Part shown: piece after piece, positions 1 through 64,000 of the stretch
How positions within the stretch are numbered: position 1 is the first letter of the stretch
How the letters are laid out: each line of letters starts with the position of its first letter
Assembly: GCA_016219005.1 (NCBI GenBank)
Contig: JACRCN010000044.1
Span: 739 to 64,738 of the forward strand
Reading direction: 5' to 3'
Source: Deltaproteobacteria bacterium
GTDB lineage: Bacteria > Desulfobacterota > Desulfobacteria > Desulfobacterales > SpSt-501
Length of the DNA stretch: 64,000 nt
Made by a program: the position numbers and the translations under genes
The notes under the pieces: model-generated
What the model was told of the DNA's origin: nothing
Database searches by the model: none
Seen by the model: the letters and a program-made list of their open reading frames with translations, nothing else

Positions 1-923
1 GCGAGCTCCCGGTGATATTCCTCGTAGTGCGCATCCCCGAACACACCGAGAGGCAGGCCGCCCTGCCCGGCCAGCTCATCGAATTCGCCGGAGCGCGGCT
101 CATACACGAGGGCCGGTTCGTGGCCGGCGCGGACCCAGCGGATGCTCTTGGCCTTGCAGTCGATTTCCGCATAAAAGAGCGTCATGAATCGGCCCGAGGT
201 CTGCACGTCGTGCGTCAAGTGGCGGTTGACCTGGCCGACAATGGCTGACACGCTGCCGCGCTGCGAGGCGCATTCCCTCAAAAACGCCCGGGCCGTGGTC
301 ATCAGCAGCGCCGACGGAAGGCCGTGATCCGAGACATCCCCCACGACGATACTGATCGCGCGGCTCGCGCTGTCCGACTTCTCGAAATAGTCGTAATAAT
401 CGCCGCCCGTCTGGTCGCAGAACAGGCTCCGGCCGCCAACGTCCAGCCCGTCCCAGACGGAGCCGCCGTTCGGCAGCAGGTTCTGCTGGACCTCCATGGC
501 CTGCGTCAGCCAGCGGCGGCTGCGCTTGTTGAACTTGCGTTCTTTGTGGCTGCGCCGGTATTCATTAATGCCGGTCTGGACGGCCTCCAGGAGATTGTCC
601 GGCGAGCAGGGCTTGGTGAGAAACCGGAAAATGTTGCCCTGGTTCACGGCCTGAATGGCCGTACCGAGATCCGCGCTGCCCGTGAGCAGCATGCGCACCG
701 TTTCCGGCGCGATCTCCCGGGCCCGGCCGAGAAATTCGATCCCATTCATGCTGGGCATGCAGTAATCCGTGACGACCACGGAGAAGGGGCCGTCGCGCCG
801 GAGCACGTCAAGCCCTTCGGCGCCGCTTTCAACGGTCTCGATGGTCACCTTTTTTCGCAACTGTCGCTGGAAAGCCGCCAGTATCTTAGGGTCGTCATCC
901 ACAAAAAGCACTCGGTTAGACAC
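1..923 (-). CDS. Response-regulator receiver fused to a PP2C/SpoIIE-type serine phosphatase (RsbU/HsbR-like). The 3' end runs off the window.
   Basis: Absent from the ORF track because it is open at the window edge. Manual minus-strand translation from GTG at 921-923 gives VSNRVLFVDDDPKILAAF...FSVVVTDYCMPSMNGIEFL...FRFLTKPC (REC). This is followed by GGDYYDYF...IVVGDVSDHGLPSALLM...GRFMTLFYAEID (PP2C/SpoIIE-like). The start overlaps the stop of the upstream gene by 8 nt. Confidence 0.8.
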   Translation of the reverse strand, partial: MSNRVLFVDDDPKILAAFQRQLRKKVTIETVESGAEGLDVLRRDGPFSVVVTDYCMPSMNGIEFLGRAREIAPETVRMLLTGSADLGTAIQAVNQGNIFRFLTKPCSPDNLLEAVQTGINEYRRSHKERKFNKRSRRWLTQAMEVQQNLLPNGGSVWDGLDVGGRSLFCDQTGGDYYDYFEKSDSASRAISIVVGDVSDHGLPSALLMTTARAFLRECASQRGSVSAIVGQVNRHLTHDVQTSGRFMTLFYAEIDCKAKSIRWVRAGHEPALVYEPRSGEFDELAGQGGLPLGVFGDAHYEEYHREL

Positions 924-2142
924 GTTCGGTCTCCCTCGAACAGATCCCGCGACAAGTCCCCTCCCATGCGCCAAACCGTTCCGCCACGTTCAGCTGTTTG
1001 AGGACCTCCGGGTCGACGGCGGCAGCTGCTTCGTCCCCGGGCGTTCCGGAGAGCATATGCTCCAAGCCATTGGCCGCGTAGACGACCGCCAGCACCCGGG
1101 TAAGGGTTGACGCCCGTGACGGGCATTGGTGGTAGGCAATGGCATCCACCACTTCCTCGCCAATCCCCCACAGACCCAGCAGGTAGGCGCCAAGCTCGGC
1201 ATGCGAGCCCCCGAAGATTTCCTGCTCGAGTTCTGCCGCAGGCCGCCGGTGCGCCCGGGATCGCATGACGACATCGGCATAGAGTTCCGGGAAATTGTGG
1301 GCCAGGATCAGTTTTCCGACGTCGTGAAGAACTCCGGCCGTGAAGGCTTCGTCCTGTGCCGTGCGCGGGAGCTTTTCGCCGACCGCGATGGTCCGCGCGA
1401 ACAGGCCTGTGTTCATACTGTGCTGCCAGAGCGCATTCACATCCATGCACCGCACCCGCTTCGCATCGAATTGGGAAAAAATCTTGTTGGACAACACCAG
1501 GGCTTTCAGTGTGTCGTATCCCAGCATGGCCACCGCGTCCTGGGGGTTCAGGATGCGGCGGGTCAGTCCGAAAAAGGCGGAATTGACGATCTGCAGAACC
1601 TTGGCGGTCATGCCGACATCGCGCGCTATGAGATCCCCCACCCTCCTGAACGAGGAATTCGGCGCTTGGATCTCCGCGAGCAGTTCCGCATAGATCTCCG
1701 GCAGGCTTGGCAGGGAATCCAGCCGCGCCAGCAACTCCTTCAGGCGGCGGTCGTCCACCCAGCGGCGTAGGGCGAATGCCTGTGACAAGGCGGACTTGAG
1801 GGCCTCGGCATCGCACGGTTTGGCCAGGTACCGATGGGCGCAACGCACCGTCTTGAAGCCCGATGCCTGGTTCATCTCCCCGGACAGCACGATCCGCACC
1901 ATGTGCGGATGACGATCCTTCACGGTGTTGAGCAACTGCTCCCCGTCCATCCCCGGCATGCGCAGGTCGGTCACCACCGCGTCGAAGGCTTCGCGCTCCA
2001 GCAGACTGAGGGCCTCCCGGCCGCTCGCCGCGAATTGCATCGCCCAGGCCTCCCGCTCGCCACGCAGCATCCGCTTCAGGCCCTGCAATACCAGAGGCTC
2101 GTCGTCCACGAAGAGAACGGCACACGCATTGGGATGGGTCAT
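916..2142 (-). CDS. Response regulator with C-terminal HDOD domain
   Basis: N-terminus VLFVDDEPLVLQGLKRML...AVVTDLRMPGMDGEQLL...RYLAKPC matches REC. C-terminal LPSLPEIYAELL...AKVLQIVNSAFFGL...GVLHDVGKLIL...HAELGAYLL matches HDOD. ATG start at 2140-2142, one nt after the kinase stop. Confidence 0.9.
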   Translation of the reverse strand: MTHPNACAVLFVDDEPLVLQGLKRMLRGEREAWAMQFAASGREALSLLEREAFDAVVTDLRMPGMDGEQLLNTVKDRHPHMVRIVLSGEMNQASGFKTVRCAHRYLAKPCDAEALKSALSQAFALRRWVDDRRLKELLARLDSLPSLPEIYAELLAEIQAPNSSFRRVGDLIARDVGMTAKVLQIVNSAFFGLTRRILNPQDAVAMLGYDTLKALVLSNKIFSQFDAKRVRCMDVNALWQHSMNTGLFARTIAVGEKLPRTAQDEAFTAGVLHDVGKLILAHNFPELYADVVMRSRAHRRPAAELEQEIFGGSHAELGAYLLGLWGIGEEVVDAIAYHQCPSRASTLTRVLAVVYAANGLEHMLSGTPGDEAAAAVDPEVLKQLNVAERFGAWEGTCRGICSRETERV

Positions 2143-2143
2143 G

Positions 2144-3424
2144 TCACACCGCCTGTTTATCGAGGGGCAGGTTGATGGTGAAAGTAGTCCCCAGCCCCAC
2201 CTCCGATTCGAAAAAGATTCGGCCGCCGTGTTTGTCCACGATCACCGGGTGGCAGATGGCCAGGCCCTGACCGGTGCCTCGGCCGGGCTCCTTGGTCGTG
2301 AAAAAGGGATCGAAAATGCGGGGCCGGATCGCCTCCGGAATGCCGCCGCCGGTGTCACGGATCTGAATCTCGGCCCAGTCGTCCTTGCGACGCGTGGCGA
2401 CGGTAATGACCCCTTTGGACATCCGCCCCTGTTTCACCTGGTCCTCGATGGCATGGGCCGCGTTGACCACCAGGTTCAGGATCACCTGGTTGATCTCCCC
2501 CGGATGGCAAGACACCTCCGGGAGCGAGCGGTCGAAGTCGGTCACCAGATCCGCCACATACCTCCACTCGTTGCGCGCCACCGTCAGGGTGGTCTCGATG
2601 ATCTTGTTGAGGTCCGCCGGCACCTTGTCCTCCCGGCCGGGATGGGCGAACTCCTTCATGGCCCGCACGATCTTGGCAATGCGATCGATCCCCTCCAGGG
2701 TGTGGCGGATCGCGAGGGGGATCTCGTGGGTGAGGTAGTCGAGGTCCGCCCGCCGGATGGACTCGTCCACGGCGCGGATCACCTCCGGGCGGACGGGTCC
2801 GGACCGGGCGTCCCGCAGAAGGCCGGCCTGCTGTGTTACCACATCCATCAGGTCGGCAAAGGCGTCTTGAAGAAAGCGTGTGTTGTCGCCCACGTACTGG
2901 GTCGGCGTGTTGATCTCGTGGGCGATACCCGAGGCCAGCTGTCCGATGGTCCGCAGCTTCTGCGCCTGGGTGAGTTGTTGTTCCAGGTTCTTGCGCTCCG
3001 TGGTGTCGGCGCCGATGATGGTGATCCCCAAAAACACATCACCGTCCCGGGTCAGCGGATGAATCGTCAGCCCCAGCACCCCGTCCTTGCCGTTTGTGCG
3101 CACGAAGGACACGTCGTCGACCCGGATCGAAACACCTTCCTCGCGACACGCGCTGATGCCCCGGCGTATCCGGTCCCAATCCCAGTGAATGCCGGTGTCC
3201 TCCAGGAGTTTGCCGCGAGTCTGCGCGGCGGTGGCGCCGAGCACACTGCCGGCCATCTGGTTCCAGCGCGTGACCCGCAGGTCCTGGGACAGCCCGATCA
3301 GGATGGTCGGCAGCGTGTCCAGCAACTGCTCGGTCTCCTGCAGGGCCCGCTGCGCCTCCGGCCTCTCGGCTTTAGGCTCCGGCGGCTGCTCGGTTCCCGT
3401 CAACGTGTCCAAAATCACGGGCAT
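2144..3424 (-). CDS. PAS-domain sensor histidine kinase
   Basis: The H-box is [21 protein letters not shown] boxes are [10 protein letters not shown] and RDTGGGIP...GTGQGLAI, and a PAS-like segment lies upstream. I prefer ATG at 3424 (GGAGG 4 nt upstream) over the GTG at 3448 used by the ORF track. Confidence 0.9.
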
Positions 3425-3444
3425 CACGCCTCCATTGGCCGGCC

Positions 3445-3909
3445 TCACCGACGCACGTCCACCCAGATTCCCATGTCCCGCAACAGGTTGAGTGCCGCGT
3501 CCCGGTCGACGTCCGAATCCCGGCGGCTGGCCGCGACGATGGCCTGCAGCACGTCGTCGCTCACCCCGGCCTTCTTGAGTTCGATGATGTCCGCGGCCGT
3601 CGTGAAGCGGATGGAGCGCAGGTCTTTGCCGTAAACGATCGGCTCGCGGTCCTTCAGGAAGGATCCCTCGGCGAGGATGGTCTGCAGGGTGCCCTCGCCG
3701 ATCCCGGCCGCCTTCATGGCCAGGATCTCGTCCACGGTGAACGCGGCGGTCTCAATCGTCTTCTCCTTGGCCATGACCTCGAGGGTTTGGTCGCTGACCC
3801 CGGCTTTCTTGAGCCGCACCGCATCCTTGGCATCCAAGCCGAAGGCCATGGAAGACATCGCCACGATCCCGATCAAGACCCACGCTGTCTTCAGCATCAT
3901 CGTCTGCAT
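3445..3909 (-). CDS. Secreted/periplasmic protein with three ~24-aa repeats; unknown function
   Basis: Signal-peptide-like MQTMMLKTAWVLIGIVAMSSMAFG. Three repeats: AVRLKKAGVSDQTLEVMA, ILAMKAAGIGEGTLQTILA, IIELKKAGVSDDVLQAIVA. ATG start. Confidence 0.65.
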   Translation of the reverse strand: MQTMMLKTAWVLIGIVAMSSMAFGLDAKDAVRLKKAGVSDQTLEVMAKEKTIETAAFTVDEILAMKAAGIGEGTLQTILAEGSFLKDREPIVYGKDLRSIRFTTAADIIELKKAGVSDDVLQAIVAASRRDSDVDRDAALNLLRDMGIWVDVRR

Positions 3910-3937
3910 GTCCGAAATCCCTGCCAGGCGTTTGGCC

Positions 3938-3962
3938 GGTGAACGGGTGCCGCCCGTTCACC
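3938..3962 (-). terminator. GC-rich hairpin downstream of flgL; possible terminator or processing site
   Basis: GGTGAACGGG-tgccg-CCCGTTCACC is a perfect 10-bp stem, 55 nt after the flgL stop. No U-tract follows. Confidence 0.3.
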
Positions 3963-4016
3963 CTCGCAGCCGGCGGCGACGGATTGACGGGTCATCGCGC
4001 AACCGGGCCGACGGTT

Positions 4017-4928
4017 CTACCCGAGAAAGTCCACCAGCCCGCGCTGGATGATCTTGGCCGCCGCGGCCATGGACGTTTCATAGGCGGTCTGGAGGTTGTT
4101 CAGCTCGACGGCTACCCGGGTGATATCGGCGTCTTCGTCGCGCCCGATGGCATCCTGGACCTTGGCTTTGAAATGGGTCCAGTACTCTTCGCTGGCCTCG
4201 AGCCGGTAGAGCTTGGGTGCTGCCTCGGAGCGCTTGTTCGTGATCTGGACATGCGCGTCATCAAGCGGGTCGACGGTTGCCTGGATCTGGGTTGTGCCGG
4301 CGGTGAGATCCGCGTTTTCGAGGCCGTTGATGAGATTCCGCAGTTGATCGAAGATGTTGACGCCGCCGTCGGCCGCATCCTGAAAATAATTTCCCCCGTC
4401 GGCATCCACGCTGACCTTGACGTTGTCGACGACGGGGATCTGAAAGCTCCCGTTGTCGCCGTGGTAGGTGGCGTTGTAATTCGCGTCCCGGGTGAAGGGT
4501 GCCGCGTCCGTCTGGTAGCCCGCGAACATGTAGCGCCGGCCGAACCTGGAGTTGGCGAGCTGGATCACCTGGTCGTAGATCTCTTTGACGTTCTCGGCCG
4601 CGAGGGCCCGCTCGCCCGCCGTGACTTCCGCGCCGCTGTTGGCCTCCGCCAGTTCCCGCGCCTGCTGGACGAGGTCGTCCACTTGTTCGAGAGTTTTCTC
4701 GTTGATCTCCAGCCGGGTCTTGCCCTGCTTGATGTTTTCCACGTACTGATCGATAGCGGCCAGGCTCGAACGTCCGTCCAGCACGCGCGCCATGCCGCCA
4801 GGGTCGTCCGACGGCCGGTTGATGCGCTTCTGGCTCGCCAACTGCTCCTGGCGCTGCAGCATGGCCGCGGTCTGCTTCTGGATGTTGTTTATGAATATGT
4901 TCGACATCATGTTCTGTGTGACTCGCAT
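4017..4928 (-). CDS. flgL: Flagellar hook-associated protein 3 (hook-filament junction)
   Basis: MRVTQNMMSNIFINNIQKQTAAMLQRQEQLASQKRINRPSDDPGG is a flagellin-like N-terminus typical of FlgL. It sits after flgK. AGGAGG lies 5 nt upstream of the ATG. Confidence 0.9.
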   Translation of the reverse strand: MRVTQNMMSNIFINNIQKQTAAMLQRQEQLASQKRINRPSDDPGGMARVLDGRSSLAAIDQYVENIKQGKTRLEINEKTLEQVDDLVQQARELAEANSGAEVTAGERALAAENVKEIYDQVIQLANSRFGRRYMFAGYQTDAAPFTRDANYNATYHGDNGSFQIPVVDNVKVSVDADGGNYFQDAADGGVNIFDQLRNLINGLENADLTAGTTQIQATVDPLDDAHVQITNKRSEAAPKLYRLEASEEYWTHFKAKVQDAIGRDEDADITRVAVELNNLQTAYETSMAAAAKIIQRGLVDFLG

Positions 4929-4982
4929 GGGGACCTCCTATACTCCGAGCTTCGAACTCCGCCTTCCAGTTCCGAGCTCCTT

Positions 4983-7954
<2,972 letters not shown>

Positions 7955-7971
<17 letters not shown>

Positions 7972-8353
7972 GAAACACCCCCTTTCCCAGCACGTTCTTG
8001 ACCTTGTCCCGGATGATTTCCGGAGAGAAGGGCTTGTGAATGAAATGGACGCCCTTGCGCTGTAGCCGATCGATGCGGGTCTGGCTGCCCTCGGTGGAGA
8101 TGACGATCGTGGGGATCGTTTTCAGGTTGGGGCTGGCCTGCATGTGTTCGATCATTTCCTCGCCCGTCATCACCGGCATGTTGATATCGGCGATAACGAG
8201 GTCGATCCACTCCCGTTCAAGGGCCTCGAGACCCTCGCGACCGTTGGCGGCCTGGTGGATCTCCCCCAGCTGAAGACCGCTCAGCTGCACGGTCTTCTGG
8301 ATCATCGCACGCATCACTGCGCTGTCGTCGACTATCAGCACGTTGACTGCCAT
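7955..8353 (-). CDS. cheY: Single-domain chemotaxis response regulator
   Basis: 132 aa: VLIVDDSAVMRAMI...LVIADINMPVMTGEEM...IVISTEG...FIHKPF. Confidence 0.9.
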
Positions 8354-8422
8354 GGAACACCTGCTTCTTCCCGCTTGAGTTGTTGCCCTCCGCGACGGTT
8401 CTGCCGCGCCTCCCGCTCACCG

Positions 8423-9268
8423 CTACGCCGCCAGCGCCTGGGAAAGCTCGTTGGCCCACTGCAGGGTTTGGCTGGCGACTTTTTCCAGGTGCGACGTGGT
8501 GATCCCCAGCCGCTTCGTCACCACGGGCGAGGGCCGATAGTTCAGGCCCTCGCGGCCCACCCCGATCCCGATCATCAGACAGAGCATGTTCGCCACGTGA
8601 ACGACGTCCATTATCGGGTCGATGCGCTGCGCTTGCTCGGGTTCGTGATGCCAGCGTACGGCGTGCACGATGCCCTCCGGAAGCGACCATTTCGAAAGCA
8701 CCTGGGCGCCGACTTCGGCGTGGTTGGTGCCTAAAACGATGGATTCGGCAGTCTCGAACGGCAGCCCCTGGTCCAGGGCCAGCGCAATCTTGACATAATC
8801 GTTATGGACGAACTGCCCCAGGATGATCTTTCCGACATCGTGCAGCAGCGCCGCGGTGAAGACTTCCTCCCCCCCATCAAGCTTGAGCGCTCGCACCAGG
8901 CCCTCGGCCGCCACGGACACGGCCAGGGAGTGCCGCCAGAGCTCGCCGGCGGGCAGATCGTAGCCAGGCACCGTACGGTCCATGATGGCGCTGGTGCAGG
9001 TGGCGATGACCATCTGGACCATCCGCTTCAACCCGAGCAGGATCACCGCCTGCCGCACGGAACCAACCTTGGACGGAATCCCGAAATAGGCTGAGTTCGC
9101 CAACCTGAGAAGGTTCGCGGTGAGCCCGGGGTCCTGGCGCAGGATGGATTCGATCTGCGCTATGCTGACATCGGGATCGTCCACCAGCGTCAGCAGTTTG
9201 ACCGCCGCCCCCGGCATGCCGGGGAATTTCTCGACCTGCGCAACGATGGGGTGTTCCTTGGTCGTCAT
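8423..9268 (-). CDS. Stand-alone HDOD-domain protein inside the che operon
   Basis: FPGMPGAAVKLLTL...LLRLANSAYFG...AALLHDVGKIILG...NHAEVGAQVL matches the HDOD pattern. ATGA overlap with the cheD stop. Confidence 0.85.
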   Translation of the reverse strand: MTTKEHPIVAQVEKFPGMPGAAVKLLTLVDDPDVSIAQIESILRQDPGLTANLLRLANSAYFGIPSKVGSVRQAVILLGLKRMVQMVIATCTSAIMDRTVPGYDLPAGELWRHSLAVSVAAEGLVRALKLDGGEEVFTAALLHDVGKIILGQFVHNDYVKIALALDQGLPFETAESIVLGTNHAEVGAQVLSKWSLPEGIVHAVRWHHEPEQAQRIDPIMDVVHVANMLCLMIGIGVGREGLNYRPSPVVTKRLGITTSHLEKVASQTLQWANELSQALAA

Positions 9269-9738
9269 AACAGCCTCTTAATGCCTGCGCTGCTGAGCGT
9301 GACCTGGCCGTTGGAGACGTCGAAGTGGATCGTGCGGCTGTTCGTGCCGCCGACGTCCTCGGACTCCAGCAGGATGTTGTTCTTCCACAAAAGCTTTTTC
9401 AGCACCGTGTAGTTGCGTTCGCCGATCTTGAACACCTCGTTCTTGCCCATCGGGTTGCCGCAACCCGCCGCCTTCACCACCAGCCGCCCTTTGAGAGCCC
9501 CCTTCTCGTAGAGCGATCGGAACAGCATCGGGACCCCCGTATCCACGAACATGGCGGGATTGGCCTGGGCTTTCTGCGGATTGATGCTGGAAAGCGACAG
9601 CATCGCGTGCAGCAGACCGCCCACTTTGGCCACCGGGTCGAAGACCGTCAACCCCAGACAACTTCCCAGGGCGTGGGTCACCAGCATGTCGCCATCGCAC
9701 CCGATTTTAAAATCCCCGACGTTAACGATATGGTTCAT
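9265..9738 (-). CDS. cheD: Chemoreceptor glutamine deamidase CheD
   Basis: MNHIVNVGDFKIG...THALGSCLGLTVFDP...GGLLHAMLS...KAAGCGNPMG. The ORF-track frame extends to 10248, but that upstream part overlaps cheR and is low-complexity. ATG at 9736-9738. Confidence 0.9.
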   Translation of the reverse strand: MNHIVNVGDFKIGCDGDMLVTHALGSCLGLTVFDPVAKVGGLLHAMLSLSSINPQKAQANPAMFVDTGVPMLFRSLYEKGALKGRLVVKAAGCGNPMGKNEVFKIGERNYTVLKKLLWKNNILLESEDVGGTNSRTIHFDVSNGQVTLSSAGIKRLL

Positions 9739-9764
9739 GAATTCCCCGATCCGCGCGAGCACCG

Positions 9765-10580
9765 TTACTTCTGATACACCGCCGGCCGCACGTAGCGAAA
9801 ACGATGCTTGACCGACGAAAGACCCTCCGAGTGGCCCACGAACAGGTGTCCCCCGGGCTCCAGGAAGTCCCAGAACCGGTTGATGAGCTCCTGCTGGGTG
9901 GGCCGGTCGAAGTAGATCATCACGTTGCGGCAGAAGATCACCTGGAAAAGCCCCTTCATCGGCCAGGGATCCATCAAATTTAAATGCGCGAAGTGCACAA
10001 GCGCGCAGGCCTCGGCGGCGATCTGGCAGCTGCCGGAGCGGTCGTTGCGCCGCACGGTGAAGTATTTCCGGTATGCCGGAGTCGGCACCTCGTCCACGGC
10101 GTCCTGCGGGTAAACCGCTTGAAGGGCCTTGTCGAGCATCCGCCGCGAAATGTCGGTGGCGAGAATACGCACGTCCTTGCGCTCGATCGCCGGCAGGTGC
10201 TCCCGCAGCAGGATCGCCAGGCTGTAAGGTTCCTCCCCCGAGGAGCACGCCGCGCTCCAGAAGCGCACCCGCGACGTATTCATCCCCGGCAGCACCTGCT
10301 CGCGCAGAAAATGGAAGTGGTCCACCTCCCGGAAGAAACTCGTCTTGTTGGTGGTCATGACATCGATCAGGGCAGCCACCTCGCCGCTGCCCCGATCGCT
10401 GTCGATAAAATCGATATAATCCTCCACCCGGCTCATCCCCAGAAAGCGCAGCCGTTTCATCAGGCGCGCCCGGACCAGGGCCTCTTTGCCTTCCTTCAGG
10501 TTAATGCCGGCGGTCCGGTAAACCATGGCACTGATCTTCTGAAACTGTTTCGGATTCAGGTCTGCGACGGCCAGGTTCAT
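9765..10580 (-). CDS. cheR: Chemotaxis protein methyltransferase
   Basis: TTNKTSFFRE..HF...RFWSAACSSGEEPYSLA...ILATDIS...FQVIFCRNVMIYFD matches CheR. Confidence 0.95.
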   Translation of the reverse strand: MNLAVADLNPKQFQKISAMVYRTAGINLKEGKEALVRARLMKRLRFLGMSRVEDYIDFIDSDRGSGEVAALIDVMTTNKTSFFREVDHFHFLREQVLPGMNTSRVRFWSAACSSGEEPYSLAILLREHLPAIERKDVRILATDISRRMLDKALQAVYPQDAVDEVPTPAYRKYFTVRRNDRSGSCQIAAEACALVHFAHLNLMDPWPMKGLFQVIFCRNVMIYFDRPTQQELINRFWDFLEPGGHLFVGHSEGLSSVKHRFRYVRPAVYQK

Positions 10581-10606
10581 GATGTTCGCGGTTCCTCCAT
10601 AAGCCC

Positions 10607-13177
10607 TCAGGCGGCCAGTGACTGAGTCTTCATGGCCCCGGCCTCGTCCCGGAGTCCTTCGCGACGTTCCGGTGTCGCGAAGCGCAGCAGTCCGCCCACG
10701 TCCAGGATCAATCCCACCCGGCCGTCCGGCAGGATAGCACCGCCGGAAATGCCGGGAATGTCCCTCATGGACTCTCCCAGGCTCTTGATGACCACCTGCT
10801 GACGCCCGACCAGCTCGTCGATGACGAGCCCGGCCTTGCGCTCCCCATCTTCCACCACCACCACGACCGCCCGGTCCAGATCGTCCGCGGCGTCCTGGAT
10901 GCCGTAGATCTGCGACATGCGGTACAGCGGGATGAGGTTGCCCTGCAGCAGGAGCATCTCGCCCTGCTGGAACACGGAGGAAACGTCACCGGGCGCGGGT
11001 TTCACCGAGCGGATGATCGAAATCGTCGGGATCACGTATGTCTCGCGGCCGACGTGGATCACCATGCCGTCGATGATCGCCAGGGTAAGCGGCAGGCTCA
11101 TCCTGAAAACACTCCCCCGGCCCAGTTCGGATTTGATTTCCACCTGCCCGCGCAGCAGTTCGATGTTCTTCTTGACCACGTCCATGCCCACGCCGCGGCC
11201 CGACACGTCGGTGACGACCTTGGCGGTGGAGAAGCCCGGCTCGAAAATCAAGTTGAACACTTCCCGGTCGCTCAGGCTGCGCTCGTCGAAGTCGGGAGCG
11301 TTGCTGATGAGCCCCCGTTCCTTGCCCTTGGCGATGAGCACATCGCGGTCCAGGCCCTTGCCGTCGTCGCTGATCTCCACGACCACGCTGCCGGCCGAGT
11401 GGTAGGCCGCGATCTTCACCGTCCCCTGCTCGGGTTTGCCGGCCGCCCGCCGTTCCTCCGGCGTTTCGATCCCGTGGTCCACGGCGTTGCGGACCATGTG
11501 CAGCAGCGGATCGTTGATGATGTCCACCAGGTTGCGGTCTATCTCGGTGTCTTCGCCTTCGGTGATAAAATCCACGTTTTTGTTCAGCTTGCGGGCCACA
11601 TCCCGCACCAGCCGGGCCATCTTGCTGAAGGTGGCTTTCAGCTCCACCATCCGCATGGACATGCTGATCTCCTGGAGCCCCCGAACGATCTTGGTGGTGT
11701 GGACGATTTTTTTGGCCAGGTCGTGATTCTGGCCGTCTACCACCCGGGCATCCTGGGCGACCATCGAGTGGGCGATGACGAGCTCGCCGACCATGTCGAT
11801 CAGCCGGTCCAACCGCTGCGTGCTCACCCGCACCGAGGCTTCGACAGCCTGGCCGCCGTCACGCATCTGCTTCTGGCTGCGCAGCGCCTGCCCCACGTCG
11901 GCAATACTAGCCGCCTGAGACTTGACCAGGGCGACACCCAACTTCTCCGTGGGGTGCTCGATCAGGGCTTGCTCAATCTGGCTCCGATCGACCTTGCCCT
12001 GGGCGACGAGGATGTCGCCGATGCGCGGTGAGCCAATGGTCTCCTGTTCCTCTGAGATGCCGGCCGCTTCCGGGTTTTTCAGCACCGCCAGGAGTTCGTC
12101 GTACCCCCTGGGCTTGGCCAAGGGCTCTCCGCCCAGCGCACGCTTCACGGCCTCCACCAAGGTCTTGATCATGTCCAGCCCCTGCAGCGACAGGTCCGCG
12201 TAACCGCCGCTGTAGCGGATCTCTCCATCGCGCACGCGGCTGAGCAGAGTCTCGGCATGATGTCCGAACTCCGCAATCAGGCGGAGCTCGAGAAAGCCCG
12301 AGGTGCCCTTGACGGTGTGAAAGGCACGGAAGACCTTGCCCACGGCTTCCGCATCCCCGGGGTCGTGCTCGAGGGACAGCAACGCCTCTTCCGCATTCTG
12401 GATGAGATCGGTGCTCTCGTTGATGAATTCGGCCATGAGGTCCAGGTCGAAGTTCTGGGGCATGTAATCGGCGACGGCCTCATCGGCCGGCACGCTGGAC
12501 ACGGAGGGGTCGGGAGATTTTTCGGCCGCCCGTTCCGGCACCGGTTCCGGACGTTCCTGCGCCGTGATGGCCTGATCCAGGAGAACACCGAGCGCACCGA
12601 TCGCCGCCTCCGGGTCGGACACCCTGCCGCCGCCAAGTTCCGCTGCGCGTTCGACGGCATCCTGCAAATGCCGCCGGCAGCCCTTTGGCAGTTCCTCGTC
12701 CAGGCCAAGACGCCGCAACTCCTTCTCCAGCCGCATCCACCCGTCGGTATCCGATGCCGTAAGCCGCATGAGGAGTGCTGCCGCGTCATCGAGCGTCAGT
12801 ACTTCCGCGGAGCCGGCGGGTGTATCCCCAGCGCGGTCCGGTTCAAAGACAGCCGCCAGCCGGTCGCCAGCCGCCGCCAACTCATCGCTCCCGGGGTGGC
12901 CGCCGTAGGCCCGCTCCGAGGCCTGCAACGCCCCGGCCAAGGCGTCCACGGCACCCAGCATGTCGGGTACCGAATTTCCAGCGAGATGCATCAACCCTTG
13001 CACGGCCTGCTCAAGCAGTGCTTTGGCCCCAGGCGGCTCGGCTGCCGCGGCCTTCGCCGCGCGCTGCACCTTGGCGGCCAGTTTTTTCCAGGCCCCTCGG
13101 TCGCTCACGCTGATGGCGTCCAGGTCTTCCAAAAGCTTTCTGAGTTTGTCTGTCACCTGTTGTCGGCCTTTGCCCAT
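10607..13177 (-). CDS. cheA: Chemotaxis histidine kinase CheA with an atypical ~245-aa N-terminal extension
   Basis: Hpt motif is KVFRAFHTVKGTSGFLEL. The dimerisation domain shows RVSTQRLDRLIDMVGELVI. HATPase motifs are HMVRNAVDHGIE and DDGKGLD...GRGVGMDVV. The C-terminal CheW-like domain shows LLLQGNLIPLYRM...GAILPDGRVGLILD. Start chosen at ATG 13175-13177 (GAGAGGA upstream). The 918-aa track ORF would overlap flgN. Confidence 0.9.
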   Translation of the reverse strand: MGKGRQQVTDKLRKLLEDLDAISVSDRGAWKKLAAKVQRAAKAAAAEPPGAKALLEQAVQGLMHLAGNSVPDMLGAVDALAGALQASERAYGGHPGSDELAAAGDRLAAVFEPDRAGDTPAGSAEVLTLDDAAALLMRLTASDTDGWMRLEKELRRLGLDEELPKGCRRHLQDAVERAAELGGGRVSDPEAAIGALGVLLDQAITAQERPEPVPERAAEKSPDPSVSSVPADEAVADYMPQNFDLDLMAEFINESTDLIQNAEEALLSLEHDPGDAEAVGKVFRAFHTVKGTSGFLELRLIAEFGHHAETLLSRVRDGEIRYSGGYADLSLQGLDMIKTLVEAVKRALGGEPLAKPRGYDELLAVLKNPEAAGISEEQETIGSPRIGDILVAQGKVDRSQIEQALIEHPTEKLGVALVKSQAASIADVGQALRSQKQMRDGGQAVEASVRVSTQRLDRLIDMVGELVIAHSMVAQDARVVDGQNHDLAKKIVHTTKIVRGLQEISMSMRMVELKATFSKMARLVRDVARKLNKNVDFITEGEDTEIDRNLVDIINDPLLHMVRNAVDHGIETPEERRAAGKPEQGTVKIAAYHSAGSVVVEISDDGKGLDRDVLIAKGKERGLISNAPDFDERSLSDREVFNLIFEPGFSTAKVVTDVSGRGVGMDVVKKNIELLRGQVEIKSELGRGSVFRMSLPLTLAIIDGMVIHVGRETYVIPTISIIRSVKPAPGDVSSVFQQGEMLLLQGNLIPLYRMSQIYGIQDAADDLDRAVVVVVEDGERKAGLVIDELVGRQQVVIKSLGESMRDIPGISGGAILPDGRVGLILDVGGLLRFATPERREGLRDEAGAMKTQSLAA

Positions 13178-13227
13178 TACCGGTTCCTCTCGTTTTCGAA
13201 TCGCTGCCCGACCGCTGTCGCGCCGCT

Positions 13228-13728
13228 TTATGCCTCGTCGCGGACCATCTTCCCGCTGAGCCGGGCCGCGTGAAAGCCACCCCCGCGATGGTAAACGGGG
13301 ACATTCACCATGAAACCCTGCAACAGGCGGTAGGCCCCCTGCAGGAGCTCGACGGCGTTGCAACAGAGGGCGTTGCTGCGCCGGTTTTCCTCGCGCAGCC
13401 GGCCGACGAGCCGGCCGAGGACCTCGCGGCAGCGCCGGAGTTCACCGGATAACGGCTCGGACGAACGCTGCGCAAGAAATTCCAGCGTGAGCGCTGCCGC
13501 CGGGACGCCCAGGGTCCGGGCCAGAACGTCGACCCGTGTAAGCCTCTGTTTTTCCAGGTCCTCCATGCGCCGCAGCAGCTCTTCCTTCTCGGCCGCCGCC
13601 GCCGCGGCCTCGGCCGGCTTAAACCGGATCAGCGCCCGGCGCTCCCGACCCATGACGGCCAGCAGATCCTCGTAGAGACCGGCCACCGCCCGCAGCAATT
13701 CCGTCATTTCACGCATACGTATGTACAT
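13228..13728 (-). CDS. flgN: FlgN-family flagellar export chaperone
   Basis: About 166 aa, helical: LLRAVAGLYEDLLAVMGRERRALIRF...EKEELLRRMEDLEKQRL...NRRSNALCCNAVELLQG. It sits at the head of a sigma-28-type transcription unit. GGAAGGA lies upstream of ATG 13726-13728. Confidence 0.65.
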   Translation of the reverse strand: MYIRMREMTELLRAVAGLYEDLLAVMGRERRALIRFKPAEAAAAAAEKEELLRRMEDLEKQRLTRVDVLARTLGVPAAALTLEFLAQRSSEPLSGELRRCREVLGRLVGRLREENRRSNALCCNAVELLQGAYRLLQGFMVNVPVYHRGGGFHAARLSGKMVRDEA

Positions 13729-13766
13729 GCCATCCTTCCCGCCGGACGCTTGTCCGCATAAGGTGA

Positions 13767-13794
13767 CTATCGGCAACCTTACTCTAATACTTTA
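13767..13794 (-). promoter_or_regulatory. Sigma-28 (FliA)-type promoter for flgN-che-flgKL
   Basis: The minus strand reads TAAAGTAT-N12-GCCGATAG. The known consensus is TAAAGTTT-N11-GCCGATAA. It lies ~40 nt upstream of flgN and has the same 1-nt-longer spacer as the flagellin promoter. Confidence 0.55.
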
Positions 13795-13866
13795 GGCTTC
13801 CCGGGCTTCCGATGTGCCGGTCCGGCATGCCCATCCGACCCGGCGTGGATACGGTATCACCGTGGA

Positions 13867-14208
13867 TCACTTTTTTGGGGCAACCGGTCCCTGGAACGGG
13901 GCGCCGCGGCGGTCCAGTTGCTCGCGCAGCATGGAAGACAGACCCAGTGCCCCCCGGTTTGCCAGATCCTTGGCCAGTTCGGCGTCCATGAGCGAGGTGT
14001 AGACCTCCTCGGCACGGCCGCCGTCGGTCAGGCCGGATTTGGTCACGGTCTTGCGCATTTCGCTCAGCATGTGATTGATGAACAGGGCTTCCATGTCGTT
14101 GCAGACGGCCTTGAACCGGCTGTCGTCGGCCGGAAGCGCTGGGGCGCGCGGCGCTTTCAGCGGCGCACCCGTGAGCGGCGCGAGGGATCGGTCGACGGGT
14201 TCGGGCAT
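13867..14208 (-). CDS. flgJ: Rod-binding protein (FlgJ N-terminal domain only; no muramidase domain)
   Basis: 113 aa with FKAVCNDMEALFINHMLSEMRKT...EEVYTSLMDAELAKDL, the Rod-binding motif. It follows flgI (TAATG overlap). Confidence 0.8.
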   Translation of the reverse strand: MPEPVDRSLAPLTGAPLKAPRAPALPADDSRFKAVCNDMEALFINHMLSEMRKTVTKSGLTDGGRAEEVYTSLMDAELAKDLANRGALGLSSMLREQLDRRGAPFQGPVAPKK

Positions 14209-15344
14209 TAGATAATCTCCAGATCCGCCTGCAGCGCCCCAGCCGCCTTCAGCGCCTGGAAAATCGAAATCAGGTCGCGGGGCGAAACCCCCAGGGCATT
14301 CAAGGCCTTGACGACCTCGCCGATGCTGACGCCGGAGGGCACCACGTAGATCGGCGCACGGCCTTCCTTGACGGAGGTCTGGCTGTCCGGGGTCACCACC
14401 GTCCGGCCGGTTTCAGAGAACGGCATCGGCTGGGACACGTTGAAGTTCTGCTTGATCTCGACGCTCAGGTTGCCGTGAGCGATGGCCACCGTGGAGATCC
14501 GGACGTTTTCGCCCATGATCACCGTGCCGGTGCGCTCGTTGATCACCACCCGCGATATGTTGTCCGGGGTAACGTTCAGGACCTCGATGGAGGCGATCAG
14601 ATGGGCGATGTTGCCCAGGTACTTTGACGGCACGGCGATCTGCACGGTACCCGAATCCTGAGGAAAGGCGGCGTTTTCCAGAAGTCCGGCGTTGATGGCC
14701 TCCGCCATGCGGGTAGCGGTTGTGAAATCCGGCTGGTGCAGCGCCAGGGTGAGCGTGTCTTTCTGGTTCAGGTTGAAAGGGATCTCCTTCTCGACGAGCG
14801 CTCCCTGAACGACCCGGCCGACCGTGGTGAAGTTTTTCTGCACCTTGTCCCCGGTGCCCGACCCGACGGTGAAGCCGCCCGTGCTGACCGGCCCCTGGCC
14901 TACGGCATAGACCTGCCCGTCGGCCCCCTTGAGAGGAGTCATCAGCAGGGTGCCTCCCTGAAGCGCCTTGGAGTCGCCGATGGAGTTCACCAGGGCATCC
15001 AGACGGCTGCCCATGCGGGCGAAGGGCGGCAAATCCGCGGTCACCATCACGGCGGCGACGTTCTTGACTTTGATGTCCTCCGGCTTGACGGTGACCCCCA
15101 TTTTTTCGAGCATCGAGGAAATGGACTGCAGCGTGAAGATGGCGTCGTCGCTGTCGCCGCTGCCGGCCAGGCCAACCACCAGACCGTAACCGACCAACTG
15201 GTTGGAACGCACGCCGCGGAAGCCGGCGATGTCCTTGATGCGGGCGGCGTGAAGTTCCGCCGTCACCGCCAGAAGCACTGTTGCGACGATCGCGAGCCCG
15301 CCCGCAACCGTTACAGCGCGCTGAAAGAAAGTCGGAGATCGCAT
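14208..15344 (-). CDS. flgI: Flagellar P-ring protein
   Basis: RIKDIAGFRGVRSNQLVGYGLVVGLAGSGD...NERTGTVIMGENVRIS...LQADLEII. ATG 15344 is preferred; the GTG at 15356 in the track is possible. Confidence 0.95.
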   Translation of the reverse strand: MRSPTFFQRAVTVAGGLAIVATVLLAVTAELHAARIKDIAGFRGVRSNQLVGYGLVVGLAGSGDSDDAIFTLQSISSMLEKMGVTVKPEDIKVKNVAAVMVTADLPPFARMGSRLDALVNSIGDSKALQGGTLLMTPLKGADGQVYAVGQGPVSTGGFTVGSGTGDKVQKNFTTVGRVVQGALVEKEIPFNLNQKDTLTLALHQPDFTTATRMAEAINAGLLENAAFPQDSGTVQIAVPSKYLGNIAHLIASIEVLNVTPDNISRVVINERTGTVIMGENVRISTVAIAHGNLSVEIKQNFNVSQPMPFSETGRTVVTPDSQTSVKEGRAPIYVVPSGVSIGEVVKALNALGVSPRDLISIFQALKAAGALQADLEII

Positions 15345-15368
15345 ACGTCTTTCCACTTCCGCTAAAGG

Positions 15369-16118
15369 TTAAAACGGCCAGACGACGTCCAGAATATTGG
15401 CCATCCAGCCCGGCCGCTGGCGGTCATCGATGATGCCGGAGCCGCTGTAGGCAATTTTGGCGTCCGCGATGAACCGCGAGGCAATGATGTTCTGGTCGTT
15501 GATGTCCCGCGGCCGGATGACCCCGGACAGGACGATGACCTGGTTCTCGTGGTTGACCATTATCTCCCGGGTGCCGACGATTCGCAGATTTCCATTCGGC
15601 AGCACCTCGGTCACGCGGCAGGTGATGAAGGCCGTGAGGTCGCCGCTGCGCGAGGTCGTCCCGTCCCCCTTGAAATCGCTCGACATGCTGCCCGCGACCG
15701 ATGCCGCCCCGAAAGGGTTCACTTTCGGCAGGTCGGTCCCAAGCGCACGCAGGACTTTGTCCTGCCACCAGTTCTCGATGCCGAACAACGAATCGATGCC
15801 GGCACTCAGGCTGGAGTCGCGGCCGGTGGTGGTGTTGGCCTTGTTGGTGGCCTTGGAAGACTCGGCGATCTCGATGGTGACGATGTCCCCGATGTTGCGG
15901 GCCTTGGTGTCCAGGAACAGGCCGCTCAGCCCGTTGGAGGCCTGCCACAGCGAATTCTCCTGGTAGTCCGGCCGGCGGATGCTGACCGTTTCCGGGGCGG
16001 GAGGTGCAGGTGCGACCGGGGCCGTCGCCGTGGGATAGGTGGCGCAGCCGATCAGCGCCACCACCCAAAACACCGCGAAACCGGCCTTGCCGGCCGCGCG
16101 CAAAGTTGATTTCATCAT
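15369..16118 (-). CDS. flgH: Flagellar L-ring lipoprotein
   Basis: Lipobox VVALIGC, then SLWQ...LFLDTKARNIGDIVTIEI...NGNLRIVGTREIMVN...VIRPRDI. GAAAGGA lies upstream of ATG 16116-16118. Confidence 0.95.
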   Translation of the reverse strand: MMKSTLRAAGKAGFAVFWVVALIGCATYPTATAPVAPAPPAPETVSIRRPDYQENSLWQASNGLSGLFLDTKARNIGDIVTIEIAESSKATNKANTTTGRDSSLSAGIDSLFGIENWWQDKVLRALGTDLPKVNPFGAASVAGSMSSDFKGDGTTSRSGDLTAFITCRVTEVLPNGNLRIVGTREIMVNHENQVIVLSGVIRPRDINDQNIIASRFIADAKIAYSGSGIIDDRQRPGWMANILDVVWPF

Positions 16119-16159
16119 TCGGGTCCTTTCTTCCACAAGGGGTGCAGCACATGCCACCG

Positions 16160-17158
16160 CTAGAAATCGATTTTGACCGTCTGCGTGTCCACCACCCGCG
16201 CCTGGATCACCTTGTTGGAGTCAAGGTTCGTCACGGGGATGCGCTCGCCCATGCAGCCCTTCTGCTTCACCTCGCCGACGGCGGTGATCCGCATACCTGC
16301 GGACTCGAAGATGATCCGTACGCGGTCGCCCCGTTTCACGATCGGCTGGGATTCCACCAGGTCCGGCCGCAGCACCGTGTTGGCATCGAGCAGGCGCCGG
16401 GTGCGCTTACCCAGCACCGCCTCGGGATCGGCGATGTAGTCCGAAGGCAGGCCGGAGACGTCCACCGACCGCACCTCGACGTCGCTTTCCTCGATGGGCT
16501 TGAAGCGCCCGAGGGGCCGCTTGGTCACGACCGCGTTGGCCAGCACCTCCACCACGGCCGTCACCATCATGCGCTTCTCAAACTCATCGTTAACCCTCAG
16601 CGTCACGGTCAGGGGCAGGCTGCCCGTCATCGCGGTGTTCCGGGGGGCTGCCACCTGATGGCTCAGGCTGCCTTTGGGCAACAGCACGGGCTCCGCACCC
16701 CGAATCTCCTTGATCCGCATCGTCTGGCCTTTGCCGGCGAACTGCTGCTGGATAAACGCTTCCACGATCTGTTCGATGCGCTCGCGGCCGACTTCGACCG
16801 CCCCGCGGCGGACCAAGACCTCCGGGGGCATCTGCAGCTCGATCCGCGCAAGATCAATGCCGCTCTGTTTAAGGCGCAAAAGAATGGCCGCGCCGTCCAG
16901 CGACCGGCTTTTCCCCGGCAGAGGCGACCGGCCGATGACGACCGCCTCCAGCTCGCGCACGAATCCCGCGTCGTCCCCGTCGATACGGGCGATTTTGCCG
17001 AGCGGGATCTGATCCGCCTCGATCTCCACCTGGTCGTAGACCCGCAAACTGATGAGCCCCGCGCCCCCCGCGGCGGTCGCCGCGGCGAGCAGCACCAGCA
17101 CCAGGACCGCCACGGCCGCGGCCGCATTCGGCTTCTGCGTCTGCTTGCACCGTCCCAT
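16160..17158 (-). CDS. flgA: Flagellar P-ring assembly chaperone FlgA
   Basis: N-terminal signal/TM region. The SAF-like C-terminus is VKRGDRVRIIFESAGMRITAVGEVKQKGCMGERIPVTNLDSNKVIQARVV. ATG 17158 (AGGGA 6 nt upstream) is preferred over TTG 17164. Confidence 0.85.
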   Translation of the reverse strand: MGRCKQTQKPNAAAAVAVLVLVLLAAATAAGGAGLISLRVYDQVEIEADQIPLGKIARIDGDDAGFVRELEAVVIGRSPLPGKSRSLDGAAILLRLKQSGIDLARIELQMPPEVLVRRGAVEVGRERIEQIVEAFIQQQFAGKGQTMRIKEIRGAEPVLLPKGSLSHQVAAPRNTAMTGSLPLTVTLRVNDEFEKRMMVTAVVEVLANAVVTKRPLGRFKPIEESDVEVRSVDVSGLPSDYIADPEAVLGKRTRRLLDANTVLRPDLVESQPIVKRGDRVRIIFESAGMRITAVGEVKQKGCMGERIPVTNLDSNKVIQARVVDTQTVKIDF

Positions 17159-17167
17159 GCGCAATCC

Positions 17168-17956
17168 CTACCGTTTCAGATTGTTGGCGAGCTGCAGCAT
17201 GTCGTCCGAGGTCTGCACGACCTTGCTGTTGGTCTCGTAGGCCCTCTGGGCCGTGATCATGTTGACCATCTCGTCGACGACACTCACGTTGGACATCTCC
17301 AGGAACCCCTGGGAGATGGTTCCGAAATTGGCCGTGCCGGCCGTACCGGCAATCGCCTCACCCGAGGCGTCCGTGGGCAGGTAAAGGTTTTTGCCGATGC
17401 TCTGCAACCCGGCCGGGTTGACGAAGCGCGCGAGCTGAATCGTGCCGACTTCGCGCGGGGCGGCATCCCCCGCCTGCAGCACGCCGACCGTCCCGTCCAT
17501 GCCCACGGAAACCGAGATGGCGTCGGTAGGAATCGTGATGGCCGGTTCGAGCAGGAACCCGTCCGGGTTGACGACCCGGCCTTCCTTGTCCAGCTTGAAT
17601 GCACCGGCGCGGCTGTAAGCGGTTTCGCCGTTGGGTTGGGTGATCTGGAAGAACCCGTCACCCTCGATGGCCAGATCGAGCTCGTTCTTGGTCATCTGCA
17701 TCTCGCCCCCGGCGAAGTTCTTGGAAACCGCCACCGGCCGCGTGCCGTGGCCGATCTGGATGCCGGTCGGCACCTGGGTGTCCTCCGACGAGGACGCCCC
17801 GGGCGGCCGCATGGTTTCGTAGAGCAGGTCCTGGAACTCGGCCCGGCTGCGCTTGAAACCGGTGGTGGTGACGTTGGCGAGGTTGTTGGCGATCACGTCG
17901 ATGTTCATGCTCTGGGCCTGCATCCCGGATGCGGCCGACCACATGCTGCGAATCAT
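17168..17956 (-). CDS. flgG: Flagellar distal rod protein
   Basis: [38 protein letters not shown]...[25 protein letters not shown]. Confidence 0.95.
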
Positions 17957-18030
17957 ATGTCCTCCTCAATCGGCGCCCGCGCCGTTCCGGCCGGTCTGCC
18001 GGCGTGCGTGGGTCACCCGTCTGGAATCCC

Positions 18031-18807
18031 CTAAATGGTCCTGCCGACCTCGTTGATGCTCTTGCTGTTCAGGTCATCGATCGACCGGATCACGCGCTGA
18101 TAGGATTCGTATCCCCGATGAATCTCGATCATCTCGGTCATCAGCTGCACCGCCTCGACGTTGGCCATCTCCAGAAACCCCTGCGCCATCCGGAAGTCCT
18201 CCATAGGCTCCGGGGCCGCCCCGTCCGAGCCCGGCTTAAAATAGCAACCGTTGACCTTGGCCAGGCTGTCGGGTGCTGCAAAATCCGAAACCCGCAGCCG
18301 CCCGACCTTGCTGCCGTTGACCTGCAGGGCGCCATCCTCGCCGACGGTGACCTCGAGCGCCCTGCGGTCGGAGCCTCCGCCTGCCACCCGGATCTCGCCG
18401 CCGTCGCCCATGACCGGCCAGCCTTCCTGGGTGACCAGCATGCCCTCCGGGTTGAGGTTGAAGTTGCCGCGGCGCGTGTACAACTCGCCATCCGGGGACT
18501 GGACGCTGAAAAAACCCTTGCCGTTGAGCGCCAAGTCGAAGGGATTGCCGGTTTGCCGGAGAAAGCCCGGCGAGAAGTCGGTCCGGCTTTTATACTCGAC
18601 CCAAAACGACTCGGGGCTCGCGCCCTGCGGGTACGGCGGATTCACCGGGCTGGGGCTGCCCGCGTTGTTGAGCATGTAAGCCTGGAATGAAACGTTGTCG
18701 CGCTTGAAACCGGCCGTGTTGAGATTGGCCAGGTTGTTGGCGACCACCTCCAGGCGTTTCTCATAGGCCAGGGCGGCCGAAGCCGCCAAGTAGATGTCAC
18801 CGCTCAT
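18031..18807 (-). CDS. flgF: Flagellar proximal rod protein
   Basis: LAASAALAYEKRLEVVANNLANLNTAGFKRD...GFLEMANVEAVQLMTEMIEIHRGYE. ATG at 18805-18807 with GAGGAA upstream. Confidence 0.85.
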   Translation of the reverse strand: MSGDIYLAASAALAYEKRLEVVANNLANLNTAGFKRDNVSFQAYMLNNAGSPSPVNPPYPQGASPESFWVEYKSRTDFSPGFLRQTGNPFDLALNGKGFFSVQSPDGELYTRRGNFNLNPEGMLVTQEGWPVMGDGGEIRVAGGGSDRRALEVTVGEDGALQVNGSKVGRLRVSDFAAPDSLAKVNGCYFKPGSDGAAPEPMEDFRMAQGFLEMANVEAVQLMTEMIEIHRGYESYQRVIRSIDDLNSKSINEVGRTI

Positions 18808-18889
18808 CTGATTTTGTTCCTCGCACCCCTTGTCAGAGGTTGACCCTTCAGCATTCTTTCCGCGCACCCGCAACCGCTTTACGAATCAA

Positions 18890-18904
18890 GCAAGAGCCAT
18901 ACCA
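18890..18904 (-). promoter_or_regulatory. Sigma-54 promoter-like site upstream of flgF
   Basis: The minus strand reads TGGTAT-GGCTC-TTGCT. GG and GC have the canonical spacing. It lies ~85 nt upstream of the flgF start. Confidence 0.5.
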
Positions 18905-19062
18905 AACCCAATCGTCGAGGATGAGAGGCCGCGCGGGGTCAAGGCGTCACGTGCCAATGGCTTTCCCGGGTGCTTTTGGCATACCGGGACTCCCTGGGAT
19001 CGCCGCGGATGAGTATCGAACCTCAGCCGGTTGGGCAAAAATTGCCGGTCGCCGACCCCGGG

Positions 19063-19563
19063 TCACGATGCCGCCCGCCGCAGCTTAAGGGCCAGCTCGA
19101 CCTCTCCGCTGGGCAACCGGAGTTGCTCGGCGATCTGCTTGGCACTGAGGCCCTCGCCGGCCAACCCGAGCACGCCCTCGTAACGCCCCGCACTCGATCC
19201 GCTGGAAACGGGGGGGATATCCTCCCCGAGCCGGAACGGCAAGTGTTCCGCGCTGGCGGCATCTGCGGCCGTACCGGCACCTGGAAGACGGGCATCGGCG
19301 CCGTCGAAGGTCTGCTGCAGTCGCAACTGTTCGGCCTGCACAGCCTTCAGGATGACCTCCAGTGCCAGTTCGGTCTGCTGTCGGATGGACTGCAACCGGA
19401 TTTCCTGGGTGAACGGGATGACGCGGTCGCGCCCCTCGCCTTCCGCCAGAAAACGTTTGGTCTTGAGCTTGTTTCGAATCAGGACCACCAGAATCACGCT
19501 GCACATCGCGATCTGAATCGCGTTGCATACGACATCCCAACGCCATGCTTCCCATCCTGCCAT
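19063..19563 (-). CDS. Membrane-anchored DUF2802-like protein with a C-terminal HTH-like segment
   Basis: N-terminal TM is VVCNAIQIAMCSVILVVLI, followed by a coiled-coil middle. The C-terminus GLAGEGLSAKQIAEQLRLPSGEVELALKLRR resembles the DUF2802 family seen in flagellar/che loci. This is recalled from memory, not searched. Confidence 0.6.
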   Translation of the reverse strand: MAGWEAWRWDVVCNAIQIAMCSVILVVLIRNKLKTKRFLAEGEGRDRVIPFTQEIRLQSIRQQTELALEVILKAVQAEQLRLQQTFDGADARLPGAGTAADAASAEHLPFRLGEDIPPVSSGSSAGRYEGVLGLAGEGLSAKQIAEQLRLPSGEVELALKLRRAAS

Positions 19564-19591
19564 GCGGGACCCTCCCCTGAAGTAACGGCTC

Positions 19592-19764
19592 AGGTGTTCA
19601 GGCTGAAGGCTGAAGGCTGTAAAACATCTCGCGAAGCGCGAACCACGCCATTCATGACCTTCTCGGTTTCTACGACCTATGGTTCAATAACCAGCTTAAA
19701 TACCCGGCGACGTCTTGTGTGATCACGCATGGTTTGTCCCTGAAAGCCTTCAGTCTGCCTACCT
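19592..19764. repeat. Palindromic intergenic repeat, copy A (arms plus an enlarged internal segment)
   Basis: AGGTGTTCAGGCTGAAGGCTGAAGG ... GCCTTCAGTCTGCCTACCT. The flanks taacggctc / gaagcagttac match copy D. Confidence 0.7.
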
Positions 19765-19791
19765 GAAGCAGTTACCCCCCATGGCGTGAGC

Positions 19792-20079
19792 CTACACGCG
19801 AATATCGATCGCTTTTTTGACGGCTTCGTCTAGGCCGAATCCGCCCGGGCGGGACGCGCCGGTCGACGCCGCCGGCCCCGGCACGCCGGGCGCTTCGGCC
19901 GCAGCCTGTTCGCGGTCGTCTTCCGCGGCCGCGTCCCCTTCCGCCGGGTCCTCTGTGTCTTGGTGGAGGTGTTTGGCGAAAGCGCCACCCTCACCCTGGT
20001 CTTCACGCGGCTTGGCCCGCTTGACACGGTCAGCCCGCGTCACGGGCGTGACGTGTCTCGGAAATACCACCGGTTCCAT
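19792..20079 (-). CDS. Small acidic, low-complexity protein immediately downstream of fliA; unknown function
   Basis: 95 aa with an ATG and GGGGAGGGG 6 nt upstream. Rich in A/E/D/P/G. Ends ...GLDEAVKKAIDIRV. Confidence 0.5.
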   Translation of the reverse strand: MEPVVFPRHVTPVTRADRVKRAKPREDQGEGGAFAKHLHQDTEDPAEGDAAAEDDREQAAAEAPGVPGPAASTGASRPGGFGLDEAVKKAIDIRV

Positions 20080-20127
20080 CGTCGGCCCCTCCCCTGTCGC
20101 CCGCGCGGCATCCTCTCCCCAGGTTTG

Positions 20128-20895
20128 TCAGTCGTCGTCCAGCAGTTGTTCCTTCCGCAGCTTTTTCCGCAGTCGCATGATGGCTTGGGAGTGAATCTGG
20201 GACACCCGCGATTCCGTAATGTGCATTACTTCGCCGGTTTCCTTCATGTTCAGCTCGTCGAGATAATACAGCGACATCACCAGCCGCTCCTTCTCGGGCA
20301 GCTGCTCGATGGCCCGCGCCAAGCCGGATCTGAGCTCCCGCAGGCGCGTCTGGGACAGCGCATCCTCCTCGTTGTGGATCAGGAAGTTCATCAACTTTTC
20401 CTTCTCATCCCGAGAGGATAGACCGAGTTCCTCGAAACTGATGAAGGAGATGCTGGACATCTGTCGGGTGCGGTGCAGGTCTTCGAGGTCGATGCCGAGT
20501 TCCGCGGCCACCTCGACGTCTTCCACCTCCCGGCCCAGCCGCTGCTCCATCTTCTGGCAGGTCTGCTCGAGCTCGCGCAGCTTGCGCCGACTCGAACGGG
20601 ACAGGAAATCCCGCGAGCGCAACTCGCTCAGCACGGCCCCCTTGATGCGAAAAATCGCATAGGTCATGAATTTGTTGTCACGCTTCGGGTCGAAGCGGTC
20701 GACGGCCTGGATCAAGCCCATGACCCCCACGTTCATCAGATCTTCCACGTCGACGCTCGCCGGCAGGTGGTTCGCGATGCGCTGGACGATGCGCTTCACA
20801 TAGGGCAAATATTCATGGATCAACTTCTCGCTGGTCGCGGGTCGCTTCTTGGCCGGAGGCCGTGGTCGTGCAGTTGCCAGTTGCATGCGCATCAT
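20128..20895 (-). CDS. fliA: Flagellar sigma factor sigma-28
   Basis: Region 2 shows DLMNVGVMGLIQAVDRFDP..FMTYAIFRIKGAVL. Region 4 shows LPEKERLVMSLYYLDELNMKETGEVMHITESRVSQIHSQAIMRLR. Confidence 0.95.
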   Translation of the reverse strand: MMRMQLATARPRPPAKKRPATSEKLIHEYLPYVKRIVQRIANHLPASVDVEDLMNVGVMGLIQAVDRFDPKRDNKFMTYAIFRIKGAVLSELRSRDFLSRSSRRKLRELEQTCQKMEQRLGREVEDVEVAAELGIDLEDLHRTRQMSSISFISFEELGLSSRDEKEKLMNFLIHNEEDALSQTRLRELRSGLARAIEQLPEKERLVMSLYYLDELNMKETGEVMHITESRVSQIHSQAIMRLRKKLRKEQLLDDD

Positions 20896-20922
20896 GTTCT
20901 CCCGGTGACGGTGGTCCCCCGC

Positions 20923-21852
20923 CTACATGGGGGTGGTACGAACCAGATGGTGCCAGAAAAAGTTGGTGTTGCCCTTCGGCCGGCTGGAGGGCTTTGTCAT
21001 GGCCATCCGCCGGGCCAGGTCCATGAAGCAGCGGCTGGCCTTGGAATCGGGGTAGAGATCGCTCACCAGCCGCTGGCGTTTGACCCCGCGGGTGACCTTG
21101 TCGTCGTAGAGGACGCTGCCGAGGTAATCGATGTGGATGTCCAGAAAACGGTCGGTGACCAGGACGAGCTGCCGGAAGACGTCCTCGCCCTCCCGGGCAC
21201 TGGCCACCATGTTGACCAGCAGTTTGCAGCTTTTCTCCGCGTATTTCAGGGACAGCACTTTCATGAGGGCATAGGCGTCCGTGATCGATGTGGGCTCAGG
21301 CGAAACTACGACGACGATCTCGTGGGCCATCACGTTGAAATCCATGACGTTGGTGGAAATGCCGGCCGCCGTGTCGATCAGCAGGATGTCCACGTCGTCG
21401 ATGAGCCGGTCGAGGTCGGTGAGGAACTGCACCTTCTGGTCATTGGTCAGATGGGTGAGCTCCTGGATGCCGGAGGACGCCGGCAGGATGCGCATCTTCC
21501 CCGGTCCCTTCTCCAGGATATCGGCGATGGACTTCTCCCCGCGAATGACGTGCGAAATGTTGAATTTCGGCGCGATCCCCAGCAGCACGTCCATGTTTCC
21601 CAGGCCGAGATCGGCATCCAAAACGAGCACCTTCTTCCCGAGATTGCTGAAGGCGAACCCCAGGTTGGCGACGATGTTGGTCTTGCCGACACCCCCCTTG
21701 CCGCTGGTGATGGCGATCACCCGCGCGTGGGTTTTACGCTGGCGCGAGGTTTCGCCCGCATCTCCCAGCCCGTCGCGGCGCGGCAGAGGAATCACTTTTT
21801 TCGAGGGGTCTTTCACGATCATGATGCCAGAGTCTCCTCGCTGGGGATCCAT
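20923..21852 (-). CDS. flhG: MinD/ParA-family flagellar number regulator
   Basis: Deviant Walker A is IAITSGKGGVGKT, followed by VLVLDADLGLGN. It follows flhF. The ATG shares one nt with the flhF TGA (TGATG). Confidence 0.9.
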   Translation of the reverse strand: MDPQRGDSGIMIVKDPSKKVIPLPRRDGLGDAGETSRQRKTHARVIAITSGKGGVGKTNIVANLGFAFSNLGKKVLVLDADLGLGNMDVLLGIAPKFNISHVIRGEKSIADILEKGPGKMRILPASSGIQELTHLTNDQKVQFLTDLDRLIDDVDILLIDTAAGISTNVMDFNVMAHEIVVVVSPEPTSITDAYALMKVLSLKYAEKSCKLLVNMVASAREGEDVFRQLVLVTDRFLDIHIDYLGSVLYDDKVTRGVKRQRLVSDLYPDSKASRCFMDLARRMAMTKPSSRPKGNTNFFWHHLVRTTPM

Positions 21853-23264
21853 CACCGGTAGCCGGAAATGCGGGCGCGATCCCGCACGACCGCGCCGTTG
21901 TCGACTTGGTCCGGTTGATCCGGGCCGCAATTCCGACAGGGCAGGAACCGCCGGGACTCGGCCTCTGCCACCGTTGCGAACGATATGAGATTATCGGACT
22001 TGATCTTCCGGACCCACTTGCAGCCGGGCAGGTGGTAGAGCTCGGAATTACGGTTGGCGACAAAGCGCGCGGAGTTCGTGCGGCCGGACAGGGTAGTGCC
22101 GTGCCGTTCGTCGCCCGGGCGCTCGTTGCGGACGGAGTCGGCCGCGGCTATCGGCAACATGCGGTCGAGCAACAGCTCCAGGGGCTCCGCGACGAGGTCT
22201 TCCGGAACCCGCGGGCCGGTGCTCACCCACGACACCGGCAGCTGCGTCTGGACCATGAGGTTGAGGACTACGCCCCAGGTGCCGGCTTCATCGAGCCGGG
22301 TGAAAACCAGGCGGTGGATCGCCACCCCCTTCCACGCATCGACGACTCGCCGCAGGTCCTTCTCCCGGCTGGCCGCGCTGAGCACCAGGTGGATCTCCCG
22401 GGAAGGCAGCATGTCCAGGATCGGCCGCAGCGCGCTGCGCCGGTCCGCCTCGCCCGGGCTGATGCCCGGGGTGTCCACTATCAGGGTGTCGGCATCGCCG
22501 AGATCCGCCAGAGCCCGGCGGGCCTCCTCCGGGGATGTGGCCACCGCCAGGGGAACTCCGAGAATGGCGGCATAGGTGCGGAGTTGCTCGATGGCGCCGA
22601 TGCGCACATCGTCCAGCGTCAGGAGGGCCGGCGTGCGCTGCTGCCGCAGCCGCAAGTCGGCCGCGAGCTTGATCGCGGTGGTCGTCTTGCCCACGCCGGC
22701 GGGACCCACCAGCACGATCGCCCGCGGACGAGGAACAGCGTCGGCCCGCCGCAGTCCCATGTCCTGAAGGATACCGGCCAGCAGCGCCCGGAGGCGCTCG
22801 GTCCCGTACCGCTGGTCATAGCCGGGCAGCCGTTTGAGGTGATCGACCAGGTCGGTAGCGAGCTCGCGCTCGAGGTCCTGCGCCAGCAGGTGCTGATAAA
22901 GCTCCGCCAGCTCCGGCGCCGCGCCGGCCTCGGAGGCGGGTGCCTCGACGGGCCGGCGCCGGACAGCGAGCGATCGCAGGCTTTGATTCAAGGATTGGAA
23001 GAGGCCGCGCCGGCCGTGGGCGGTCTGCGGCGCGAGCCTTTCAGGGGCCGGGACCGGCGCGTAGCTGCCGGTGGCAGTGTAGGCCACCGAGTCGCTGTCT
23101 TTCGCAGCGGTGACCTCCACCCCCGACATCGGTCCGGCGCTAAATATCCCACGCCCGCTCCGGAGGCTGCGGGCGGTCAGGATCACGGCATTCGGACCGA
23201 ACTCGTCCTTAACCATCTTCAGAGCCGCCGTCATGGTCTTGGCTTCAAACCGTTTAATCTGCAT
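21852..23264 (-). CDS. flhF: SRP-type GTPase FlhF with an extra C-terminal Ada-like zinc-ribbon tail
   Basis: MQIKRFEAKTMTAALKMVKDEFGPNAVIL, then GPAGVGKTTT, DTPG and LVFTRLDE. The tail reads SELYHLPGCKWVRKIKSDNLISFATVAEAESRRFLPCRNCGP. Confidence 0.9.
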   Translation of the reverse strand: MQIKRFEAKTMTAALKMVKDEFGPNAVILTARSLRSGRGIFSAGPMSGVEVTAAKDSDSVAYTATGSYAPVPAPERLAPQTAHGRRGLFQSLNQSLRSLAVRRRPVEAPASEAGAAPELAELYQHLLAQDLERELATDLVDHLKRLPGYDQRYGTERLRALLAGILQDMGLRRADAVPRPRAIVLVGPAGVGKTTTAIKLAADLRLRQQRTPALLTLDDVRIGAIEQLRTYAAILGVPLAVATSPEEARRALADLGDADTLIVDTPGISPGEADRRSALRPILDMLPSREIHLVLSAASREKDLRRVVDAWKGVAIHRLVFTRLDEAGTWGVVLNLMVQTQLPVSWVSTGPRVPEDLVAEPLELLLDRMLPIAAADSVRNERPGDERHGTTLSGRTNSARFVANRNSELYHLPGCKWVRKIKSDNLISFATVAEAESRRFLPCRNCGPDQPDQVDNGAVVRDRARISGYR

Positions 23265-25356
23265 CGGAGAGCTCCACGCTTCCCATCGATCGAATCTCGA
23301 CGTTGCTCAGGATTTCTTCATAGGACAGCACGCAGACGTTCGGGATAAACCGGTCCGTCAGCTTTTTAAACGCCGGCCGTACGGCCGAGGAGCAGATCAC
23401 CACCGCCTGCACGTTCATGGCTGTGGCGCGCTCCATCTGCCGCGCCAGGCTCTGTATCATGCGGTTGGCGAGCCCGGGGTCCAGAGCCAGGATGCGGCCG
23501 TGCTCGCCCTTTTGAAGCGCTTCGGCCAGGGCGGCCTCCACGCTGTGGCCCAGGGTGATCACCGGCAGGGTGGCATCCGGGGCCTGATGCATCTTGGTCA
23601 GCGTTCGCGCCAGACTGTGGCGCACCTGCTCGGTTAGCACGTCCGCGTCTTTGGTGTGCGGGGCCCAATCCCCCAGCGTCTCCAAAATGGCCAGCAGGTC
23701 ACGGATCGGGACCTGTTCGCGCAGCAGGTTGTGGAGCACCTTCACCACCAGGCCGAGCGATATCAGGTTCGGCACGAGTTCGTCCACCACCTTGGGGTGA
23801 CTTTGCTTCAGATAGTCCAGCATCAATTGGACTTCCTGGCGTCCCAGCAGCTCGCTCGCGTGCCGCCGGATGACCTCCGACAAGTGGGTGGTCATGATCG
23901 TAGCGGTGTCCACGACGGTGTACCCCTTGGCCAGTGCGTTTTCCTTGGCGCCTTCCTTGATCCAGGTCGCCGGCAGGCCGTAAGTCGGCTCCCGGGTGGA
24001 CACGCCGTCCAGCTTACCTTCGGCAGCACCCGGGTTCATGGCAAGGTAGTGACCCGGCATCAGCTCCCCGCGCGCGATCTCGTTGCCTTTCAGCAGGATG
24101 GTGTATTCGCCCGGGTTGAGCTGCATGTTGTCCTGGATGTGCACCGGCGGGATGATGATCCCGATTTCATGTGCCATCTGCCGCCGGATGGTCTTGATGC
24201 GATCGAGCAGCTCGCCGTTCTGCTCCGCGTCCACCAGGGGAATCAGGCCGTATCCGACCTCGATTGCCAGGATGTCGAGCGGCGGTAGCGAGGTGATGTG
24301 CTCGCGGGGCCCGGCCTTGTCCTCCTGAACCTTCTGCTCCTGCGCGCTCTGCACTTGCACCCGCTTGGCCTGGACGAGCACATAGGCCAGCCCGCCGGCC
24401 AACAGCGACAGCGTCATGAACGGCAGGCCGGGCAACCCCGGCATCAGGGCAAAGCCCAGGAGCACCACGGCGACCATCGCGATGGCCCGCGGATGGAAGA
24501 AGATCTGCGAGGAGATCTCGGCGCCCATGCTGGACTCGCTGCCGGCCCGGCTGACGATGAGGCCGGTTGCCGTGGACACGATCAGCGCGGGAATCTGGGC
24601 GACCAGGCCGTCGCCCACGGTGAGCAGGGTGTAGGTCTTGGCCGCACTGATAAACGGCATGTTCTGCTGAAACACTCCGATGGCCAGCCCGCCCAGGATG
24701 TTGATCAACGCAATGATGATGCCGGCCACCGCGTCGCCGCGCACGAACTTGTTGGCGCCGTCCATGGCCCCGTAGTACTCGGCCTCCCGGGACAGCGCCT
24801 CACGACGACTTCGCGCCTGCTGCTCGTTGATGAACCCGGCGTTCAGATCGGCGTCGATGCTCATCTGCTTTCCCGGCATGGCATCCAGCGTGAAGCGTGC
24901 GGCGACCTCTGCGATGCGGCCGGCACCCTTGGTGATAACCGAAAAGTTGATCACCACCAGGATCAGAAAGACGATCAGGCCGACCAGGTAATTGCCGCCA
25001 ACCACAAACCCGCCGAAGGCCTTGATGACCGTGCCCGCCGCCCCGGCGCCCTCGTTGCCGTGCAACAGGATGACCCGCGTCGTGGCGATGTTCAGCGACA
25101 GCCGGAAGAGTGTCGTGAGCAGCAGGATGGAAGGAAACGACGACAGCTCCAGAGGACGCTCGAGGTACATGGCGACCATCAGGATAACGAGCGAGAGGGT
25201 GATGTTGAAGACCAGAAGCAGGTCGAGCAGGATCGTGGGTAGCGGTATGACCATGAAGACCAGGATGCACACCACGACCCCGGCGAGGGCCACGTCGCTG
25301 TTCTTGGTCAAGAACGGAATCGGTCCGGCAATCGGCGCGCTCTGGGCGGTCACCAT
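23254..25356 (-). CDS. flhA: Flagellar type III export gate protein
   Basis: RPLELSSFPSILLLTTLFRLSLNIATTRVIL...GAGRIAEVAARFTLDAMPGKQMSIDADL...ANKFVRGDAVAG. ATG 25356 (AGGA upstream) is preferred over GTG 25365. Confidence 0.97.
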   Translation of the reverse strand: MVTAQSAPIAGPIPFLTKNSDVALAGVVVCILVFMVIPLPTILLDLLLVFNITLSLVILMVAMYLERPLELSSFPSILLLTTLFRLSLNIATTRVILLHGNEGAGAAGTVIKAFGGFVVGGNYLVGLIVFLILVVINFSVITKGAGRIAEVAARFTLDAMPGKQMSIDADLNAGFINEQQARSRREALSREAEYYGAMDGANKFVRGDAVAGIIIALINILGGLAIGVFQQNMPFISAAKTYTLLTVGDGLVAQIPALIVSTATGLIVSRAGSESSMGAEISSQIFFHPRAIAMVAVVLLGFALMPGLPGLPFMTLSLLAGGLAYVLVQAKRVQVQSAQEQKVQEDKAGPREHITSLPPLDILAIEVGYGLIPLVDAEQNGELLDRIKTIRRQMAHEIGIIIPPVHIQDNMQLNPGEYTILLKGNEIARGELMPGHYLAMNPGAAEGKLDGVSTREPTYGLPATWIKEGAKENALAKGYTVVDTATIMTTHLSEVIRRHASELLGRQEVQLMLDYLKQSHPKVVDELVPNLISLGLVVKVLHNLLREQVPIRDLLAILETLGDWAPHTKDADVLTEQVRHSLARTLTKMHQAPDATLPVITLGHSVEAALAEALQKGEHGRILALDPGLANRMIQSLARQMERATAMNVQAVVICSSAVRPAFKKLTDRFIPNVCVLSYEEILSNVEIRSMGSVELSDAD

Positions 25357-25414
25357 GCTGCTCACATCCTGGGAATCGATCGTGACGAGTCACCTTAAAA
25401 CCAGACCCTGACTC

Positions 25415-25430
25415 TGCATTTTCCATGCCG
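25415..25430 (-). promoter_or_regulatory. Sigma-54 promoter-like site upstream of flhA
   Basis: The minus strand reads CGGCAT-GGAAA-ATGCA with correct GG-N10-GC spacing. It lies ~60 nt upstream of flhA. Confidence 0.4.
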
Positions 25431-25886
25431 ATAGAGGGCTGGAATTCAGAATGCCTCGAATCTGCGGGCTTTTTCGCACATCGACCGTGTGGGCATGTAG
25501 ATACAAAGACGGTCCTGTGACGGCCTGCTGCGCGGGCATTGAGTACCGGTGGTGCCAGATTCCGGCCGGCGGCACATCTGGGGGCCTGCTGCGGGAACGC
25601 AACGCCACGCCGGTATGCGATCTTCGCGCCCGTTGGTCCGGCCGGGGAGGTCCGACAATATTTTGTCGGCGCCGAACGCCGGTGGGATGACGTGGTGAAG
25701 AAAATGGGGTCAGGGGTCATGGAATCCAGGGGCCAAGTGGAAGAACGCGGGAAGACCGTTTGAGACGCATCCGGGTTTTCGGGCGATTGCCCGATAGTCG
25801 CATTTCCAGAAAACATGGCGGGCACTAGACTTAAAATCTCTTCCTGGCATTTTTACGCGTGAACCCTTGAACCTTTGGCCCCTTGG

Positions 25887-26960
25887 CTACATACGGACCT
25901 TGCCTTTGAGGCGGTAGACGTATGCCAGCACTTCGGCCACGGCACGGTACAGGTCGACCGGGATGTAGTCCCCCAAGTCCGTCATCTTGAAAAGGGTCTG
26001 CGCCAGGGGCTTGTTCTCGACGATCGGCACGTTATGCTCGCGGGCCGTCTCGCGGATGCGCTCGGCAATGTAGTCCGCCCCTTTCGCCACCACACGCGGG
26101 GCCGGCATCTCGTCCGACGCGAACCGCAGGGCGATGGCCAGGTGGGTCGGGTTGGTGATAACCACGTCGGCCTTCGGGACCTCTGCCATCATGCGGTGGT
26201 AGGCTGTCTGCCGCTGAAGGCTGCGGATGCGGGATTTGACCTGGGGATCGCCCTCGGTCTGCTTGTGCTCGTCCTTGACCTCCTGCTTGGTCATCTTGAG
26301 GCTTTCCTCGTACTGCCAGCGCTGGTAGAGATAATCCAGGGCCGAGAGGACCAGCATGGCCAGGAAGACGTAGAAGATGATCTTGAACGCCACCTCGGCC
26401 GTGAAGCTCCACAACGCGCCGAGGTCCCAGCGCACGAGGGCCGGGAAATCCTTCAGGTATCCCGAAACGACCGAGTAGGCGATGCCGCCGACGAACAGGA
26501 TTTTTAAAATCGACTTGCCGAGTTCAACGAACCCGCGCAGAGAGAAGATCCGTTTGATCCCCGCGATCGGGTTCATGCTGGAAAACTTGAGACCCAGGGC
26601 CTCGCCGTGGATTTCGAAGCCGATCTGGCCGACGTTGCCGACCAGTCCGGCCACCAGGAACGCGACGAAGAACGGCAGCAGAATCACGATGACCGTCTGG
26701 AAGAGATCTGCGGCCAGGGAGCTGGCTGCGGTGATGGTGTCCAGGCGCATCACGTGAAGGTCTCGGTACATCCCGCTCACGAGCGCTGAGCACTGCTCGA
26801 ACACCTGGGGTCCTGCGAAATAGAACACCCCCAGCGCGGCGAGCAGGATGAGGGTCGCGGGAATCTCGCGGCTGTTCGCGACCTGCCCGCGCTTGCGCGC
26901 CTCCGACCGGCGCTTGCCGGTTCCCTTTTCAGTGCGTTCCTGTCCGGGACTCTCCGCCAT
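25887..26960 (-). CDS. flhB: Flagellar export switch protein
   Basis: ERTEKGTGKRRSEARKRGQVANSRE...TKQEVKDEHKQTEGDPQVKSRIR...VVITNPTHLAIAL (NPTH autocleavage site). Confidence 0.95.
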   Translation of the reverse strand: MAESPGQERTEKGTGKRRSEARKRGQVANSREIPATLILLAALGVFYFAGPQVFEQCSALVSGMYRDLHVMRLDTITAASSLAADLFQTVIVILLPFFVAFLVAGLVGNVGQIGFEIHGEALGLKFSSMNPIAGIKRIFSLRGFVELGKSILKILFVGGIAYSVVSGYLKDFPALVRWDLGALWSFTAEVAFKIIFYVFLAMLVLSALDYLYQRWQYEESLKMTKQEVKDEHKQTEGDPQVKSRIRSLQRQTAYHRMMAEVPKADVVITNPTHLAIALRFASDEMPAPRVVAKGADYIAERIRETAREHNVPIVENKPLAQTLFKMTDLGDYIPVDLYRAVAEVLAYVYRLKGKVRM

Positions 26961-26972
26961 GCGGTTTTTCTC

Positions 26973-27752
26973 CTACGGCACGGCCTTGAGCAGGCTGACG
27001 GCGTGGCGGGGCACTCCGCCCAAGAGATCGCCGATGTAGGCGCCCATGTGCGGAAGGCTCAGGCCCAGGAAAATCAGTCCCACGGCAATGTTCAACGGCA
27101 TGGACACCACGAAGATGTTCATTTGCGGCACGGCGCGGGCCACCAGGCCGAAGGCCACGGTTCCCAGCATCAGCGCCACGACCACCGGAGATCCGGCCTT
27201 CAGGCCGATGATGAACATCTCGGCGGTAAGTCGCACCAGGCCCTCCAGGACCGAACCGTTCACGTGAAAGCCGAGCGGTGGCACCAGCTCGTAGCTCTGC
27301 ACCAGGACGCGGATGAACGCGTGATGTCCATTGATGATCAGAAAGATCAGTGTCGCCATCAAACTGATGAACTGCGACAGCAGCGCCACCTGGTCCTCGG
27401 TGGCGGGGTCGAGCACCTCCGCGATGGAAATCCCCATCTGGTAGCCCATCAGCTGACCGGCGAGCTGCACCCCGTCAAACACCAAACGGATGGACATCCC
27501 GGCCAGCACCCCCAACAGGATCTCGCCGGCGGCTGCGACCGCCAGGCTGAAGGCATCCGCCAGAAACGGCAGCGGCCCCGGGTTCAGCACGGGAAACACG
27601 AGCAGGCTGGCCACGAACGTCAGGCCGATCCGAAAGAAGACGGGCACACTGGGGCTGTTGACCAGGGGCAGCGCCATCAGGAAGGCCCCGGTCCGGAGGA
27701 AGACCAGGAAAAACATCTGCAGCTGCAGGAGCGAAACGCCGAGGGCCAGCAT
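26973..27752 (-). CDS. fliR: Flagellar export apparatus protein
   Basis: 259-aa polytopic membrane protein between fliQ and flhB. Motifs FLVFLRTGAFLMALP and GFLIGLKAG-like segments. Confidence 0.93.
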   Translation of the reverse strand: MLALGVSLLQLQMFFLVFLRTGAFLMALPLVNSPSVPVFFRIGLTFVASLLVFPVLNPGPLPFLADAFSLAVAAAGEILLGVLAGMSIRLVFDGVQLAGQLMGYQMGISIAEVLDPATEDQVALLSQFISLMATLIFLIINGHHAFIRVLVQSYELVPPLGFHVNGSVLEGLVRLTAEMFIIGLKAGSPVVVALMLGTVAFGLVARAVPQMNIFVVSMPLNIAVGLIFLGLSLPHMGAYIGDLLGGVPRHAVSLLKAVP

Positions 27753-27779
27753 GGGCTAATGTTCCTGTCGACGCGCGGG

Positions 27780-28049
27780 TCAGCGGATGAACTGGTTCAT
27801 GCCCATGAACATCTGCTCGGTGAAACCGACCAGAGTCTGCATCATCCAGGGAAAGAAAAAGACCAGGGCGGCGGCCACCGCCAGCATTTTGGGGATGAAG
27901 GTCAGGGTCATCTCGTTGATGGAGGTGGCCGCCTGGAAAATGCTGACCAGGAGCCCCACCAACAGCCCGGCCAGCAGCATCGGCGCCGACAGCAGGACGG
28001 TGACCTTGATGGCTTCGTACAAAAACCCGGTGATGTAGTCGCCCGTCAT
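27780..28049 (-). CDS. fliQ: Flagellar export apparatus protein
   Basis: 89 aa: LLSAPMLLAGLLVGLLVSIFQAATSINEMTLTFIPKMLAV. Confidence 0.95.
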   Translation of the reverse strand: MTGDYITGFLYEAIKVTVLLSAPMLLAGLLVGLLVSIFQAATSINEMTLTFIPKMLAVAAALVFFFPWMMQTLVGFTEQMFMGMNQFIR

Positions 28050-28088
28050 CGTCTGTTCCTTTCACCCGAAACGGTTTTGAAACCGCCT

Positions 28089-28940
28089 CTATCCAAAACT
28101 CTTGACCAGGGATCCCACCAGCAGATACCAGCCGTCGGCCACCACGAAGAGCAGCAGCTTGAACGGCAGCGACACCATGACCGGCGGCAGCATCATCATG
28201 CCCATGGAGAGCAGCACGGCTGCCACCACCATATCGATGATCAGGAAGGGAACGTAGAGCAGCAGCCCGATCTCGAAGGCCGTCTTGATCTCGCTGATAA
28301 TGAACGAGGGGATCAGCACGGTCGTGGGGATATCGTTTACATTCTCGGGCCGTTTCAGCTTGGCGATGTCCACGAAGAGCGCCAGGTCCTTTTCGCGGGT
28401 CTGCTTGAACATGAACTCGCGCAGGGGGCTTACGGCGCTCTCGAGGGCCTGCTGGTTGGAAATCCTTTTATCCAGGTAAGGCTGGAGGGCATCGGCGTTG
28501 ATCTTCTGCCACACCGGGGCCATGATGAAAATGGTCAGGAAGAGCGCCAGCCCGATCACGATCTGGTTGCTGGGGAGCGTGTTGGTGCCGAGCGCGCGCC
28601 GCAGCAGGGAGAGCACGATCACGATCCGGCTGAAGGAGGTCACCATGATCAGGATGGCCGGCGCCAGCGACAGCACCGTCATCATCAGAAAGATCTGCAG
28701 CAACACGGTGGACCGCGCCGGTTCCTCCCCGGGGGTGAGGCCGAGTGAAAAATAGGGCGTCGTCACCGCTGGCGCCGGCACCGGCGGCGCCGCCGCGCGT
28801 GCCAGCGGCACGAGCAGCATCAGCGCCAGGGCCAGGCCGGTCAGTGCAGCCGAAACCGCCCGGCCGCATGCCCGCCGCGGGCGCCTAGGCAGCCGACCCG
28901 GTCGGACATCGCCGCGACGGGTGTCGTCATTTGTCGTCAT
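28089..28940 (-). CDS. fliP: Flagellar export apparatus protein
   Basis: LLQIFLMMTVLSLAPAILIMVTSFSRIVIVLSLLRRALGT...FIISEIKTAFEIGLLLYVPFLIIDMVVAAVLLSMGMMMLPP. Confidence 0.95.
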   Translation of the reverse strand: MTTNDDTRRGDVRPGRLPRRPRRACGRAVSAALTGLALALMLLVPLARAAAPPVPAPAVTTPYFSLGLTPGEEPARSTVLLQIFLMMTVLSLAPAILIMVTSFSRIVIVLSLLRRALGTNTLPSNQIVIGLALFLTIFIMAPVWQKINADALQPYLDKRISNQQALESAVSPLREFMFKQTREKDLALFVDIAKLKRPENVNDIPTTVLIPSFIISEIKTAFEIGLLLYVPFLIIDMVVAAVLLSMGMMMLPPVMVSLPFKLLLFVVADGWYLLVGSLVKSFG

Positions 28941-29307
28941 GGACTGAGGCCTTCCTGCGCGTGGTAAGCCGGCTCAGGTGCTCCGCAAAGGACGGCACAA
29001 CCTGGGGCTCCCTGGAGCGGATCCGCTCCAGGATGGCGGGGTCGTCGATCCGGGTCAGCAGCTGCATGCGGTCCCCGGCCACTCCCAGAACCAGCACCGC
29101 ACCCGGCACCTCCACCAGCGTCACGGTTTTCTTGACGCCGATGTATTGCGAGGCCAGCACCCGGATCAGCCGGTCCCGCGAGGCCGGGCCCTGGCGCTGG
29201 AAGAACCGCCGGGCAAAATACACGACCACGAAGAGCCCGCCCAACACAGCCGCCAGCGCCCCGATCATGTTCAGAGCGGAGGGGATCAGTTCCGTCCCGG
29301 CATTCAT
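28927..29307 (-). CDS. fliO: Flagellar biosynthesis protein FliO
   Basis: 126 aa with a single TM (ALNMIGALAAVLGGLFVVVYFARRFF), then IRVLASQYIGVKKTVTLVEVPGAVLVLGV. ATGA overlap with the fliN stop. The longer track ORF is frame-shadow. Confidence 0.75.
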   Translation of the reverse strand: MNAGTELIPSALNMIGALAAVLGGLFVVVYFARRFFQRQGPASRDRLIRVLASQYIGVKKTVTLVEVPGAVLVLGVAGDRMQLLTRIDDPAILERIRSREPQVVPSFAEHLSRLTTRRKASVHDDK

Positions 29308-29636
29308 CGCAGCCTCTCGATGCGCTCCATGGGGCTCACCACCTCGGTCAGGCGCACCCCGTACTTCTCGTTGACCACCACCACCTCCCCGCGCGCGACC
29401 AGTTTCTGATTCGCCAGAATCTCCAGGGTCTGGCCGGCCAGCTTGGACAGCTCGATCACCGACCCCTGGCCGAGCTTCAACAGTTCGTTGATCAGAAGCT
29501 TGGTGCGCCCCAGTTCCACCGTCACCTCGATGGGCACGTCGAGGATGAACTCCATGTTGGCCGGCGTGGCGGCGGATGCCGTTTGACTCCGCTCGGTATG
29601 CCCTGCGTCCGGGCTGCGTTCGGCTGGTGTCGCCAT
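29304..29636 (-). CDS. fliN: Flagellar motor switch protein
   Basis: ILDVPIEVTVELGRTKLLINELLKLGQGSVIELSKLAGQTLEILANQKLVARGEVVVVNEKYGVRLTEVV. Confidence 0.95.
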   Translation of the reverse strand: MATPAERSPDAGHTERSQTASAATPANMEFILDVPIEVTVELGRTKLLINELLKLGQGSVIELSKLAGQTLEILANQKLVARGEVVVVNEKYGVRLTEVVSPMERIERLR

Positions 29637-29638
29637 AT

Positions 29639-30619
29639 TCAGACGTGACCTCCATTTCGATCCAGCAGTGCCGCGATTTCAACCGCCCGGTTGCCCTTGA
29701 TCGCGCCGGGATACGCCAGGTATTTGGGCACGTGGTCGACCGCGACGACGATTTGGTCGTCCGGGCCGCTGCGCAGCGAAATCACGTCGTCGACCTGCAG
29801 ATTCAGGATGTCTCCAATGGTCTGGCGGGTCCGGCCTAGCTCGGCGATCAGCGTCACCGGCGTGTCCATCAGCAGTTGCTGGAGCTGCTGGCTCCAGGTG
29901 TTCTCAATGTCCTTCTCCCGCAGGTACTTCGAGGAGAGCTTCTCCTTGACCGGCTCCAGCATCAGGTAGGACAGGCAGAAATGCACGTTGCCGCTGAACT
30001 CCTTACCCTTCAGTGTGAACACGATCACCACCATCATTTCGTGGGGCGACACCAGGTGCACGTACTCCGGCTTGGACTCGGTCTTCTTCACGTTGATCTT
30101 AACCGGCTGCACGATTGCCCAGGCCTTCTGCAGTTGGCTGAGCATCTCCATCGCCAGCTTGGTGATCATGCGCTGCTCGAGCAGCGTGAACTCCCGGATG
30201 CGGCTGACCGGCTTGCCCTTGCCCCCGAACATGCAGTCGATCAGCGAAAACACCAGTCCCGGCTCGATGGCCAGCAGGGCGGAGCCGATGAGCGGTTCCA
30301 TCGTGAAAATGTTGAAGCTCGTGGGGCTGGCGAAAGCGTTGATGCACTCCTGGTACTTGACCATCTCACTGGAGGCGAATTCCACTTCGATCACGCGCTG
30401 CAGCAGCGAGGAGAGCGAGCCGTTCAGCAAGGCGGCGAACTTGTCGTAGACCTCCTCCAGGGCGCTGAACTGGTCCCGGAGCATAATGTTCTGGGAGGTG
30501 AGGTTGTAAGGCACGGCCTCCGCCGCAGCCCCTTTGTTCTGCTCGAGGTCGACGTCCCCCCGGTCCATGGCGGACAGCAGGGCGTCGATTTCCTCCTGGC
30601 TGAGAATTTGGTCGGGCAT
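29639..30619 (-). CDS. fliM: Flagellar motor switch protein
   Basis: MPDQILSQEEIDALLSA (CheY-P binding LSQxEIDALL motif), followed by the FliM middle and SpoA-like C-terminal domains. Confidence 0.95.
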   Translation of the reverse strand: MPDQILSQEEIDALLSAMDRGDVDLEQNKGAAAEAVPYNLTSQNIMLRDQFSALEEVYDKFAALLNGSLSSLLQRVIEVEFASSEMVKYQECINAFASPTSFNIFTMEPLIGSALLAIEPGLVFSLIDCMFGGKGKPVSRIREFTLLEQRMITKLAMEMLSQLQKAWAIVQPVKINVKKTESKPEYVHLVSPHEMMVVIVFTLKGKEFSGNVHFCLSYLMLEPVKEKLSSKYLREKDIENTWSQQLQQLLMDTPVTLIAELGRTRQTIGDILNLQVDDVISLRSGPDDQIVVAVDHVPKYLAYPGAIKGNRAVEIAALLDRNGGHV

Positions 30620-30631
30620 GCGGACTCCTGG

Positions 30632-31126
30632 CTACTGGATGACGAATTCTTTGAAGTAAATCCGGGATATCTGACTCGATGCCAGCAAGCTGTTCACCCC
30701 GTTTAGAATTTCCTCCCGCAGGGAGGTCTTGCCCTCCGTGGTGCTGATGTCGACATACCGCTTGGTGGACAGGATCATCAAAGTCGCATCCCGAATCTGG
30801 GGCATACGCCTGGCGAGTTCCTCGCCTGCTGTCTTGGCGGCCGACTTGTCGGCCGGCTTGCCGGCCAGCTCGAAGTCCATGGTGACCCGCAGATAGCGGT
30901 TCCCGCCGGGGTCGGCCAGGTTCACAATGAAAGTGTCCACGGAGACGACGGCTCCGATGTCTTCGGGCTTGGCCTTGTCGGGATTGGCCTCGGCCTCCGT
31001 CTCGGGCACGGCTGCCTTGGGACTCGCGGCCGGCAGCTTGGTCCAGATCATAAACATCCCGCCGCCCATGCCGAGCACCAGCACCAGCACCAGCCCTATG
31101 AGGATCAGCAGCATTTTGTTGGACAT
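30632..31126 (-). CDS. fliL: Flagellar basal-body-associated protein
   Basis: 164 aa with an N-terminal TM. Motifs VSVDTFIVNLADPGGNRYLRVTMDFEL and ISRIYFKEFVIQ. Confidence 0.9.
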   Translation of the reverse strand: MSNKMLLILIGLVLVLVLGMGGGMFMIWTKLPAASPKAAVPETEAEANPDKAKPEDIGAVVSVDTFIVNLADPGGNRYLRVTMDFELAGKPADKSAAKTAGEELARRMPQIRDATLMILSTKRYVDISTTEGKTSLREEILNGVNSLLASSQISRIYFKEFVIQ

Positions 31127-31236
31127 GGTCGCAACGGCCCTCCGCTATGCTCAGGTTTCGATTGGCAGGGTTTGCCCGCAGCGTACCGCGCCGCGAGCCA
31201 CCCGGATGCGCCGGGATTGAACCCGTTTTTAATAAA

Positions 31237-31251
31237 GCAAGGAGCATGCCA
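31237..31251 (-). promoter_or_regulatory. Sigma-54 promoter-like site upstream of fliL
   Basis: The minus strand reads TGGCAT-GCTCC-TTGCT, ~110 nt upstream of fliL. Confidence 0.55.
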
Positions 31252-31495
31252 TTGGAAGGAGCGTGGAAGGCGGAACAAGCGGGGCCGCACGTCGGGGGAC
31301 GGACAGATCGACGGACAGGCACCCCCCGCGGACGCGCACGCGCCCTGTCAGGCGGCCGATCTGAAATCAGTGCGGAAATGCCGGGCGGATTGGCGTTGCG
31401 GAAGCGGGCGCGGCGTCAGGTTTGACCTCCACCGGTCAAGGCTTTGACATCCCTCGGCCTCCGGAGGGAACATATCTGAATTTTCCAGGCGTCTC

Positions 31496-31714
31496 TCAGG
31501 CCGCCGCAAATACCGGCTCGGCGCACTCCCCCGGAGCCTGAAGAACGCGGCGGTACTGCACGATCCGCTGGGTCACCTCCTCCACCGCCTCTTTGACCAG
31601 CAGGCGGTCGCGGTTGATGAAGGTGATGACCGTATCGGGGTTGGCTTCGACCGACTGGATGTTCTCGGCATTGATCAGGAGAACCGAATTGTTAAATCGC
31701 GTCACTTTGATCAT
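31496..31714 (-). CDS. flbD: Flagellar protein FlbD
   Basis: MIKVTRFNNSVLLINAENIQSVEANPDTVITFINRDRLLVKEAVEEV is the typical FlbD sequence. Confidence 0.9.
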   Translation of the reverse strand: MIKVTRFNNSVLLINAENIQSVEANPDTVITFINRDRLLVKEAVEEVTQRIVQYRRVLQAPGECAEPVFAAA

Positions 31715-31857
31715 GGGTTATCCCCGTCGTTGAGTCTGCTGGGTCAATTGAGCCGTGGACGCCTCAGTCCGGTTGCCGGCTGACAGATCATTTCCGCCCG
31801 CAGATGATCTGTCAGCGATCCTGACCCGATACGCTATCGGCTACGGGCGTTGCCTTT

Positions 31858-33096
31858 CTACCGCTTGATGTTGATCAGCTCCTGCAGGATTTCATCGCTG
31901 GTGGTGATCACGCGCGAGTTGGCCTGGAAGGCGCGCTGGGTGGTGATCATCTTGACGAATTCCTCCGCCAGATCGACGTTGGACATCTCCAGGCTTTGCG
32001 GGGAGATGTTCCCGAGCCGACCGGTCCCTGCGGTGCCCGGCAGGGCTTGGCCCGAAGCCAGCGACTGCGCGTAGAGGTTGTTGCCCATCTTGGTCAGGCC
32101 GTCGTAGCTCGGGAAATCCGCCAGCGCGATCTGGTACACGGGGGTCATCTCTCCGTTCGAGTAGCTGGCGGTGATAACCCCCTGCTCGTCCACCGAGATG
32201 CCCCGCAGCGTGCCGGCCGGGAACCCGTCCTGGTACTGGAACGTCGTGCCGGAGTCGGCGGCAAATCCTGTCACGTCCCCGTGGCTGACCGCGGGGGTGG
32301 AGGCGTCGAAGAAGTCCCATGTGAGATTGAGCGGGGTGGTTGCCCCGTTCGTCAGGGTGACGGCGACGGTCACGTCGGCGGCGGGTGCGGTCATCACCCC
32401 GCTCGAATTGAAGGTGATGGGCATGGTGGCGTTGCCGCCGATGGTCACGCCGCTGCCGGCGGTGGCCGGAACCGTGCCGGCCACCGACCACGCGCCGTTT
32501 CCGGTATTCGTGAACGTGAACGTCACGGGCACGGCATTGCCCAGCGAGTCGTAGACGGTCTGGGCGGTCGAGTAGGTGTCGTTGACGGCGGCGCCGGCGT
32601 CCAGGTTGATGTCGAAGTTGAACTCGGTCGTGGCCGAGGGCGGGGAGGTCCGCTCGCCCGGGATGTACACGGACGTGATGGCGCCGATGTTGCCATCGGC
32701 ATCGATCTGATAACCCTGCAGCTGCATCCCGTCCGGGTTCACGAGGTAGCCGTTCTTGTCGAAGGTGAAGCTGCCGGCGCGGGTGTAGAAGTTCGCGCCG
32801 CTGGCGTCCTGGACCATGAAGAACCCCTTGCCGTTGATGGCGAGATCCGTGGGGCTGGAGGAGTTTTCCATGGACCCCTGGGTCCACAGGGCGTTGGTGC
32901 CCCAGAACTCGACTCCCCGGCCGACATTGCCCGTGGCGGACTCGCCGCCGAGAGACGTGCTCAGGATGTTGGCGAAGTGGGAACGGTTGCCCTTGAAGGC
33001 TGTCGTACCCACGTTGGCGATGTTGTCGCCGATGACCGTCATGGCGGTCGCATTCGCGCTGAGCCCTGAAATTCCAGCATACAATGATGCAATCAT
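31858..33096 (-). CDS. flgE: Flagellar hook protein
   Basis: MIASLYAGISGLSANATAMTVIGDNIANVGTTAFKGNR...LEMSNVDLAEEFVKMITTQRAFQANSRVITTSDE. Confidence 0.95.
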   Translation of the reverse strand: MIASLYAGISGLSANATAMTVIGDNIANVGTTAFKGNRSHFANILSTSLGGESATGNVGRGVEFWGTNALWTQGSMENSSSPTDLAINGKGFFMVQDASGANFYTRAGSFTFDKNGYLVNPDGMQLQGYQIDADGNIGAITSVYIPGERTSPPSATTEFNFDINLDAGAAVNDTYSTAQTVYDSLGNAVPVTFTFTNTGNGAWSVAGTVPATAGSGVTIGGNATMPITFNSSGVMTAPAADVTVAVTLTNGATTPLNLTWDFFDASTPAVSHGDVTGFAADSGTTFQYQDGFPAGTLRGISVDEQGVITASYSNGEMTPVYQIALADFPSYDGLTKMGNNLYAQSLASGQALPGTAGTGRLGNISPQSLEMSNVDLAEEFVKMITTQRAFQANSRVITTSDEILQELINIKR

Positions 33097-33141
33097 GTCG
33101 TAATCCCTCCGTTTATTTTCGGCGGTGAATATGCCTTATAG

Positions 33142-33819
33142 TTAAGTGGCCGACGCGGCAGCCTGGGTGACCTGGGTCACATTGCCGATCGCCGTCTTGT
33201 TCTTGCCCGTGATCAGGTAGGTGATGCCGTCCTCGAAAGTGACGCCCGTCACCGTGCCCTTGGAAAAGGTCGTTACATCGAGCTTAGCATTCTTCTGGTC
33301 CACGGCCTGGACCTCGAACGTGTAGGTCCCGTCGGCAACCGTGTTGCCGTTGCGGTCCTTGCCGTCCCAGGTGAGGCTCTGTTTGCCCGCGGCGACCGCT
33401 GTTGTCTCATAATCCCGGACGAAGTTGCCCGTGGCGTCGTAGATCGTAACCACCACGCTCTTGGCCGCGGCAGGCAGCTCGTAATCACAGCTGACCGGCT
33501 GCCCGTTCGCCATCTCGATCGAATTACCGTTGGCGACGATGTCCTTGCCGATGAAGCCGACCGCCTGGGCGTTGTTGATGGAGGCCTGGTAGAGATTGAG
33601 CGTGCTGAGCGTCTCGTTGATGTTGCTCAACTGCTCGAGCGAACTGAACTGCGCCAGCTGGGCTGTGAATTCGGTGCTGTCGGTCGGGTTGAGCGGGTCC
33701 TGGTTCTGAAGCTGGGTGGTCAGCAGCTTCAGAAAGGCATCTTTATCCAGACTACTGGACGCCTTGGTGGTGCTCGCGCTCCCGCTGTCGGACACCGATG
33801 AAACTGCGCTTACTGTCAT
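33142..33819 (-). CDS. flgD: Flagellar hook capping/assembly protein
   Basis: LDKDAFLKLLTTQLQNQDPLNPTDSTEFTAQLAQFSSLEQ, plus a FlgD Ig-like C-terminus. Confidence 0.95.
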   Translation of the reverse strand: MTVSAVSSVSDSGSASTTKASSSLDKDAFLKLLTTQLQNQDPLNPTDSTEFTAQLAQFSSLEQLSNINETLSTLNLYQASINNAQAVGFIGKDIVANGNSIEMANGQPVSCDYELPAAAKSVVVTIYDATGNFVRDYETTAVAAGKQSLTWDGKDRNGNTVADGTYTFEVQAVDQKNAKLDVTTFSKGTVTGVTFEDGITYLITGKNKTAIGNVTQVTQAAASAT

Positions 33820-33889
33820 GGTCGTCTCCTCTCCTCGAAGGTCGGGCCGCGGGCCGTTTCACGGCGATGGCGGCCGACCCGGTTCACAG

Positions 33890-35857
33890 TCACGCGAACA
33901 TGTTGATGGTCGTCTGTCCGCCCAGGCCCCACCGGTAAGCGGCCTCCGGGCGGAGCCCTGCGCTGGTTTCGGAATCAGCAGGTGCAACGTCGCTGCCCGC
34001 ATGGCCCTTCCGGCCCGCGCCGGTCCGCGCCTGACGCCCCGGGTGCTGGCGGGGGTCGTCCGCAACCGCCACTTCGACCCGTTCCACCTGCATGCCCTGC
34101 TGCTGCAGGTCCGACTTGAGCTGGTGGATATTGCTTTCGATCATGTCCCGGACCGTCGGAAGCTCGGTCAGGATGCGCACGGTGACCTGCTGGTTGTCGG
34201 TCACGATCTGCAGGCGCACATGCCCGAGAAATTCCGGTTTGAGGTCGATCCGTATCTCGCCCTGATCGTTCTTCACGTGCGCGGCGGCGCGCTGCACGAT
34301 CTGGTCGAACACATCCGTCTTGACCGGTGCGGCCGCGGTGTCCCGGCCCTTGGCCGCCGCCGCGGCATCAGCGGGCTTGTCCGGGCTGCCGTCCGGCATC
34401 GCGAAGCTGCGTACGTCGCGCAGGGCCGCTTCGAAACGCAGGCTGGGCGAGGCGCCTTCCTCAGCGACGTTATCCGCCGTGGAAAGCGCCAGACCGCTCG
34501 TGGCTTTCTCGGCCGGCGACCGGGAGTCGTCCGAGACTTCCGATTGCGTATCCTCCACCTCGAAATTCCTTGGAAGCACGAAGCTGCCGTCCGGAGCCTG
34601 CGCCTTTGAAGAGACGGCTGTGCTTCGGAGGGTCTCCGCCGGTGGGGAAGCCGCGGGCGGCGCTGCGGGCATCATCCGCCCCGCGCCGGGGCCACGTTCA
34701 TCGGCAACGGGCCGGCCCCGATCTGAAAATTCATCGGCACGCGCCGCGGCATCGGCTTTGCCCACAGCGGCCTGGCTGCCCTTGGCGTCGAGCAGCACTT
34801 CGCTCGCTGCGCGGCCGGCACCGACGGGCAGGCCGTCATGCCGAGACCCGACGGCAGAAATCGGCCCCGCGCCGGACAAGCTGGCCGTTTCAAGCGGGAC
34901 TTTTTCCGCACCCCCGTCCGCGCTTGCCAACGCGGCGGCCCATCGGTCCCAGGCAATGGCGGGCAGAGCCTCCTGGATGTTTTCGAGCAATACAAGGAGC
35001 CGGCCAGGAAGGCCCGCCGGCTGGCTCTCGTTCGCACCCGCCTGCCATTGTTCCAACATCTGCCGCAAGCGGTCCAACTGGACGGCACTCTCAGCCGTGA
35101 GCGCTGCCGGGTTTTCCTGAAGCTGCTTCAGAAGATCTACGAGCGCGGCAAGATCCTCGGCGGCATCGCCCGCCTCGGTATCTGAGGCAATGGCATCGCC
35201 CTGATCCTCGACCGCGGCGGCGTTCGAGTCCGCAGCGGCGGCCAGGTTCTGAAGGATCTGCGCCAGCAGCACCCACACAGGTTGGCTTTCGGCATCGTTC
35301 GCCGGGCTGCCATGGGTCGCCTGGGTGTCGCTGTCATCGGCAGCACGGCTGCGGTCGGTCTCGTTCACGGCCCCTTCGCCATACGCCGGCGCGGAGTTGG
35401 CCGGCGCCTCGTCCTTTGCAGCGGCGGCAGCACGGCTGCGGTCGGTTTCTTTCTCGGCCTCTTCGCCATGCGCCGGCGTGCAGCTGGCCGGCGCCTCGTC
35501 CTTTGCAGCGGCGGCAGCACGGCTGCGGTCGGTCTCGTTCACGGCCCCTTCGCCATGCGCCGGCGCGGAGCTGGCCGGCGCCTCGTCCTTTGCAGCGGCG
35601 GCAGCACGGCTGCGGTCGGTCTCGTTCACGGCCTCTTTGCCACGCGCCGGCGCGGAGTTGGCCGGCATCTTGTCCTTTGCAGCGGCGGCATTGCGCAGCA
35701 TATCATGAAACGATCCCGGCCCCGTGGCCGCCGGCCGACGGAAGCCGCCGTTTGCGCCCGCGCGCAACATGCAGGCCGGAGTCGCGCCGCCTTTTGGGCC
35801 GGGGCCGGGGGTGTTGAGGCTCGTGCCTGGATCAAATCCGATATTAACTGGCAGCAT
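33890..35857 (-). CDS. fliK: Flagellar hook-length control protein
   Basis: 655 aa, A/P/E-rich and disordered. The C-terminal FliK domain shows GEIRIDLKPEFLGHVRLQIVTDNQQVTVRILTELPTVRDMIESNIHQLKSDLQQQGM. Located upstream of flgD. Confidence 0.8.
   Translation of the reverse strand: MLPVNIGFDPGTSLNTPGPGPKGGATPACMLRAGANGGFRRPAATGPGSFHDMLRNAAAAKDKMPANSAPARGKEAVNETDRSRAAAAAKDEAPASSAPAHGEGAVNETDRSRAAAAAKDEAPASCTPAHGEEAEKETDRSRAAAAAKDEAPANSAPAYGEGAVNETDRSRAADDSDTQATHGSPANDAESQPVWVLLAQILQNLAAAADSNAAAVEDQGDAIASDTEAGDAAEDLAALVDLLKQLQENPAALTAESAVQLDRLRQMLEQWQAGANESQPAGLPGRLLVLLENIQEALPAIAWDRWAAALASADGGAEKVPLETASLSGAGPISAVGSRHDGLPVGAGRAASEVLLDAKGSQAAVGKADAAARADEFSDRGRPVADERGPGAGRMMPAAPPAASPPAETLRSTAVSSKAQAPDGSFVLPRNFEVEDTQSEVSDDSRSPAEKATSGLALSTADNVAEEGASPSLRFEAALRDVRSFAMPDGSPDKPADAAAAAKGRDTAAAPVKTDVFDQIVQRAAAHVKNDQGEIRIDLKPEFLGHVRLQIVTDNQQVTVRILTELPTVRDMIESNIHQLKSDLQQQGMQVERVEVAVADDPRQHPGRQARTGAGRKGHAGSDVAPADSETSAGLRPEAAYRWGLGGQTTINMFA
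35340..35687 (-). repeat. 4 x 87-bp perfect-phase tandem repeat inside fliK
   Basis: Units start at 35340, 35427, 35514 and 35601 (gcagcacggctgcggtcgg...). They encode four 29-aa copies of DRSRAAAAAKDEAPA(S/N)SAPAHGEGAVNET. Confidence 0.9.
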
Positions 35858-35924
35858 TGGGTCTCTTCTTTCTTCCTCGGCATCGAATGGCGTGTCGCGT
35901 TCCGTTCCGCTTCAGGCCGCACAT

Positions 35925-35940
35925 TGCAGAGAGCATGCCA
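35925..35940 (-). promoter_or_regulatory. Sigma-54 promoter-like site upstream of fliK
   Basis: The minus strand reads TGGCAT-GCTCT-CTGCAA, ~70-85 nt upstream of fliK. Confidence 0.55.
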
Positions 35941-36165
35941 GCTTTCGGCACGCCGATGTCGCAGGCCGGAATTTGCACCCGTGCGCTTGCCAGCCCCCGC
36001 CAGCAGGGGCTTTCGGCAGGCCGCCCGCAGTTCAATGCACGCGGCGGCCGGACGGCAAGCTATTTCATGGCCGCGCTACCGGCCCAGGCTCCCGGCAAGT
36101 TTTTCCCGTGATGGTAAAATTTTCCGTGGCCAAGGAAACGCACGGCGGGTCCGCCGCGGCCGGGG

Positions 36166-36600
36166 TCAGGGCCGGGCGTGCTGTTGGGCGGCAGATTCGT
36201 CGGTGAACCGCTGCTCGCGGCCGGCTTCAGCCTTGAGGTACGACTGGATCTGCTTTTCCTTCAGCTTGTCGAGGATCTTGCGCTTTTTCACGGCCTCAAG
36301 CAGGGCCTGCCGCTTCTGCTCCACTTTGCGCTCGACCGCCGCGACACGCTTCATGTGCAGTTCGATGTCCAGCTTCAGACGTTCCAGGTAGGGGTAGTAC
36401 AGCAGCATGTCGTCGGCGCGGAAGCGGTCCCGCTGCTTCCGGTGCATGTCCCGCATGCACTGGCGGTGCGTGCTTTTGGCCTCCCGCAGAACAGTCTGGG
36501 CCGCGGCGAGTTCCTGGCGGGCGTCGGCCAGCGCTTTCTGACAACGCTCTTCGACGTGGCGGCGCTGAGTGAGGACGGTCTCGAGGCGGAAACGGAACAT
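36166..36600 (-). CDS. fliJ: Flagellar export chaperone/stalk protein
   Basis: 144-aa coiled coil: MFRFRLETVLTQRRHVEERCQKALADARQEL...YYPYLERLKLDIE. Located after fliI. Confidence 0.8.
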   Translation of the reverse strand: MFRFRLETVLTQRRHVEERCQKALADARQELAAAQTVLREAKSTHRQCMRDMHRKQRDRFRADDMLLYYPYLERLKLDIELHMKRVAAVERKVEQKRQALLEAVKKRKILDKLKEKQIQSYLKAEAGREQRFTDESAAQQHARP

Positions 36601-36648
36601 AGGGCCTTATCGGGTGAGCCTAAATGGCGCTATAGTGCTTAACATCGC

Positions 36649-36729
36649 AGGTAGGTGGACGGAAGACTGGAGGCTGAAGGCCAATACTGACCGCGCACGC
36701 CTCGCTCCTTCAGTCTATCCACCTTACCT
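36649..36729. repeat. Palindromic intergenic repeat, copy B (between fliI and fliJ)
   Basis: AGGTAGGTGGACGGAAGACTGGAGGCTGAAGG ... CCTTCAGTCTATCCACCTTACCT. The 3' arm touches the fliI stop codon. Confidence 0.75.
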
Positions 36730-38047
36730 AATCGAACAGCGCCTGCAGCTGCGCTCCGCTCTCGGCAAACGACACCCGCTCAGCGACGTCCTGTCTCAGG
36801 AAGCCGTTGATTCGGTCGATCATTTTGATCGCGTGGTCGATGCGCGGACTGCTGCCGGCCACATAGGCGCCGATGTTGATCAGGTCCTCCGCCTTGCGGT
36901 AGGTCGCCAGGGCCTCTTTCAGGCGCCCGGCGTTCTGCTTATGGCCCGGGTCCACGACGTCGTCCATGACGCGGCTGATGCTGGCGAGAACGTCGATCGC
37001 GGGATAGTGATTCTGCATCGCCAGCTCGCGGGTCAGGTTGATGTGCCCGTCCAGGATCGAGCGCGCCGCGTCGGCGATGGGCTCGTTGGTGTCATCGCCT
37101 TCCACCAGCACGGTGTAGAGTCCGGTGATGGAGCCGCGGCCGGCGCCGGTGCCGGCGCGCTCAAGGAGCTTCGGCAGCAGGGTAAACACCGAGGGCGTGT
37201 AGCCTTTCGTGGTCGGCGGTTCGCCGAGAGCCAGACCGATCTCGCGCTGGGCCATGGCGAAGCGGGTCACCGAGTCCATCATCAGGTTCACCCGGCGGCC
37301 CTGGTCCCGGAAGTACTCGGCGATGGCGGTGGCCACAAACGCCCCGCGGGTGCGGATCAACGGCAGCCGGTCGGAGGTGGCGACCACCACCACGGACCGG
37401 GCGAGCCCTTCCGGGCCCAAGTCCTTTTCGATAAAATCATTGACCTCGCGCCCCCGTTCGCCGATGAGAGCGATCACGTTGACGTCGGCGGCGGTGTTGC
37501 GGGCAATCATGCCGAGCAGGACGCTTTTGCCCACCCCGGAGCCGGCAAACACGCCGATGCGCTGACCGCACCCCACCGTGAGCAGGCCGTTGATGGCCCG
37601 TACCCCGAGATCCAAAGGTTCGTGGATCCGCCGGCGCTGCAGCGGGTTGATGGCGGGGCCATATAGGGGATATTCCTCGGTGGCGGCGAGCGGCCCCTGA
37701 TCGTCGATAGGATCCCCCAGTCCGTCGATCACGCGGCCGAGCAAGGCGCGGCCGACCCGCACCGTGGCCTTCTGCTGCCGGGCGATCACCCGGCAGCCGG
37801 GGGCAATGCCCCGGATCTCTTCGAGCGGCATCAGCAGCACGCGCTGGTCGCGGAAGCCCAGAGCTTCGGTCGCCAGCCGGCGGCTGCCCTCCCGGGTAAC
37901 GATATCGCACACCGCGCCCAGCCGGCAGGCGGGGCCGCATGACTCAACCACCAGGCCGACCACCTGCGTCACGTTCCCCTGCGCCTGGATCGGCTGCAGC
38001 GACTCCAGACAGAGGTGGTATTTGGCGAGGTCCAGCGCCACGCTCAT
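36728..38047 (-). CDS. fliI: Flagellum-specific ATPase
   Basis: Walker A is GVFAGSGVGKSVLLGMI. Walker B is RVNLMMDSVTRFA. Also ITGLYTVLVEGDD. Confidence 0.97.
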   Translation of the reverse strand: MSVALDLAKYHLCLESLQPIQAQGNVTQVVGLVVESCGPACRLGAVCDIVTREGSRRLATEALGFRDQRVLLMPLEEIRGIAPGCRVIARQQKATVRVGRALLGRVIDGLGDPIDDQGPLAATEEYPLYGPAINPLQRRRIHEPLDLGVRAINGLLTVGCGQRIGVFAGSGVGKSVLLGMIARNTAADVNVIALIGERGREVNDFIEKDLGPEGLARSVVVVATSDRLPLIRTRGAFVATAIAEYFRDQGRRVNLMMDSVTRFAMAQREIGLALGEPPTTKGYTPSVFTLLPKLLERAGTGAGRGSITGLYTVLVEGDDTNEPIADAARSILDGHINLTRELAMQNHYPAIDVLASISRVMDDVVDPGHKQNAGRLKEALATYRKAEDLINIGAYVAGSSPRIDHAIKMIDRINGFLRQDVAERVSFAESGAQLQALFD

Positions 38048-38751
38048 ATGGACTGCTCCCGGCGAGCCGTTTGCCGGTCGAGTTCGGCCCGAAAGGCCTC
38101 TTCCACCACCTGAAACTGGCGCTCGATGCGTGCGTCAACCTCGCCGCCGTCCGTCGCGATCAGACAACCACCTCGGGCGATGCCCTCATCGGCTTCGAAA
38201 GCGACCCGGCCCGTCTCCGGCAGGCCGCTCAGCAACTGCGGTTTAATGTCCGCCAGCAGTTCCAGATCGGCGGGGTTGAGCTTGATGGTGATTCGTCCTG
38301 CATGCTCCACCCGGCCCAACGCCTGCCGGATGATCCGGGTAACGGCATCCGGGCCGAGGCTGATTTCGCTGCCGACGATCTTGCGCGCTACGGCCAACGC
38401 CAACTGAACCAGGTCGGCTTCCACGTCCCGGCAGGCCTGGCGGTGCAGGTCCCCGAGCTCGCTTAAGAGTTTGCGGCCGCCCGTCAAAAGCGAGTCCAGT
38501 TTTTGCATGGCGGACTCAAGGCCGGCCTGCACGCCCATCTCGTAACCTTTGCGCTCACCGTCGGTAAAGCCCCGGCAGTAGGCCTGCTGCTCGGCATCCT
38601 GCACGGGAAGGGCTGTTCTTGAGTCACCGCAGGAACCGGGCAGCGATCCGAGGCCGGCCCTTCGGAAATCGGGTTTGGGATTGGCCGCCGCCAAAGCCCG
38701 ATCCGATTTTTTTCGCAACAGGTCCGGGAACAGATAACATGTGGAATCCAC
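38044..38751 (-). CDS. fliH: Flagellar assembly protein (FliI regulator)
   Basis: 235 aa between fliG and fliI. The C-terminus GGCLIATDGGEVDARIERQFQ is typical. GTG start with TGGAGA upstream; ATGA overlap with fliI. Confidence 0.8.
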   Translation of the reverse strand: MDSTCYLFPDLLRKKSDRALAAANPKPDFRRAGLGSLPGSCGDSRTALPVQDAEQQAYCRGFTDGERKGYEMGVQAGLESAMQKLDSLLTGGRKLLSELGDLHRQACRDVEADLVQLALAVARKIVGSEISLGPDAVTRIIRQALGRVEHAGRITIKLNPADLELLADIKPQLLSGLPETGRVAFEADEGIARGGCLIATDGGEVDARIERQFQVVEEAFRAELDRQTARREQSI

Positions 38752-38783
38752 TGAGTTGAATCTCCAATCGGGGGCGGGCGCCG

Positions 38784-39758
38784 TCAGCCGACCATCTGTT
38801 CTCCGCGCCGCCCGCCGATCATAAGCTCGCCCTTGGCCTCTAGCTCCTGAACGATGCTGTTGATGGCCAGCTGGGCATCGGAAACTTCCTTCATGCGCAC
38901 CGGCCCGAGGGTTTCCATCTCCTCCCGCAGCATTCCAGCGGCGCGCTCGGACATGTTCTTGTAGACCTTGTTCTTGACCTCTTCGGAGGCGGCTTTGAGG
39001 GCGATGGCCAATTCCTTGGTCTCCACCCGCCGCAGCAGTTTCTGGAAGCCGCGATCGTCGACCTGGACGATGTCCTCGAAGACAAACATCTTCTGCTTGA
39101 TCTGGGCCGCCATTTCCGGGTTGGCCTCCTCGATCTCGCTCAGAATCAACTCGCTCGAGATTTCGTCGGCCTGGTTCAGGATCTCGGCCAGCCGATCGAC
39201 CCCGCCGCCGATGCTGGTGGCGCTGGTCTTCCTATTTTTCAGAATTTCCGTGAAGATCCCGTTCGCCTCGTCGACCATGGTGCCGATGATCTTGTCCATG
39301 CTGGCGATGCGGATGGCGACGTCGGTCTTGACCTCATCCGGTAGATACGCGACCACCTCGCTGGCCACGGCCGTCTTCAGGTGAATGATGACCATGGCCA
39401 TGGTCTGGGGATGTTCGGCCTTGATCAGCTCATATATCTCCTCGGCGCCAAGGCTCTTGAGCACTTCCAGCCCTTCGATTTTCTTCCCGTCCGCGCCGGT
39501 CGCGCCCTCCGCCGCACTGCCTCCGAAGTGGGGCAGTGCGGCCGGGCCGGACTTCACCCGCTGCGCCATGAGGGTGAATTCGCGCGCCACCTGGTCCACC
39601 ACGTCGGGCGGGACATTGCCCACCTGCTGGAGATGCCGTTTGACTACGTCGCGTTCCTCCGCGCTCAGGCGGCTGAGCAGGCCGGCGGCCGAATGCTCCC
39701 CCATGGACTTAATGAGAATGGCCGCTTTGGCGGTCCCGGATAGCTGTCTGGGATCCAT
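38784..39758 (-). CDS. fliG: Flagellar motor switch protein
   Basis: LSGTAKAAILIKSMGE...MFVFEDIVQVDDRGFQKLLRRVETKELAIALKAASEEVKNKVYKNMSERAA. Confidence 0.95.
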   Translation of the reverse strand: MDPRQLSGTAKAAILIKSMGEHSAAGLLSRLSAEERDVVKRHLQQVGNVPPDVVDQVAREFTLMAQRVKSGPAALPHFGGSAAEGATGADGKKIEGLEVLKSLGAEEIYELIKAEHPQTMAMVIIHLKTAVASEVVAYLPDEVKTDVAIRIASMDKIIGTMVDEANGIFTEILKNRKTSATSIGGGVDRLAEILNQADEISSELILSEIEEANPEMAAQIKQKMFVFEDIVQVDDRGFQKLLRRVETKELAIALKAASEEVKNKVYKNMSERAAGMLREEMETLGPVRMKEVSDAQLAINSIVQELEAKGELMIGGRRGEQMVG

Positions 39759-39807
39759 CGTATTGTTGTCCCGTCACGCCAACGAGGTGGATGTTTCGAA
39801 ATGGCTG

Positions 39808-41415
39808 CTATGATTCCTTGAGCCAGGTGCGCATGGCTCCCACTGAAGCCTCGCCGTCGCTGGCGACCAGTTGCGAGGCCTGATTCAGATAGGGAAGGCT
39901 TTTCATGCCCGCCATCTCGCGCTCAAGCTCCCCGACGGTCTTGGGAAGCTGCTTCACGATCTCCACGTCGCTGAGCGAGTACTCCGTCAGCCAGCGCACG
40001 AGCGGCTTCACGAAGAAGAGAAAGCTCAGCAGAAGAAAAAGTCCCATGAAGGCGGCCTTGAGATAGGGGGCCGCCTGCCCCAAGAGAGAAAGCCACCCGG
40101 GGGATGCCTGGGCCTCGTCCGCTTTCGCCCACTCGGTGACTTCAAAGGGGATATTGATGACTTCCACTTTATCGCCGCGCTCCGCGTCGAAGTTGACGGC
40201 GCGCTTGACGATGGACTCGATTTTCTGAATCTCATCGGGGGTCCGGCTGACGTACTGGCGTTCGGTACCGCCCCCTTTCTTCGGCACCTGCTTGTAGGTG
40301 CCGTCCACCAGGACCGCCAGCGACACGCGGGTGAGTTTGCCCGTCGGCTCCACAATGCGGCTGGTGATCTTGCCGATCTCGTAGTTCACGGTGCGGTCCT
40401 GCTTTTCGAAGGCGCTAGCTCCGCCGGCTGAAACGGCGTTGCGGCTGTCCAGCATTTCAGCCCCCGGCGTGTTGGAGCGTACGCCCGGGACCCCCTGCGG
40501 GGTGGCGTCGCTGTTGCGCGTGGACTCGCTCAAGCTTTGTTCGCTGCGGATCACACGGTTGTCGCCCAGGTAATGCTCCTCGGTTTTTTCGTGGCGCAGG
40601 AAGTCGAAGGCGCACGCCAGCCGCACGATGGCCCGGCCGTCGCCCAGCGCCTGATCCAGCATGGATTTCACGCGGCCCTCGAGGTTCTTTTCGACGTGGG
40701 CCTGATATTCGAGTTGCTCGACGCTGAGAGCGCCGAAGGTGGACTTGCCCTTATTGCCGGCCAGGAGCCTGCCGCTGTTGTCCACCACCGTGACCTGATC
40801 CGGAATGAGCCGCGGAACACTGGAAGACACCAGGTGCACGATGCCCTTGATCTGCTCCTGGCTGAGCTGGCGGCCGCCCTTTAGCTTCACCGCCACCGAC
40901 GCGCTGGCCGGCTGCTCGTTGCTGACGAAGAGGGTCTTCTCGGGCATGACGAGGTGGACCCGGCAGCTGTCGACCTCTGCAATGCGGCTGATGGTGCGGG
41001 CGAGCTCACCCTGCAGGGCCCGCTGGTAGTTCACGTTCTGGGCAAATTCGCTCAGGCCGAGCTTGGTGTTGTCGAAGACCTCGAAGCCGATGCCGCCGCC
41101 CTGCGGCAGCCCCTCGGAGGCAAGTTGCATGCGAATTTCGTGCAGCGTCTCGGCCGGGACCAGGATGCTTTTGCCGTCCGGGCCGACCCGGTAGGGGACT
41201 TTCTGCTCCTTGAGCCGAGCCACAATGGCGCCCGCATCCTCCGGGTCCAGGTTGGAGTATAGGGGACGCAGATCGACGCCGCCGGACCAGTTCGTCAGCA
41301 GCACAAACCCGGCGACGGTTCCCACGATCAACACCACCAGCGTGAGGCGCTTGCCGGCGCTAAGGTTGCGGAGCAGGCTGGTGAGCTGCCCAAAAAACTG
41401 CGCAGTATCCGCCAT
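39808..41415 (-). CDS. fliF: Flagellar MS-ring protein
   Basis: LYSNLDPEDAGAIVARLKEQKVPYRV...ILVPAETLHEIRMQLASEGLPQGG...YQRALQGELARTI. Confidence 0.95.
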   Translation of the reverse strand: MADTAQFFGQLTSLLRNLSAGKRLTLVVLIVGTVAGFVLLTNWSGGVDLRPLYSNLDPEDAGAIVARLKEQKVPYRVGPDGKSILVPAETLHEIRMQLASEGLPQGGGIGFEVFDNTKLGLSEFAQNVNYQRALQGELARTISRIAEVDSCRVHLVMPEKTLFVSNEQPASASVAVKLKGGRQLSQEQIKGIVHLVSSSVPRLIPDQVTVVDNSGRLLAGNKGKSTFGALSVEQLEYQAHVEKNLEGRVKSMLDQALGDGRAIVRLACAFDFLRHEKTEEHYLGDNRVIRSEQSLSESTRNSDATPQGVPGVRSNTPGAEMLDSRNAVSAGGASAFEKQDRTVNYEIGKITSRIVEPTGKLTRVSLAVLVDGTYKQVPKKGGGTERQYVSRTPDEIQKIESIVKRAVNFDAERGDKVEVINIPFEVTEWAKADEAQASPGWLSLLGQAAPYLKAAFMGLFLLLSFLFFVKPLVRWLTEYSLSDVEIVKQLPKTVGELEREMAGMKSLPYLNQASQLVASDGEASVGAMRTWLKES

Positions 41416-41429
41416 GAGGTCCCCCCGAG

Positions 41430-41732
41430 CTAGATCTGCTGCCGCATGATGGTTTCGTATGCGGTCAGCAGCTTGTTACGAATCGTCATCGCCATCTCGA
41501 AGGCGATCTCGGCTTTCTCCACCGCGATCATGGTGGAGTGGATGTCCGTCTGGCGGCCGGTCGCCAGGTCGTCGACGGACTGGTCGGCGGCCGTCTGGAG
41601 CTGGCTGACACGGTCCAGCGAGGCCTGCAGCATCTCCCCGAACCTCACCCCGGAGCCTTCAGCCTGCTCTTTCATCGGCATGGACAAGCCCGCTTTTTCG
41701 CTCACTCCTGACATCAATCCGATTTCGTTCAT
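41430..41732 (-). CDS. fliE: Flagellar hook-basal body complex protein
   Basis: 100 aa: FGEMLQASLDRVSQLQTAADQSVDDLATGRQTDIHSTMIAVEKAEIAFEMAMTIRNKLLTAYE. Confidence 0.9.
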   Translation of the reverse strand: MNEIGLMSGVSEKAGLSMPMKEQAEGSGVRFGEMLQASLDRVSQLQTAADQSVDDLATGRQTDIHSTMIAVEKAEIAFEMAMTIRNKLLTAYETIMRQQI

Positions 41733-41749
41733 AAGGATCTCCTCACTGG

Positions 41750-42193
41750 CTATTTCCCGATTTCAAGGGCCTTCAAGGCCATGTCCTTGGAGGCCTTGAC
41801 GGCGGCCACGTTGGCTTCGTAGCTGCGGGTCGCGGATATCATGTTGACCATTTCTTCCATCATGTTCACATTAGGCAGTTGGACGTATCCCTGCTCGTCG
41901 GCGTCGGGATGTCCCGGGTCGAATTTCAGGACCGGCGGACGGGGGTCATCGAAAACCTTGCTGGCACGGACCTCGGCCGGCAGGCGGCCCTGGCGGGACT
42001 GCAGCACCTCGCGAAAGGAACCCGACTTCGACCGCGCCTCGAAAACGATTTCCTTGCGGCGGTAGGGACCTCCTTCCGGGGTGCGCGTCGTGTTCACGTT
42101 CGCCAGGTTGGCAGAAATGAGATTCATGCGCATCCGCTGGGCCGAAAGGCCCGAGGAGCTGGTGCGCAGGGCATCATAGATGTCCATGGTCAT
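41750..42193 (-). CDS. flgC: Flagellar proximal rod protein
   Basis: ALRTSSSGLSAQRMRMNLISANLANVNTTRTPEGGPYRRK...LPNVNMMEEMVNMISATRSYEAN. Confidence 0.95.
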   Translation of the reverse strand: MTMDIYDALRTSSSGLSAQRMRMNLISANLANVNTTRTPEGGPYRRKEIVFEARSKSGSFREVLQSRQGRLPAEVRASKVFDDPRPPVLKFDPGHPDADEQGYVQLPNVNMMEEMVNMISATRSYEANVAAVKASKDMALKALEIGK

Positions 42194-42609
42194 CTACCTC
42201 CAATGATGGCGTTTTTCAGGTCTTTGAGTTTAATACCGATCAACTGGGCGGACGTCTTGTATTTGATGGTGTTCTCGGACAGCTCGCCCATCGCCCGATC
42301 GAGGTCCACGGTGTTGCCGTCGGCCCGCAGGCTGAGCGCAGGCGCGGGCGAGTTTTTAAGGGTGACGCGGTCAGCCTCGATCCGGCCGACGGGCAAGTGG
42401 CTGCTTTGGGTGCGCGCCAGCTGAATCCGGGGCCTGCCAGTGCCGAGCTTGCGCAGCTCTTCGTCGACCGCGACCTCGAACGCCTTGTAGTTCGGCGTGT
42501 CGGCGTTGGCGACGTTCGACGAGAGCACCTGATGCTGAATGGACCGGACGTTCAGGCTCTTCTCCAGCAGGTTCACGGTCCCGTCAAAAATTCCCGAAGG
42601 CGACGGCAT
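42190..42609 (-). CDS. flgB: Flagellar proximal rod protein
   Basis: LEKSLNVRSIQHQVLSSNVANADTPNYKA...ENTIKYKTSAQLIG. ATGA overlap with flgC. Confidence 0.95.
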   Translation of the reverse strand: MPSPSGIFDGTVNLLEKSLNVRSIQHQVLSSNVANADTPNYKAFEVAVDEELRKLGTGRPRIQLARTQSSHLPVGRIEADRVTLKNSPAPALSLRADGNTVDLDRAMGELSENTIKYKTSAQLIGIKLKDLKNAIIGGR

Positions 42610-42654
42610 GTGGGTTCTCCTTTTCTCTGTTCCGCTGGTGGATCCATTACCAGG

Positions 42655-44103
42655 TTATATGACAGCAATTTCCGTACCATCACCCGGCCCCGGATCCTCC
42701 CGCGATGCGTTGCGGGTCGCATCAGCCGCCGCGCCGCTTTCCCGATATTCTTTGAGCTTGTTGCGCAGGGTACGGATGCTGATGCCCAGAAGCTCCGCGG
42801 CATGGGTGCGGTTCTGATGCACATGCGAGAGCGTTCCCATGATGAGGTCCCGCTCCATCTCCCACACAGTGATGCCGGTCCGAACGCTCCGCAGCGGTCC
42901 ACCTCCCGCGCCATTATCGGGCCCCGGCGGCAACTGCAGGTGCCGCGGCAGAACCGTGTCGCCGTCGGCCAGGAGCACGGCCCGCTCCAGCGTGTTCTCC
43001 AGCTCCCGCACGTTGCCTTTCCAGTTGTTCCGGGACAGCAGGTCGAGCGCATCTGCGGAAATGCTCGCAACCGCTTTGCCCGTGAAGGTGTTGAATTTCT
43101 CGAGGAAATGATGTGCCAGAAGCAGGACGTCACCCGGACGCTCCCGCAGCGGCGGGATTCTCAGCGGCACCACGTTGATCCGGTAGTAGAGATCCTCCCG
43201 GAAGTTGCCGGCGGCGACGGCCGTGGCGAGGTCGCGGTTGGTGACCACGACCACCCGCGCCTCGATAGGGGTCGGCATGCCGCCGCCGACGCGGTCGATC
43301 TCGCGCTCCTGGAGCACCCTCAGCAGCTTCGCCTGCAGGGCGAGCGACATCTCGCCGATCTCGTCCAGGACGATGGTGCCCTTGCGGGCCAGTTCAAACT
43401 TGCCGATCTTGCGCATGACGGCGCCGGTGAAGGCCCCCTTTTCATGCCCGAACAGCTCGCTCTCGGCCAGGGTATCCGGCAGGGCTGCGCAGTTCACCGC
43501 CACATATGGAGCTTCCGGATGCAGACCGTGGCGGTGGATATAGGCGGCCAGCAACTCCTTGCCCGTGCCGCTCTCGCCCTGGATCAGAACGGTGGCGGTG
43601 CTGCGGGCGACCTGGCGCGCCAGCGCCAGCACCTCGAGCAGGCGGCCGTCCTGGGTGACGAGCGTCTTGCGGCTGGACCGAGCGTCGGCGCTCTTGGGGC
43701 TGATCGCGGCCTCCCGCGCACCTTGCGTCTGCAAGGCTTTACGCACGCTCGTCTCCAAGCTCTCCAGCGCAAAAGGTTTGAGCAAATAGTCGCAAGCGCC
43801 GGCCTGCATGGCCTCGACGGCATTCTCGACGCTGCCGCCGGCGGTCATGACGATGACCGGAATGGGAACACCCAGGCGCCGCGCCGCCCGCAGCACGTCC
43901 AGTCCGGTCACATCGGGCATTTTGAGGTCGGTGACCACCAGGCTGAAGCTTGCGCGGGTGAGCCGCGCCAGGGCCTCGCGCCCCCCCGCGACGGCCTCCG
44001 CGGCAAACCCGCCACGCTGGAGCGCCTGGGTGAGAACGGACCGGATGGCGGGGTCGTCGTCGACGATCAATACGGACTGGGTTCCGGTGGTCAATGCATG
44101 CAT
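42655..44103 (-). CDS. Sigma-54-dependent response regulator (FlrC/FleR/NtrC-type)
   Basis: REC is VLIVDDDPAIRSVL...LVVTDLKMPDVTGLDVL. AAA+ shows VLIQGESGTGKELLA and GAFTGA; ESELFGHEKGAFTG is the GAFTGA loop. The C-terminal Fis-type HTH shows NRTHAAELLGISIRTLRNKLKEY. ATG at 44101-44103. Confidence 0.9.
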   Translation of the reverse strand: MHALTTGTQSVLIVDDDPAIRSVLTQALQRGGFAAEAVAGGREALARLTRASFSLVVTDLKMPDVTGLDVLRAARRLGVPIPVIVMTAGGSVENAVEAMQAGACDYLLKPFALESLETSVRKALQTQGAREAAISPKSADARSSRKTLVTQDGRLLEVLALARQVARSTATVLIQGESGTGKELLAAYIHRHGLHPEAPYVAVNCAALPDTLAESELFGHEKGAFTGAVMRKIGKFELARKGTIVLDEIGEMSLALQAKLLRVLQEREIDRVGGGMPTPIEARVVVVTNRDLATAVAAGNFREDLYYRINVVPLRIPPLRERPGDVLLLAHHFLEKFNTFTGKAVASISADALDLLSRNNWKGNVRELENTLERAVLLADGDTVLPRHLQLPPGPDNGAGGGPLRSVRTGITVWEMERDLIMGTLSHVHQNRTHAAELLGISIRTLRNKLKEYRESGAAADATRNASREDPGPGDGTEIAVI

Positions 44104-44174
44104 CGCTTTCAACAATGGCCGAGGCCCGCGGCCGCCGTCGGCTTGAACCGTAGTATTGGGCCAGAATCTGTTCA

Positions 44175-44189
44175 GCAAATAGCATGCCA
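44175..44189 (-). promoter_or_regulatory. Sigma-54 promoter-like site upstream of the FlrC-like regulator and flgB operon
   Basis: The minus strand reads TGGCAT-GCTAT-TTGCT, 72-86 nt upstream of the start codon. Confidence 0.55.
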
Positions 44190-44327
44190 CCCGGCATTGC
44201 GCGGTCGCCGCCGGCCCGGGCGAGAGCTGGCGCGGCGTGCGGCAAGTCCCCACTCCCTCATCCGGCCGAAATCGCCGTCAATGGTCGTGGATGCGGCCGT
44301 CACCCTCTTGACGCAGGTTTTTTGCAA

Positions 44328-44552
44328 CTAGAAGCTATCTCAAAAACAGCAGATCACAGCCGAGGGCAAGGCGCACGCCGATGAAAAAGCGCAGCCGCGG
44401 CACGTGGCGGCCATTTTTCAGAGGCGTGCAATGCCGCCAGCGACTGTCAGATGCATTCTTGAGACAGCTTCTGCTCGGGAAGCAATGATGAGTGGGGTAG
44501 AGAGAACTACGAAATACGCAATCGACGTGAAAGGGCAAGCCCAGCTACTGGT
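44328..44552. repeat. Non-coding repeat module X, copy 1
   Basis: Aligns by eye with 47916-48104. For example, cagcagatcacagccgagggcaaggcgcacgccgatgaa matches ...gcgcgcgccgatgaa, and gtgcaatgccgccagcgactgtcagatgcatt matches gtgcaacgccaccagcgcgctgtcagatgcatt. Indels break every reading frame. Confidence 0.7.
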
Positions 44553-44814
44553 TGAGGTTTCTTGATAACGCATTTTCAGGTGGTTTGCGCGTTTCGCAGT
44601 TAAACGTGATTTCAGATGGCGAAGGTGCAACAATATCGGATGCATCGGCAGTCGAAGCGGGAGACAGGATCTTCGAAAGGTGGCAAGGCGGGACGAGCCT
44701 CAGGATCGACGGCAACTTGCGCAGCTCCGGTGTCTCAGAGGGATGCTTACGCCCTCCCCCTTTGATCTTTCAGCCTTGAGCTTCGATGTCCATTGTCCCC
44801 GCTTTCAGCTTTCC

Positions 44815-45879
44815 TCAAGCCCCGCAGGGCCGCAGCTGGTGGCGCTTGATTTTCTCCACCAGGGTGGTGCGGTTGAGGTGCAGCAGCTTGGCGGCCTTGT
44901 TCTTGACCCACTGGGTCTTCTCAAGCGATTGCAGGATGAGCGTCTTCTCAAACTCCGTGACGGCGCTCGTGAGGCAGATGCCCTCCTCGGAGATCTCCAG
45001 CACGGTCGGCGCTTCGACCCCGCGCACACCGGTTTTAAGCTCCGGCGGCAGGTCGCGGCGCGTGATGGTGCCGGCAGCCTTGAGCACAACCATCCGCTCC
45101 ACCAGGTTCTTAAGCTCGCGTACATTGCCCGGCCAGCGGTGCGCCATCATGTCATCGAGGGCGTCTGCGCTCAGACCTTCCACCTGGCGGTGGTTCTTGC
45201 GGTTGGATTCCGCGAGGAAGTACGCCGCCAGGTGGGGGATGTCCTGGGTGCGCTCGCGCAGGGCCGGCAGCATCATGGGGATGACGTAAAGCCGGTAGAA
45301 GAGATCCTCGCGGAAATTGCCCTTCTGCACTTCCTCCGAAAGGTCGCGATGGGTGGCGGTGATGATCCGCACGTCCACCTTGATGGTCTTGGAACCGCCG
45401 ACCGGCTCGAACTCACCTTCCTCCAGCACCTTCAGGACCTTCACCTGAAGGTCGGCGCTCATGTCGCCGATTTCGTCCAAAAACACGGTGCCGCCGTCTG
45501 CCAGTTCGAACTTCCCGGGCTTGGTGGTGGTGGCTCCGGTGAAGGCGCCCTTCACATGCCCGAAGAGCTCGCTCTCCAAAAGGTTCTCCGGGATGGCGCC
45601 GCAGTTGATCGATATGAATGGCTTCGCACGGCGCCGGGATTTTTTGTGGATCGCCCGCGCCACCAGACCCTTGCCGGTGCCGGTCTCGCCGTTGATGAGA
45701 ATGGTGCTGTCGCAGTCGGCCACCTTCTCGATCAGCTCGAATATCTCGAGCATGCGGGAGCTGCGGCCGATCATATCGTCGAACCGGGCCGCTGTAGAGG
45801 AATTTTCCGCATCGACGGCTGGCGCGGAAAATAGATCCATTTGCTCTGAACCGGACTTGCGGGCAGCGGCCTTCTGCAC
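44815..45879 (-). CDS. Receiver-less sigma-54 enhancer-binding protein (AAA+ plus Fis-HTH only); candidate top-level flagellar regulator
   Basis: [39 protein letters not shown]...[15 protein letters not shown]...[11 protein letters not shown]...[19 protein letters not shown]. Only ~35 aa precede the AAA+ domain. GTG start with AAAGGAGA 5 nt upstream. Confidence 0.88.
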
Positions 45880-45986
45880 GGCGATCTCCTTTTCGGGTGC
45901 ACCCGCGCGCCAAACTCATCGCACGCGGGAGATTGCGGTCACGCGCAAAGCGCTCCGCTCGACAACGGCAACGCAACGGCAGTTGA

Positions 45987-46001
45987 GCAATATCCATGCC
46001 G
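45987..46001 (-). promoter_or_regulatory. Sigma-54 promoter-like site upstream of the receiver-less activator
   Basis: The minus strand reads CGGCAT-GGATA-TTGCT, ~110 nt upstream of the GTG start. Confidence 0.4.
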
Positions 46002-46537
46002 AAAGGACAACCGGGCTGAGCGCGCGCGCGCCGGCACAGGCAGGCCGGCACCGGGGCCTGCCTGCCGCACTCAAGGAGTGGTGGAGAGAGGAGATCGGTA
46101 CCTACAACATTTTGCGCAGGCCGCTTGATGCGCCCGCACGGGACAGGGCTGCAGACGGTCGTCGCCAGCGCAGGGCAAACCGATCGAGAGGACCTGAAAC
46201 GAGCTTAAAATCTTTGCGTTCTGCAAACAATAATACCGGGCCTCGGCGTCCGGATGGGCCGCGGCCGCAACAAACCTGCAGCCGCCACGCCCGCCCCGCT
46301 CGCTCCGCGGCAGGTGATCCTGACGCCCTTCTCGGTATCAGTTTGAAATCATACAAAATCCGCAAGAAACCAGCAGATAGAGCTTAGGCGCCCGCAGCTT
46401 CGATCCGGCTGCATGACCACTCAACCCGAACAACCCGGGAATTGTGCATTTTGCAAACGATCCGCTACATTTTGCAACAAGACTCCGGGTGCCCATGAAT
46501 ATCAACCGGTTAGCCAGAATCTTAGTGCCAAGCCGAA

Positions 46538-47278
46538 TTACATGGCTGCCCTGGCTTCCTCGATCGAGTGGGCTACCGTAATCTGGCTTGTTTCCTGAAA
46601 CCCTTTCAACTCTTCGCCCTGTTTAGCGTTGGCGACCAGCTTCACCGCGACGTTTGCTTTCTGGCACTGCTGCAACGCGGTGATGATCAGTTTGATCAGG
46701 GACACGTTGGTTTCAGATACCCCGCCCATGTCCAGGATCATCTTCTTCAACTGGGCGGCCGTCATGTCCTTAATTTTGACCTGGAGGCTGTTTTCGACTT
46801 CCACGCTGACCGGCCGCAGGACCTTTGCGGGCAGGGTCAGGACGACGACGTCCTCGACCTGGGTAAAGTATTTGCCCGGCTTCTTGTCATCCATCTCCTC
46901 CGTCTTCGGCTCGAGCGGCATGATCTTGCGCACGCGCTCGATCAGATCCTCGCCCTTGAACGGCTTCACCATGTAGTCGTTGATGCCCTTCTTGACGATG
47001 TTCATGACGTTGTCCTTGCCGGACTCGGCCGTCAGCATGATAACGGGGATGGCCTTCAAGGCATCGTCCCCCTTCAGCCGTTCGAGCATCTCCACCCCGG
47101 TCATAACCGGCATGGTGATGTCGAGGATGATCAGGCCCGGTTTGATTTTCGCGGCGGCGGCCAGCCCCTCCACCCCGTTTTCGGCCTCGGTGATTTCACA
47201 GTTATAAGCTTGAAACGCCTTCTTGACGATCATGCGGATCGTCTTGCTGTCGTCGACGGTCAACACTTTCAACGTCAT
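46538..47278 (-). CDS. Response-regulator receiver fused to a STAS (anti-sigma-antagonist-like) domain
   Basis: REC is VLTVDDSKTIRMIV...LIILDITMPVMTGVEML...DYMVKPF. The C-terminal ~110 aa (VVVLTLPAKVLRPVSVEVENSLQ...ILDMGGVSETNVSLIKLIITALQ) fits SpoIIAA/STAS topology by eye. Confidence 0.8.
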   Translation of the reverse strand: MTLKVLTVDDSKTIRMIVKKAFQAYNCEITEAENGVEGLAAAAKIKPGLIILDITMPVMTGVEMLERLKGDDALKAIPVIMLTAESGKDNVMNIVKKGINDYMVKPFKGEDLIERVRKIMPLEPKTEEMDDKKPGKYFTQVEDVVVLTLPAKVLRPVSVEVENSLQVKIKDMTAAQLKKMILDMGGVSETNVSLIKLIITALQQCQKANVAVKLVANAKQGEELKGFQETSQITVAHSIEEARAAM

Positions 47279-47296
47279 GGTGATCCTCCTGCATTA

Positions 47297-47782
47297 TTAA
47301 TTGGCAGCCTTGATGTAGACTTCCATCAGGGCGGAATGATGACTGTTGCGCACACCGTAGCGCTCGTGCCGATCCCACCCCTTGGATTCGGTTCTGAAAC
47401 TCTCGCCGAACGTGACCGAGGGGATGGAAAGCGAGCAGGTAAATCCGGAATCGCACAGACGAGACTTGAGGTCCCCGCCCACCATGTTGCAAACTTCGCC
47501 GATCACGTCGTGCACCTCCTCATCGCTGCCTATGTCATCCACCGTCATGCTCAGCATTGCCGCGGCTATTTCGCACGCGAACTGGCGGCTGACAAAGATG
47601 CTGACATTGCCCATGGCCGCGCCCGCAAACCCCACCGTGCCGACGATGTGCTTTCCCGTCGTAATGTTCTCGAAGTTCGGCGGCTCCTCCAGTTCAAGCG
47701 ACATGGAGAGCATGGTCTGGAACACTCCCTTCACCGCATTGGTGACGAAACCCTTCAAGTCAATCGTTTGAATCCCACCCAT
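47297..47782 (-). CDS. CheX/CheC-like phosphatase paralog
   Basis: VKGVFQTMLSM...GTVGFAGAAMGNVSIF...HDVIGEVCNMVGGDLK contains the E-x2-N motif. ATG 47782 (AAGGAG 9 nt upstream) is preferred; the track start is 47806. Confidence 0.7.
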   Translation of the reverse strand: MGGIQTIDLKGFVTNAVKGVFQTMLSMSLELEEPPNFENITTGKHIVGTVGFAGAAMGNVSIFVSRQFACEIAAAMLSMTVDDIGSDEEVHDVIGEVCNMVGGDLKSRLCDSGFTCSLSIPSVTFGESFRTESKGWDRHERYGVRNSHHSALMEVYIKAAN

Positions 47783-47846
47783 ATCCCCAATCTCCTTCCC
47801 ATGCATAAATGACGCCGACAGTGCAAATGTCTCGCACTCACAGCCC

Positions 47847-47869
47847 TTATCGGCAGGTTATCCCGATAA
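47847..47869. promoter_or_regulatory. Inverted repeat TTATCGG-N9-CCGATAA. The minus-strand half equals a perfect sigma-28 -10 box (GCCGATAA).
   Basis: Seen directly in the sequence. It lies ~65 nt upstream of the cheX-like start. No good TAAA -35 element occurs at the spacing used by the other two sigma-28-like sites. Confidence 0.3.
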
Positions 47870-47915
47870 CTGAAGATTTTTTTTTTACTACCCAGCTATC
47901 TGAAATCGCTCTTAA

Positions 47916-48104
47916 CTATAAGCCATCTCAAGAGCAGCAGATCACAGCCGAGGGCAAGGCGCGCGCCGATGAAGAGCCTATCCGCGCGGCAGGTGGTGAG
48001 CATATTTCAGGGGCGTGCAACGCCACCAGCGCGCTGTCAGATGCATTTTTTAAGATGGTTTCAACAAAATGCTCGGAATACGCGAAAGTGCATAGCTACT
48101 CAGG
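47916..48104. repeat. Non-coding repeat module X, copy 2
   Basis: See copy 1 (44328-44552). It is immediately followed by palindromic repeat copy C. Confidence 0.7.
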
Positions 48105-48184
48105 TAGATAGACTGAAGGCTGAAGGGCAATGATGATCTTGCAAACCATTTCCTTCAGGCTATTCACCTTCAGTCTGTCTACCT
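48102..48184. repeat. Palindromic intergenic repeat, copy C (best-preserved)
   Basis: AGGTAGATAGACTGAAGG (48102-48119) and CCTTCAGTCTGTCTACCT (48167-48184) are complementary at 17 of 18 positions, with a 47-nt spacer. It lies 36 nt downstream of the HDOD gene stop. Confidence 0.8.
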
Positions 48185-48219
48185 TGCAGTCTAGCGAAGA
48201 TGGTTGATCTTGAGTTCTG

Positions 48220-49068
48220 TCAACCCAGGAAGGAGCGGATGTCGTCGAACTCGGTCAGCATGGAAGCCATGATGGCGTCGACGGCACTCGTTTTGAGCTT
48301 CAGCAGGTCCCAGGCGGCCTTGTCCAGGGGCGGCATCTTATCGTCGCCGCCGGAGCCGAGAGCGAGCGCCCGGGTGAAAATGTCAGCCAGGTGCACGATG
48401 GAAGCCTCCATGGCAAACGTCCCGGCCGCGGCCGGGGCGTGGTGCCAGGCGATGGCGCCCACCAGCTTCGCCGGCAGGTTCCATTGCTCGGCCAGCAGCC
48501 GGCCGATGTCCGCGTGGGTGCACCCCAGCAGGTCCTGTTCGGCCGCCGACATCAGCACGCCCTCGGCCCGGACCCGCTCCGTGATCCGGGCAAACTCGTC
48601 CTGCAGGAACATCATCTCGACGATCTTGCCGATATCGTGCAGCAGCCCGGCGACGAAGAGTTCCTCCAGCTTGTCGTGCCGCAGGAAGTCCCCGATGGAC
48701 TTGGCACCGATCGCGCAGCCCAGTGAATGGTCCCAGAGCTGCTCCTGATCACGCCGGACTCTCGCGATACGTGCGGGGAACAGGTCCAGCACCGAGGTCG
48801 TCAGCAGCAGGTTGCGGATGGCGTCGAACCCGAGCAGCACGATGGCCCCGGTGACGGTGGAGACCCGCTGGGGGAAGCCGTAAAAGGACGAGTTGACAAG
48901 CTTGAGCAGCCGGGCCGTCAGCACCTGGTCGTCCGTGATGATGATGGAGAGATCCTTCGCGGACGCCCTGGGGTCGTTGACCAGCTCGGTGATCCGAAGC
49001 ACCGTACGCGGCAGGGTGGGAAGGTCCTCGACCTTGGCGATGATACGCCTGAGATCAGCTTCGCCCAT
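48220..49068 (-). CDS. Stand-alone HDOD-domain protein
   Basis: LPTLPRTVLRITELVNDP...ARLLKLVNSSFYGF...AGLLHDIGKIV...HADIGRLLAEQW. Confidence 0.85.
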   Translation of the reverse strand: MGEADLRRIIAKVEDLPTLPRTVLRITELVNDPRASAKDLSIIITDDQVLTARLLKLVNSSFYGFPQRVSTVTGAIVLLGFDAIRNLLLTTSVLDLFPARIARVRRDQEQLWDHSLGCAIGAKSIGDFLRHDKLEELFVAGLLHDIGKIVEMMFLQDEFARITERVRAEGVLMSAAEQDLLGCTHADIGRLLAEQWNLPAKLVGAIAWHHAPAAAGTFAMEASIVHLADIFTRALALGSGGDDKMPPLDKAAWDLLKLKTSAVDAIMASMLTEFDDIRSFLG

Positions 49069-49405
49069 GCCGAACCTTTTTCTTGCGACCGTGGCCTGCG
49101 AGGTGGCGGCCGGCCGCCTCCATGATCGCTGCCATCACCGGGTCGTCGAGCACGCCGGCAAAGCGGGCCCGCAACGCGTCGTCGGGGGCCTCCGCCGCCG
49201 GCAGGCCCACCCCCATGCCGGTAGACTCGTCACCCGCCGCGCCTCCCTTCACCGCAACCGCCGCAACCCCCCAGGATTTGAAGATGCGCAAGTGTTTTTC
49301 GCTGATGCGGCGGCCGGTCTCCAGGAGCAGTCGGTCCTGATGGGTGTAGACCGGCTGGGCCAGGGTCATGCCCGGCTTTACGTCGTCAAGCGTCAGGATC
49401 GGCAT
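49055..49405 (-). CDS. Small hypothetical protein co-transcribed with the HDOD gene
   Basis: 116 aa from ATG 49403-49405: MPILTLDDVKPGMTLAQPVYTHQDRLLLETGRRISEKHLRIFKSWGV. It resembles N-terminal modules of HD-GYP/HDOD-associated proteins. Overlaps the HDOD start by 14 nt. Confidence 0.5.
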   Translation of the reverse strand: MPILTLDDVKPGMTLAQPVYTHQDRLLLETGRRISEKHLRIFKSWGVAAVAVKGGAAGDESTGMGVGLPAAEAPDDALRARFAGVLDDPVMAAIMEAAGRHLAGHGRKKKVRHGRS

Positions 49406-49526
49406 GGGTCGCGGTTCATCCTTATTATGAATTCCCGCCAGGCAGCGGCAGGTCGCAAGCGGCTTTTCGTCGGAAATCACTCTTAACCACGAAATGCGCG
49501 AAGCACGCGAACGTGCGTAACGACTC

Positions 49527-49593
49527 AGGTGGCCCGGCTGGAGGCTGAAGGGCAATTTTGTTCCCGCATTTCTTTTCCTTCAGTCTATCAACC
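49527..49593. repeat. Palindromic intergenic repeat, copy D (5' arm degenerate)
   Basis: AGGTGGCCCGGCTGGAGGCTGAAGGGCAAT...CCTTCAGTCTATCAACC. The flanks taacgactc / ggagcagttgc match copy A. Confidence 0.7.
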
Positions 49594-49745
49594 GGAGCAG
49601 TTGCTTTCATCTTAACATAAAGACGAGGCTCACGAAAGCCCGGTCGAGGATCGCCTCGGACTGAGGCCGATGACGCAGGCGAACACGCAAAACTCCCCGC
49701 GGCAGGCTGTCGGGAATCAGGCCCCGCAGGAAACAAAAAAAGAAC

Positions 49746-49773
49746 TAAAGTTTCCCCGCCGCAAGCCCGATAA
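49746..49773 (+). promoter_or_regulatory. Sigma-28 (FliA)-type promoter of the flagellin gene
   Basis: TAAAGTTT-N12-CCCGATAA, against the consensus TAAAGTTT-N11-GCCGATAA. It predicts a ~140-nt 5' UTR containing the hairpin TTGGCA-agaa-TGCCAA (49872-49887) and AAGGAG 10 nt before the ATG. Confidence 0.6.
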
Positions 49774-49919
49774 TGATTGCGAAGGCGTAAGAATCGACGG
49801 TCTGAAAGGAGGGGAAAAAGACTCGACCGAGCTGCGCCGAAACCCAAACCGAAAAACAATCGCACCCCAACTTGGCAAGAATGCCAAACTAACAAAACTA
49901 GAAAAGGAGTACACCGACT

Positions 49920-50753
49920 ATGGCTATGCAACCCATCACTTTAACCTCAGGCATGCGGGCCAACCTGGTCAGCCTTCAGAACACCAACAGCCTGTTGGAG
50001 ACCACCCAGAAAAAACTGGCAACCGGCAAAAAGGTCAACAGCGCCCTGGACGATCCCGTGGCGTACTTCACGGCGATAGCCCACGAGCAGCGCGCCGGTG
50101 ACCTGGCCGCCCGTAAAGACGAGATGTCCGAGGCGGTTCAGCTGGTCAAGGCGGCAAACGCCGGCATCGAAAGCATCCGAACGCTTATTGCAGCAGCCAA
50201 GTCGCTGGCATCAGCTGCGCTCTCATCCGATGTGACCACGGACGTTACCTCGCTAAGGGATCAGTATAACGAAGTGCAGAATCAGATCAGCCTGATGGCG
50301 GATGACTCGGGTTACAAAGGTATCAATCTGCTCAAGAGCGGCAGCAGCGTCGTCAAGTTCGACGAGACAGGTGCACAGTCAAAACTGACACTCACTGGAT
50401 TTGATGCGACTGCGACCGGCGCGTCGTTGGCTTTAACAGCTGCAACGTGGGATGGCCCGAATACAACTGCCCGAGCAGCCATGGACACGGATATCGGCAA
50501 GCTCGACACTGCTGTATCGACATTGAGGACCAAATCGAGCACGCTGTCCAACAACCTGAGCATCATCACCGCCCGCCAGGAGTTCACCCAGGGCATGATC
50601 AACACCCTGAAGGACGGTGCGGCCGGGTTGACCAACGCCGACATGAACGAGGAAGGCGCCAACATGCTCATGCTCCAGACCCGTCAGGCTCTGGGCACGA
50701 CATCGTTGAATCTCGCCTCCCAGGCGGCCCAGTCGGTCCTGAGACTGTTCTAA
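49920..50753 (+). CDS. fliC: Short (277-aa) flagellin
   Basis: N-terminus LTSGMRANLVSLQNTNSLLETTQKKLATGKKVNSALDDPVAYF. C-terminus DMNEEGANMLMLQTRQALGTTSLNLASQAAQSVLRLF. These are the D0/D1 domains with almost no variable domain. Confidence 0.9.
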   Translation: MAMQPITLTSGMRANLVSLQNTNSLLETTQKKLATGKKVNSALDDPVAYFTAIAHEQRAGDLAARKDEMSEAVQLVKAANAGIESIRTLIAAAKSLASAALSSDVTTDVTSLRDQYNEVQNQISLMADDSGYKGINLLKSGSSVVKFDETGAQSKLTLTGFDATATGASLALTAATWDGPNTTARAAMDTDIGKLDTAVSTLRTKSSTLSNNLSIITARQEFTQGMINTLKDGAAGLTNADMNEEGANMLMLQTRQALGTTSLNLASQAAQSVLRLF

Positions 50754-50769
50754 CCTCACCATTAACCTT

Positions 50770-50806
50770 AAACCCGGGAGAGGAAGCATTTCCCTCTCCC
50801 GGGTTT
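50770..50806 (+). terminator. Strong hairpin after the flagellin gene; attenuator or terminator
   Basis: AAACCCGGGAGAGG-aagcatttc-CCTCTCCCGGGTTT is a perfect 14-bp stem, 17 nt after the stop. The T-run is limited to the TTT at the stem end. Confidence 0.55.
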
Positions 50807-50878
50807 AACGTCACTTGGCTCTTTTCTTGCATTGTGTTCAGCCCGATGTGAAAGATCGAATCCACGAGGTGAACTGGC

Positions 50879-51289
50879 ATGGCTCTTAAAATCACGTTAA
50901 AGCCGGGCGAACGCATGGTTATCGGCGGCGCAGTGCTCACCAACGCGAACTCCGCAAGTTGCGACCTGGTGATCGAAAATAAGACCCCTATTCTCAGGCA
51001 AAAGGACATCCTGTCCGAAGAAAAGGCCAACTCCCCCTGCCGCCGGATCTACTACGCAATTCAGCTGATGTACATCGATGAGCACAACCTTGCCGCGTAT
51101 CATAAGATCTATTGGGACTTGGTAAAGGACTTGATCCGCGCAGCACCGAGTACCGTTGTGCTGATCGATTCCATCAGCGAGCACATCCTTCAGCGGAAGT
51201 ACTATCAGGCCCTCAAGCTGACCAAGCGATTGATCGACTACGAACAGGAGGCTATTCAACATGTATCAGGCTGCGCTGAAAGCGTATGA
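50879..51289 (+). CDS. flbT: Flagellin translational repressor FlbT
   Basis: MALKITLKPGERMVIGGAVLTNANSASCDLVIENKTPILRQKDILSEE.A.SPCRRIYYAIQLMYID matches the FlbT family pattern known from alphaproteobacteria. GAGGTGA RBS. Confidence 0.8.
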   Translation: MALKITLKPGERMVIGGAVLTNANSASCDLVIENKTPILRQKDILSEEKANSPCRRIYYAIQLMYIDEHNLAAYHKIYWDLVKDLIRAAPSTVVLIDSISEHILQRKYYQALKLTKRLIDYEQEAIQHVSGCAESV

Positions 51290-51665
51290 CACCGTAAACA
51301 AGTCCACGATGAGCGGACGGGACGTCGAGGCGGAAGTTCTGACCAAGGCGGCCCTCAAATTAAAAGCATGCCAGGATAGTCTGGCGCGAAATAGCCACGA
51401 TGCAAATCTCGATGCGGCACTGAAATACAACCAGCGCGTGTGGTGCATTTTTCAGGCGGAACTGGAAAATCCCGAAAACCCCCTCCCCAACGCGTTGAAA
51501 ATTGATTTACTGCGCCTGATCGCCTTCATCGACAAACGCACGCTTGAGGTACTGGCCTACCCGGCGGCGGAAAAAATGACGATCCTCATCAACATAAACA
51601 GTAACATCGCCGCCGGGTTGCGCACCCGACCGAATCCGGTTGAGGCCGGCAAAGCTGCCGCATAA
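51261..51665 (+). CDS. flaF: Flagellar biosynthesis regulator FlaF
   Basis: YQAALKAYDTVNKSTMSGRDVEAEVLTKAALKLK...LDAALKYNQRVWCIFQAEL..PENPLPNALKIDLLRLIAFIDKRT matches FlaF. AGGAGG RBS. Overlaps flbT by 29 nt. Confidence 0.8.
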   Translation: MYQAALKAYDTVNKSTMSGRDVEAEVLTKAALKLKACQDSLARNSHDANLDAALKYNQRVWCIFQAELENPENPLPNALKIDLLRLIAFIDKRTLEVLAYPAAEKMTILININSNIAAGLRTRPNPVEAGKAAA

Positions 51666-51785
51666 ACAAGGACCCTGCGACCGCTCCTCCCCCAACGTAT
51701 TTTTGCTCCAAAAATATGCACCCCTGACAGCGCATCGATCTGTGCCGCCAGGGGTGTATTGCGCCCCTGGAAATCCCCAAAAAAT

Positions 51786-53792
51786 TCAATCGGCGGCGGC
51801 GCGGCAGTTCGCCAGATGCGACACTATTTCCGAGTTGACATATCCCAGACGCGATGCCGCCTCCAGTGTCAGGCGCGCATAGTCAGCAAGTGATGCCGAT
51901 AGCAGCCGCCTTGCAATATCGAGGAATGATTCGCCGATGTATTCTCCCATGGCCAAGGACATAAGTGTATTGAGGGCACTTTCCATCTGAGATTGCTCCT
52001 CCAGGCAGGCATGGGTCACGCAAAGCAGGAATTGAGCCGCCGGATACTCCGGCTGCTTCGCCACAACCTCCTGCAGAATTAATTTGGTTTCTTCCGCCTG
52101 CCCTTCCAACAGCAATGCCAGGGCTCGGTTGAACTTAGCTTCTTTCAGAGTCGGGTCAAGCCGCAGTGCTTTTTCTGCGAAGTCTGCCGCTTCTGCATAC
52201 CGTGCAAGGTTCCAGCAGGCGGTACCGATATTCAGATGAGCCTCGGCAGATTGAGGTTGCAGCTTTAAAAATTCTTTCCACGAGTTCAGTGCCTCTTCAT
52301 GCCTCCCCAGGTGTGAGCACTGGATGGCGAATTCCCGCAGCGCCACTGGGTCACGGCGGGTTTTTTTGAGCTTTTTCCGGCCAAGATTGTTATATGCCTT
52401 CGTTTTTTCGTGGGTCTTCCCTTCCTCAAGCTTGCCGTAATGATGAACAGGGATGTCGCACGTGCCGACGGCAATGTTCAGATTCCCGAGAGCAGGCTCA
52501 ACGAGTTCGTGCACCGGGTGGGAAAAACGGATGCGCGCATCATTCGTGAACAGTCTCACCTTATCGCTGGGAATCCAGCCCGACCCCTCTTCCTCAGGAT
52601 ACTCTCCGGTATTCGGTTGCCAGCCCACGGCATTCACGTGCCGGGTGTAGTTACGGGTACGAATGCAAAAAGCCGCAGGCACCTTTTGCACTGAATTAAT
52701 TAGCTTCCTGAATTTATCATGATCCCGCACCGAAAGGATTTCATCGGCGTCCAGTACAAGAATCCAGGCACAGGATGCCTGAGAAAGCGAAAAATTCCGG
52801 GCCTCGGAGAAATCATGCGCCCACGGAAAATCGGCCACATGAGCGCCAAACGCCACGCCGATCTCCTTGGTCCGATCGGTAGATCCGGTATCGACGATGA
52901 CGATCTCGTCGACTACCGGCTTGACACTGTGAAGGCAGCGCGCCAGGTGTTTCTCCTCGTTCTTTACAATCATGCAAAGCGACACTGTGCCGCAGGTTCC
53001 GGAGCTTCCCGCACAGCGCATGGCCCCTATCTGATTCCGGATGTTCAAGGCAGCTCCAAGGATACCGCTGTCAATGCCGAAATCGACCATTGCGGATTCG
53101 ATCTCCGGCATGGCCGCGCCGCGTTTTCCTTGGCGCAACAGAACATCAATCAACAGAAAGCGCACCCGCCGGTTGAGCGCTTGGCATGTCCGTGCACGCC
53201 TGAAAGCGTCTTCCGCGCGCTGAAGGCTATTGAGGGCCAAGAGAGTTTCATGAAAGGCAAGGGTGATTTCGCGTGAAAACGGACAGCACTGAAATGCCTT
53301 TTCAAACCAATCCAAGCTCGTCTCGTGGTTGCCTGCCTCGCGGCTGAGATAACCAAGCCCCAAGCATGCCGAGCCGGAGCGAGGGTTGCGGCAAAGCGCA
53401 TCCTGAAAACACGATTCCGCAAGGATGAGATCCCCGGATCGCGCGGCAATCCGTCCCTTGATGACAAATCCGTATGCGTTGTGACTGTCAACTTCAAGCA
53501 GCATGTCTGCCGATTTCTGCGCGGACGGCACATCTCCGAGCGCTTCATGACAAATGCCGCTTAAATAGATGCGATCGATATCGATCGGGTCGCATTCAGA
53601 CGCCTGAAGCACCTTCAACGCATCCCCATAGCGCTCCGAGTCCATTAGAAGCTCCGCAAGCTTCGCGCGCGCTTCATGGCCAACGGAACCAGTTGCGATG
53701 GCTTGTGCGAGGAGGTTTACAGCCTGGTCACACCGCCCCATGCTGTAAAAAATCTCCGCGCGTTCGATGATGGTGTGTGCGTGCCTGGTCAT
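51786..53792 (-). CDS. TPR - family-2 glycosyltransferase - TPR protein; candidate flagellin glycosyltransferase
   Basis: N-terminal TPR repeats. GT2 core is VSLCMIVKNEEKHLARCLHSVKPVVDEIVIVDTGSTDRT...WILVLDADEIL (DxD). C-terminal TPRs (LNIGTACWNLARYAEAADFAEKALRLDP). Paralogous to the C-terminal third of the adjacent giant protein. Confidence 0.85.
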   Translation of the reverse strand: MTRHAHTIIERAEIFYSMGRCDQAVNLLAQAIATGSVGHEARAKLAELLMDSERYGDALKVLQASECDPIDIDRIYLSGICHEALGDVPSAQKSADMLLEVDSHNAYGFVIKGRIAARSGDLILAESCFQDALCRNPRSGSACLGLGYLSREAGNHETSLDWFEKAFQCCPFSREITLAFHETLLALNSLQRAEDAFRRARTCQALNRRVRFLLIDVLLRQGKRGAAMPEIESAMVDFGIDSGILGAALNIRNQIGAMRCAGSSGTCGTVSLCMIVKNEEKHLARCLHSVKPVVDEIVIVDTGSTDRTKEIGVAFGAHVADFPWAHDFSEARNFSLSQASCAWILVLDADEILSVRDHDKFRKLINSVQKVPAAFCIRTRNYTRHVNAVGWQPNTGEYPEEEGSGWIPSDKVRLFTNDARIRFSHPVHELVEPALGNLNIAVGTCDIPVHHYGKLEEGKTHEKTKAYNNLGRKKLKKTRRDPVALREFAIQCSHLGRHEEALNSWKEFLKLQPQSAEAHLNIGTACWNLARYAEAADFAEKALRLDPTLKEAKFNRALALLLEGQAEETKLILQEVVAKQPEYPAAQFLLCVTHACLEEQSQMESALNTLMSLAMGEYIGESFLDIARRLLSASLADYARLTLEAASRLGYVNSEIVSHLANCRAAAD

Positions 53793-56700
53793 CCGATCGT
53801 TCAGCCCTCATTTTACCGGCAGCCTCGAACAATAAGCCAGCCTGTTCCGCCCTGCCCTCGGAAATCAGGGCTGCCGCCAGTTCTTTGACGAAATCCTCAC
53901 AGTTAAAACGCTTCTTCCAAAGCATTCGAAAAAATTCGAGACCTTTCTCTTTCTGACCGTCGACATAGTAGGCGCTCGCGATCAGGCCCATGGCGGGCGG
54001 GTAATCCGGTTCGCTTTTCAGCAATTTTTCGAGAACACATACGGCATTTTTTGCATTACCTGTTATTAATTCGCAGTTTGAATAATTCAGAGCCGCCTCT
54101 TTTAGGCCCGCATTGAGCTCAAGCGCCTTCTTAGACACTGACAGCGCTTCACTGAAATTCTTTTGCGCCAGATAGGCATATCCCATATTCATCCATGCAA
54201 CGGCATCTGCAGGTTCGCGTTCGAGAAGCTCTTTCCAGATATTGATGGCCTCGTCGTATTCGCCGATTTCGGCGGCCTGGATCGCAAGCTCCCTCAGAGC
54301 ATTTATATCCCCGCCTGTTTCTTCCATCTTCTTTCTGCCCAGCAAAAAGTATTCCTTTCCTTTGGATATCACCTCCGCATGATTTAGCCTGCCATAGTGA
54401 TGAATGGGAATCTGACAAGGGGTGACCCGTATCCCACATTTTTCGATCGCTGATTCCACGGTTTCATGCACCGCGTTTTCAAATTGAATACTTCTATGGT
54501 TTAAAAAAAGCCGCACCTTTGCACTCGGGAACCAGCCCCTAGCGGATTCCTCCTCCGGGTATTCGCCGTCATTGGGTGTCCAACCACGCGACCCGATCTG
54601 ATTCGTATAATTCCGGGTGGTCAATGCATACGCGACCTTTTTAGGGTTTTGATTATGAACGATTGCACGTAAAATGGGATAATCCGCAGGCGAGATGACC
54701 TCATCCGCATCAAGAACCAAAATCCAGTCACCGGTCGCTTTACTTAAAGAAAAATTCCTTGCGGTCGAAAAGTCGCTTCCCCATTGGAAATCGAAAACCC
54801 TTGCACCGAACGCCGTGGCGATCTCCTTCGTACGGTCATTCGATCCTGTGTCTACGATTATGATTTCGTCGACAACCGGTTTCGCGCTGCTCAGACAACG
54901 CGCAAGATGGCCTTGTTCATTTTTAACGATCATGCACAAAGAGAGTCGGTTTGGCGATACATGGCCCAAATCATGAGCGCCCACCTTTTCCCTGACCGCA
55001 AGCGCGGCGGAAAGAATTCCCTCATCGATCCCAAAGCTCGCCATTGCCTGCTCGATCTGGTCCATTGCCTGTGCATGCTTGTTTTGCCTTAATAAAAGGT
55101 CGATCAGCAAAAAAGCGATTCTTCTGCTATTCGGGCAACATTCTCTTGCCTCCGTGAACAGCTCTTCAGCCCTCTGGAACTGCCCGGCGGCGGTAATTGC
55201 CGAGTGGTATGTCGTTAGGGTATGTACGCGTGTCGGTGTGAGGACAAAGCCCTTTTCAAAAAGATCGAGCGCTTCTGCAGTTTGTTCTTCAGCCCATTTC
55301 AGAATGCCGCGGTTCGTGTAGGGATCGCCATAACCCGCATCGGCTTCAATCGCCTTTTTGAAAAAAACGTCGGCTACCGCCGAATCACCTTTTCGAAAAG
55401 CGACAAGACCTTTGAGATTGAGGGCAGATGCCGAGGCAGGTTCGATGTTCAACGCCTTGTCCGCACAATCTTCTGCCTCGCCGTAGGACTCTAACCCCTC
55501 TTTGCAATATCCGATTAATTCCAGGCGTCTCGAATCTTTTTTAGAATTTTCAGGAGCAGAGCAAATTGCATCCAAACCATCCTTATATCGTTTGGAATCA
55601 ATCAGGATTTCGGCGAACCGATGATAGATCCGTGCGTCGTTCGCTGACCGGGTAATCCCTTCAAGAAGTTTTCCAATCGCTTCGTCAATTTGCCCTTTTT
55701 GATAAAATTCATCAGCTTTTTCAACCGCGGACATAGTGAAAAGACTATCGGAAAAGACACTATTTTGCTCTATCTTCTCCCATTTCTCGTCGTATCTACG
55801 TTTATCCTCTATTATTTCAACTCGATTCTTATTTTTCTTTTTATCACTTTTCCTGGTCCCATGTTTTTTGACAAACACGTCGCCGGCAATCAAGTTGCGA
55901 TAACCTGCCAGCTCCGCCCTGAGGCAGAAGTCTTCCACCGCCATGCCACTTGATTTCATCCCCTCATCGAACAGCCCCACATCATCAACGAGATCCCGCT
56001 TGAACATGGCGCAGAAACCGGCAACATGCCGCGCAGAAATTCGACGGTGCTGGTATAGACGCCTTAAAGATTGCGCAAATTTCTGCGGACGCGCCAGCGC
56101 GTCAGACCCGGATCGTGAAACCCTTGGCAAACCGAAGCCGATGACGGTCATGGGGCCGACGACCCCGACGTCTCGGACGCTTTCCAAGCACCCGATCATT
56201 CCGGCAAGCCAGCCCCCGCTCACGACCACGTCAAGGTCTAAGAGCAGCAGGTACTCACCCGATGCTTCGCGAATCCCCTGATTGCTTTCTTCTGCGAAAC
56301 CAAGATCTTCAGCATTTTCGATACATTTGCAGTTATTGTTTTCCCGCAGGATTTTTTTAACCCACTTTAAGACTGCAGGCGATGAATTGTGCGCGACAAC
56401 AATGATCTCATGGGGTTCGCCTGTGTGCTTCCTGATGCTTTTAAAACATTTTTTGACAAGCTCGAGGTCATCTGAGACACGCATAACTATTGTAGTCAGC
56501 CCATCTACCCAGTTCTGGACTGGCTGAGTTGCAGACTCAAACCTCCTAATCGGTTTTTGATGCAATGCATCAATGCGCTGCATGACCACCTTTGCGGCTT
56601 CTTCCCAGGTGAATTTAGTCTTTATCCGGGATAGCGCTGCCATTGCCTTTTCTTGGGCATCTCCCCGGTTTTCGAAAACGTGTTTCATAATCGTTTGTAA

Positions 56701-58860
56701 AGCGGCTTGATCGGGCTCGGCGAGCCAGGGGTAATCCACCGTTTTGATATTCCCGATTTTCTTCTCGGTCCGTTTCACCTCACAAGCAGGTATGAGATAA
56801 GCATTTTCCGAAGTGCAGAAGTCGAGGGCCGCCCCGTATCCCGTGACGACAACGGGCAGTCCGCATGCCATTGCCTCGGCAATCGGCAGACCAAAGCCTT
56901 CTCCACGGTACGGATGCACCAGGCAACTGCAGGCGGTGTAGAGCCCCGCCATATCCTTATCATTCAACGCATGCTCGATATACTCGATTCCCGGGGCACC
57001 CGGCCTCGACCGGTAGCCTTCGATCATCTGTTGAGCGGTCTGACCCTTGTAGAATGTCTTTCCTCCCATATCCTTGATAACAAGGCATACATCGTCTTTT
57101 TCTGAAAACGTATTGAAATAGGCGTCCAGTAAGGCATCAATGCCTTTCCGAAAGATAGTGCCTCCGACGAAAAGAAACTTGAACCGCTTCGTAGTCGAAA
57201 GCTCAAATGGCACCGCATCCGGATGGAACGTGGCGGTATCGACACCGTTGGGTACCACAAAGACCCGGTCCGCCTGCACCCCACTTCGTATATAGCATTC
57301 CCGCACATAGGAACTCGGCACCCACATTTCATCTATCATGGTCGTCATGGGGCGAATCCACTCTTCGGGCAGACTTCCAAATTCCCATGGTTGGATGTTA
57401 ACCCAGTAACCTTCCCGGGGCGGCTGGAAATTAGGGGGCCACCGATGCCTTATATGGACATCGGCTTTTCCGGAAAGCGCTTTTTGGGTCCTTTGAACAA
57501 TCCTCATAAAACGCGGATCGGCATCGGGATGGATGTCGTCTTTTCCGTAAGGGATTATCGAGACCTCACAGCCGGAGTCAATCAAACGTATGCACAATTC
57601 CCTGTTGACCAGGGCAAGAGAATGACGGACGAATTGAGAGCCCTCCCACGCTATTCTCTTGACCGGATTCTTTGCTTTCCTGTCTTTCTCCAACGCCATC
57701 TTATATTGCCATCCGGCGTTTATGGCGCTGACCATCCTGGAAACGACCTCCGACGTGCCTAACAGATTCGCCGCGCCGGCAGCCCGGGTCTGCCGCTCAT
57801 GGTTCGGCATATCATAAGCGCGACGCATGGCATTACGAACATCTTGTACGTGGAGCAGGGGCATGGATGACCCCTTGTGATTTGGTTGATACAACAGCAT
57901 TTCCTGCGTCAAAGGAATCCTGGCATGCGGATCTATAGGTATCGCGACATAGCACTCCGGCGACATATCAAGCACGCCCTCGGGCAGAATGACCATTCGC
58001 TGTCTTACCCGTGCTTCACCGACTGGCGCCGTCGAGGCGGTATCGGTGGATACATATGCGTTACAGCTATCGATTAAGCGGGCGATACCGCTTCGAGTGC
58101 CGAAATCCTCATCAAGTATAATGCTCGCTTCAGAACCGGTCTTTCGGCGCAATGACGCGACCAGATCCAGGAGGTCCTGCCGGGGCTTGCCTGGTACAGG
58201 GTGCCATAAAGGGTAATTAACCTTCAGATAAAGCTCGACATTTTCAGTCCTTTTGAATTCTTCCAGGTAGGCTTCGATCAGAGTGTCCCACCGGCGCCGG
58301 GGCAGAAACAGCGAAATATTCAGGAACCGGAAAGGCCTATCCGTACTCGACGTTTCGGGAAAGGGCGGCGGCAATGCAGGGTTTTCCAGCCAGTGGTGCG
58401 GCCAATAGACGGTGTGAACCATTTCGGGTGGAAAGCCGGCTGCGATAAAGGCTTCCCGTTCGAACTCCACGTGAAGCCAGATCTGGTCCATTTCCCTGCA
58501 CACTGCCAACATTTCGGCGGGAGGCGAGTCCTCCTTAGCATGGCAGTCAAAGACAGTGGTAGCCATAATGCGAACGTTCGGTTCCGGCAATTTTATATCC
58601 AACCAACTCCTGCTGGGCACGTGAGAGATAATAGCGGTAACTGGCGGAATAACTGGTGTTGCTTCAAGCGATTTGATAAGAGCCAGGTCACAATCATCTA
58701 TGCCTGACTCAGCCTGATTTACGGATATGATCTTGATTCGTGCACCGGCCTTATGGAGGGCCGCCACACTCGTCCGCGCTGCAACGCCGAAGCCGCTCCG
58801 ATTATAAAACGGCGCAATCCAGACTATCGTTCCGGACAACACCGGATGCTGTTTGTTCAC
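53728..58860 (-). CDS. Giant (~1,710-aa) multi-glycosyltransferase/TPR fusion: GT4-like, GT4, GT2, TPR, GT2, TPR
   Basis: The GT4 signature is HPYRGEGFGLPIAEAMACGLPVVV. The first GT2 shows TTIVMRVSDDLELVKKC...IIVVAHNSS...YLLLLDLDVVV. TPR block is FYQKGQIDEAIGKL.... The second GT2 shows LSLCMIVKNEQGHLARCL...IIIVDTGSNDRT...WILVLDADEVI. C-terminal TPRs follow. Start set at GTG 58858-58860 (AAAGGGG 7 nt upstream). The track ORF to 59193 would overlap the upstream SDR gene. Confidence 0.8.
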   Translation of the reverse strand: MNKQHPVLSGTIVWIAPFYNRSGFGVAARTSVAALHKAGARIKIISVNQAESGIDDCDLALIKSLEATPVIPPVTAIISHVPSRSWLDIKLPEPNVRIMATTVFDCHAKEDSPPAEMLAVCREMDQIWLHVEFEREAFIAAGFPPEMVHTVYWPHHWLENPALPPPFPETSSTDRPFRFLNISLFLPRRRWDTLIEAYLEEFKRTENVELYLKVNYPLWHPVPGKPRQDLLDLVASLRRKTGSEASIILDEDFGTRSGIARLIDSCNAYVSTDTASTAPVGEARVRQRMVILPEGVLDMSPECYVAIPIDPHARIPLTQEMLLYQPNHKGSSMPLLHVQDVRNAMRRAYDMPNHERQTRAAGAANLLGTSEVVSRMVSAINAGWQYKMALEKDRKAKNPVKRIAWEGSQFVRHSLALVNRELCIRLIDSGCEVSIIPYGKDDIHPDADPRFMRIVQRTQKALSGKADVHIRHRWPPNFQPPREGYWVNIQPWEFGSLPEEWIRPMTTMIDEMWVPSSYVRECYIRSGVQADRVFVVPNGVDTATFHPDAVPFELSTTKRFKFLFVGGTIFRKGIDALLDAYFNTFSEKDDVCLVIKDMGGKTFYKGQTAQQMIEGYRSRPGAPGIEYIEHALNDKDMAGLYTACSCLVHPYRGEGFGLPIAEAMACGLPVVVTGYGAALDFCTSENAYLIPACEVKRTEKKIGNIKTVDYPWLAEPDQAALQTIMKHVFENRGDAQEKAMAALSRIKTKFTWEEAAKVVMQRIDALHQKPIRRFESATQPVQNWVDGLTTIVMRVSDDLELVKKCFKSIRKHTGEPHEIIVVAHNSSPAVLKWVKKILRENNNCKCIENAEDLGFAEESNQGIREASGEYLLLLDLDVVVSGGWLAGMIGCLESVRDVGVVGPMTVIGFGLPRVSRSGSDALARPQKFAQSLRRLYQHRRISARHVAGFCAMFKRDLVDDVGLFDEGMKSSGMAVEDFCLRAELAGYRNLIAGDVFVKKHGTRKSDKKKNKNRVEIIEDKRRYDEKWEKIEQNSVFSDSLFTMSAVEKADEFYQKGQIDEAIGKLLEGITRSANDARIYHRFAEILIDSKRYKDGLDAICSAPENSKKDSRRLELIGYCKEGLESYGEAEDCADKALNIEPASASALNLKGLVAFRKGDSAVADVFFKKAIEADAGYGDPYTNRGILKWAEEQTAEALDLFEKGFVLTPTRVHTLTTYHSAITAAGQFQRAEELFTEARECCPNSRRIAFLLIDLLLRQNKHAQAMDQIEQAMASFGIDEGILSAALAVREKVGAHDLGHVSPNRLSLCMIVKNEQGHLARCLSSAKPVVDEIIIVDTGSNDRTKEIATAFGARVFDFQWGSDFSTARNFSLSKATGDWILVLDADEVISPADYPILRAIVHNQNPKKVAYALTTRNYTNQIGSRGWTPNDGEYPEEESARGWFPSAKVRLFLNHRSIQFENAVHETVESAIEKCGIRVTPCQIPIHHYGRLNHAEVISKGKEYFLLGRKKMEETGGDINALRELAIQAAEIGEYDEAINIWKELLEREPADAVAWMNMGYAYLAQKNFSEALSVSKKALELNAGLKEAALNYSNCELITGNAKNAVCVLEKLLKSEPDYPPAMGLIASAYYVDGQKEKGLEFFRMLWKKRFNCEDFVKELAAALISEGRAEQAGLLFEAAGKMRAERSDDQARTHHHRTRGDFLQHGAV

Positions 58861-59006
58861 TGACCTACCCCTTTCCAAAATTCTGACACAGAAATTTCTA
58901 GCTCGATCGCCAGGCGGCTGAACCCGGATTGCCGGTGGTTCTTCTATCCGGATTTTCCATGCTGGAATGACATGTGCCCGGACAACCTCATCCCGGTTCA
59001 CTAGAT

Positions 59007-60092
59007 TTACCGGCCCTGCATCGGCGTCATGGAAAAGAAGTCCACCGTGCGCCGAATGGCGCATTCCAGGTTGATCCACATCCCTATCCCCAGCTCTTTC
59101 TGCGCCTTTTGGGTCGACGGCACGTAGCGATCCGGAAGTGCGCCGGGAGCGGGCCTTCCGATGATGTGGACTTCGGGGGGGTTGGGTAAGCAATTCGCCA
59201 CGAATCGGGCCAACTCGGCGATGCTCAAGGCGTCTTCGGAACCAACGTTGTAGATCCCGCCCGGACTACCTTTGAAAAGGATCGTCCAGAGCCAGATTGT
59301 GAGATCAGCGGCATAAAGGTATGCGCGGACAGCCGTTCCATCCCCCTGCACGACAACGGGGCCGCCACGAAGGGCATCCCGGATGAAATTCCCGATGGCA
59401 TAATGAAGGTCCAGGGGCAGACGAGGACCGACGAAGCTGAAGCAGCGAGCGATGGTAATGGCAATCCCGGAGGTCTCACCGATCGCTTCGCAGAGGAATT
59501 CTGCGGCGCGCTTTCCCTCGGCCAGGGCCCGCTGGGGGTAGCCGCGAACCGGGCCCCCTGCAAAATCCTCAGGAATCCGGTCAAGATCCTTCGGCTGCGG
59601 TCCATACACCACGCCCGAACTCGTGAAGAGCATCCGCCGTGCTCCGCTTTGGACCGCGAAGTCCAGCACCCTGCGCGTTCCCATCGCGAGGGTTTCATAC
59701 TTCCGCAGGGATGATTCCCCGGCAAAGGTCTCCCTGGCGTTGGTGGTCGCTGCATGGAAGATCAAGTCAAAGGCCCCTTCCGGAAAGGCGAAGTCCCTAA
59801 CGTCGCCTGCCACAAGCACGATGGCCGGATCGTCCGCCAAATGAGGAAGGGATCGCCGGAAGCCCCCGGGGTCGCGGGTGAGCACGACGGCGGATGCGTT
59901 CAAGTCCAGGCGCTGGTTTGCGAACGTCAAACTCTCCAGCAACCAACTGCCAAAGAAGCCCGTCGCTCCAGTGAGAAATAGGCGTTTACCTTTGAGCCCA
60001 TCCCAAATATCGCTTGCCTTTGCGAGGATGTGGCAGAGATCCGCCTCCGGAAGCTGTGGGATGCATGCGATTGGTGGCATCTTAATACCCAT
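59007..60092 (-). CDS. NAD-dependent sugar epimerase/dehydratase (extended SDR; UDP-glucuronate-decarboxylase-like)
   Basis: The Rossmann motif is LFLTGATGFFGSWLL. The catalytic region Y....EGKRAAEFL resembles the UXS-type YDEGKRVAE. Confidence 0.85.
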   Translation of the reverse strand: MGIKMPPIACIPQLPEADLCHILAKASDIWDGLKGKRLFLTGATGFFGSWLLESLTFANQRLDLNASAVVLTRDPGGFRRSLPHLADDPAIVLVAGDVRDFAFPEGAFDLIFHAATTNARETFAGESSLRKYETLAMGTRRVLDFAVQSGARRMLFTSSGVVYGPQPKDLDRIPEDFAGGPVRGYPQRALAEGKRAAEFLCEAIGETSGIAITIARCFSFVGPRLPLDLHYAIGNFIRDALRGGPVVVQGDGTAVRAYLYAADLTIWLWTILFKGSPGGIYNVGSEDALSIAELARFVANCLPNPPEVHIIGRPAPGALPDRYVPSTQKAQKELGIGMWINLECAIRRTVDFFSMTPMQGR

Positions 60093-60144
60093 TGGATCGG
60101 GATGCTGGTTGATGATAGAGAGTGCACAAACCCATGCGCTTTAT

Positions 60145-61467
60145 TTAATCCGATCCTCCTACATGCCGGTATTGGTCTCGTATGCCTTGTTCTCCAGGGA
60201 ATTGCAGCATTTCACCGCCTTCTCCGCAATGGTCACAGCTTTCGTAGTGCGGTTGTTCGTCGACCTGCAGAATTTTTTCCCGCAACTCCTGGGCAGAATG
60301 TGTCGCATCGATTCTCACCCAGTCGCATGGGTAATCTGCAAGATGATGGGAACCGATGCCGGCAGTGGTGGAGCAAGGGTAGTAAACGCCATTCTGGATG
60401 GTCTTGCAGCTATTAATTGAATTGCATCCGGCTTTCATTGCGATTTTAGTGGCTCCGGGGAGATTCAATTTGCGCAAGGACGCCGGGGTTGACCAGAGCG
60501 GCTGACCAACCGTGAAGTTAATGCCACTCTCGGATGCGTGTCTAACATTTTTTGCAAATAGATTGCGCTGGTTTTCCGACAGGCTTGTCGTATAGTCTGA
60601 AAAAATCAGGCGAGTCTTTCTATTGTTGAGTTTGATGATGTGTTTGTCCTTGATGTCGCAGATGCCGTTCGTGGTGATTCCGAGCACGCCGAAATTGGGC
60701 TTACCGAGCACAAGATCAATGATATCGTTCAATGCGGGGTGCAGGAACGGTTCCCCTCCTATAATCGAAACGTAGCCAATCGCATCCACCGCGTCGAAAA
60801 TCCGGTCAATATCCGTCTTGATCCGTTCAAGAGTGAAATTGATGCGCTCCTCCCGCGGATAGTGATTTATGTACTGCCCGCAATGCTGGCATTTCAGCGT
60901 GCATTTCTGGTTAATTGCGAAGGTTGCTACCGGGAAGACAAGCTTGCCGCTGAAATCATTAAGGCGTGCCTTCTTGCATTCCCGATACAGCAGACTCGGC
61001 AGGCGTTTGCATGCACACCAGTTGCAAAACGTCGTGCCGATGCAAACCTTCGCATCGAAGCCGGTCTCTGGCTTCATTCCGCACATCAAGGCCTCAAACA
61101 ATGCCATGCCGGAAAGGTAATGGCGATAACCCACTGCCAAAAATTCCTGTTCACCGACACTGCCCGACAGGCTCCCGTTCGGGATGCAGCTTACGATGAG
61201 TGTTCGTTCACGGTCGAATTCCGACGAGAACGGCATAGTAACCTTAATGTCGTTGACTTCCTTCAATTCTGCGGCACGGATATCCCAATAACAAAGCTGT
61301 TCGCGGGGGACACCCCCTGCAATAAGGAAAGCGCCGAATGCCGTGCCAAATTTTCCAGCGCCGCGCAGGACGATATTCCGGAAGCCTTTGATGTATCGGC
61401 CGATTTCAGCGGAGTGATCGCTGTCACCCCTTCTGGCAAGTTCCAGGACTTCGTTAATGTTTTTCAT
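60145..61467 (-). CDS. Radical-SAM enzyme with an N-terminal GxGxxG domain and extra Cys clusters (paralog 1)
   Basis: The radical-SAM triad is NQKCTLKCQHCGQY (CxxxCxxC), followed by IIGGEPFLHP. Upstream Cys motif is CGMKPETGFDAKVCIGTTFCNWCAC. N-terminus has VLRGAGKFGTAFG. C-terminus has YPCS...YPCDW...SCDHCGEG. ATG 61467 (GAGGGAG upstream) is preferred over TTG 61500. Confidence 0.8.
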   Translation of the reverse strand: MKNINEVLELARRGDSDHSAEIGRYIKGFRNIVLRGAGKFGTAFGAFLIAGGVPREQLCYWDIRAAELKEVNDIKVTMPFSSEFDRERTLIVSCIPNGSLSGSVGEQEFLAVGYRHYLSGMALFEALMCGMKPETGFDAKVCIGTTFCNWCACKRLPSLLYRECKKARLNDFSGKLVFPVATFAINQKCTLKCQHCGQYINHYPREERINFTLERIKTDIDRIFDAVDAIGYVSIIGGEPFLHPALNDIIDLVLGKPNFGVLGITTNGICDIKDKHIIKLNNRKTRLIFSDYTTSLSENQRNLFAKNVRHASESGINFTVGQPLWSTPASLRKLNLPGATKIAMKAGCNSINSCKTIQNGVYYPCSTTAGIGSHHLADYPCDWVRIDATHSAQELREKILQVDEQPHYESCDHCGEGGEMLQFPGEQGIRDQYRHVGGSD

Positions 61468-61506
61468 GTGCGGTCGGCTCCCTCGTTGATCAGTTGACAA
61501 CGGTTG

Positions 61507-62727
61507 TCACGCCGGGCAGGCCCTTGGTGTCGTCATTAGGCGCACAACTCTGTTCGGCAGTCCGAGACAGCGTATCGATTTTTCTATGCTTTCAGAGGAG
61601 TTTTCGCCACAAATAACAATGTCACCGCTGAATGAGCATAAGGTTTTTGGGGGCTCGACGGTCAAACCCATCAGCCTTTCTCCCTGTCGCTCAGGATTAC
61701 TGTCTACAAGGTGGCGGATGCTGCAGTTCCTCAGGGGCGTATGAGTAAGCATTCGATAAGCAAAGATTGAAACTCCCCACAATGCAATTTCGTGTGAATT
61801 CAATTGGGCGATATTCGAAAGGACAGCATTCCCTTTATCGCTCGGACGGGTGAAGCTGTCATAAATAAATTGAGCATCGGCTGCAGCGAAACATAGAGGC
61901 TTTTTAACATCGGATTTTTCAAATAATGCACGTATGCAAGGATAGATTCCGGGCGTCGACTCGTATTGTATCAGCGTGAATGCGCGCATCAAATTCAGCA
62001 ACGAAACCAGGCTAAAATGGTTAATATGCTCGAATTCAAAGAAATAGCCGGGGAACGGACTGCATTCCTGGAAGCGGGCAAGATCGGGGAGTTCGACGTA
62101 GATCCTTCCCCTCGGTTTAAGCCACTTCCCAACATTGTCAAGGCACGCCAGCGGGAATTCCAGATGCTCGAGGACGTGACGCAATATGATCAAATCAAAC
62201 TTGTTCTCAAATTCTGGGAATAAATCAGTGGCCAAGCCCGTTCTGCCGGGAATTCCACGGTCTGATAAGTATTTAATTGCGGCCCGATCCGGGTCGATGG
62301 CATACAGGTTGTCGAAACCGGCGCGCTGCAACGACGCCAAAGTAACGCCAAATGAGCAACCTATGTCCACGATGGTTTGGTTCGTCGGCTTCAATCCTGC
62401 GCGTACCAAGAAGCTGGTCGTCATATCGTTGAGCCGTGCCTGATCGACAGAGACCTGGTAGTGGTTCGTGTCGGAACCCGTATAGGATTCGTAATAGTCG
62501 TCACGGTCATCCTGATGCCTGACGTTATGAAAGACGGCACCGCAGCGGGCGCATGCGTTGACCGAAAATGAGTGCTGCAACGAAAAGTTATCCGGAACGA
62601 CCAGTTCTATATGCCGAATGGGGGAGGACTCCCTAGATCCACAGACGGGGCAAGTGCGAGGTGCGACCGCCGTTGCATCGGTACGGCCGGCGAAGGTGTC
62701 TGTTGAAGATGGAATATTCTGCGACAT
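61507..62727 (-). CDS. SAM-dependent methyltransferase with an N-terminal zinc ribbon (NDP-hexose C-methyltransferase-like architecture)
   Basis: Zn ribbon is CPVCGS...CARCGAVFHN. SAM motif I is IVDIGCSFGVTL, then FDLIILRHVLEHL, plus a ~120-aa C-terminal domain. ATG 62725-62727 with GGAAGGAG 7 nt upstream. Confidence 0.8.
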   Translation of the reverse strand: MSQNIPSSTDTFAGRTDATAVAPRTCPVCGSRESSPIRHIELVVPDNFSLQHSFSVNACARCGAVFHNVRHQDDRDDYYESYTGSDTNHYQVSVDQARLNDMTTSFLVRAGLKPTNQTIVDIGCSFGVTLASLQRAGFDNLYAIDPDRAAIKYLSDRGIPGRTGLATDLFPEFENKFDLIILRHVLEHLEFPLACLDNVGKWLKPRGRIYVELPDLARFQECSPFPGYFFEFEHINHFSLVSLLNLMRAFTLIQYESTPGIYPCIRALFEKSDVKKPLCFAAADAQFIYDSFTRPSDKGNAVLSNIAQLNSHEIALWGVSIFAYRMLTHTPLRNCSIRHLVDSNPERQGERLMGLTVEPPKTLCSFSGDIVICGENSSESIEKSIRCLGLPNRVVRLMTTPRACPA

Positions 62728-62789
62728 AAAGAGGCTCCTTCCGGCAGATAAAAATGCACTTAAACCGGGGGTATGAATCCGCGTTCCTG

Positions 62790-64000
62790 CTATTCCTCGG
62801 GTAGCGCGTACCGACTGTCGAAACCTTGCTCCGCGGCTTGGCTTGTCAATGCCGGGGATCCGAAAGCATCGCAGTGCCCGCATGCTCGGTAATGCAAGCG
62901 CGATATCAGCTCGCGAATACCATCGCGAATTTCCTCTGGCGATTTATTGGGATCAAGAAGGACATAGTCCGTCTTATAATCAGCCACGCGGAGGTCATGA
63001 ATAGACAGGGCAAAAGCGCACGGGAAAAGTCTGCCATCGAATACGTACAGGAAGCGCACACCACACGCACTTTTCTTTTGGATCGTCGTTTCGATGGAAT
63101 CTCGTTTGTTCTCGAGCGTAGATGAGATGTTCCAGGTCGGCAACGTGTTTTGATACTTTGTATTGACGCCCGAGGATTTGGCGGTTTCGATGTTCCTGAA
63201 AAACAACGCTTTTTTCCTCTCGTCAATCACTTCGAGGTAATTTGAAAACGCTAGGCGAACCCGTTCGTCTGCCATGCTAGCGAGTTGGCTATTCTCAATG
63301 CGGACGGTCCCGTTGCTGTTAACGATAACTGCCCCCATATTATCGTGGGATAACACACGGCTGACAATCCGATCGAGGTCTTTATGGAGGAACGGTTCGC
63401 CGCCGAAGATGTTGACAACGCCGAACGAATGTACTGCGCGCATAACGACATCAATATCTTGCAGTATCTGCCCGATAGATACGTTTTGTTTATACTCTTT
63501 GGGATAACTATTGATGTAGACGAAACAATGCTTGCACTTCAGATTACATATGTTATTGACAATAAAATGGACTCTGTCGAACGACAGTGTTTCGCCCAGC
63601 GAAATGCCCAGTTTTCGGGCTGCGTTCGCCCGGACGATGTTGTGCAGACGTTCGCACGAGCATACGCTGCAAATGTCAAGACTGTTGCAGATTTTTGTGT
63701 CGGGAGGCCGTTCGTTGGAGAGAGGGCATAGCAGCCCTTGCAGAAGATCGTTCCCATGCACCACGTGCTTCCAACCGTTTTCGGCCAGTTGCCGAAAGAC
63801 ATTCGGCCCGATGGCCACATTGCCAATACAAAAGAGAACCAATGTCGTTTCTTTTCTTAAATAACCTGTAAAGGGAGGGGTAACGCCCAGGCCGTTGCAC
63901 GTTTTGATAATCTCGGCCTGAATGTCCCAATAACAGGAAACGGGGACACCTAGCTCCAGTAGCTTGCTGCCTACCGCAGTCCCGAGGTTACCTGCCCCCC
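62790..64000 (-). CDS. Radical-SAM enzyme paralog 2; the 5' end runs off the window
   Basis: NNICNLKCKHCFVY, IFGGEPFLHK, the upstream Cys motif CPLSNERPPDTKICNSLDICSVCSC, and C-terminal ACGHCDAFG. Manual translation upstream of the track's TTG (63842) stays open to 64000 and reads GAGNLGTAVGSKLLELGVPVSCYWDIQAEII. This is homologous to GAGKFGTAFGAFLIAGGVPREQLCYWDIRAAEL of paralog 1. Confidence 0.75.
   Translation of the reverse strand, partial: GAGNLGTAVGSKLLELGVPVSCYWDIQAEIIKTCNGLGVTPPFTGYLRKETTLVLFCIGNVAIGPNVFRQLAENGWKHVVHGNDLLQGLLCPLSNERPPDTKICNSLDICSVCSCERLHNIVRANAARKLGISLGETLSFDRVHFIVNNICNLKCKHCFVYINSYPKEYKQNVSIGQILQDIDVVMRAVHSFGVVNIFGGEPFLHKDLDRIVSRVLSHDNMGAVIVNSNGTVRIENSQLASMADERVRLAFSNYLEVIDERKKALFFRNIETAKSSGVNTKYQNTLPTWNISSTLENKRDSIETTIQKKSACGVRFLYVFDGRLFPCAFALSIHDLRVADYKTDYVLLDPNKSPEEIRDGIRELISRLHYRACGHCDAFGSPALTSQAAEQGFDSRYALPEE

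Follow-up and report, generated by a model that had tools for sequence, protein, structure and literature searches.

The two similar modules upstream of two flagellar regulatory operons in this Desulfobacterales genome are very probably chance insertions of a MITE, a small non-autonomous transposon whose ends are of the IS5 type. Both lie in the window that we analysed, a stretch of 64,000 nucleotides. The sequence properties by which MITEs are recognised are present: the element is small and non-coding, carries inverted repeats, is accompanied by a target duplication and occurs in many dispersed, mostly intergenic copies; in addition, its ends are common with those of an autonomous, transposase-encoding insertion sequence (IS), and filled as well as empty orthologous sites are found. 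The initial annotation, which had considered a small RNA gene, a shared cis-regulatory leader and the relic of a miniature mobile element, was correct on the last of these.

Copy 1 occupies positions 44331-44471 on the plus strand (141 bp; left end GAAGCTATCTCAAAAAC, right end GAATGCATTCTTGAGACAGCTTC) and copy 2 positions 47919-48062, also on the plus strand (144 bp; left end TAAGCCATCTCAAGAG, right end TTTTTTAAGATGGTTTC). That the two regions align was seen rightly, and the blocks quoted for them are present: the copies are homologous, non-coding and 78% identical, and a BLAST search within the own genome links them with an E-value of 1e-31, far beyond chance. The homologous part is shorter than the extent originally assigned to the modules; the tails at 44472-44552 and 48063-48104 fall outside. 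Conservation is at the nucleotide level, as had been claimed, with stops in all six frames of the consensus and indels between copies. In the repeat search of the window, the modules appear as families D4 and D8. Each copy is nearer to the family consensus (89% identity for copy 1 and 84% for copy 2) than to the other copy, which is what independent insertions would lead one to expect. The left target duplication TA is preserved at 44329-44330 for copy 1 and at 47917-47918 for copy 2, and the right counterparts now read TG (44472-44473) and AA (48063-48064); a single base has thus mutated in one of the two duplicates of each window copy.

The sequence into which copy 2 inserted has its left part at 47895-47918 and its right part at 48063-48190, the latter made up of ~40 nt of unique sequence followed by another palindromic repeat that is unrelated to the MITE and the second of its kind here (GGTAGATAGACTGAAGG…CCTTCAGTCTGTCTACC). 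Chance hairpin matches in Rfam at E <= 1 (mir-3202, mir-9447 and sR47) fall mostly on this second repeat. Alignment identifies a paralogue of the host sequence that lacks the MITE, a paralogous 'empty site', at 49470-49600, upstream of a 116-aa ORF and the HDOD operon; the host sequence and this paralogue form repeat family D2. When copy 2 is excised in silico with one TA kept, its flanks are collinear with 49455-49610 over 109 matched positions. The earlier observation that the site near 49470 looks like copy 2 with the module deleted is thereby borne out, as is the composite, insertion-like structure deduced from it. Comparison of syntenic loci, which had been suggested as a check for insertion polymorphism, gives the same picture. 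The nearest relatives keep the gene order and have precise empty sites (…AAC-TA-…) at both window positions; empty sites for both copies, with the TA visible, are found in L041 and L042, where the copy-1 site reads gtaacTActcagg, and the copy-2 site of L041 reads cttttaacTAtgaaatgcgcgg. At both window positions the MITE is absent from all 19 syntenic loci of relatives that keep the operons.

Across copies the MITE measures 138-145 bp and is bounded by terminal inverted repeats of 16-19 bp (GAAGCCATCTCAAAAAT / ATTTTTGAGATAGCTTC), 80-99% conserved. The target logo is palindromic and the target duplication is 2 bp long, mostly TA (TA 12, TC 8, TT 5, AT 5). Of 65 copies, 32 have identical 2-bp flanks, whereas 2000 shuffles of the flanks gave 12.8 on average and never more than 22; in about half of the copies the flanks no longer match. 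Over its entire length the element is imperfectly palindromic, and either strand is predicted to fold into a long hairpin (dG of -78 and -81 kcal/mol, z ~ -10). There is also a sister subfamily with a homologous core and different ends (GAAGTGGTTTCAnAAC), and core-only matches are found across the genus. Since the element is palindromic, intergenic and multi-copy, one might think of a REP/BIME-type palindrome spread by a RAYT (IS200/IS605-like) transposase or, for the window pair, of a local segmental duplication, to which together we give a negligible probability. REP/BIME units are 20-40 nt long and have neither termini matching a DDE-type IS nor target duplications, whereas the ~144-bp element has both; its target duplications and the match to IS5 ends contradict such an origin. 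A segmental duplication is ruled out by the unrelated flanks of the two copies and by relatives in which neither site is occupied.

The 5.24-Mb genome contains ~115 MITE loci (73 full length and 42 partial), with a median identity to the consensus of 90% and a maximum of 98%, and the window copies are among the more decayed of the family. Full-length copies are split between the strands (37 plus and 36 minus), and 53 of the 73 are fully intergenic, against an intergenic share of the genome of ~12.5% according to a crude gene call. The copies occur in every kind of intergenic context and their orientation with respect to genes is unbiased; in tandem gene contexts, 11 are co-oriented with the genes and 17 opposite. 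The window pair is not special to the two operons, and the notion of a module duplicated for them gives way to one with ~115 copies in the genome. Many degenerate copies elsewhere, named at the outset as a sign of a neutral repeat, are indeed present (115 loci).

A complete IS was found in a genome of the same order but a different family (G026; L122 904-1735). It is ~832 bp long, its ends read GAAGCCATCTCAAAA, and its target duplication is the 2-bp TT. A frameshift joins its two ORFs; the transposase of 257 aa, with DUF4096 and DDE_Tnp_1 domains, reaches 235 bits against NF033580, for which the cut-off is 110. In the own genome, TA-flanked IS ends lie at the termini of three contigs (C82:1-236, C63:8806-8942 and C59:55215-55353), and the IS end shares 77% nucleotide identity with the G026 IS over the first 236 nt. 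The own assembly contains no complete parent IS, only the ends at contig termini; a search of the genome with NF033580 matched just the two contig-end fragments, and a nucleotide-level search for the IS end, same-genus relatives included, gave matches only in the own genome and G026. End pairs 0.2-6 kb apart were also considered as the parent IS in the own genome; the only 1.5-kb pair (C52:41048-42548) was rejected, as it is formed by two MITE fragments on either side of a gene for an aminotransferase, not a transposase. The MITE and the IS match only in their termini (16-19 bp of the MITE) and have nothing else in common. The presumed parentage, from the IS5 family, subgroup NF033580 (IS427/ISL2/IS1031-like), therefore rests on 16-17 terminal nt and the equal duplication length. 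The presumed parent of ~832 bp has the traits of the IS427/ISL2/IS1031-type subgroup as given in ISfinder: two ORFs with a frameshift at an A-run between them, an N-terminal DUF4096 domain and a DDE domain, ends starting with GA and a 2-bp duplication. Compared with such an IS (NF033580), the window elements encode nothing and share only the 16-17 terminal nt.

In the mechanism that we infer, the DDE transposase of this IS would bind the inverted repeats of the MITE in trans and would then cut and paste or copy it into TA (TN) dinucleotides, with two bases being duplicated. The target would be the roughly palindromic TGAC-TA-GTCA. Both window copies landed at AAC-TA sites, in spacers that follow one flagellar operon and precede the promoter of the next, a position that tolerates insertions. 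The window copies are most likely neutral passengers, and the 70-bp hairpin could at most affect read-through from upstream genes.

For the REC-sigma54-activator (FlrC-like)/flgB/flgC operon, a sigma-54-type -24/-12 promoter, TGGCATGCTATTTGC, is predicted on the minus strand at 44175-44189; the promoter is also kept in L041 and L042, and MITE copy 1 lies ~140 bp upstream of it. For the cheX/REC-STAS operon, a sigma-28-like promoter is predicted on the minus strand at 47847-47874 (-10 GCCGATAA at 47854->47847, -35-like TTCAGTTA), a motif that by itself is not significant and for which the evidence is its positional conservation in relatives; copy 2 starts ~45 bp upstream of the -35. By these predictions, both copies are located upstream of the promoters and outside the leaders. 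This counts against a small RNA gene or a structured, riboswitch-like cis-regulatory leader common to the two flagellar regulatory operons, an explanation that we find highly improbable, although the predicted hairpin is very stable, the window copies are oriented alike relative to their downstream genes and the core is recognisable genus-wide. Folding is also a little more favourable for real copies than for the consensus given an equal number of random substitutions (-59.6 versus -52.8 kcal/mol), but this does not amount to evidence of selection on structure, because column-permuted copies have about the same folding energy. Covariation is lacking: pair-keeping double changes number 11 versus 8.9 expected in permutations (maximum 17), and broken pairs 359 versus 363 expected. 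Moreover, an RNA function for two operons fits poorly with 115 copies in all intergenic contexts and with the orientations in tandem contexts given above, and the sites are empty in the 19 relatives that keep the operons. Rfam, which the initial annotation had proposed to scan, gave no match for the whole window at gathering scores and no relevant match for the two copy regions at E <= 1. Neither the small RNA nor the shared leader is thus supported.

It is more tempting to speculate that the MITEs were co-opted at both loci, so that the extra ~145 bp with their hairpin, placed between an upstream operon and the next promoter, would insulate the flagellar hierarchy of this lineage or adjust it, be it by blocking read-through, shifting an enhancer site or adding a promoter. 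Copy 1 is found exactly at the end of conservation upstream of the sigma-54 promoter, and its ~140 bp is the usual enhancer distance; copy 2 splits a ~60-nt sequence common to the 49470 site and the L041 orthologue. Correia elements in Neisseria, MITEs with regulatory side effects, provide a precedent. However, the two window copies are indistinguishable from the other ~70, apart from being among the more decayed, and the split ~60-nt sequence is missing in L044 and L045, more distant relatives that keep the operon. Co-option is accordingly improbable in our judgement. We hold it just as doubtful that the core, which is kept across the genus and parts of the order, including the sister subfamily, has a function of its own, and that the insertions are a lineage-specific flagellar rewiring; such a core might act as an operon-insulating hairpin or an RNase target. 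The conservation of the core is not explained by transposase binding. The chance insertion of a MITE remains the reading that we prefer for both window copies.

Bacterial MITEs with IS5 ends have been described before. In Porphyromonas gingivalis, BrickBuilt, MITE293 and MITE700 have ends matching ISPg1, ISPg3, ISPg4 and ISPg9, and the ATR element of Neisseria has ends matching ISNme1 (PMC4596501). Like these, the present family is short, non-coding and multi-copy, makes short target duplications, equals IS5-family IS ends only in its inverted termini (for P. gingivalis and Neisseria, the IS of the same genomes) and includes full and partial copies together. It is commoner, with 115 loci compared with the 10-20 copies typical for bacteria (PMC4596501). 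It also differs in its unrelated sequence, in having no internal minisatellite and in its host, a member of Desulfobacterota. Correia elements (CREE) of Neisseria are ~100-155 bp long, with terminal inverted repeats, a TA duplication, ~100 intergenic copies and a near-palindromic hairpin; their ends are 26 bp long and contain promoter elements and an IHF site. The present family is similar to them in length, inverted repeats, TA duplication, copy number and the long transcript hairpin. Nonetheless, there is no sequence similarity, and a parent IS is assigned here, whereas to our knowledge none has been assigned to Correia elements. Membership among the Correia elements was considered and rejected: the end sequence differs, the host is a Desulfobacterales MAG and only the architecture is alike. 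In a limited literature search we found no description of the present MITE family, which is not proof of absence.

The element is an ordinary MITE that opens no new biological question, and its family is a further example of a known bacterial MITE type. The main value of the finding is in annotation: ~115 intergenic stretches of this genome, together with many in related Desulfobacterales MAGs, belong to one MITE family, and labelling them as such prevents their confusion with small RNAs, leaders or local duplications. With the parent IS located at contig ends, the family also accounts for some of the contig breaks. Finally, the filled and empty sites are usable as markers for strain-level comparison.

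The two non-coding modules upstream of the flagellar regulatory operons had been described as ~200-bp sequences that align over most of their length. In our pairwise alignment of 44300-44620 with 47880-48200, good alignment was confined to a central block and was poor outside it, and a repeat search of the window gave the same blocks (D4, 60 nt at 92%; D8, 47 nt at 83%). The homology holds for this block, but the original intervals overran it on the right side by 40-80 bp. Based on the family alignment and on empty sites, copy 1 occupies 44331-44471 (141 bp) and copy 2 occupies 47919-48062 (144 bp). Between the two copies identity is 78%, whereas each is more similar to the family consensus (89% for copy 1 and 84% for copy 2). 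Such values are typical of independent insertions and not of a local duplication. The suggestion that the element at 49470 is a module-less version of copy 2 was borne out: when the module was excised and the flanks of copy 2 were joined, they were collinear with 49470-49600, a true look-alike of the copy-2 surroundings (repeat family D2).

BLAST with the family consensus identified 115 loci in the source genome, an uncultured Desulfobacterales MAG (5.24 Mb in 106 contigs, 60% G+C) in which the window corresponds to C6:739-64738. Of these loci, 73 extend over 130 or more of the 150 positions of the consensus and the other 42 are partial; identity to the consensus has a median of 90% and a maximum of 98%, and 37 copies lie in + and 36 in - orientation. 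Conservation in the family alignment rises steeply at GAAGCCATCTCAAAAAT on the left and drops past ATTTTTGAGATAGCTTC on the right, these ends being inverted repeats. The 2-bp outer flanks match in 32 of 65 copies, compared with a mean of 12.8 and a maximum of 22 in 2000 shuffled trials. Target duplications include TA (12), TC (8), TT (5) and AT (5), and the target deduced from the flanks is roughly palindromic, TGAC-TA-GTCA. The entire element is an imperfect palindrome, either strand of which as RNA is predicted to form a hairpin of ~70 bp (-77.6 and -81.4 kcal/mol, z ~ -10), and all six frames of the consensus contain stops. At the level of sequence, the element has every property that defines a MITE, a short non-autonomous transposon. 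IS5-family ends have been described in other MITEs, including those of Porphyromonas gingivalis and Neisseria (PMC4596501). A limited literature search found no description of the present family. Correia elements have a similar architecture but are unrelated in sequence. A sister subfamily of ~8 copies in the same genome (C61:6927-7069, C78:80686-80830 and C54:68283-68425; also on contigs C101, C32, C99 and C53) has a homologous core (~75% identity) and different ends, GAAGTGGTTTCAnAAC; no IS with these ends was found in the same assembly. Matches limited to the core (consensus positions 25-127) occur frequently in further genomes of the genus.

Some orphan MITE-type ends in the source genome run on into other sequence. 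At both C82:1-236 and C63:8806-8942, an ORF starting MELTDEQWNRIEPIIL… comes after the same end; it is a DUF4096 domain, the N-terminus of IS4/IS5-type transposases. The transposase is present in this assembly as three fragments only, each flanked by TA and located where a contig starts (C82) or ends (C63 and C59), which is the effect expected of a multi-copy IS on short-read assembly. A DNA search with the IS end revealed a complete IS of ~832 bp, the presumed parent element of the MITE, in G026, a genome from another family of the same order (L122, 904-1735), with ends GAAGCCATCTCAAAA and a flanking TT duplication. Its two ORFs, joined at GCAAAAAAAGG, give a 257-aa protein with DUF4096 and DDE_Tnp_1 domains; against NCBIfam NF033580 'IS5 family transposase' (cut-off 110), this protein reaches 235 bits. 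Nothing beyond the terminal 16-17 nt is common to the MITE and the IS. In its ends and duplication length, the MITE agrees with an IS5-family element of subgroup NF033580, which is IS427/ISL2/IS1031-like in ISfinder terms.

The gene order flagellin / 116-aa ORF / HDOD / CheX / REC-STAS / sigma-54 activator / REC-sigma-54 activator is retained in 19 relatives, labelled Desulfatibacillum sp. or Desulfobacterales, and the MITE is absent from all 19 syntenic loci (up to 12.7 kb searched in each). The presence/absence comparison proposed in the initial annotation gave precisely empty sites for both copies in the nearest relatives. At copy 1, the window reads ttttgcaacTA[MITE]TGctcggg and the nearest relatives' loci L041 and L042 read ggtttgtaacTActcaggtag; at copy 2, ctcttaacTA[MITE]AAcaaaatgctcgg corresponds to cttttaacTAtgaaatgcgcgg in L041. 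Comparison of filled and empty sites indicates that TA was duplicated at each insertion and that one base of one TA mutated afterwards. The two targets are alike, AAC-TA.

A second palindromic repeat family, unrelated to the MITE (GGTAGAYAGACTGAAGG … CCTTCAGTCTRTCTACC, with CTGAAGGGCAAT within), has window copies at 48096-48190, 49527-49600, ~19582-19616 and ~36667-36723; genome-wide it numbers ~15-20 degenerate copies. The insertion points of both MITE copies lie within or beside copies of this repeat, and one such copy occupies the orthologous copy-1 site in L041 and L042. In addition, a ~60-nt non-palindromic stretch (GAAATCRCTCTTAAC…AAATGCKCGRA…CGCGAAMGTGC) is common only to the regions upstream of cheX (47895-47918 and 48063-48100), where MITE copy 2 interrupts it, and of the 116-aa ORF (49470-49525); it is kept in the L041 orthologue and absent from the loci of more distant relatives, L044 and L045. 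The HDOD-cheX spacer of the closest relative (L041 ~4560-5380) is ~925 bp compared with ~410 bp here, and the additional ~800 bp resembles one or two small genes.

Pfam confirmed the products of the neighbouring genes, all on the - strand: FlgB and FlgC (41750-42609), an FlrC-like REC + sigma-54 AAA+ + HTH_8 protein (42655-44103), a sigma-54 activator without a receiver domain (44815-45879), REC-STAS (46538-47278), CheX (47297-47806) and HDOD (48220-49068). The two sigma-54 activators are in tandem, the one without a receiver domain first, with no histidine kinase gene between them; their 711-bp gap contains MITE copy 1 and a decayed second-repeat copy. A predicted sigma-54 -24/-12 site, TGGCATGCTATTTGC (44189->44175, - strand), is one of two in the window, where 0.38 would be expected, and is kept in L041 and L042; the other exact consensus match, TGGCATGCTCCTTGC, lies at 31237-31251 (-). 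Copy 1 is ~140 bp upstream of the former site, right at the limit of conservation. Copy 2 starts ~45 bp upstream of the -35 that goes with a sigma-28-type -10, GCCGATAA (47854->47847, - strand), a motif not significant alone but kept in position in four relatives. Lying upstream of these predicted promoters, both copies are outside leaders, which argues against the earlier idea of a shared cis-regulatory leader.

The suggestion of a small RNA gene fared no better, as Rfam scans of the window and of both copy regions gave no family match. We also checked covariation for 55 predicted pairs in 65 MITE copies against permutations. Pairing was kept through two-sided change in 11 cells compared with 8.9 in permutations (maximum 17), broken pair cells numbered 359 versus 363, and the mean folding energy (-59.6) differed little from the values of column-permuted copies (-57.2 to -58.4). 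Since both pairing and energy are at the permutation level, the two arms of the MITE decay independently. Elsewhere in the genome, a 5' MITE fragment (C52:41048-41090; …CAGCCGAGGGCAAGG) stops 2 nt short of the start codon (ATG) of an ORF for a class-V-like aminotransferase, and its GAGGG/AAGG may now act as the ribosome-binding site of that ORF. Intergenic copies are found in tandem (28), convergent (13) and divergent (6) contexts, with unbiased orientation relative to genes (11 same, 17 opposite). The low number in divergent spacers, which are promoter-rich, is in keeping with selection against copies that damage regulation rather than with a role in regulation.

What the first reader, a model, noticed from the sequence alone, without database searches (positions are those of the whole stretch)
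51786..58860. A ~1,710-aa six-module glycosyltransferase/TPR megaprotein plus a tandem TPR-GT2-TPR paralog next to the flagellin locus
One ORF fuses a degenerate GT4-like module, a canonical GT4 (EGFGLPIAEAMACGLPVV), a GT2 (LLLLDLDVVV), a TPR block, a second GT2 (IVKNEQGHLARCL...VDTGSNDRT...LDADEVI) and terminal TPRs.

The last three modules are duplicated as the separate 668-aa protein immediately downstream. The two overlap by 65 nt.

TPR-plus-glycosyltransferase proteins are the known architecture of flagellin glycosyltransferases such as Caulobacter FlmG, where the TPR binds flagellin. Four catalytic GT modules on one polypeptide would amount to an assembly-line enzyme able to build an oligosaccharide directly on flagellin. 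That is not a described arrangement as far as I know.
Basis: partly seen in the sequence, partly recalled or inferred. Interest (0 to 1): 0.75.

Follow-up and report, generated by a model that had tools for sequence, protein, structure and literature searches.

The report
Giant modular flagellin glycosyltransferase locus
Next to the flagellin gene of an uncultured sulfate-reducer-type bacterium sit a 192-kDa protein that fuses four sugar-transferase modules with two protein-binding repeat arms, and a smaller relative of its tail; they most likely decorate flagellin with a short sugar chain, and are an unstudied but widespread variant of known flagellin-glycosylating enzymes.

Summary
A 1,710-aa ORF (53728-58860, minus strand, GTG start) and a 668-aa ORF (51786-53792) overlap by 65 nt. 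The second is 42% identical to the last 644 aa of the first. Ten or more independent full-length orthologs (44-80% identity) rule out a mis-merged assembly.

Module order is GT-B (no Pfam match, fold confirmed by AlphaFold and Foldseek), canonical GT4, GT2a, TPR, GT2b, TPR. GT2b and the paralog's GT2 are homologs of the catalytic domain of Listeria GmaR, the flagellin O-GlcNAc transferase. The paralog's model best matches the peptide S-glycosyltransferases SunS and ThuS. So the closest known type is GmaR/SunS, not FlmG.

Every examined locus with the GT2a-TPR-GT2b-TPR cassette or the 668-aa type lies beside flagellin, mostly in the order flaF-flbT-flagellin. This includes cultured Geomonas oryzae.

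Three caveats apply:
- GT2a has lost the usual nucleotide-binding aspartates and is the least conserved module.
- The N-terminal GT-B pair also occurs alone in glycan islands with no flagellin within 10 kb.
- Such giant fusions, up to 4,092 aa, are common in metagenomes.

Verdict: an uncharacterised new variant of a known kind. Function is inferred, not shown.

The parts
53728..58860 (-). 1,710-aa (191.7 kDa) six-module glycosyltransferase/TPR protein; GTG start, soluble (no TM segment)
   Evidence: (P0001 identical, 1710 aa)
57661..58860 (-). Module 1 (aa 1-400): divergent GT-B fold glycosyltransferase. It has no Pfam match. The first Glu of EX7E is replaced (STDTASTAPVGEA); E282, D273, R189 and R190 are invariant. 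It is as conserved as the GT4 module.
56551..57660 (-). Module 2 (aa 401-770): canonical GT4 (Glyco_transf_4 plus Glycos_transf_1) with an invariant EX7E motif (E654...E662)
55831..56508 (-). Module 3 (aa 785-1010): GT2a, rhamnosyltransferase-like GT-A. DLD and the ED catalytic Asp (D977) are kept. The VDxxSxD aspartates are lost (VAHNSSP). It is the least conserved catalytic module.
54976..55725 (-). Module 4 (aa 1046-1295): TPR arm A, preceded by a basic linker (aa 1011-1045)
54361..54963 (-). Module 5 (aa 1300-1500): GT2b, a homolog of the GmaR flagellin O-GlcNAc transferase domain and of SunS. VDTGS, DADE, HE and HHYG are invariant.
53791..54318 (-). Module 6 (aa 1515-1690): TPR arm B
51786..53792 (-). 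668-aa stand-alone TPR-GT2-TPR protein (73.9 kDa). It is an old paralog of modules 4-6. It belongs to a very large family of ~668-aa proteins. It is the gene that stays next to flaF-flbT-flagellin in relatives.
49920..50753 (+). Flagellin, 277 aa, 21% Ser/Thr; the only flagellin copy in the window and the presumed acceptor
50879..51289 (+). flbT (flagellin translational regulator family)
51261..51665 (+). flaF (flagellin secretion chaperone family)
59007..60092 (-). NAD-dependent sugar epimerase/dehydratase, directly upstream on the same strand
60145..61500 (-). Radical SAM protein (451-aa ORF), likely glycan or donor modification
61507..62883 (-). SAM-dependent methyltransferase (458-aa ORF)
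62790..63842 (-). Second radical SAM protein (350-aa ORF); the island continues to the end of the window

Best explanation
The region is a flagellin glycosylation island at the edge of a flagellar gene cluster in a Desulfobacterota (former Deltaproteobacteria) genome.

The TPR-GT2-TPR unit is present twice, once as the 668-aa protein and once as the tail of the 1,710-aa protein. It is a GmaR/SunS-type protein-directed glycosyltransferase. Its two TPR arms hold unfolded or monomeric flagellin in the cytoplasm. The GT-A domain between them puts a sugar on Ser/Thr of the exposed central segment, before FlaF-assisted export.

In the large protein this targeting unit is fused to three further transferase modules: a conserved pair of GT-B domains and GT2a. 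These extend the glycan on the bound protein, using nucleotide sugars tailored by the upstream epimerase, radical SAM and methyltransferase genes. No lipid carrier or exporter is involved.

What is shown:
- the architecture
- the intact reading frame
- homology to GmaR and SunS
- the GT-B fold of module 1
- conserved linkage to flagellin
- the age of the duplication

What is inferred:
- that flagellin is the acceptor
- which module starts the glycan and which extend it
- the sugars used
- whether GT2a is active
For: Real gene: 10 full-length orthologs of 1,680-1,727 aa align end to end.

Flagellin linkage: the orthologous large gene lies directly beside convergent flaF-flbT-flagellin in several places.
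- L001, L002 and L003.
- The P0006 contig, where flaF-flbT are recorded and the gene table then ends before any flagellin.
- Geomonas oryzae, L004.
- L041.
- A Lacunisphaera homolog lies between flagellin-Maf-NeuB and HDOD-CheX-CheW-CheA.
- The 668-aa ortholog in L048 keeps the window's whole gene order. The one in L047 lies beside a flagellin called in two pieces and the same HDOD/sigma-54 genes, but no flaF or flbT was called there.

Protein-directed chemistry:
- GT2b matches the GmaR GT domain at E 7e-33 over the whole domain.
- The paralog matches GmaR at 6e-28 and SunS at 8e-16.
- The paralog's model (pLDDT 87.5) best matches SunS and ThuS, then OGT and SPINDLY.

Catalytic motifs are invariant in GT4, GT2b and the paralog family. 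Module 1 is a GT-B fold as conserved as GT4.

No TM segment is predicted in either protein, and no Wzx/Wzy/ABC exporter is seen among the ORFs annotated in 44-64 kb.

The two TPR-GT2-TPR lineages are separate old clades, both retained in several genomes. That implies non-redundant roles.

Literature: TPR domains confer flagellin recognition in FlmG and Maf-1 (PMC7591256; PMC13317340). GT2+TPR is already used as a predictor of flagellin glycosyltransferases (PMC13317340).
Against: - There is no experimental datum for any member. No glycan, donor or acceptor is known.
- GT2a lacks the two Asp of the VDxxSxD motif. Its DXD is lost in 3 of 10 orthologs, so it may be inactive.
- Module 1 lacks the first Glu of EX7E.
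- The GT-B pair occurs as a stand-alone ~780-aa protein in many Syntrophobacteraceae genomes, in radical-SAM/FkbM-methyltransferase islands. No flagellin or TPR-GT2 lies within 10 kb of those. In Desulfatitalea the split modules are not next to flagellin either. So part of the machinery may serve another glycoconjugate.
- No nucleotide-sugar synthesis genes are visible in the window, apart from one epimerase/dehydratase-family gene.
Confidence: 0.65

Rival explanations
1. The large protein builds a non-flagellar glycoconjugate, such as a polysaccharide, an S-layer or pilin glycan, or a small-molecule glycoside. It merely sits in a variable island beside the flagellar genes. Only the 668-aa protein, if either, acts on flagellin.
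For: - The N-terminal GT-B pair is found in 38 of 39 GTDB loci without flagellin within 10 kb, always with FkbM methyltransferases, radical SAM and sometimes NeuB.
- Some sources name relatives 'O-antigen biosynthesis protein' or 'cell wall biosynthesis'.
- The gene upstream of the 668-aa gene differs completely between close relatives (L047 versus the window).
Against: - The large protein carries its own GmaR-type TPR-GT2-TPR unit.
- In every locus where that unit is fused or adjacent, flagellin is the neighbour.
- There is no membrane anchor, lipid-carrier transferase, flippase or exporter among the ORFs annotated in 44-64 kb.
- Source names are automatic.
Confidence: 0.2
2. The large protein is mainly a scaffold or pseudoenzyme. 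Only one or two modules are catalytic. The rest, namely GT2a, perhaps module 1 and the duplicated TPR-GT2, serve to dock flagellin or partner enzymes. The glycan would then be a mono- or disaccharide rather than an assembly-line oligosaccharide.
For: - GT2a has lost the nucleotide-binding Asp residues and shows 9% invariant columns.
- The DXD motif is lost in P0008, P0009 and P0010.
- Module 1 lacks the first EX7E glutamate.
- GmaR itself moonlights through its non-catalytic part (PMC9638930).
Against: - Module 1 is as conserved as the canonical GT4 (62% versus 65%). It keeps an invariant Glu, Asp and Arg-Arg where GT4 enzymes bind the donor.
- GT2a keeps DLD and the invariant catalytic Asp in the window's protein.
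- Fusion of four GT folds is maintained over at least 44% sequence divergence.
Confidence: 0.12
3. The 1,710-aa ORF is an assembly or frameshift artefact that merges several genes.
For: It comes from a metagenome-assembled contig. Relatives exist in which the same modules are separate genes (Desulfatitalea L044).
Against: - The frame is uninterrupted.
- The identical protein is annotated by NCBI.
- Ten independent orthologs from different samples have the same length and module order at 44-80% identity.
- Inter-module linkers align.
Confidence: 0.02

Closest known systems
GmaR (Listeria monocytogenes flagellin O-GlcNAc transferase; GT2 domain + TPR + antirepressor domain)
   Same: GT2b and the paralog's GT2 are clear homologs of the GmaR catalytic domain (E 7e-33 and 6e-28, aligned over residues 11-181 of the 204-residue chain). 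A TPR domain is adjacent. The gene lies in a flagellar context. The enzyme is cytoplasmic and soluble.
   Different: Here TPR arms lie on both sides of the GT2 domain, whereas in GmaR the GT2 domain is N-terminal. No chain named GmaR other than the GT domain appears among the 47 PDB sequences matched by the 668-aa protein at E <= 1e-5. No MogR-type partner was seen. One copy is fused to three extra GT modules. The donor sugar is unknown.
SunS / ThuS glycocin S-glycosyltransferases (GT2 + helical TPR-like peptide-binding domain)
   Same: These are the best structural matches of the 668-aa model (Foldseek E 7e-12, probability 1.0). There is also sequence similarity over GT2 plus the following helices (residues 267-508).
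   Different: The score is far below the NCBIfam SunS cut-off (70 versus 350 bits). There is no glycocin precursor or bacteriocin genes nearby. An extra N-terminal TPR arm is present.
FlmG (Caulobacter/Brevundimonas flagellin pseudaminyl/legionaminyl transferase)
   Same: The logic is the same: a TPR domain that binds flagellin joined to a transferase domain, with the gene near flaF/flbT-type flagellin regulation (PMC7591256).
   Different: FlmG is 596 aa with an N-terminal TPR and a C-terminal GT-B domain, and it uses Pse or Leg. Here the TPR-flanked domain is GT-A. No NeuB/Pse genes were found among the ORFs annotated in 44-64 kb. FlmG-like TPR+GT9/GT41 proteins occupy the downstream slot in other relatives (L002, L004) but not here.
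Multi-domain polysaccharide glycosyltransferases (for example two- or three-module O-antigen or capsule polymerases such as WbdA, WbbB, chondroitin polymerase; some capsule polymerases carry a TPR domain); named from my own knowledge, not tested here
   Same: Several GT-A/GT-B catalytic modules sit on one soluble polypeptide and act in sequence on one growing glycan.
   Different: Those enzymes act on lipid-linked acceptors and are linked to ABC or Wzy export genes. This protein carries a protein-directed GmaR-type unit and sits beside flagellin with no exporter.

Membership tests
GT4 / Pfam Glycos_transf_1 (module 2, aa 401-770) | Pfam Glyco_transf_4 plus Glycos_transf_1 above the gathering score | tested here: met
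   PF00534 59.9 bits (cut-off 26.4) and PF13439 30.3 bits (cut-off 28.5)
GT4 / Pfam Glycos_transf_1 (module 2, aa 401-770) | EX7E motif | tested here: met
   EGFGLPIAE; E654 and E662 are invariant in 10 orthologs
GT4-like GT-B (module 1, aa 1-400) | Sequence-model match to a GT-B family | tested here: not met
   No Pfam, NCBIfam or PDB profile hit. There is only weak paralogy to module 2 (28-33% over ~90 aa).
GT4-like GT-B (module 1, aa 1-400) | GT-B two-Rossmann fold | tested here: met
   The AF2 model has pLDDT 89. The top 50 Foldseek PDB hits are nearly all GT-B glycosyltransferases, mostly GT4 (GlgM, B736L, BshA, MshA, HepE), probability 1.0, TM 0.36-0.68.
GT4-like GT-B (module 1, aa 1-400) | EX7E motif | tested here: inconclusive
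   The second Glu (E282) is invariant. The first is replaced (TDTASTAPVGE), with an invariant D273 nearby.
GT2 / GT-A (GT2a, aa 785-1010) | Pfam GT2-type match above cut-off | tested here: met
   Glyco_tranf_2_2 39.9 bits (cut-off 27.3) and Glyco_tranf_2_3 33.5 bits (cut-off 27)
GT2 / GT-A (GT2a, aa 785-1010) | DXD metal/donor motif and catalytic Asp | tested here: met
   DLD is present and D977 is invariant. DXD is lost in 3 of 10 orthologs.
GT2 / GT-A (GT2a, aa 785-1010) | Nucleotide-binding Asp residues of the (V/I)DxxSxD motif | tested here: not met
   The hhalign GT2a-versus-GT2b comparison puts Ala and Pro (VAHNSSP) opposite the two Asp of VDTGSND.
GmaR-type flagellin O-glycosyltransferase (GT2b and the 668-aa protein) | Catalytic domain homologous to the GmaR GT domain, with intact VDxGSxD and DxDE | tested here: met
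   E 7e-33 and 6e-28 to PDB 22ao. Motifs are invariant.
GmaR-type flagellin O-glycosyltransferase (GT2b and the 668-aa protein) | Adjacent TPR domain | tested here: met
   Pfam TPR families; model helices 8-255 and 482-667
GmaR-type flagellin O-glycosyltransferase (GT2b and the 668-aa protein) | C-terminal antirepressor domain with a MogR partner | tested here: not met
   No chain named GmaR other than the GT domain is among the 47 PDB sequences that the 668-aa protein matches at E <= 1e-5. I did not confirm that the longer GmaR chain is in the library copy. No MogR was searched for specifically.
GmaR-type flagellin O-glycosyltransferase (GT2b and the 668-aa protein) | Transfers GlcNAc to flagellin Ser/Thr | not testable with these tools
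   This needs biochemistry or MS. Only genomic linkage to flagellin is shown.
FlmG class | N-terminal TPR followed by a C-terminal GT-B domain | tested here: not met
   The TPR-flanked domain is GT-A/GT2. The GT-B modules are N-terminal and separated from the TPR by GT2a.
FlmG class | Pse/Leg donor pathway (NeuB/PseI etc.) in the genome or locus | tested here: inconclusive
   No NeuB was found among the ORFs annotated in 44-64 kb. The rest of the genome is unknown. NeuB is present in some relatives' islands.
Maf (motility-associated factor) flagellin glycosyltransferases | MAF_flag10 / MptE-like domain (PF01973) | tested here: not met
   There is no PF01973 hit in either protein. A Maf gene is present in the Lacunisphaera relative's island.
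SunS family peptide S-glycosyltransferase (TIGR04195) | Score above the NCBIfam cut-off | tested here: not met
   70.4 bits against a cut-off of 350. The similarity is structural only.

The most novel reading that the evidence does not exclude
These proteins are lipid-carrier-free 'assembly lines' for protein glycans. One polypeptide docks flagellin through its TPR arms and builds a complete, heavily tailored oligosaccharide on it. In larger relatives (up to 4,092 aa, L048) radical-SAM and methyltransferase domains are fused into the same chain, so that glycan synthesis and tailoring happen on one scaffold. The hypervariable N-terminal modules would then act as exchangeable cassettes that diversify the flagellar surface.
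Probability: 0.3. Interest if true: 0.75.

Novelty: new variant of a known kind. Interest (0 to 1): 0.5.

Why it matters
Flagellin glycosylation is understood mainly for single-sugar systems: Maf and FlmG with nonulosonic acids, and GmaR with GlcNAc. How oligosaccharides are built directly on a cytoplasmic protein, and how acceptor specificity is joined to several donor specificities, is poorly defined.

This locus and its relatives offer a natural experiment in domain fusion and fission. The same modules appear in three forms:
- split into separate genes (Desulfatitalea);
- fused into a 1,710-aa protein (this window);
- expanded to 2,800-4,100 aa (Geomonas, Desulfobacterales).

A cultured carrier, Geomonas oryzae, makes the system testable. 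If active, a soluble protein-targeted multi-GT enzyme would be useful for glycoengineering. The work also exposes a conserved GT-B family that current Pfam and NCBIfam models do not detect.

Tried and rejected
- Frameshift or assembly artefact: rejected.
- FlmG as the closest family: rejected on architecture.
- Maf: no MptE-like domain.
- Defence-system GT (the PF20706 'GT4-conflict' hit): it overlaps the ordinary GT4 hit and scores lower, and the flagellar context argues against it. Not pursued.
- Sequence-profile search of module 1 against PDB: no hit at E <= 1. The fold search was needed.
- The look-up of encoding contigs for the window's own protein: not on record.
- Paenibacillus alvei flagellin glycosylation paper (PMC5110117): not held. 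I could not check my recollection that its FgtA is multi-domain.
- Sigma-54 promoter scan: 35 hits against 32 expected, and nothing upstream of the large gene. Only a site before flbT was noted.
- Literature searches for Geobacter/Desulfovibrio flagellin glycosylation and multi-domain flagellin GTs: nothing relevant.
- The tblastn flagellin screen of GTDB loci is limited to 10 kb flanks. It missed the Lacunisphaera flagellin that lies just outside. So '1 of 39' understates the linkage.
Full report
**1. Observation**

The window holds an uninterrupted minus-strand ORF at 53728-59193 and a second one at 51786-53792.
- The first most likely starts at GTG 58860, which lies 7 nt after GGAAAGGGG and 146 nt after the stop of the upstream epimerase gene.
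- That start gives 1,710 aa and 191.7 kDa, with no hydrophobic segment that would span a membrane.
- NCBI annotates exactly this protein as 'MAG: glycosyltransferase [Deltaproteobacteria bacterium]' on a 64,807-nt contig (P0001).
- The two ORFs overlap by 65 nt.
- A different gene call starts the second gene 17 codons later (P0121). Five orthologs of exactly 668 aa align over 100% of the query, so I keep the longer form.

**2. Modules**

Pfam places the modules as follows, in 1,710-aa numbering:
- GT4 at about aa 470-760
- GT2a at about aa 790-1005
- a TPR block at about aa 1048-1155
- GT2b at aa 1307-1419
- a second TPR block at aa 1520-1650

The first 400 residues have no hit in Pfam, in NCBIfam, or in a profile search of PDB sequences.
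- An AlphaFold model built on 14 diverse homologs is confident (pLDDT 89, pTM 0.85).
- Its best PDB matches are nearly all GT-B glycosyltransferases, most of them GT4. Examples are GlgM, PBCV B736L, BshA, MshA, HepE and SenB, at probability 1.0.
- BLAST shows weak paralogy between this module and the GT4 module (28-33% over aa 124-213).

Calling this module 'degenerate' is therefore misleading.
- Across ten orthologs it is as conserved as the canonical GT4: 62% versus 65% mean pairwise identity, and 32% versus 35% invariant columns.
- Only the first glutamate of EX7E is replaced. E282, D273 and R189-R190 are invariant even in the more diverse 14-sequence set.

GT2a is the weak one.
- It has 44% mean identity and 9% invariant columns.
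- A profile-profile alignment against GT2b puts Ala and Pro (VAHNSSP) where GT2b has the two aspartates of VDTGSND.
- The window's protein keeps DLD and the invariant catalytic Asp D977.
- Three orthologs have lost the last Asp of DXD.

GT2b, GT4 and the paralog family have all canonical motifs invariant.

**3. Not an artefact**

Orthologs P0002, P0004-P0010 and P0013 come from independent JGI, ENA, NCBI and Logan assemblies.
- They are 1,680-1,727 aa long and 44-80% identical.
- They cover 98-100% of the query.
- They align end to end, linkers included.

**4. What the TPR-GT2-TPR unit is**

GT2b matches the crystallised GT domain of Listeria GmaR (PDB 22ao) at E 7e-33 over essentially the whole domain. 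It then matches SunS.
- The 668-aa protein matches GmaR at 6e-28. It matches SunS at 8e-16 over the GT2 domain plus the following helices.
- GmaR is the flagellin O-GlcNAc transferase. It consists of a GT domain, a TPR domain, a linker and an antirepressor domain (PMC9638930).

The AlphaFold model of the 668-aa protein (pLDDT 87.5) has three parts: 15 helices, then a GT-A core, then 12 helices.
- Its best PDB matches are the glycocin S-glycosyltransferases SunS and ThuS.
- The next matches are OGT and SPINDLY.
- All of these enzymes glycosylate peptides or proteins.

This is therefore a protein-directed transferase of the GmaR/SunS type. FlmG is different: a 596-aa protein with an N-terminal TPR and a C-terminal GT-B domain (PMC7591256).

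**5. Genomic context**

The window between 29 and 46 kb encodes FliM, FlgE, FliK, FliI, FliG, FliF and two sigma-54 activators.
- Next come CheX, a response regulator with a STAS domain, and an HDOD protein.
- Then come flagellin, flbT and flaF.
- The two glycosyltransferase genes converge on flaF.
- Upstream of them, on the same strand, are an epimerase/dehydratase, two radical SAM proteins and a methyltransferase.
- The glycosylation genes have 48-55% G+C, against 63.6% for the flagellar cluster.

**6. Is the flagellin linkage conserved?**

For genes that carry the cassette, yes.
- L001 and L002 are 55-56% orthologs. Both have the order: large GT, a TPR protein, flaF, flbT, a small ORF, flagellin.
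- On the P0006 contig the order is: large GT, a 669-aa TPR-GT2-TPR protein, flaF, flbT. The gene table ends there, before any flagellin.
- L003 has a 2,548-aa version next to flaF-flbT, two flagellins and motAB.
- Geomonas oryzae, a cultured Geobacterales species, has a 2,818-aa version. It is followed by a TPR-GT41 protein and then flaF-flbT-flagellin.
- L041 from the GTDB scan shows the same pattern.
- A 2,240-aa Lacunisphaera (Verrucomicrobiota) homolog lies between flagellin-Maf-NeuB genes and HDOD-CheX-CheW-CheA.

The 668-aa type is the most constant neighbour of flagellin.
- L048 repeats the window's whole gene order from the 668-aa gene to fliF. Its upstream gene is a 4,092-aa ORF, of which 3,331 codons without a stop are in hand.
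- That ORF combines GT2, radical SAM, GT1, WbsX, methyltransferase and TPR domains.
- It ends in the same GT2a-TPR-GT2b-TPR cassette, 43-60% identical to the window's.
- In L047 the 81% ortholog again sits beside flagellin, here called in two pieces, and beside the same HDOD and sigma-54 genes. No flaF or flbT was called there.
- Upstream of it in L047 lies a completely different set of GT and methyltransferase genes.

This mosaic pattern is what flagellin glycosylation islands look like in other bacteria.

**7. Limits of the linkage**

I scanned GTDB species genomes with the N-module and found 39 loci.
- Most are in Syntrophobacteraceae and other Desulfobacterota.
- Others are in Verrucomicrobiota, Ignavibacteria, Chloroflexota, Holophagaceae and Ideonella.

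In most of these loci the GT-B pair is a stand-alone protein of about 780 aa.
- It sits at the end of an operon of FkbM-type methyltransferases and radical SAM proteins, sometimes with NeuB.
- Only one locus has flagellin within 10 kb.
- L011 is flanked by housekeeping genes.
- In Desulfatitalea the modules are separate genes: GT-B pair+TPR, TPR, TPR-GT2, TPR-GT41. No flagellin lies within 10 kb.

The 10-kb limit understates the linkage, since it missed the Lacunisphaera flagellin. Even so, the GT-B pair is best seen as a glycan-building cassette that is not bound to flagellin by itself. The window's protein is a fusion of that cassette with GT2a and a flagellin-linked GmaR-type unit.

**8. 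The duplication is old**

Stand-alone 668-aa proteins are 47-85% identical to each other. The C-termini of the large proteins are 46-74% identical to each other, leaving aside the more divergent Geomonas tail (39-41%). Between the two groups identity is only 36-42%, and they form separate clades. Both copies coexist in the window, on the P0006 contig and in L048. So the two have distinct roles. They might use different sites, different sugars, or divide the work into initiation and targeting of the extension modules.

**9. How common, how known**

The 668-aa architecture has at least 4,833 relatives at E <= 1e-20 among the 8,000 candidates scored.

The N-module has 117 representatives (50% identity clusters) at E <= 1e-30 and 896 at E <= 1e-10. 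Many are in proteins of 2,000-5,089 aa.

No curated NCBIfam model reaches its cut-off for either protein.

Full-text searches found papers on FlmG, Maf and GmaR. They also found a 2026 Clostridium survey that uses 'GT2 domain plus TPR repeats' to nominate flagellin glycosyltransferases (PMC13317340). Nothing turned up on multi-GT giant proteins of this kind.

**10. Verdict**

The flagellin-glycosylation reading is well supported by context and homology, but it is untested. The 'four active modules, assembly line' claim is plausible for three modules and doubtful for GT2a. The arrangement is not unique to this genome.

It is a new, uncharacterised variant of a known kind: TPR-guided cytoplasmic flagellin O-glycosyltransferases of the GmaR type. 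Interest is moderate.

Noticed in passing
L048:1-9995 (Desulfobacterales SpSt_501 contig): A 4,092-aa ORF lies directly upstream of the 668-aa ortholog. It fuses GT2, radical SAM, GT1, WbsX, methyltransferase and TPR domains. It ends in the same GT2a-TPR-GT2b-TPR cassette as the window's protein. At least 3,331 codons without a stop are in the DNA held.
   Followed up: partly
window 57661-58860 (-): The N-terminal module belongs to a conserved GT-B family that Pfam, NCBIfam and PDB sequence searches do not detect. It has 117 cluster representatives at E <= 1e-30 and 896 at E <= 1e-10, often inside proteins of 2,000-5,000 aa.
   Followed up: yes
window 50816-50831 (+): A sigma-54-like site, TGGCTCTTTTCTTGCA (1 mismatch to TGGCAC-N5-TTGCW), lies between the flagellin stop and the flbT start. 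The window-wide count of such sites is not above chance.
   Followed up: no
window 50000-64000 versus 29000-46000: The glycosylation genes have 48-55% G+C against 63.6% in the flagellar structural cluster. This suggests a laterally exchanged, variable island.
   Followed up: partly
window 50879-51665; L004:20515-21283: flbT and flaF are usually discussed for Alphaproteobacteria. Here they sit next to a short (273-277 aa) flagellin in Desulfobacterota MAGs and in Geomonas oryzae.
   Followed up: no
window 60145-63842 (-): Two radical SAM genes and a 458-aa methyltransferase lie upstream of the GT genes. The methyltransferase and the second radical SAM ORF overlap by 94 nt as listed. Relatives' islands carry B12-binding radical SAM and FkbM methyltransferases, which suggests an unusually tailored (C-methylated?) sugar.
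   Followed up: no
L047:13204-14053: In the closest relative of the 668-aa gene (81% identity), the adjacent flagellin is called as two pieces (164 and 103 aa). This may be a frameshift or assembly error there.
   Followed up: no
L002:15140-16852; L004:18454-20352: In other relatives the slot downstream of the large GT holds a TPR protein with weak GT9 or GT41 (GT-B) matches. That is a FlmG-like architecture, in place of the TPR-GT2-TPR paralog.
   Followed up: no
window 46538-49068; L046, L047, L048: The block of HDOD, CheX, response regulator-STAS and two sigma-54 activators next to flagellin is conserved, with CheX absent from the L047 gene calls. It extends from this window to Desulfobacterales contigs and, in part, to a Verrucomicrobiota genome.
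   Followed up: no

What the first reader, a model, noticed from the sequence alone, without database searches (positions are those of the whole stretch)
59007..64000. Sugar-tailoring cassette built around two paralogous, multi-cluster radical-SAM enzymes of unusual architecture
Two paralogs (60145-61467 and 62790 to beyond 64000) share a four-part layout that I cannot assign to a characterised radical-SAM subfamily.
1. An N-terminal GxGxxG Rossmann-like module (RGAGKFGTAFG / GAGNLGTAVG, both followed by CYWDI).
2. A conserved Cys motif just upstream of the core: CGMKPETGFDAKVCIGTTFCNWCAC in paralog 1 and CPLSNERPPDTKICNSLDICSVCSC in paralog 2.
3. The CxxxCxxC radical-SAM triad.
4. A C-terminal Cys-containing tail ending in C(D/G)HC.

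They flank a Zn-ribbon methyltransferase whose three-part layout resembles NDP-hexose C-methyltransferases. They sit next to an extended-SDR sugar epimerase/dehydratase and the giant glycosyltransferase.

The most economical reading is a pathway that makes a heavily modified (C-methylated, radical-rearranged) nucleotide sugar destined for the flagellin. The cassette continues past the window edge.
Basis: partly seen in the sequence, partly recalled or inferred. Interest (0 to 1): 0.8.

Follow-up and report, generated by a model that had tools for sequence, protein, structure and literature searches.

The report
Paired radical-SAM sugar enzymes beside flagellin
Two related iron-sulfur "radical" enzymes of an unstudied family, each carrying a domain that probably grips a nucleotide-sugar, sit with a sugar methyltransferase and glycosyltransferases next to the flagellin gene, which suggests radical chemistry helps build the sugar coat of the flagellum.

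Summary
Two paralogues (33% identity, E 2e-78) share four conserved parts:
- a GxGxxG mini-Rossmann domain;
- a Cys4 site;
- a CxxxCxxC/GGE radical-SAM core;
- a C-terminal Cx11Gx4C...CxxC tail.

These parts are conserved in relatives down to about 22% identity. No curated Pfam or NCBIfam family claims the proteins.

The architecture can be placed. Core plus tail is a twitch-type radical-SAM fold. The closest solved structures are SpeY and BtrN, which are sugar/cyclitol dehydrogenases. The N-domain is homologous (hhalign 96%, E 7.5e-9, with negative controls) to the C-terminal domain of the TcaB9-like methyltransferase encoded between the two genes. It also resembles PglD_N.

The cassette runs past the window edge, and its gene order is syntenic across phyla: B12-rSAM, double GT2, rSAM-2, methyltransferase, rSAM-1, SDR. 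It lies within 10 kb of flagellin in at least four lineages, and once lies beside a Wzx flippase.

Best reading: paired twitch enzymes that dehydrogenate or epimerise a nucleotide-linked sugar for a glycan which here goes on flagellin. A RiPP role is rejected. The chemistry, metal content and target remain inferred. This is a new variant of a known kind.

The parts
60145..61467 (-). rSAM-1: complete 440-aa member of the uncharacterised twitch radical-SAM family
   Evidence: ORF and translation. PF04055 scores 35.5 bits against a 29.5 cut-off. 97 homologues found. AF2 model pLDDT 92.6. Best fold match is SpeY, E 2e-11.
61084..61386 (-). rSAM-1 N-terminal mini-Rossmann 'handle' domain (residues 28-128; GxGxxG at G36/G38/G41; invariant D62 at the end of beta-2)
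   Evidence: Conservation. A profile of 53 diverse N-domains against the cassette methyltransferase's C-terminal domain gives hhalign prob 95.8-96.8%, E 7.5e-9 / 2.4e-10, with negative controls. PglD_N is hit by 24/53 and PF08484 by 10/53. Best PDB match by sequence profile is 3nkl, E 3e-7. The window sequence on its own gives only sub-threshold NAD-Rossmann hits, and Foldseek finds nothing at E<=1e-3.
61009..61083 (-). rSAM-1 pre-core Cys motif C129-x12-C142-x5-C148-x2-C151-x-C153, a predicted Cys4 metal site (Zn or Fe-S)
   Evidence: C129, C142, C148 and C153 are invariant in 91 homologues; C151 is present in 77%. Distant members keep four Cys with a CxxC spacing. The metal was not determined. 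No detectable homology to the methyltransferase's Zn ribbon.
60463..60939 (-). rSAM-1 partial TIM-barrel radical-SAM core (residues 177-335), with the CxxxCxxC triad at 60880-60903, the GGE motif (G237-E239) and the clade-specific C270
   Evidence: Pfam and NCBIfam stretches. Alternating strands and helices in the model. Invariant residues. C270 occurs in the rSAM-1 clade and in only one other paralogue.
60220..60435 (-). rSAM-1 twitch domain (residues 345-416): C348-x11-G360-x4-C365 ... C411-x2-C414
   Evidence: Matches the first half of the SPASM motif CX9-15GX4C plus a CX2C, and lacks CX5CX3C (definition in PMC6231123). The model has a beta-hairpin at 356-363 followed by helices. These Cys are invariant family-wide. 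SpeY and BtrN matches span core plus tail.
61507..62727 (-). TcaB9-like three-domain SAM methyltransferase (406 aa): Zn ribbon 62530-62658, class I methyltransferase fold about 61978-62430, C-terminal handle domain 61549-61806
   Evidence: Methyltransf_23 at E 2e-19. Best PDB hits are sugar 3-C-methyltransferases: single sequence E 1.6e-6; family profile E 3e-13 against 4rv9 over positions 43-351, and TcaB9 over 13-248. C26, C59, C62, E233 and H234 are invariant and C29 is nearly invariant. PF08421 and PF08484 do not hit at E<=0.1.
62790..64000 (-). rSAM-2: paralogue cut by the window edge (residues 58-459 of a 459-aa protein). GxGxxG...YWD at 63924-63998, Cys motif at 63654-63728, triad at 63525-63548, twitch Cys at 62871-63065
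   Evidence: Frame open to the edge. Full length recovered from L001. 33% identity to rSAM-1, E 2e-78. PF04055 scores 40.8 bits. It lacks C270 and C354.
59007..60092 (-). Extended SDR (361 aa) whose YxxxK catalytic Tyr is replaced by Leu
   Evidence: PF01370 at E 9e-32. Best PDB hit is UDP-glucuronate decarboxylase, E 1e-28, where the enzyme's Tyr aligns with Leu in ALAEGK. All cassette orthologues carry L or W at that position.
53728..59064 (-). Giant 1778-aa glycosyltransferase (GT4 + GT2 modules + TPR), co-directional with and overlapping the SDR gene's 3' end
   Evidence: Pfam. Gene call in L001. A homologue lies directly next to an rSAM-1 orthologue in Desulfosarcinaceae L010.
51786..53741 (-). 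651-aa GT2-TPR protein, a paralogue of the C-terminal third of the giant glycosyltransferase
   Evidence: Pfam. 42% identity, E 8e-151.
49920..51665 (+). Flagellin (49920-50753), FlbT (50879-51289) and FlaF (51261-51665): the presumed target and its regulators, convergent with the cassette operon
   Evidence: PF00669/PF00700, PF07378 and PF07309.

Best explanation
**What the genes encode (shown).** The two genes encode paralogous members of an uncharacterised radical-SAM family. Each protein has four parts.
1. An N-terminal mini-Rossmann domain of about 100 aa (GxGxxG plus an invariant Asp). It is homologous to the C-terminal domain of TcaB9-type sugar C-methyltransferases, including the methyltransferase encoded between the two genes, and it resembles PglD_N.
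2. A conserved Cys4 metal site.
3. A partial TIM-barrel core with CxxxCxxC and GGE motifs.
4. A C-terminal twitch domain with the Cys pattern expected for one auxiliary [4Fe-4S] cluster.

**How they probably work (inferred).**
- The N-domain holds the nucleotide of an NDP-linked sugar.
- Reductive cleavage of SAM gives 5'-deoxyadenosyl radical, which abstracts the carbinol hydrogen of a sugar secondary alcohol, as in SpeY and BtrN.
- In rSAM-2 the resulting radical is oxidised through the auxiliary cluster to a keto-sugar. This would supply the enolisable ketone that a TcaB9-like C-methyltransferase needs. The cassette's SDR lacks its catalytic Tyr and so may not supply it by the classical route.
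- In rSAM-1 the clade-specific Cys270 may return a hydrogen from the opposite face, giving epimerisation.
- The neighbouring double GT2, the giant glycosyltransferase and the GT2-TPR protein then build and attach the glycan. In this genome the likely target is the adjacent flagellin.

The cassette is a horizontally mobile module.
For: **Architecture**
- Motifs are conserved across 91 homologues and 40 diverse paralogues.
- The AF2 model has pLDDT 92.6 and pTM 0.90.

**Fold**
- The best PDB matches are the SpeY twitch dehydrogenase (E 2e-11, TM 0.63 on the target, about 290 aligned columns) and BtrN.
- SpeY is also the best hit by sequence, at E 4e-5 with the family profile.
- The Cys pattern fits the published twitch definition.

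**N-domain**
- hhalign against the methyltransferase's C-terminal domain gives prob 95.8-96.8%. Controls against the SDR Rossmann fold and the methyltransferase fold give 1.0% and 1.6%.
- An independent alignment gives 79% in the same register.
- PglD_N is hit by 24/53 N-domains and PF08484 by 10/53.
- By sequence profile, 3nkl (an NDP-sugar enzyme domain) is the best PDB hit and VioB also appears.
- Foldseek aligns the PglB acetyltransferase N-domain at rmsd 2.6 A.

**Methyltransferase.** It is homologous to sugar 3-C-methyltransferases over all three domains.

**Genomic context**
- The gene order B12-rSAM, GT2x2, rSAM-2, methyltransferase, rSAM-1, SDR is syntenic in Sulfurimicrobium, Holophaga, Methylophaga and Sideroxydans.
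- The methyltransferase co-occurs with the rSAM-2-type partner in every case seen. Where the methyltransferase is absent, the partner is of a different type or missing.
- Fusion proteins exist: GT2 plus a family member, and N-domain plus Cys4 joined to a TagF-like transferase.
- Flagellin lies within 10 kb in the window, L002, L003/L041, L004, L007, L008, L040 and L022.
- GC falls from about 63% to 48-52% across the island.
Against: - No biochemical data exist for any member of the family.
- The window's own N-domain gives no significant Pfam or Foldseek hit. The homology appears only with a broad family profile; a narrow profile gives hhalign prob 1.6%.
- NAD-binding Rossmann families also match the N-domain: 2-Hacid_dh_C hits 21/53, and Rex and TrkA appear among PDB hits. 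An NAD(P) ligand is therefore not excluded.
- One variant cassette lies beside a Wzx flippase and YfhO rather than flagellin. No flagellin was found within 10 kb in Sideroxydans or Rhodocyclus.
- The authors of the SkfB structure warn that function is hard to predict from similarity within the SPASM/twitch subfamily (PMC6231123).
- Assigning rSAM-2 as dehydrogenase and rSAM-1 as epimerase rests on one clade-specific Cys and on co-occurrence only.
- An SDR without its Tyr can still be active (CapE has MxxxK; from memory).
Confidence: 0.55

Rival explanations
1. Same enzymes and the same nucleotide-sugar substrates, but different radical chemistry. Candidates are C-C bond rearrangement, ring contraction, dehydration or deamination (DesII/AprD4-like), decarboxylation (BlsE-like), or C-C chain extension.
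For: Twitch and SPASM folds support many chemistries, and similarity predicts function poorly (PMC6231123). BlsE and MoaA are also among the fold hits. In other genomes the islands hold TPP enzymes, a NeuB-cupin fusion and further radical-SAM genes, which suggests a very elaborate sugar.
Against: The two best structural analogues over the whole core plus tail are alcohol dehydrogenases (SpeY, BtrN). The fully Cys-ligated auxiliary site (four invariant Cys) resembles BtrN rather than the open site of MoaA.
Confidence: 0.2
2. The enzymes tailor the glycan after it has been transferred, on flagellin or on a lipid carrier. The N-domain would then serve docking or oligomerisation rather than nucleotide binding.
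For: The upstream B12-type radical-SAM enzyme carries a TPR tail, and the flagellin glycosyltransferases are rich in TPR repeats. Some family members are fused to GT2 domains. Some relatives of about 300 aa lack the N-domain altogether.
Against: The N-domain keeps a GxGxxG loop and an invariant Asp at the end of beta-2, the classic signature for binding a nucleotide ribose. It is homologous to domains found in NDP-sugar enzymes. The paralogues themselves have no TPR or other protein-docking domain.
Confidence: 0.12
3. The N-domain binds NAD(P)(H) or a second SAM, so that the proteins are redox-coupled or methylating radical enzymes rather than enzymes that grip a nucleotide-sugar.
For: NAD-binding Rossmann families are among the best matches: 2-Hacid_dh_C hits 21/53 (best E 3e-6), with TrkA at E 1e-6 and Rex at E 4e-6. 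Rex is the top Foldseek hit. GxGxxG plus an acidic residue is also motif I/II of class I methyltransferases.
Against: The profile-profile match is specific to the methyltransferase's C-terminal domain and does not extend to the SDR NAD domain or the methyltransferase's SAM-binding fold. PglD_N is the most frequent Pfam hit. At about 100 aa and five strands the domain is too small for a methyltransferase fold. A hydride carrier with no flavin has no obvious role next to one-electron Fe-S chemistry (inference).
Confidence: 0.08
4. Peptide-modifying (RiPP-type) maturases, or enzymes that modify the flagellin polypeptide itself.
For: The weak generic NCBIfam hits include AlbA, PapB and other peptide maturases. 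SuiB, SkfB and EpeE appear lower in the fold list.
Against: Every such hit is far below its cut-off and covers only the cluster-binding half of the core. There is no seven-Cys SPASM motif and no RRE. The N-domain is Rossmann-like. Gaps between cassette genes are 52, 39 and 62 nt in the window, too short for a precursor ORF. The conserved neighbours are all sugar enzymes.
Confidence: 0.04

Closest known systems
SpeY (spectinomycin pathway twitch radical-SAM dehydrogenase; PDB 7wzv/7wzx/7x0b)
   Same: Best match by both fold and sequence. Foldseek E 2e-11, TM 0.63 on SpeY, about 290 aligned columns covering core plus twitch tail. Family profile E 4e-5; the 'G..Y.C' hairpin also aligns, but in a second stretch that scores below significance. 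SpeY acts on a carbohydrate-type secondary alcohol (PDB title; pathway role from memory).
   Different: Only 17% identity. SpeY is about 320 aa and has neither the N-terminal Rossmann domain nor the Cys4 site. It belongs to an aminoglycoside antibiotic cluster rather than a surface-glycan cassette. The match is too weak to be found in a whole-database search, so this is not the same family.
BtrN (2-deoxy-scyllo-inosamine dehydrogenase; PDB 4m7t)
   Same: The archetypal twitch enzyme, with one fully Cys-ligated auxiliary [4Fe-4S] cluster (PMC6231123). Fold hit at E 2e-6. The spacing of Cys before the hairpin, after the hairpin and in the final CxxC is similar (BtrN residue numbers from memory).
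   Different: About 250 aa with no N-terminal extension. 14% identity. Its substrate is a free aminocyclitol, not a nucleotide-linked sugar.
HygY and NeoN (radical-SAM sugar epimerases; from memory, not tested here)
   Same: They abstract a carbinol hydrogen in the same way, then a non-ligand Cys returns a hydrogen. The rSAM-1 clade has one extra conserved non-ligand Cys, C270.
   Different: No sequence or structure comparison could be run here. The equivalence of C270 to their donor Cys is a guess.
TcaB9, D-mycarose 3-C-methyltransferase and KijD1 (NDP-hexose C-3 methyltransferases; PDB 3ndi, 4rv9, 5t6b)
   Same: The cassette methyltransferase shares all three domains with them: a Cys4 Zn ribbon, a class I methyltransferase fold with the conserved E-H pair, and the C-terminal domain. 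The N-domain of the radical-SAM paralogues is homologous to that C-terminal domain.
   Different: The Pfam models PF08421 and PF08484 do not reach E 0.1 on the window methyltransferase, so it is a divergent branch. C-methylation rather than O- or N-methylation is not shown. In the radical-SAM proteins the shared domain is N-terminal and is fused to a different catalytic engine.
PglD/VioB-type N-acetyltransferase N-domain (PF17836 PglD_N) and the WbpM-like domain 3nkl
   Same: A small GxGxxG Rossmann-like module found in NDP-sugar enzymes. 24 of 53 family N-domains hit PglD_N. By sequence profile, 3nkl scores E 3e-7 and VioB E 6e-5. Foldseek aligns 4m99 at rmsd 2.6 A over 91 columns.
   Different: Matches to single sequences are weak, and NAD-binding Rossmann families score similarly. 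That this module binds the nucleotide in PglD is recalled from memory.
Class B (cobalamin) radical-SAM sugar methylases such as GenK and Fom3
   Same: They also pair an N-terminal alpha/beta domain with a radical-SAM core and work in sugar tailoring. A true B12-binding radical-SAM gene lies upstream in the same cassette.
   Different: The two paralogues give no PF02310 hit and no B12-domain fold match. They carry a twitch tail instead.

Membership tests
Radical SAM superfamily (PF04055) | CxxxCxxC cluster motif, with a Pfam score above the gathering threshold | tested here: met
   C189/C193/C196 are invariant. PF04055 scores 35.5 and 40.8 bits against a 29.5 cut-off.
Radical SAM superfamily (PF04055) | GGE SAM-binding motif and a partial (beta/alpha)6 barrel | tested here: met
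   G237-G238-E239 are invariant. The AF2 model shows alternating strands and helices over residues 177-321.
Twitch-domain radical SAM enzymes (BtrN/SpeY/MoaA type) | First half of the SPASM motif, CX9-15GX4C, flanking a beta-hairpin that is followed by a helix | tested here: met
   C348-x11-G360-x4-C365. The model has a hairpin at 356-358/361-363 and a helix at 366-373. Definition from PMC6231123.
Twitch-domain radical SAM enzymes (BtrN/SpeY/MoaA type) | Further Cys ligands after the helix, and only one auxiliary cluster site (no CX5CX3C...C) | tested here: met
   C411-x2-C414 is invariant and no Cys follows it.
Twitch-domain radical SAM enzymes (BtrN/SpeY/MoaA type) | Fold similarity to solved twitch enzymes | tested here: met
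   SpeY E 2e-11 with TM 0.63 on the target; BtrN E 2e-6; MoaA E 9e-7.
Twitch-domain radical SAM enzymes (BtrN/SpeY/MoaA type) | Actual binding of an auxiliary Fe-S cluster | not testable with these tools
   Needs Fe/S analysis and EPR or Moessbauer spectroscopy on reconstituted protein.
SpeY/BtrN-type carbohydrate dehydrogenases (function) | SAM-dependent 2-electron oxidation of a sugar or cyclitol secondary alcohol | not testable with these tools
   There is only structural analogy and a sugar-enzyme gene context.
SPASM peptide maturases (RiPP) | Seven-Cys motif for two auxiliary clusters | tested here: not met
   Only the CX9-15GX4C and CX2C elements are present. PF13186 does not hit.
SPASM peptide maturases (RiPP) | N-terminal RRE (PqqD-like) domain and an adjacent precursor peptide gene | tested here: not met
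   The N-domain is Rossmann-like. Intergenic gaps are 52, 39 and 62 nt. The conserved neighbours are sugar enzymes.
Class B cobalamin-dependent radical SAM | N-terminal B12-binding domain (PF02310) | tested here: not met
   The paralogues give no PF02310 hit and no B12 domain among the fold hits. The upstream gene does have one in orthologues.
TcaB9-type NDP-hexose C-methyltransferases (applies to the methyltransferase at 61507-62727) | N-terminal four-Cys Zn ribbon | tested here: met
   C26, C59 and C62 are invariant and C29 is nearly invariant. The region aligns with the TcaB9 N-terminus over positions 13-248.
TcaB9-type NDP-hexose C-methyltransferases (applies to the methyltransferase at 61507-62727) | Class I SAM fold with the conserved Glu-His pair | tested here: met
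   Methyltransf_23 at E 2e-19. E233-H234 are invariant and align with the 'EH' of 4rv9. The catalytic role of this pair in TcaB9 is recalled from memory.
TcaB9-type NDP-hexose C-methyltransferases (applies to the methyltransferase at 61507-62727) | C-terminal PF08484-type domain | tested here: inconclusive
   The family profile aligns through the C-terminal domain of 4rv9 (positions 43-351, E 3e-13). However, the Pfam models PF08421 and PF08484 give no hit at E<=0.1 on the window protein.
TcaB9-type NDP-hexose C-methyltransferases (applies to the methyltransferase at 61507-62727) | C-methylation of a keto-sugar | not testable with these tools
   Needs an enzyme assay.
Extended SDR sugar epimerase/dehydratase (applies to 59007-60092) | TGxxGxxG NAD-binding motif and overall fold | tested here: met
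   LTGATGFFGS is present. PF01370 at E 9e-32. UXS1 at E 1e-28 over the full length.
Extended SDR sugar epimerase/dehydratase (applies to 59007-60092) | Catalytic YxxxK | tested here: not met
   The Tyr position is Leu (ALAEGK) in the window and L or W in all ten cassette orthologues. Lys is kept.

The most novel reading that the evidence does not exclude
These proteins found a new class of radical-SAM enzymes that act directly on nucleotide-activated sugars. On this reading:
- They recruit the same PF08484/PglD_N-like nucleotide-handle domain as the classical C-methyltransferase encoded between them.
- They carry a third metal site.
- They work as an obligate pair. Members usually lie next to one another, and some chains appear to contain two radical-SAM cores.
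- They replace the classical SDR 4,6-dehydratase route to the keto-sugar, since the cassette SDR has lost its catalytic Tyr.
- They yield a flagellin (and, in other organisms, polysaccharide) sugar of a kind not yet described.
Probability: 0.3. Interest if true: 0.8.

Novelty: new variant of a known kind. Interest (0 to 1): 0.6.

Why it matters
**Radical chemistry in a surface glycan.** Radical-SAM chemistry on sugars is known mostly from antibiotic pathways (BtrN, SpeY, DesII, GenK). I found no paper in the searchable library linking radical-SAM enzymes to flagellin glycosylation islands. The cassette described here has these properties:
- its gene order is syntenic across phyla;
- it is horizontally mobile;
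- it holds up to three radical-SAM enzymes;
- it recurs next to flagellin genes in Desulfobacterota, Acidobacteriota, Beta- and Gammaproteobacteria.

If the reading is right, it predicts flagellar glycans with radical-installed modifications.

**A sizeable unstudied family.** The family has 351 clusters (at 50% identity) with E<=1e-30 and no curated model.

**Shared substrate handle.** A radical enzyme and a polar methyltransferase share a homologous domain within one operon. This suggests that enzymes of one pathway are kept on the same substrate by a common nucleotide-binding module. It also gives a practical rule for finding other radical-SAM enzymes that act on NDP-sugars.

**Testable in culture.** Cultivable carriers exist, such as Methylophaga aminisulfidivorans MP, Holophaga foetida DSM 6591 and Rhodocyclus, so the prediction can be tested directly.

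Tried and rejected
1. **Named families.** Pfam and NCBIfam were searched for a named family. Only generic PF04055 passes. Every NCBIfam equivalog (AlbA, QueE, MoaA, viperin and others) is far below its cut-off.
2. **Narrow N-domain profile.** hhalign of the close-family N-domain against the methyltransferase's C-terminal domain was not significant (prob 1.6%). Significance came only with a broader family profile.
3. **Foldseek on the N-domain alone.** Nothing reached E<=1e-3. The list was generic Rossmann folds led by Rex, so fold search alone cannot name the ligand.
4. **Cys4 region against the methyltransferase's Zn ribbon.** This tested whether handle plus Cys4 is a permuted copy of the methyltransferase's accessory unit. 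The result was prob 2.6%, so there is no support.
5. **RiPP reading.** Rejected: no SPASM motif, no RRE, and no room for a precursor ORF.
6. **B12-binding reading of the N-domain.** Rejected.
7. **Literature.** The primary TcaB9 paper is not held.
8. **tblastn against plasmids.** The only hit was an unannotated Nonomuraea record at 25% identity.
9. **Cys-Cys distances in the AF2 model.** Model coordinates are not exposed by the tools, so Zn versus Fe-S geometry could not be examined.
10. **Extending the contig.** L001 ends at window-equivalent position 66966, inside the B12 radical-SAM gene.

Full report
**1. What is in the sequence**

On the minus strand the window carries a tight, co-directional gene row:
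- GT2-TPR protein, 51786-53741;
- giant 1778-aa glycosyltransferase, 53728-59064;
- SDR, 59007-60092;
- rSAM-1, 60145-61467;
- methyltransferase, 61507-62727;
- rSAM-2, 62790 to beyond the edge.

The gaps between the last four genes are 52, 39 and 62 nt. The row converges on flagellin, FlbT and FlaF on the plus strand. The rest of the window is, by size and gene order (not annotated here), a flagellar and chemotaxis region.

The two radical-SAM proteins are clear paralogues, with 33% identity over their full length and E 2e-78.

A Logan contig (L001) is 99.9% identical to the window, with 10 mismatches in 13,047 bases. It completes rSAM-2 at 459 aa. Upstream it shows a 511-aa protein with two GT2 domains and a radical-SAM gene with a C-terminal TPR tail. 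Orthologues of that last gene carry a B12-binding domain. The observation, including "continues past the window edge", is confirmed.

**2. The layout is a family property**

A homologue search found 97 proteins, none with a functional name. An exhaustive profile search found 351 clusters at 50% identity with E<=1e-30, and 2,714 with E<=1e-10.

In 91 aligned homologues the following are invariant:
- D62;
- C129, C142, C148 and C153;
- the triad C189, C193 and C196;
- the GGE motif G237-E239;
- C348, C365, C411 and C414.

G36, G38 and G41 are nearly invariant (99%).

The same sites hold in 40 paralogues from 25 loci down to about 22% identity, apart from one sequence (L025) that lacks the Cys4 residues. 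In distant members the pre-core site takes a C...CxxC...C form.

Two Cys are clade-specific. C270 (TTNGIC) occurs in all rSAM-1-type proteins and in only one other paralogue, from L045. C354 is missing only in the rSAM-2 type.

No curated model claims the family. Pfam gives only PF04055 over the first half of the core. PF13353 is below threshold, and PF13186 and PF13394 do not hit. All NCBIfam hits are tens of bits against cut-offs in the hundreds.

**3. Placing the core and tail**

The AF2 model of rSAM-1 is confident, with pLDDT 92.6 and pTM 0.90.

Foldseek against the PDB ranks the twitch radical-SAM dehydrogenase SpeY first: E 2e-11, TM 0.63 normalised to SpeY, and about 290 aligned columns, which is nearly all of SpeY. 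MoaA and BtrN follow.

SpeY is also the best hit by sequence, at E 0.006 for the single sequence and 4e-5 for the profile. The hairpin "G..Y.C" also aligns, but only in a second stretch that scores below significance.

The C-terminal Cys pattern is C348-x11-G360-x4-C365 ... C411-x2-C414. This fits the published definition. SPASM is CX9-15GX4C-gap-CX2CX5CX3C-gap-C for two clusters. Twitch is the truncated form that binds one cluster, built from a beta-hairpin followed by a helix, with Cys before and after the hairpin and after the helix (PMC6231123). The model has the hairpin at 356-363.

They belong to the twitch structural subclass, though to no characterised family within it.

**4. The N-terminal domain**

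Modelled alone (pLDDT 89.8), it is a five-stranded mini-Rossmann fold.

Foldseek gives nothing at E<=1e-3. The weak list is led by Rex. It includes the PglB/PglD-type acetyltransferase N-domain at rmsd 2.6 A over 91 columns. The window sequence alone gives only sub-threshold NAD-Rossmann Pfam hits.

Family-level evidence is stronger.
- **Pfam.** Of 53 diverse N-domains, 24 hit PglD_N (best E 4e-5), 21 hit 2-Hacid_dh_C and 10 hit PF08484, the C-terminal domain of C-methyltransferases.
- **PDB by sequence profile.** The best matches are a domain of UDP-D-quinovosamine 4-dehydrogenase (3nkl, E 3e-7), TrkA, Rex and the PglD-like VioB.
- **Profile against profile.** Against the cassette methyltransferase family, N-domain positions 10-99 align with the methyltransferase's C-terminal domain at positions 303-388, with probability 95.8% and E 7.5e-9.
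- **Controls.** The SDR Rossmann fold gives 1.0%. The methyltransferase's Zn ribbon plus SAM fold gives 1.6%. The C-terminal domain alone gives 96.8% at E 2.4e-10.
- **Independent alignment.** A separate alignment of 40 paralogues gives 79% in the same register.

The methyltransferase's C-terminal domain itself aligns with that of D-mycarose 3-C-methyltransferase.

The three consecutive enzymes rSAM-2, methyltransferase and rSAM-1 therefore share one homologous accessory domain. In PglD, and as I recall in TcaB9, this kind of module helps hold the nucleotide of the NDP-sugar (from memory). The invariant GxGxxG and the Asp at the end of beta-2 fit binding of a ribose (inference). NAD(P) cannot be excluded.

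**5. The neighbours**

*Methyltransferase.* It has a Cys4 ribbon, a class I fold with an invariant E233-H234 pair, and the C-terminal domain. Its best solved relatives are sugar 3-C-methyltransferases: 4rv9 at E 3e-13 over positions 43-351, and TcaB9 and KijD1 including the Zn ribbon. PF08421 and PF08484 do not hit it directly.

*SDR.* It is most like UDP-glucuronate decarboxylase (E 1e-28). Its catalytic Tyr is Leu, and it is Leu or Trp in all ten cassette orthologues.

**6. Comparative context**

The order B12-rSAM, GT2x2, rSAM-2, methyltransferase, rSAM-1, SDR is syntenic in Sulfurimicrobium, Holophagaceae, Holophaga foetida, Methylophaga aminisulfidivorans and Sideroxydans, at 60-75% protein identity.

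The window's GC drops from about 63% to 48-52% over the island. Together these point to horizontal transfer.

A variant cassette replaces the methyltransferase with a GDSL esterase, and the partner paralogue is then of a third type (Rhodocyclus, L045, L046). Two Methylophaga-type loci have a single rSAM-1-type gene. In this sample the methyltransferase and the rSAM-2 type always occur together.

Family members usually come in adjacent pairs or triples. Some representatives appear to carry two radical-SAM cores in one chain. Others are fused to GT2. In one, the N-domain plus Cys4 is fused to a TagF-like transferase.

Flagellin, often with FlaG and FliD, lies within 10 kb of a family member in the window, L002, L003/L041, L004, L007, L008, L040 and L022. 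A random gene would be that close to a flagellin locus in roughly 1% of cases (my estimate), so the association is real.

It is not exclusive, however. L045 lies beside a Wzx flippase and YfhO, and no flagellin was seen within 10 kb in Sideroxydans or Rhodocyclus. The islands in other genomes also carry a NeuB-cupin fusion, a TPP enzyme, DegT, a canonical PF08421/PF08484 C-methyltransferase, HAD, NUDIX and a further radical-SAM/SPASM gene. This suggests a very elaborate sugar, possibly of the nonulosonic type.

**7. Mechanism**

*Shown:* the architecture, the twitch fold, the shared handle domain, the sugar-enzyme context and the recurrence beside flagellin.

*Inferred:*
- The handle binds the nucleotide of an NDP-sugar.
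- 5'-deoxyadenosyl radical abstracts a carbinol hydrogen, as in SpeY and BtrN.
- rSAM-2 completes oxidation to a ketone through the auxiliary cluster. This would feed the TcaB9-like methyltransferase, which needs an enolisable keto-sugar (from memory). The Tyr-less SDR may not provide that ketone.
- rSAM-1 may epimerise, with C270 as hydrogen donor by analogy with NeoN and HygY (from memory).
- The GT2 enzymes then assemble and attach the glycan, here probably to flagellin.

I give the general reading about 0.55. The specific division of labour between the two paralogues gets about 0.25.

**8. Rivals**

| Rival | Confidence |
|---|---|
| Different radical chemistry on the same substrates | 0.2 |
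| Tailoring after glycan transfer | 0.12 |
| N-domain binds NAD or SAM | 0.08 |
| RiPP or protein modification | 0.04 |

The last is effectively refuted by the missing SPASM motif, RRE and precursor ORF.

**9. Novelty**

No characterised member exists and no curated model covers the family. The literature searches aimed at a radical-SAM link to flagellin glycosylation or to nucleotide-sugar pathways found nothing relevant in the held library.

The core chemistry probably falls within a known kind, twitch radical-SAM carbohydrate enzymes. The following features look new:
- the fused nucleotide-handle domain;
- the extra Cys4 site;
- the pairing of paralogues;
- the flagellin-island setting.

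The verdict is a new variant of a known kind, with interest 0.6.

Noticed in passing
window 59007-60092 (-); orthologues in L002-L009 and L041-L046: The cassette SDR has Leu where the catalytic Tyr of YxxxK should be (ALAEGK aligned to CYDEGK of human UXS1). All ten cassette orthologues have Leu or Trp there. A distant non-cassette relative (L023) keeps Tyr.
   Followed up: partly
L001 3-1253 (window-equivalent about 65714-66964, beyond the edge): A third radical-SAM gene heads the cassette. Its orthologues have a B12-binding domain, and it ends in TPR repeats, an unusual tail for a class B radical-SAM enzyme that hints at docking to a protein.
   Followed up: partly
window 50000-64000: GC falls from about 0.60-0.68 in the flagellar and chemotaxis region to 0.55 at 50-54 kb and 0.48-0.52 at 54-64 kb. 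The cassette proteins are 60-75% identical to those of Holophaga and Sulfurimicrobium. Both observations are consistent with horizontal acquisition of the glycosylation island.
   Followed up: partly
window 51786-53741 (-) and 53728-59064 (-): The 651-aa GT2-TPR protein is a paralogue (42% identity, E 8e-151) of residues 1124-1752 of the 1778-aa giant glycosyltransferase. The giant enzyme looks like a GT4/GT2 head fused to a copy of its neighbour.
   Followed up: yes
L042, L045, L046 (Rhodocyclus and two metagenome contigs): A variant cassette swaps the TcaB9-like methyltransferase for a GDSL esterase/lipase. The partner paralogue then changes to a third type, with C151 replaced by Tyr. L045 lies beside a Wzx flippase and YfhO rather than flagellin.
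   Followed up: partly
proteins P0169, P0170, P0182, P0183, P0244, P0167: Natural fusions exist. Examples are GT2 plus a full family member; the N-domain plus Cys4 joined to a TagF-like glycerophosphotransferase; and chains that appear to carry two radical-SAM cores. They were not checked for gene-calling artefacts.
   Followed up: no
L040 and L041 (Methylophaga, Holophagaceae), flanks of the cassette: The islands also carry a NeuB-cupin fusion, a TPP-dependent enzyme, DegT, a canonical PF08421/PF08484 C-methyltransferase, HAD, NUDIX and a 370-aa radical-SAM/SPASM gene. These all lie between the cassette and flagellin-FlaG-FliD. They may define the sugar backbone, possibly a nonulosonic-acid type.
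   Followed up: no
window 49920-51665 (+): A short 277-aa flagellin with FlbT and FlaF, regulators best known from Alphaproteobacteria, occurs in a contig that NCBI labels a Deltaproteobacteria MAG.
   Followed up: no
window 62790-63842 versus 62790-63998: the ORF listing reported the rSAM-2 frame as a 350-aa ORF starting at a TTG at 63842, although the frame stays open to the window edge. The true protein starts 57 codons beyond the window. Similarly, the longest methyltransferase ORF (to 62883) overlaps rSAM-2, whereas orthologues support the start at 62727.
   Followed up: yes
L047 (Nonomuraea gerenzanensis NZ_LT559118.1, about 10.128 Mb): A relative at 25% identity covers Cys4, core and twitch but not the N-domain. 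It sits in an 11.8-Mb actinomycete replicon that is filed as a plasmid and carries no annotation there. It may belong to a natural-product cluster.
   Followed up: no
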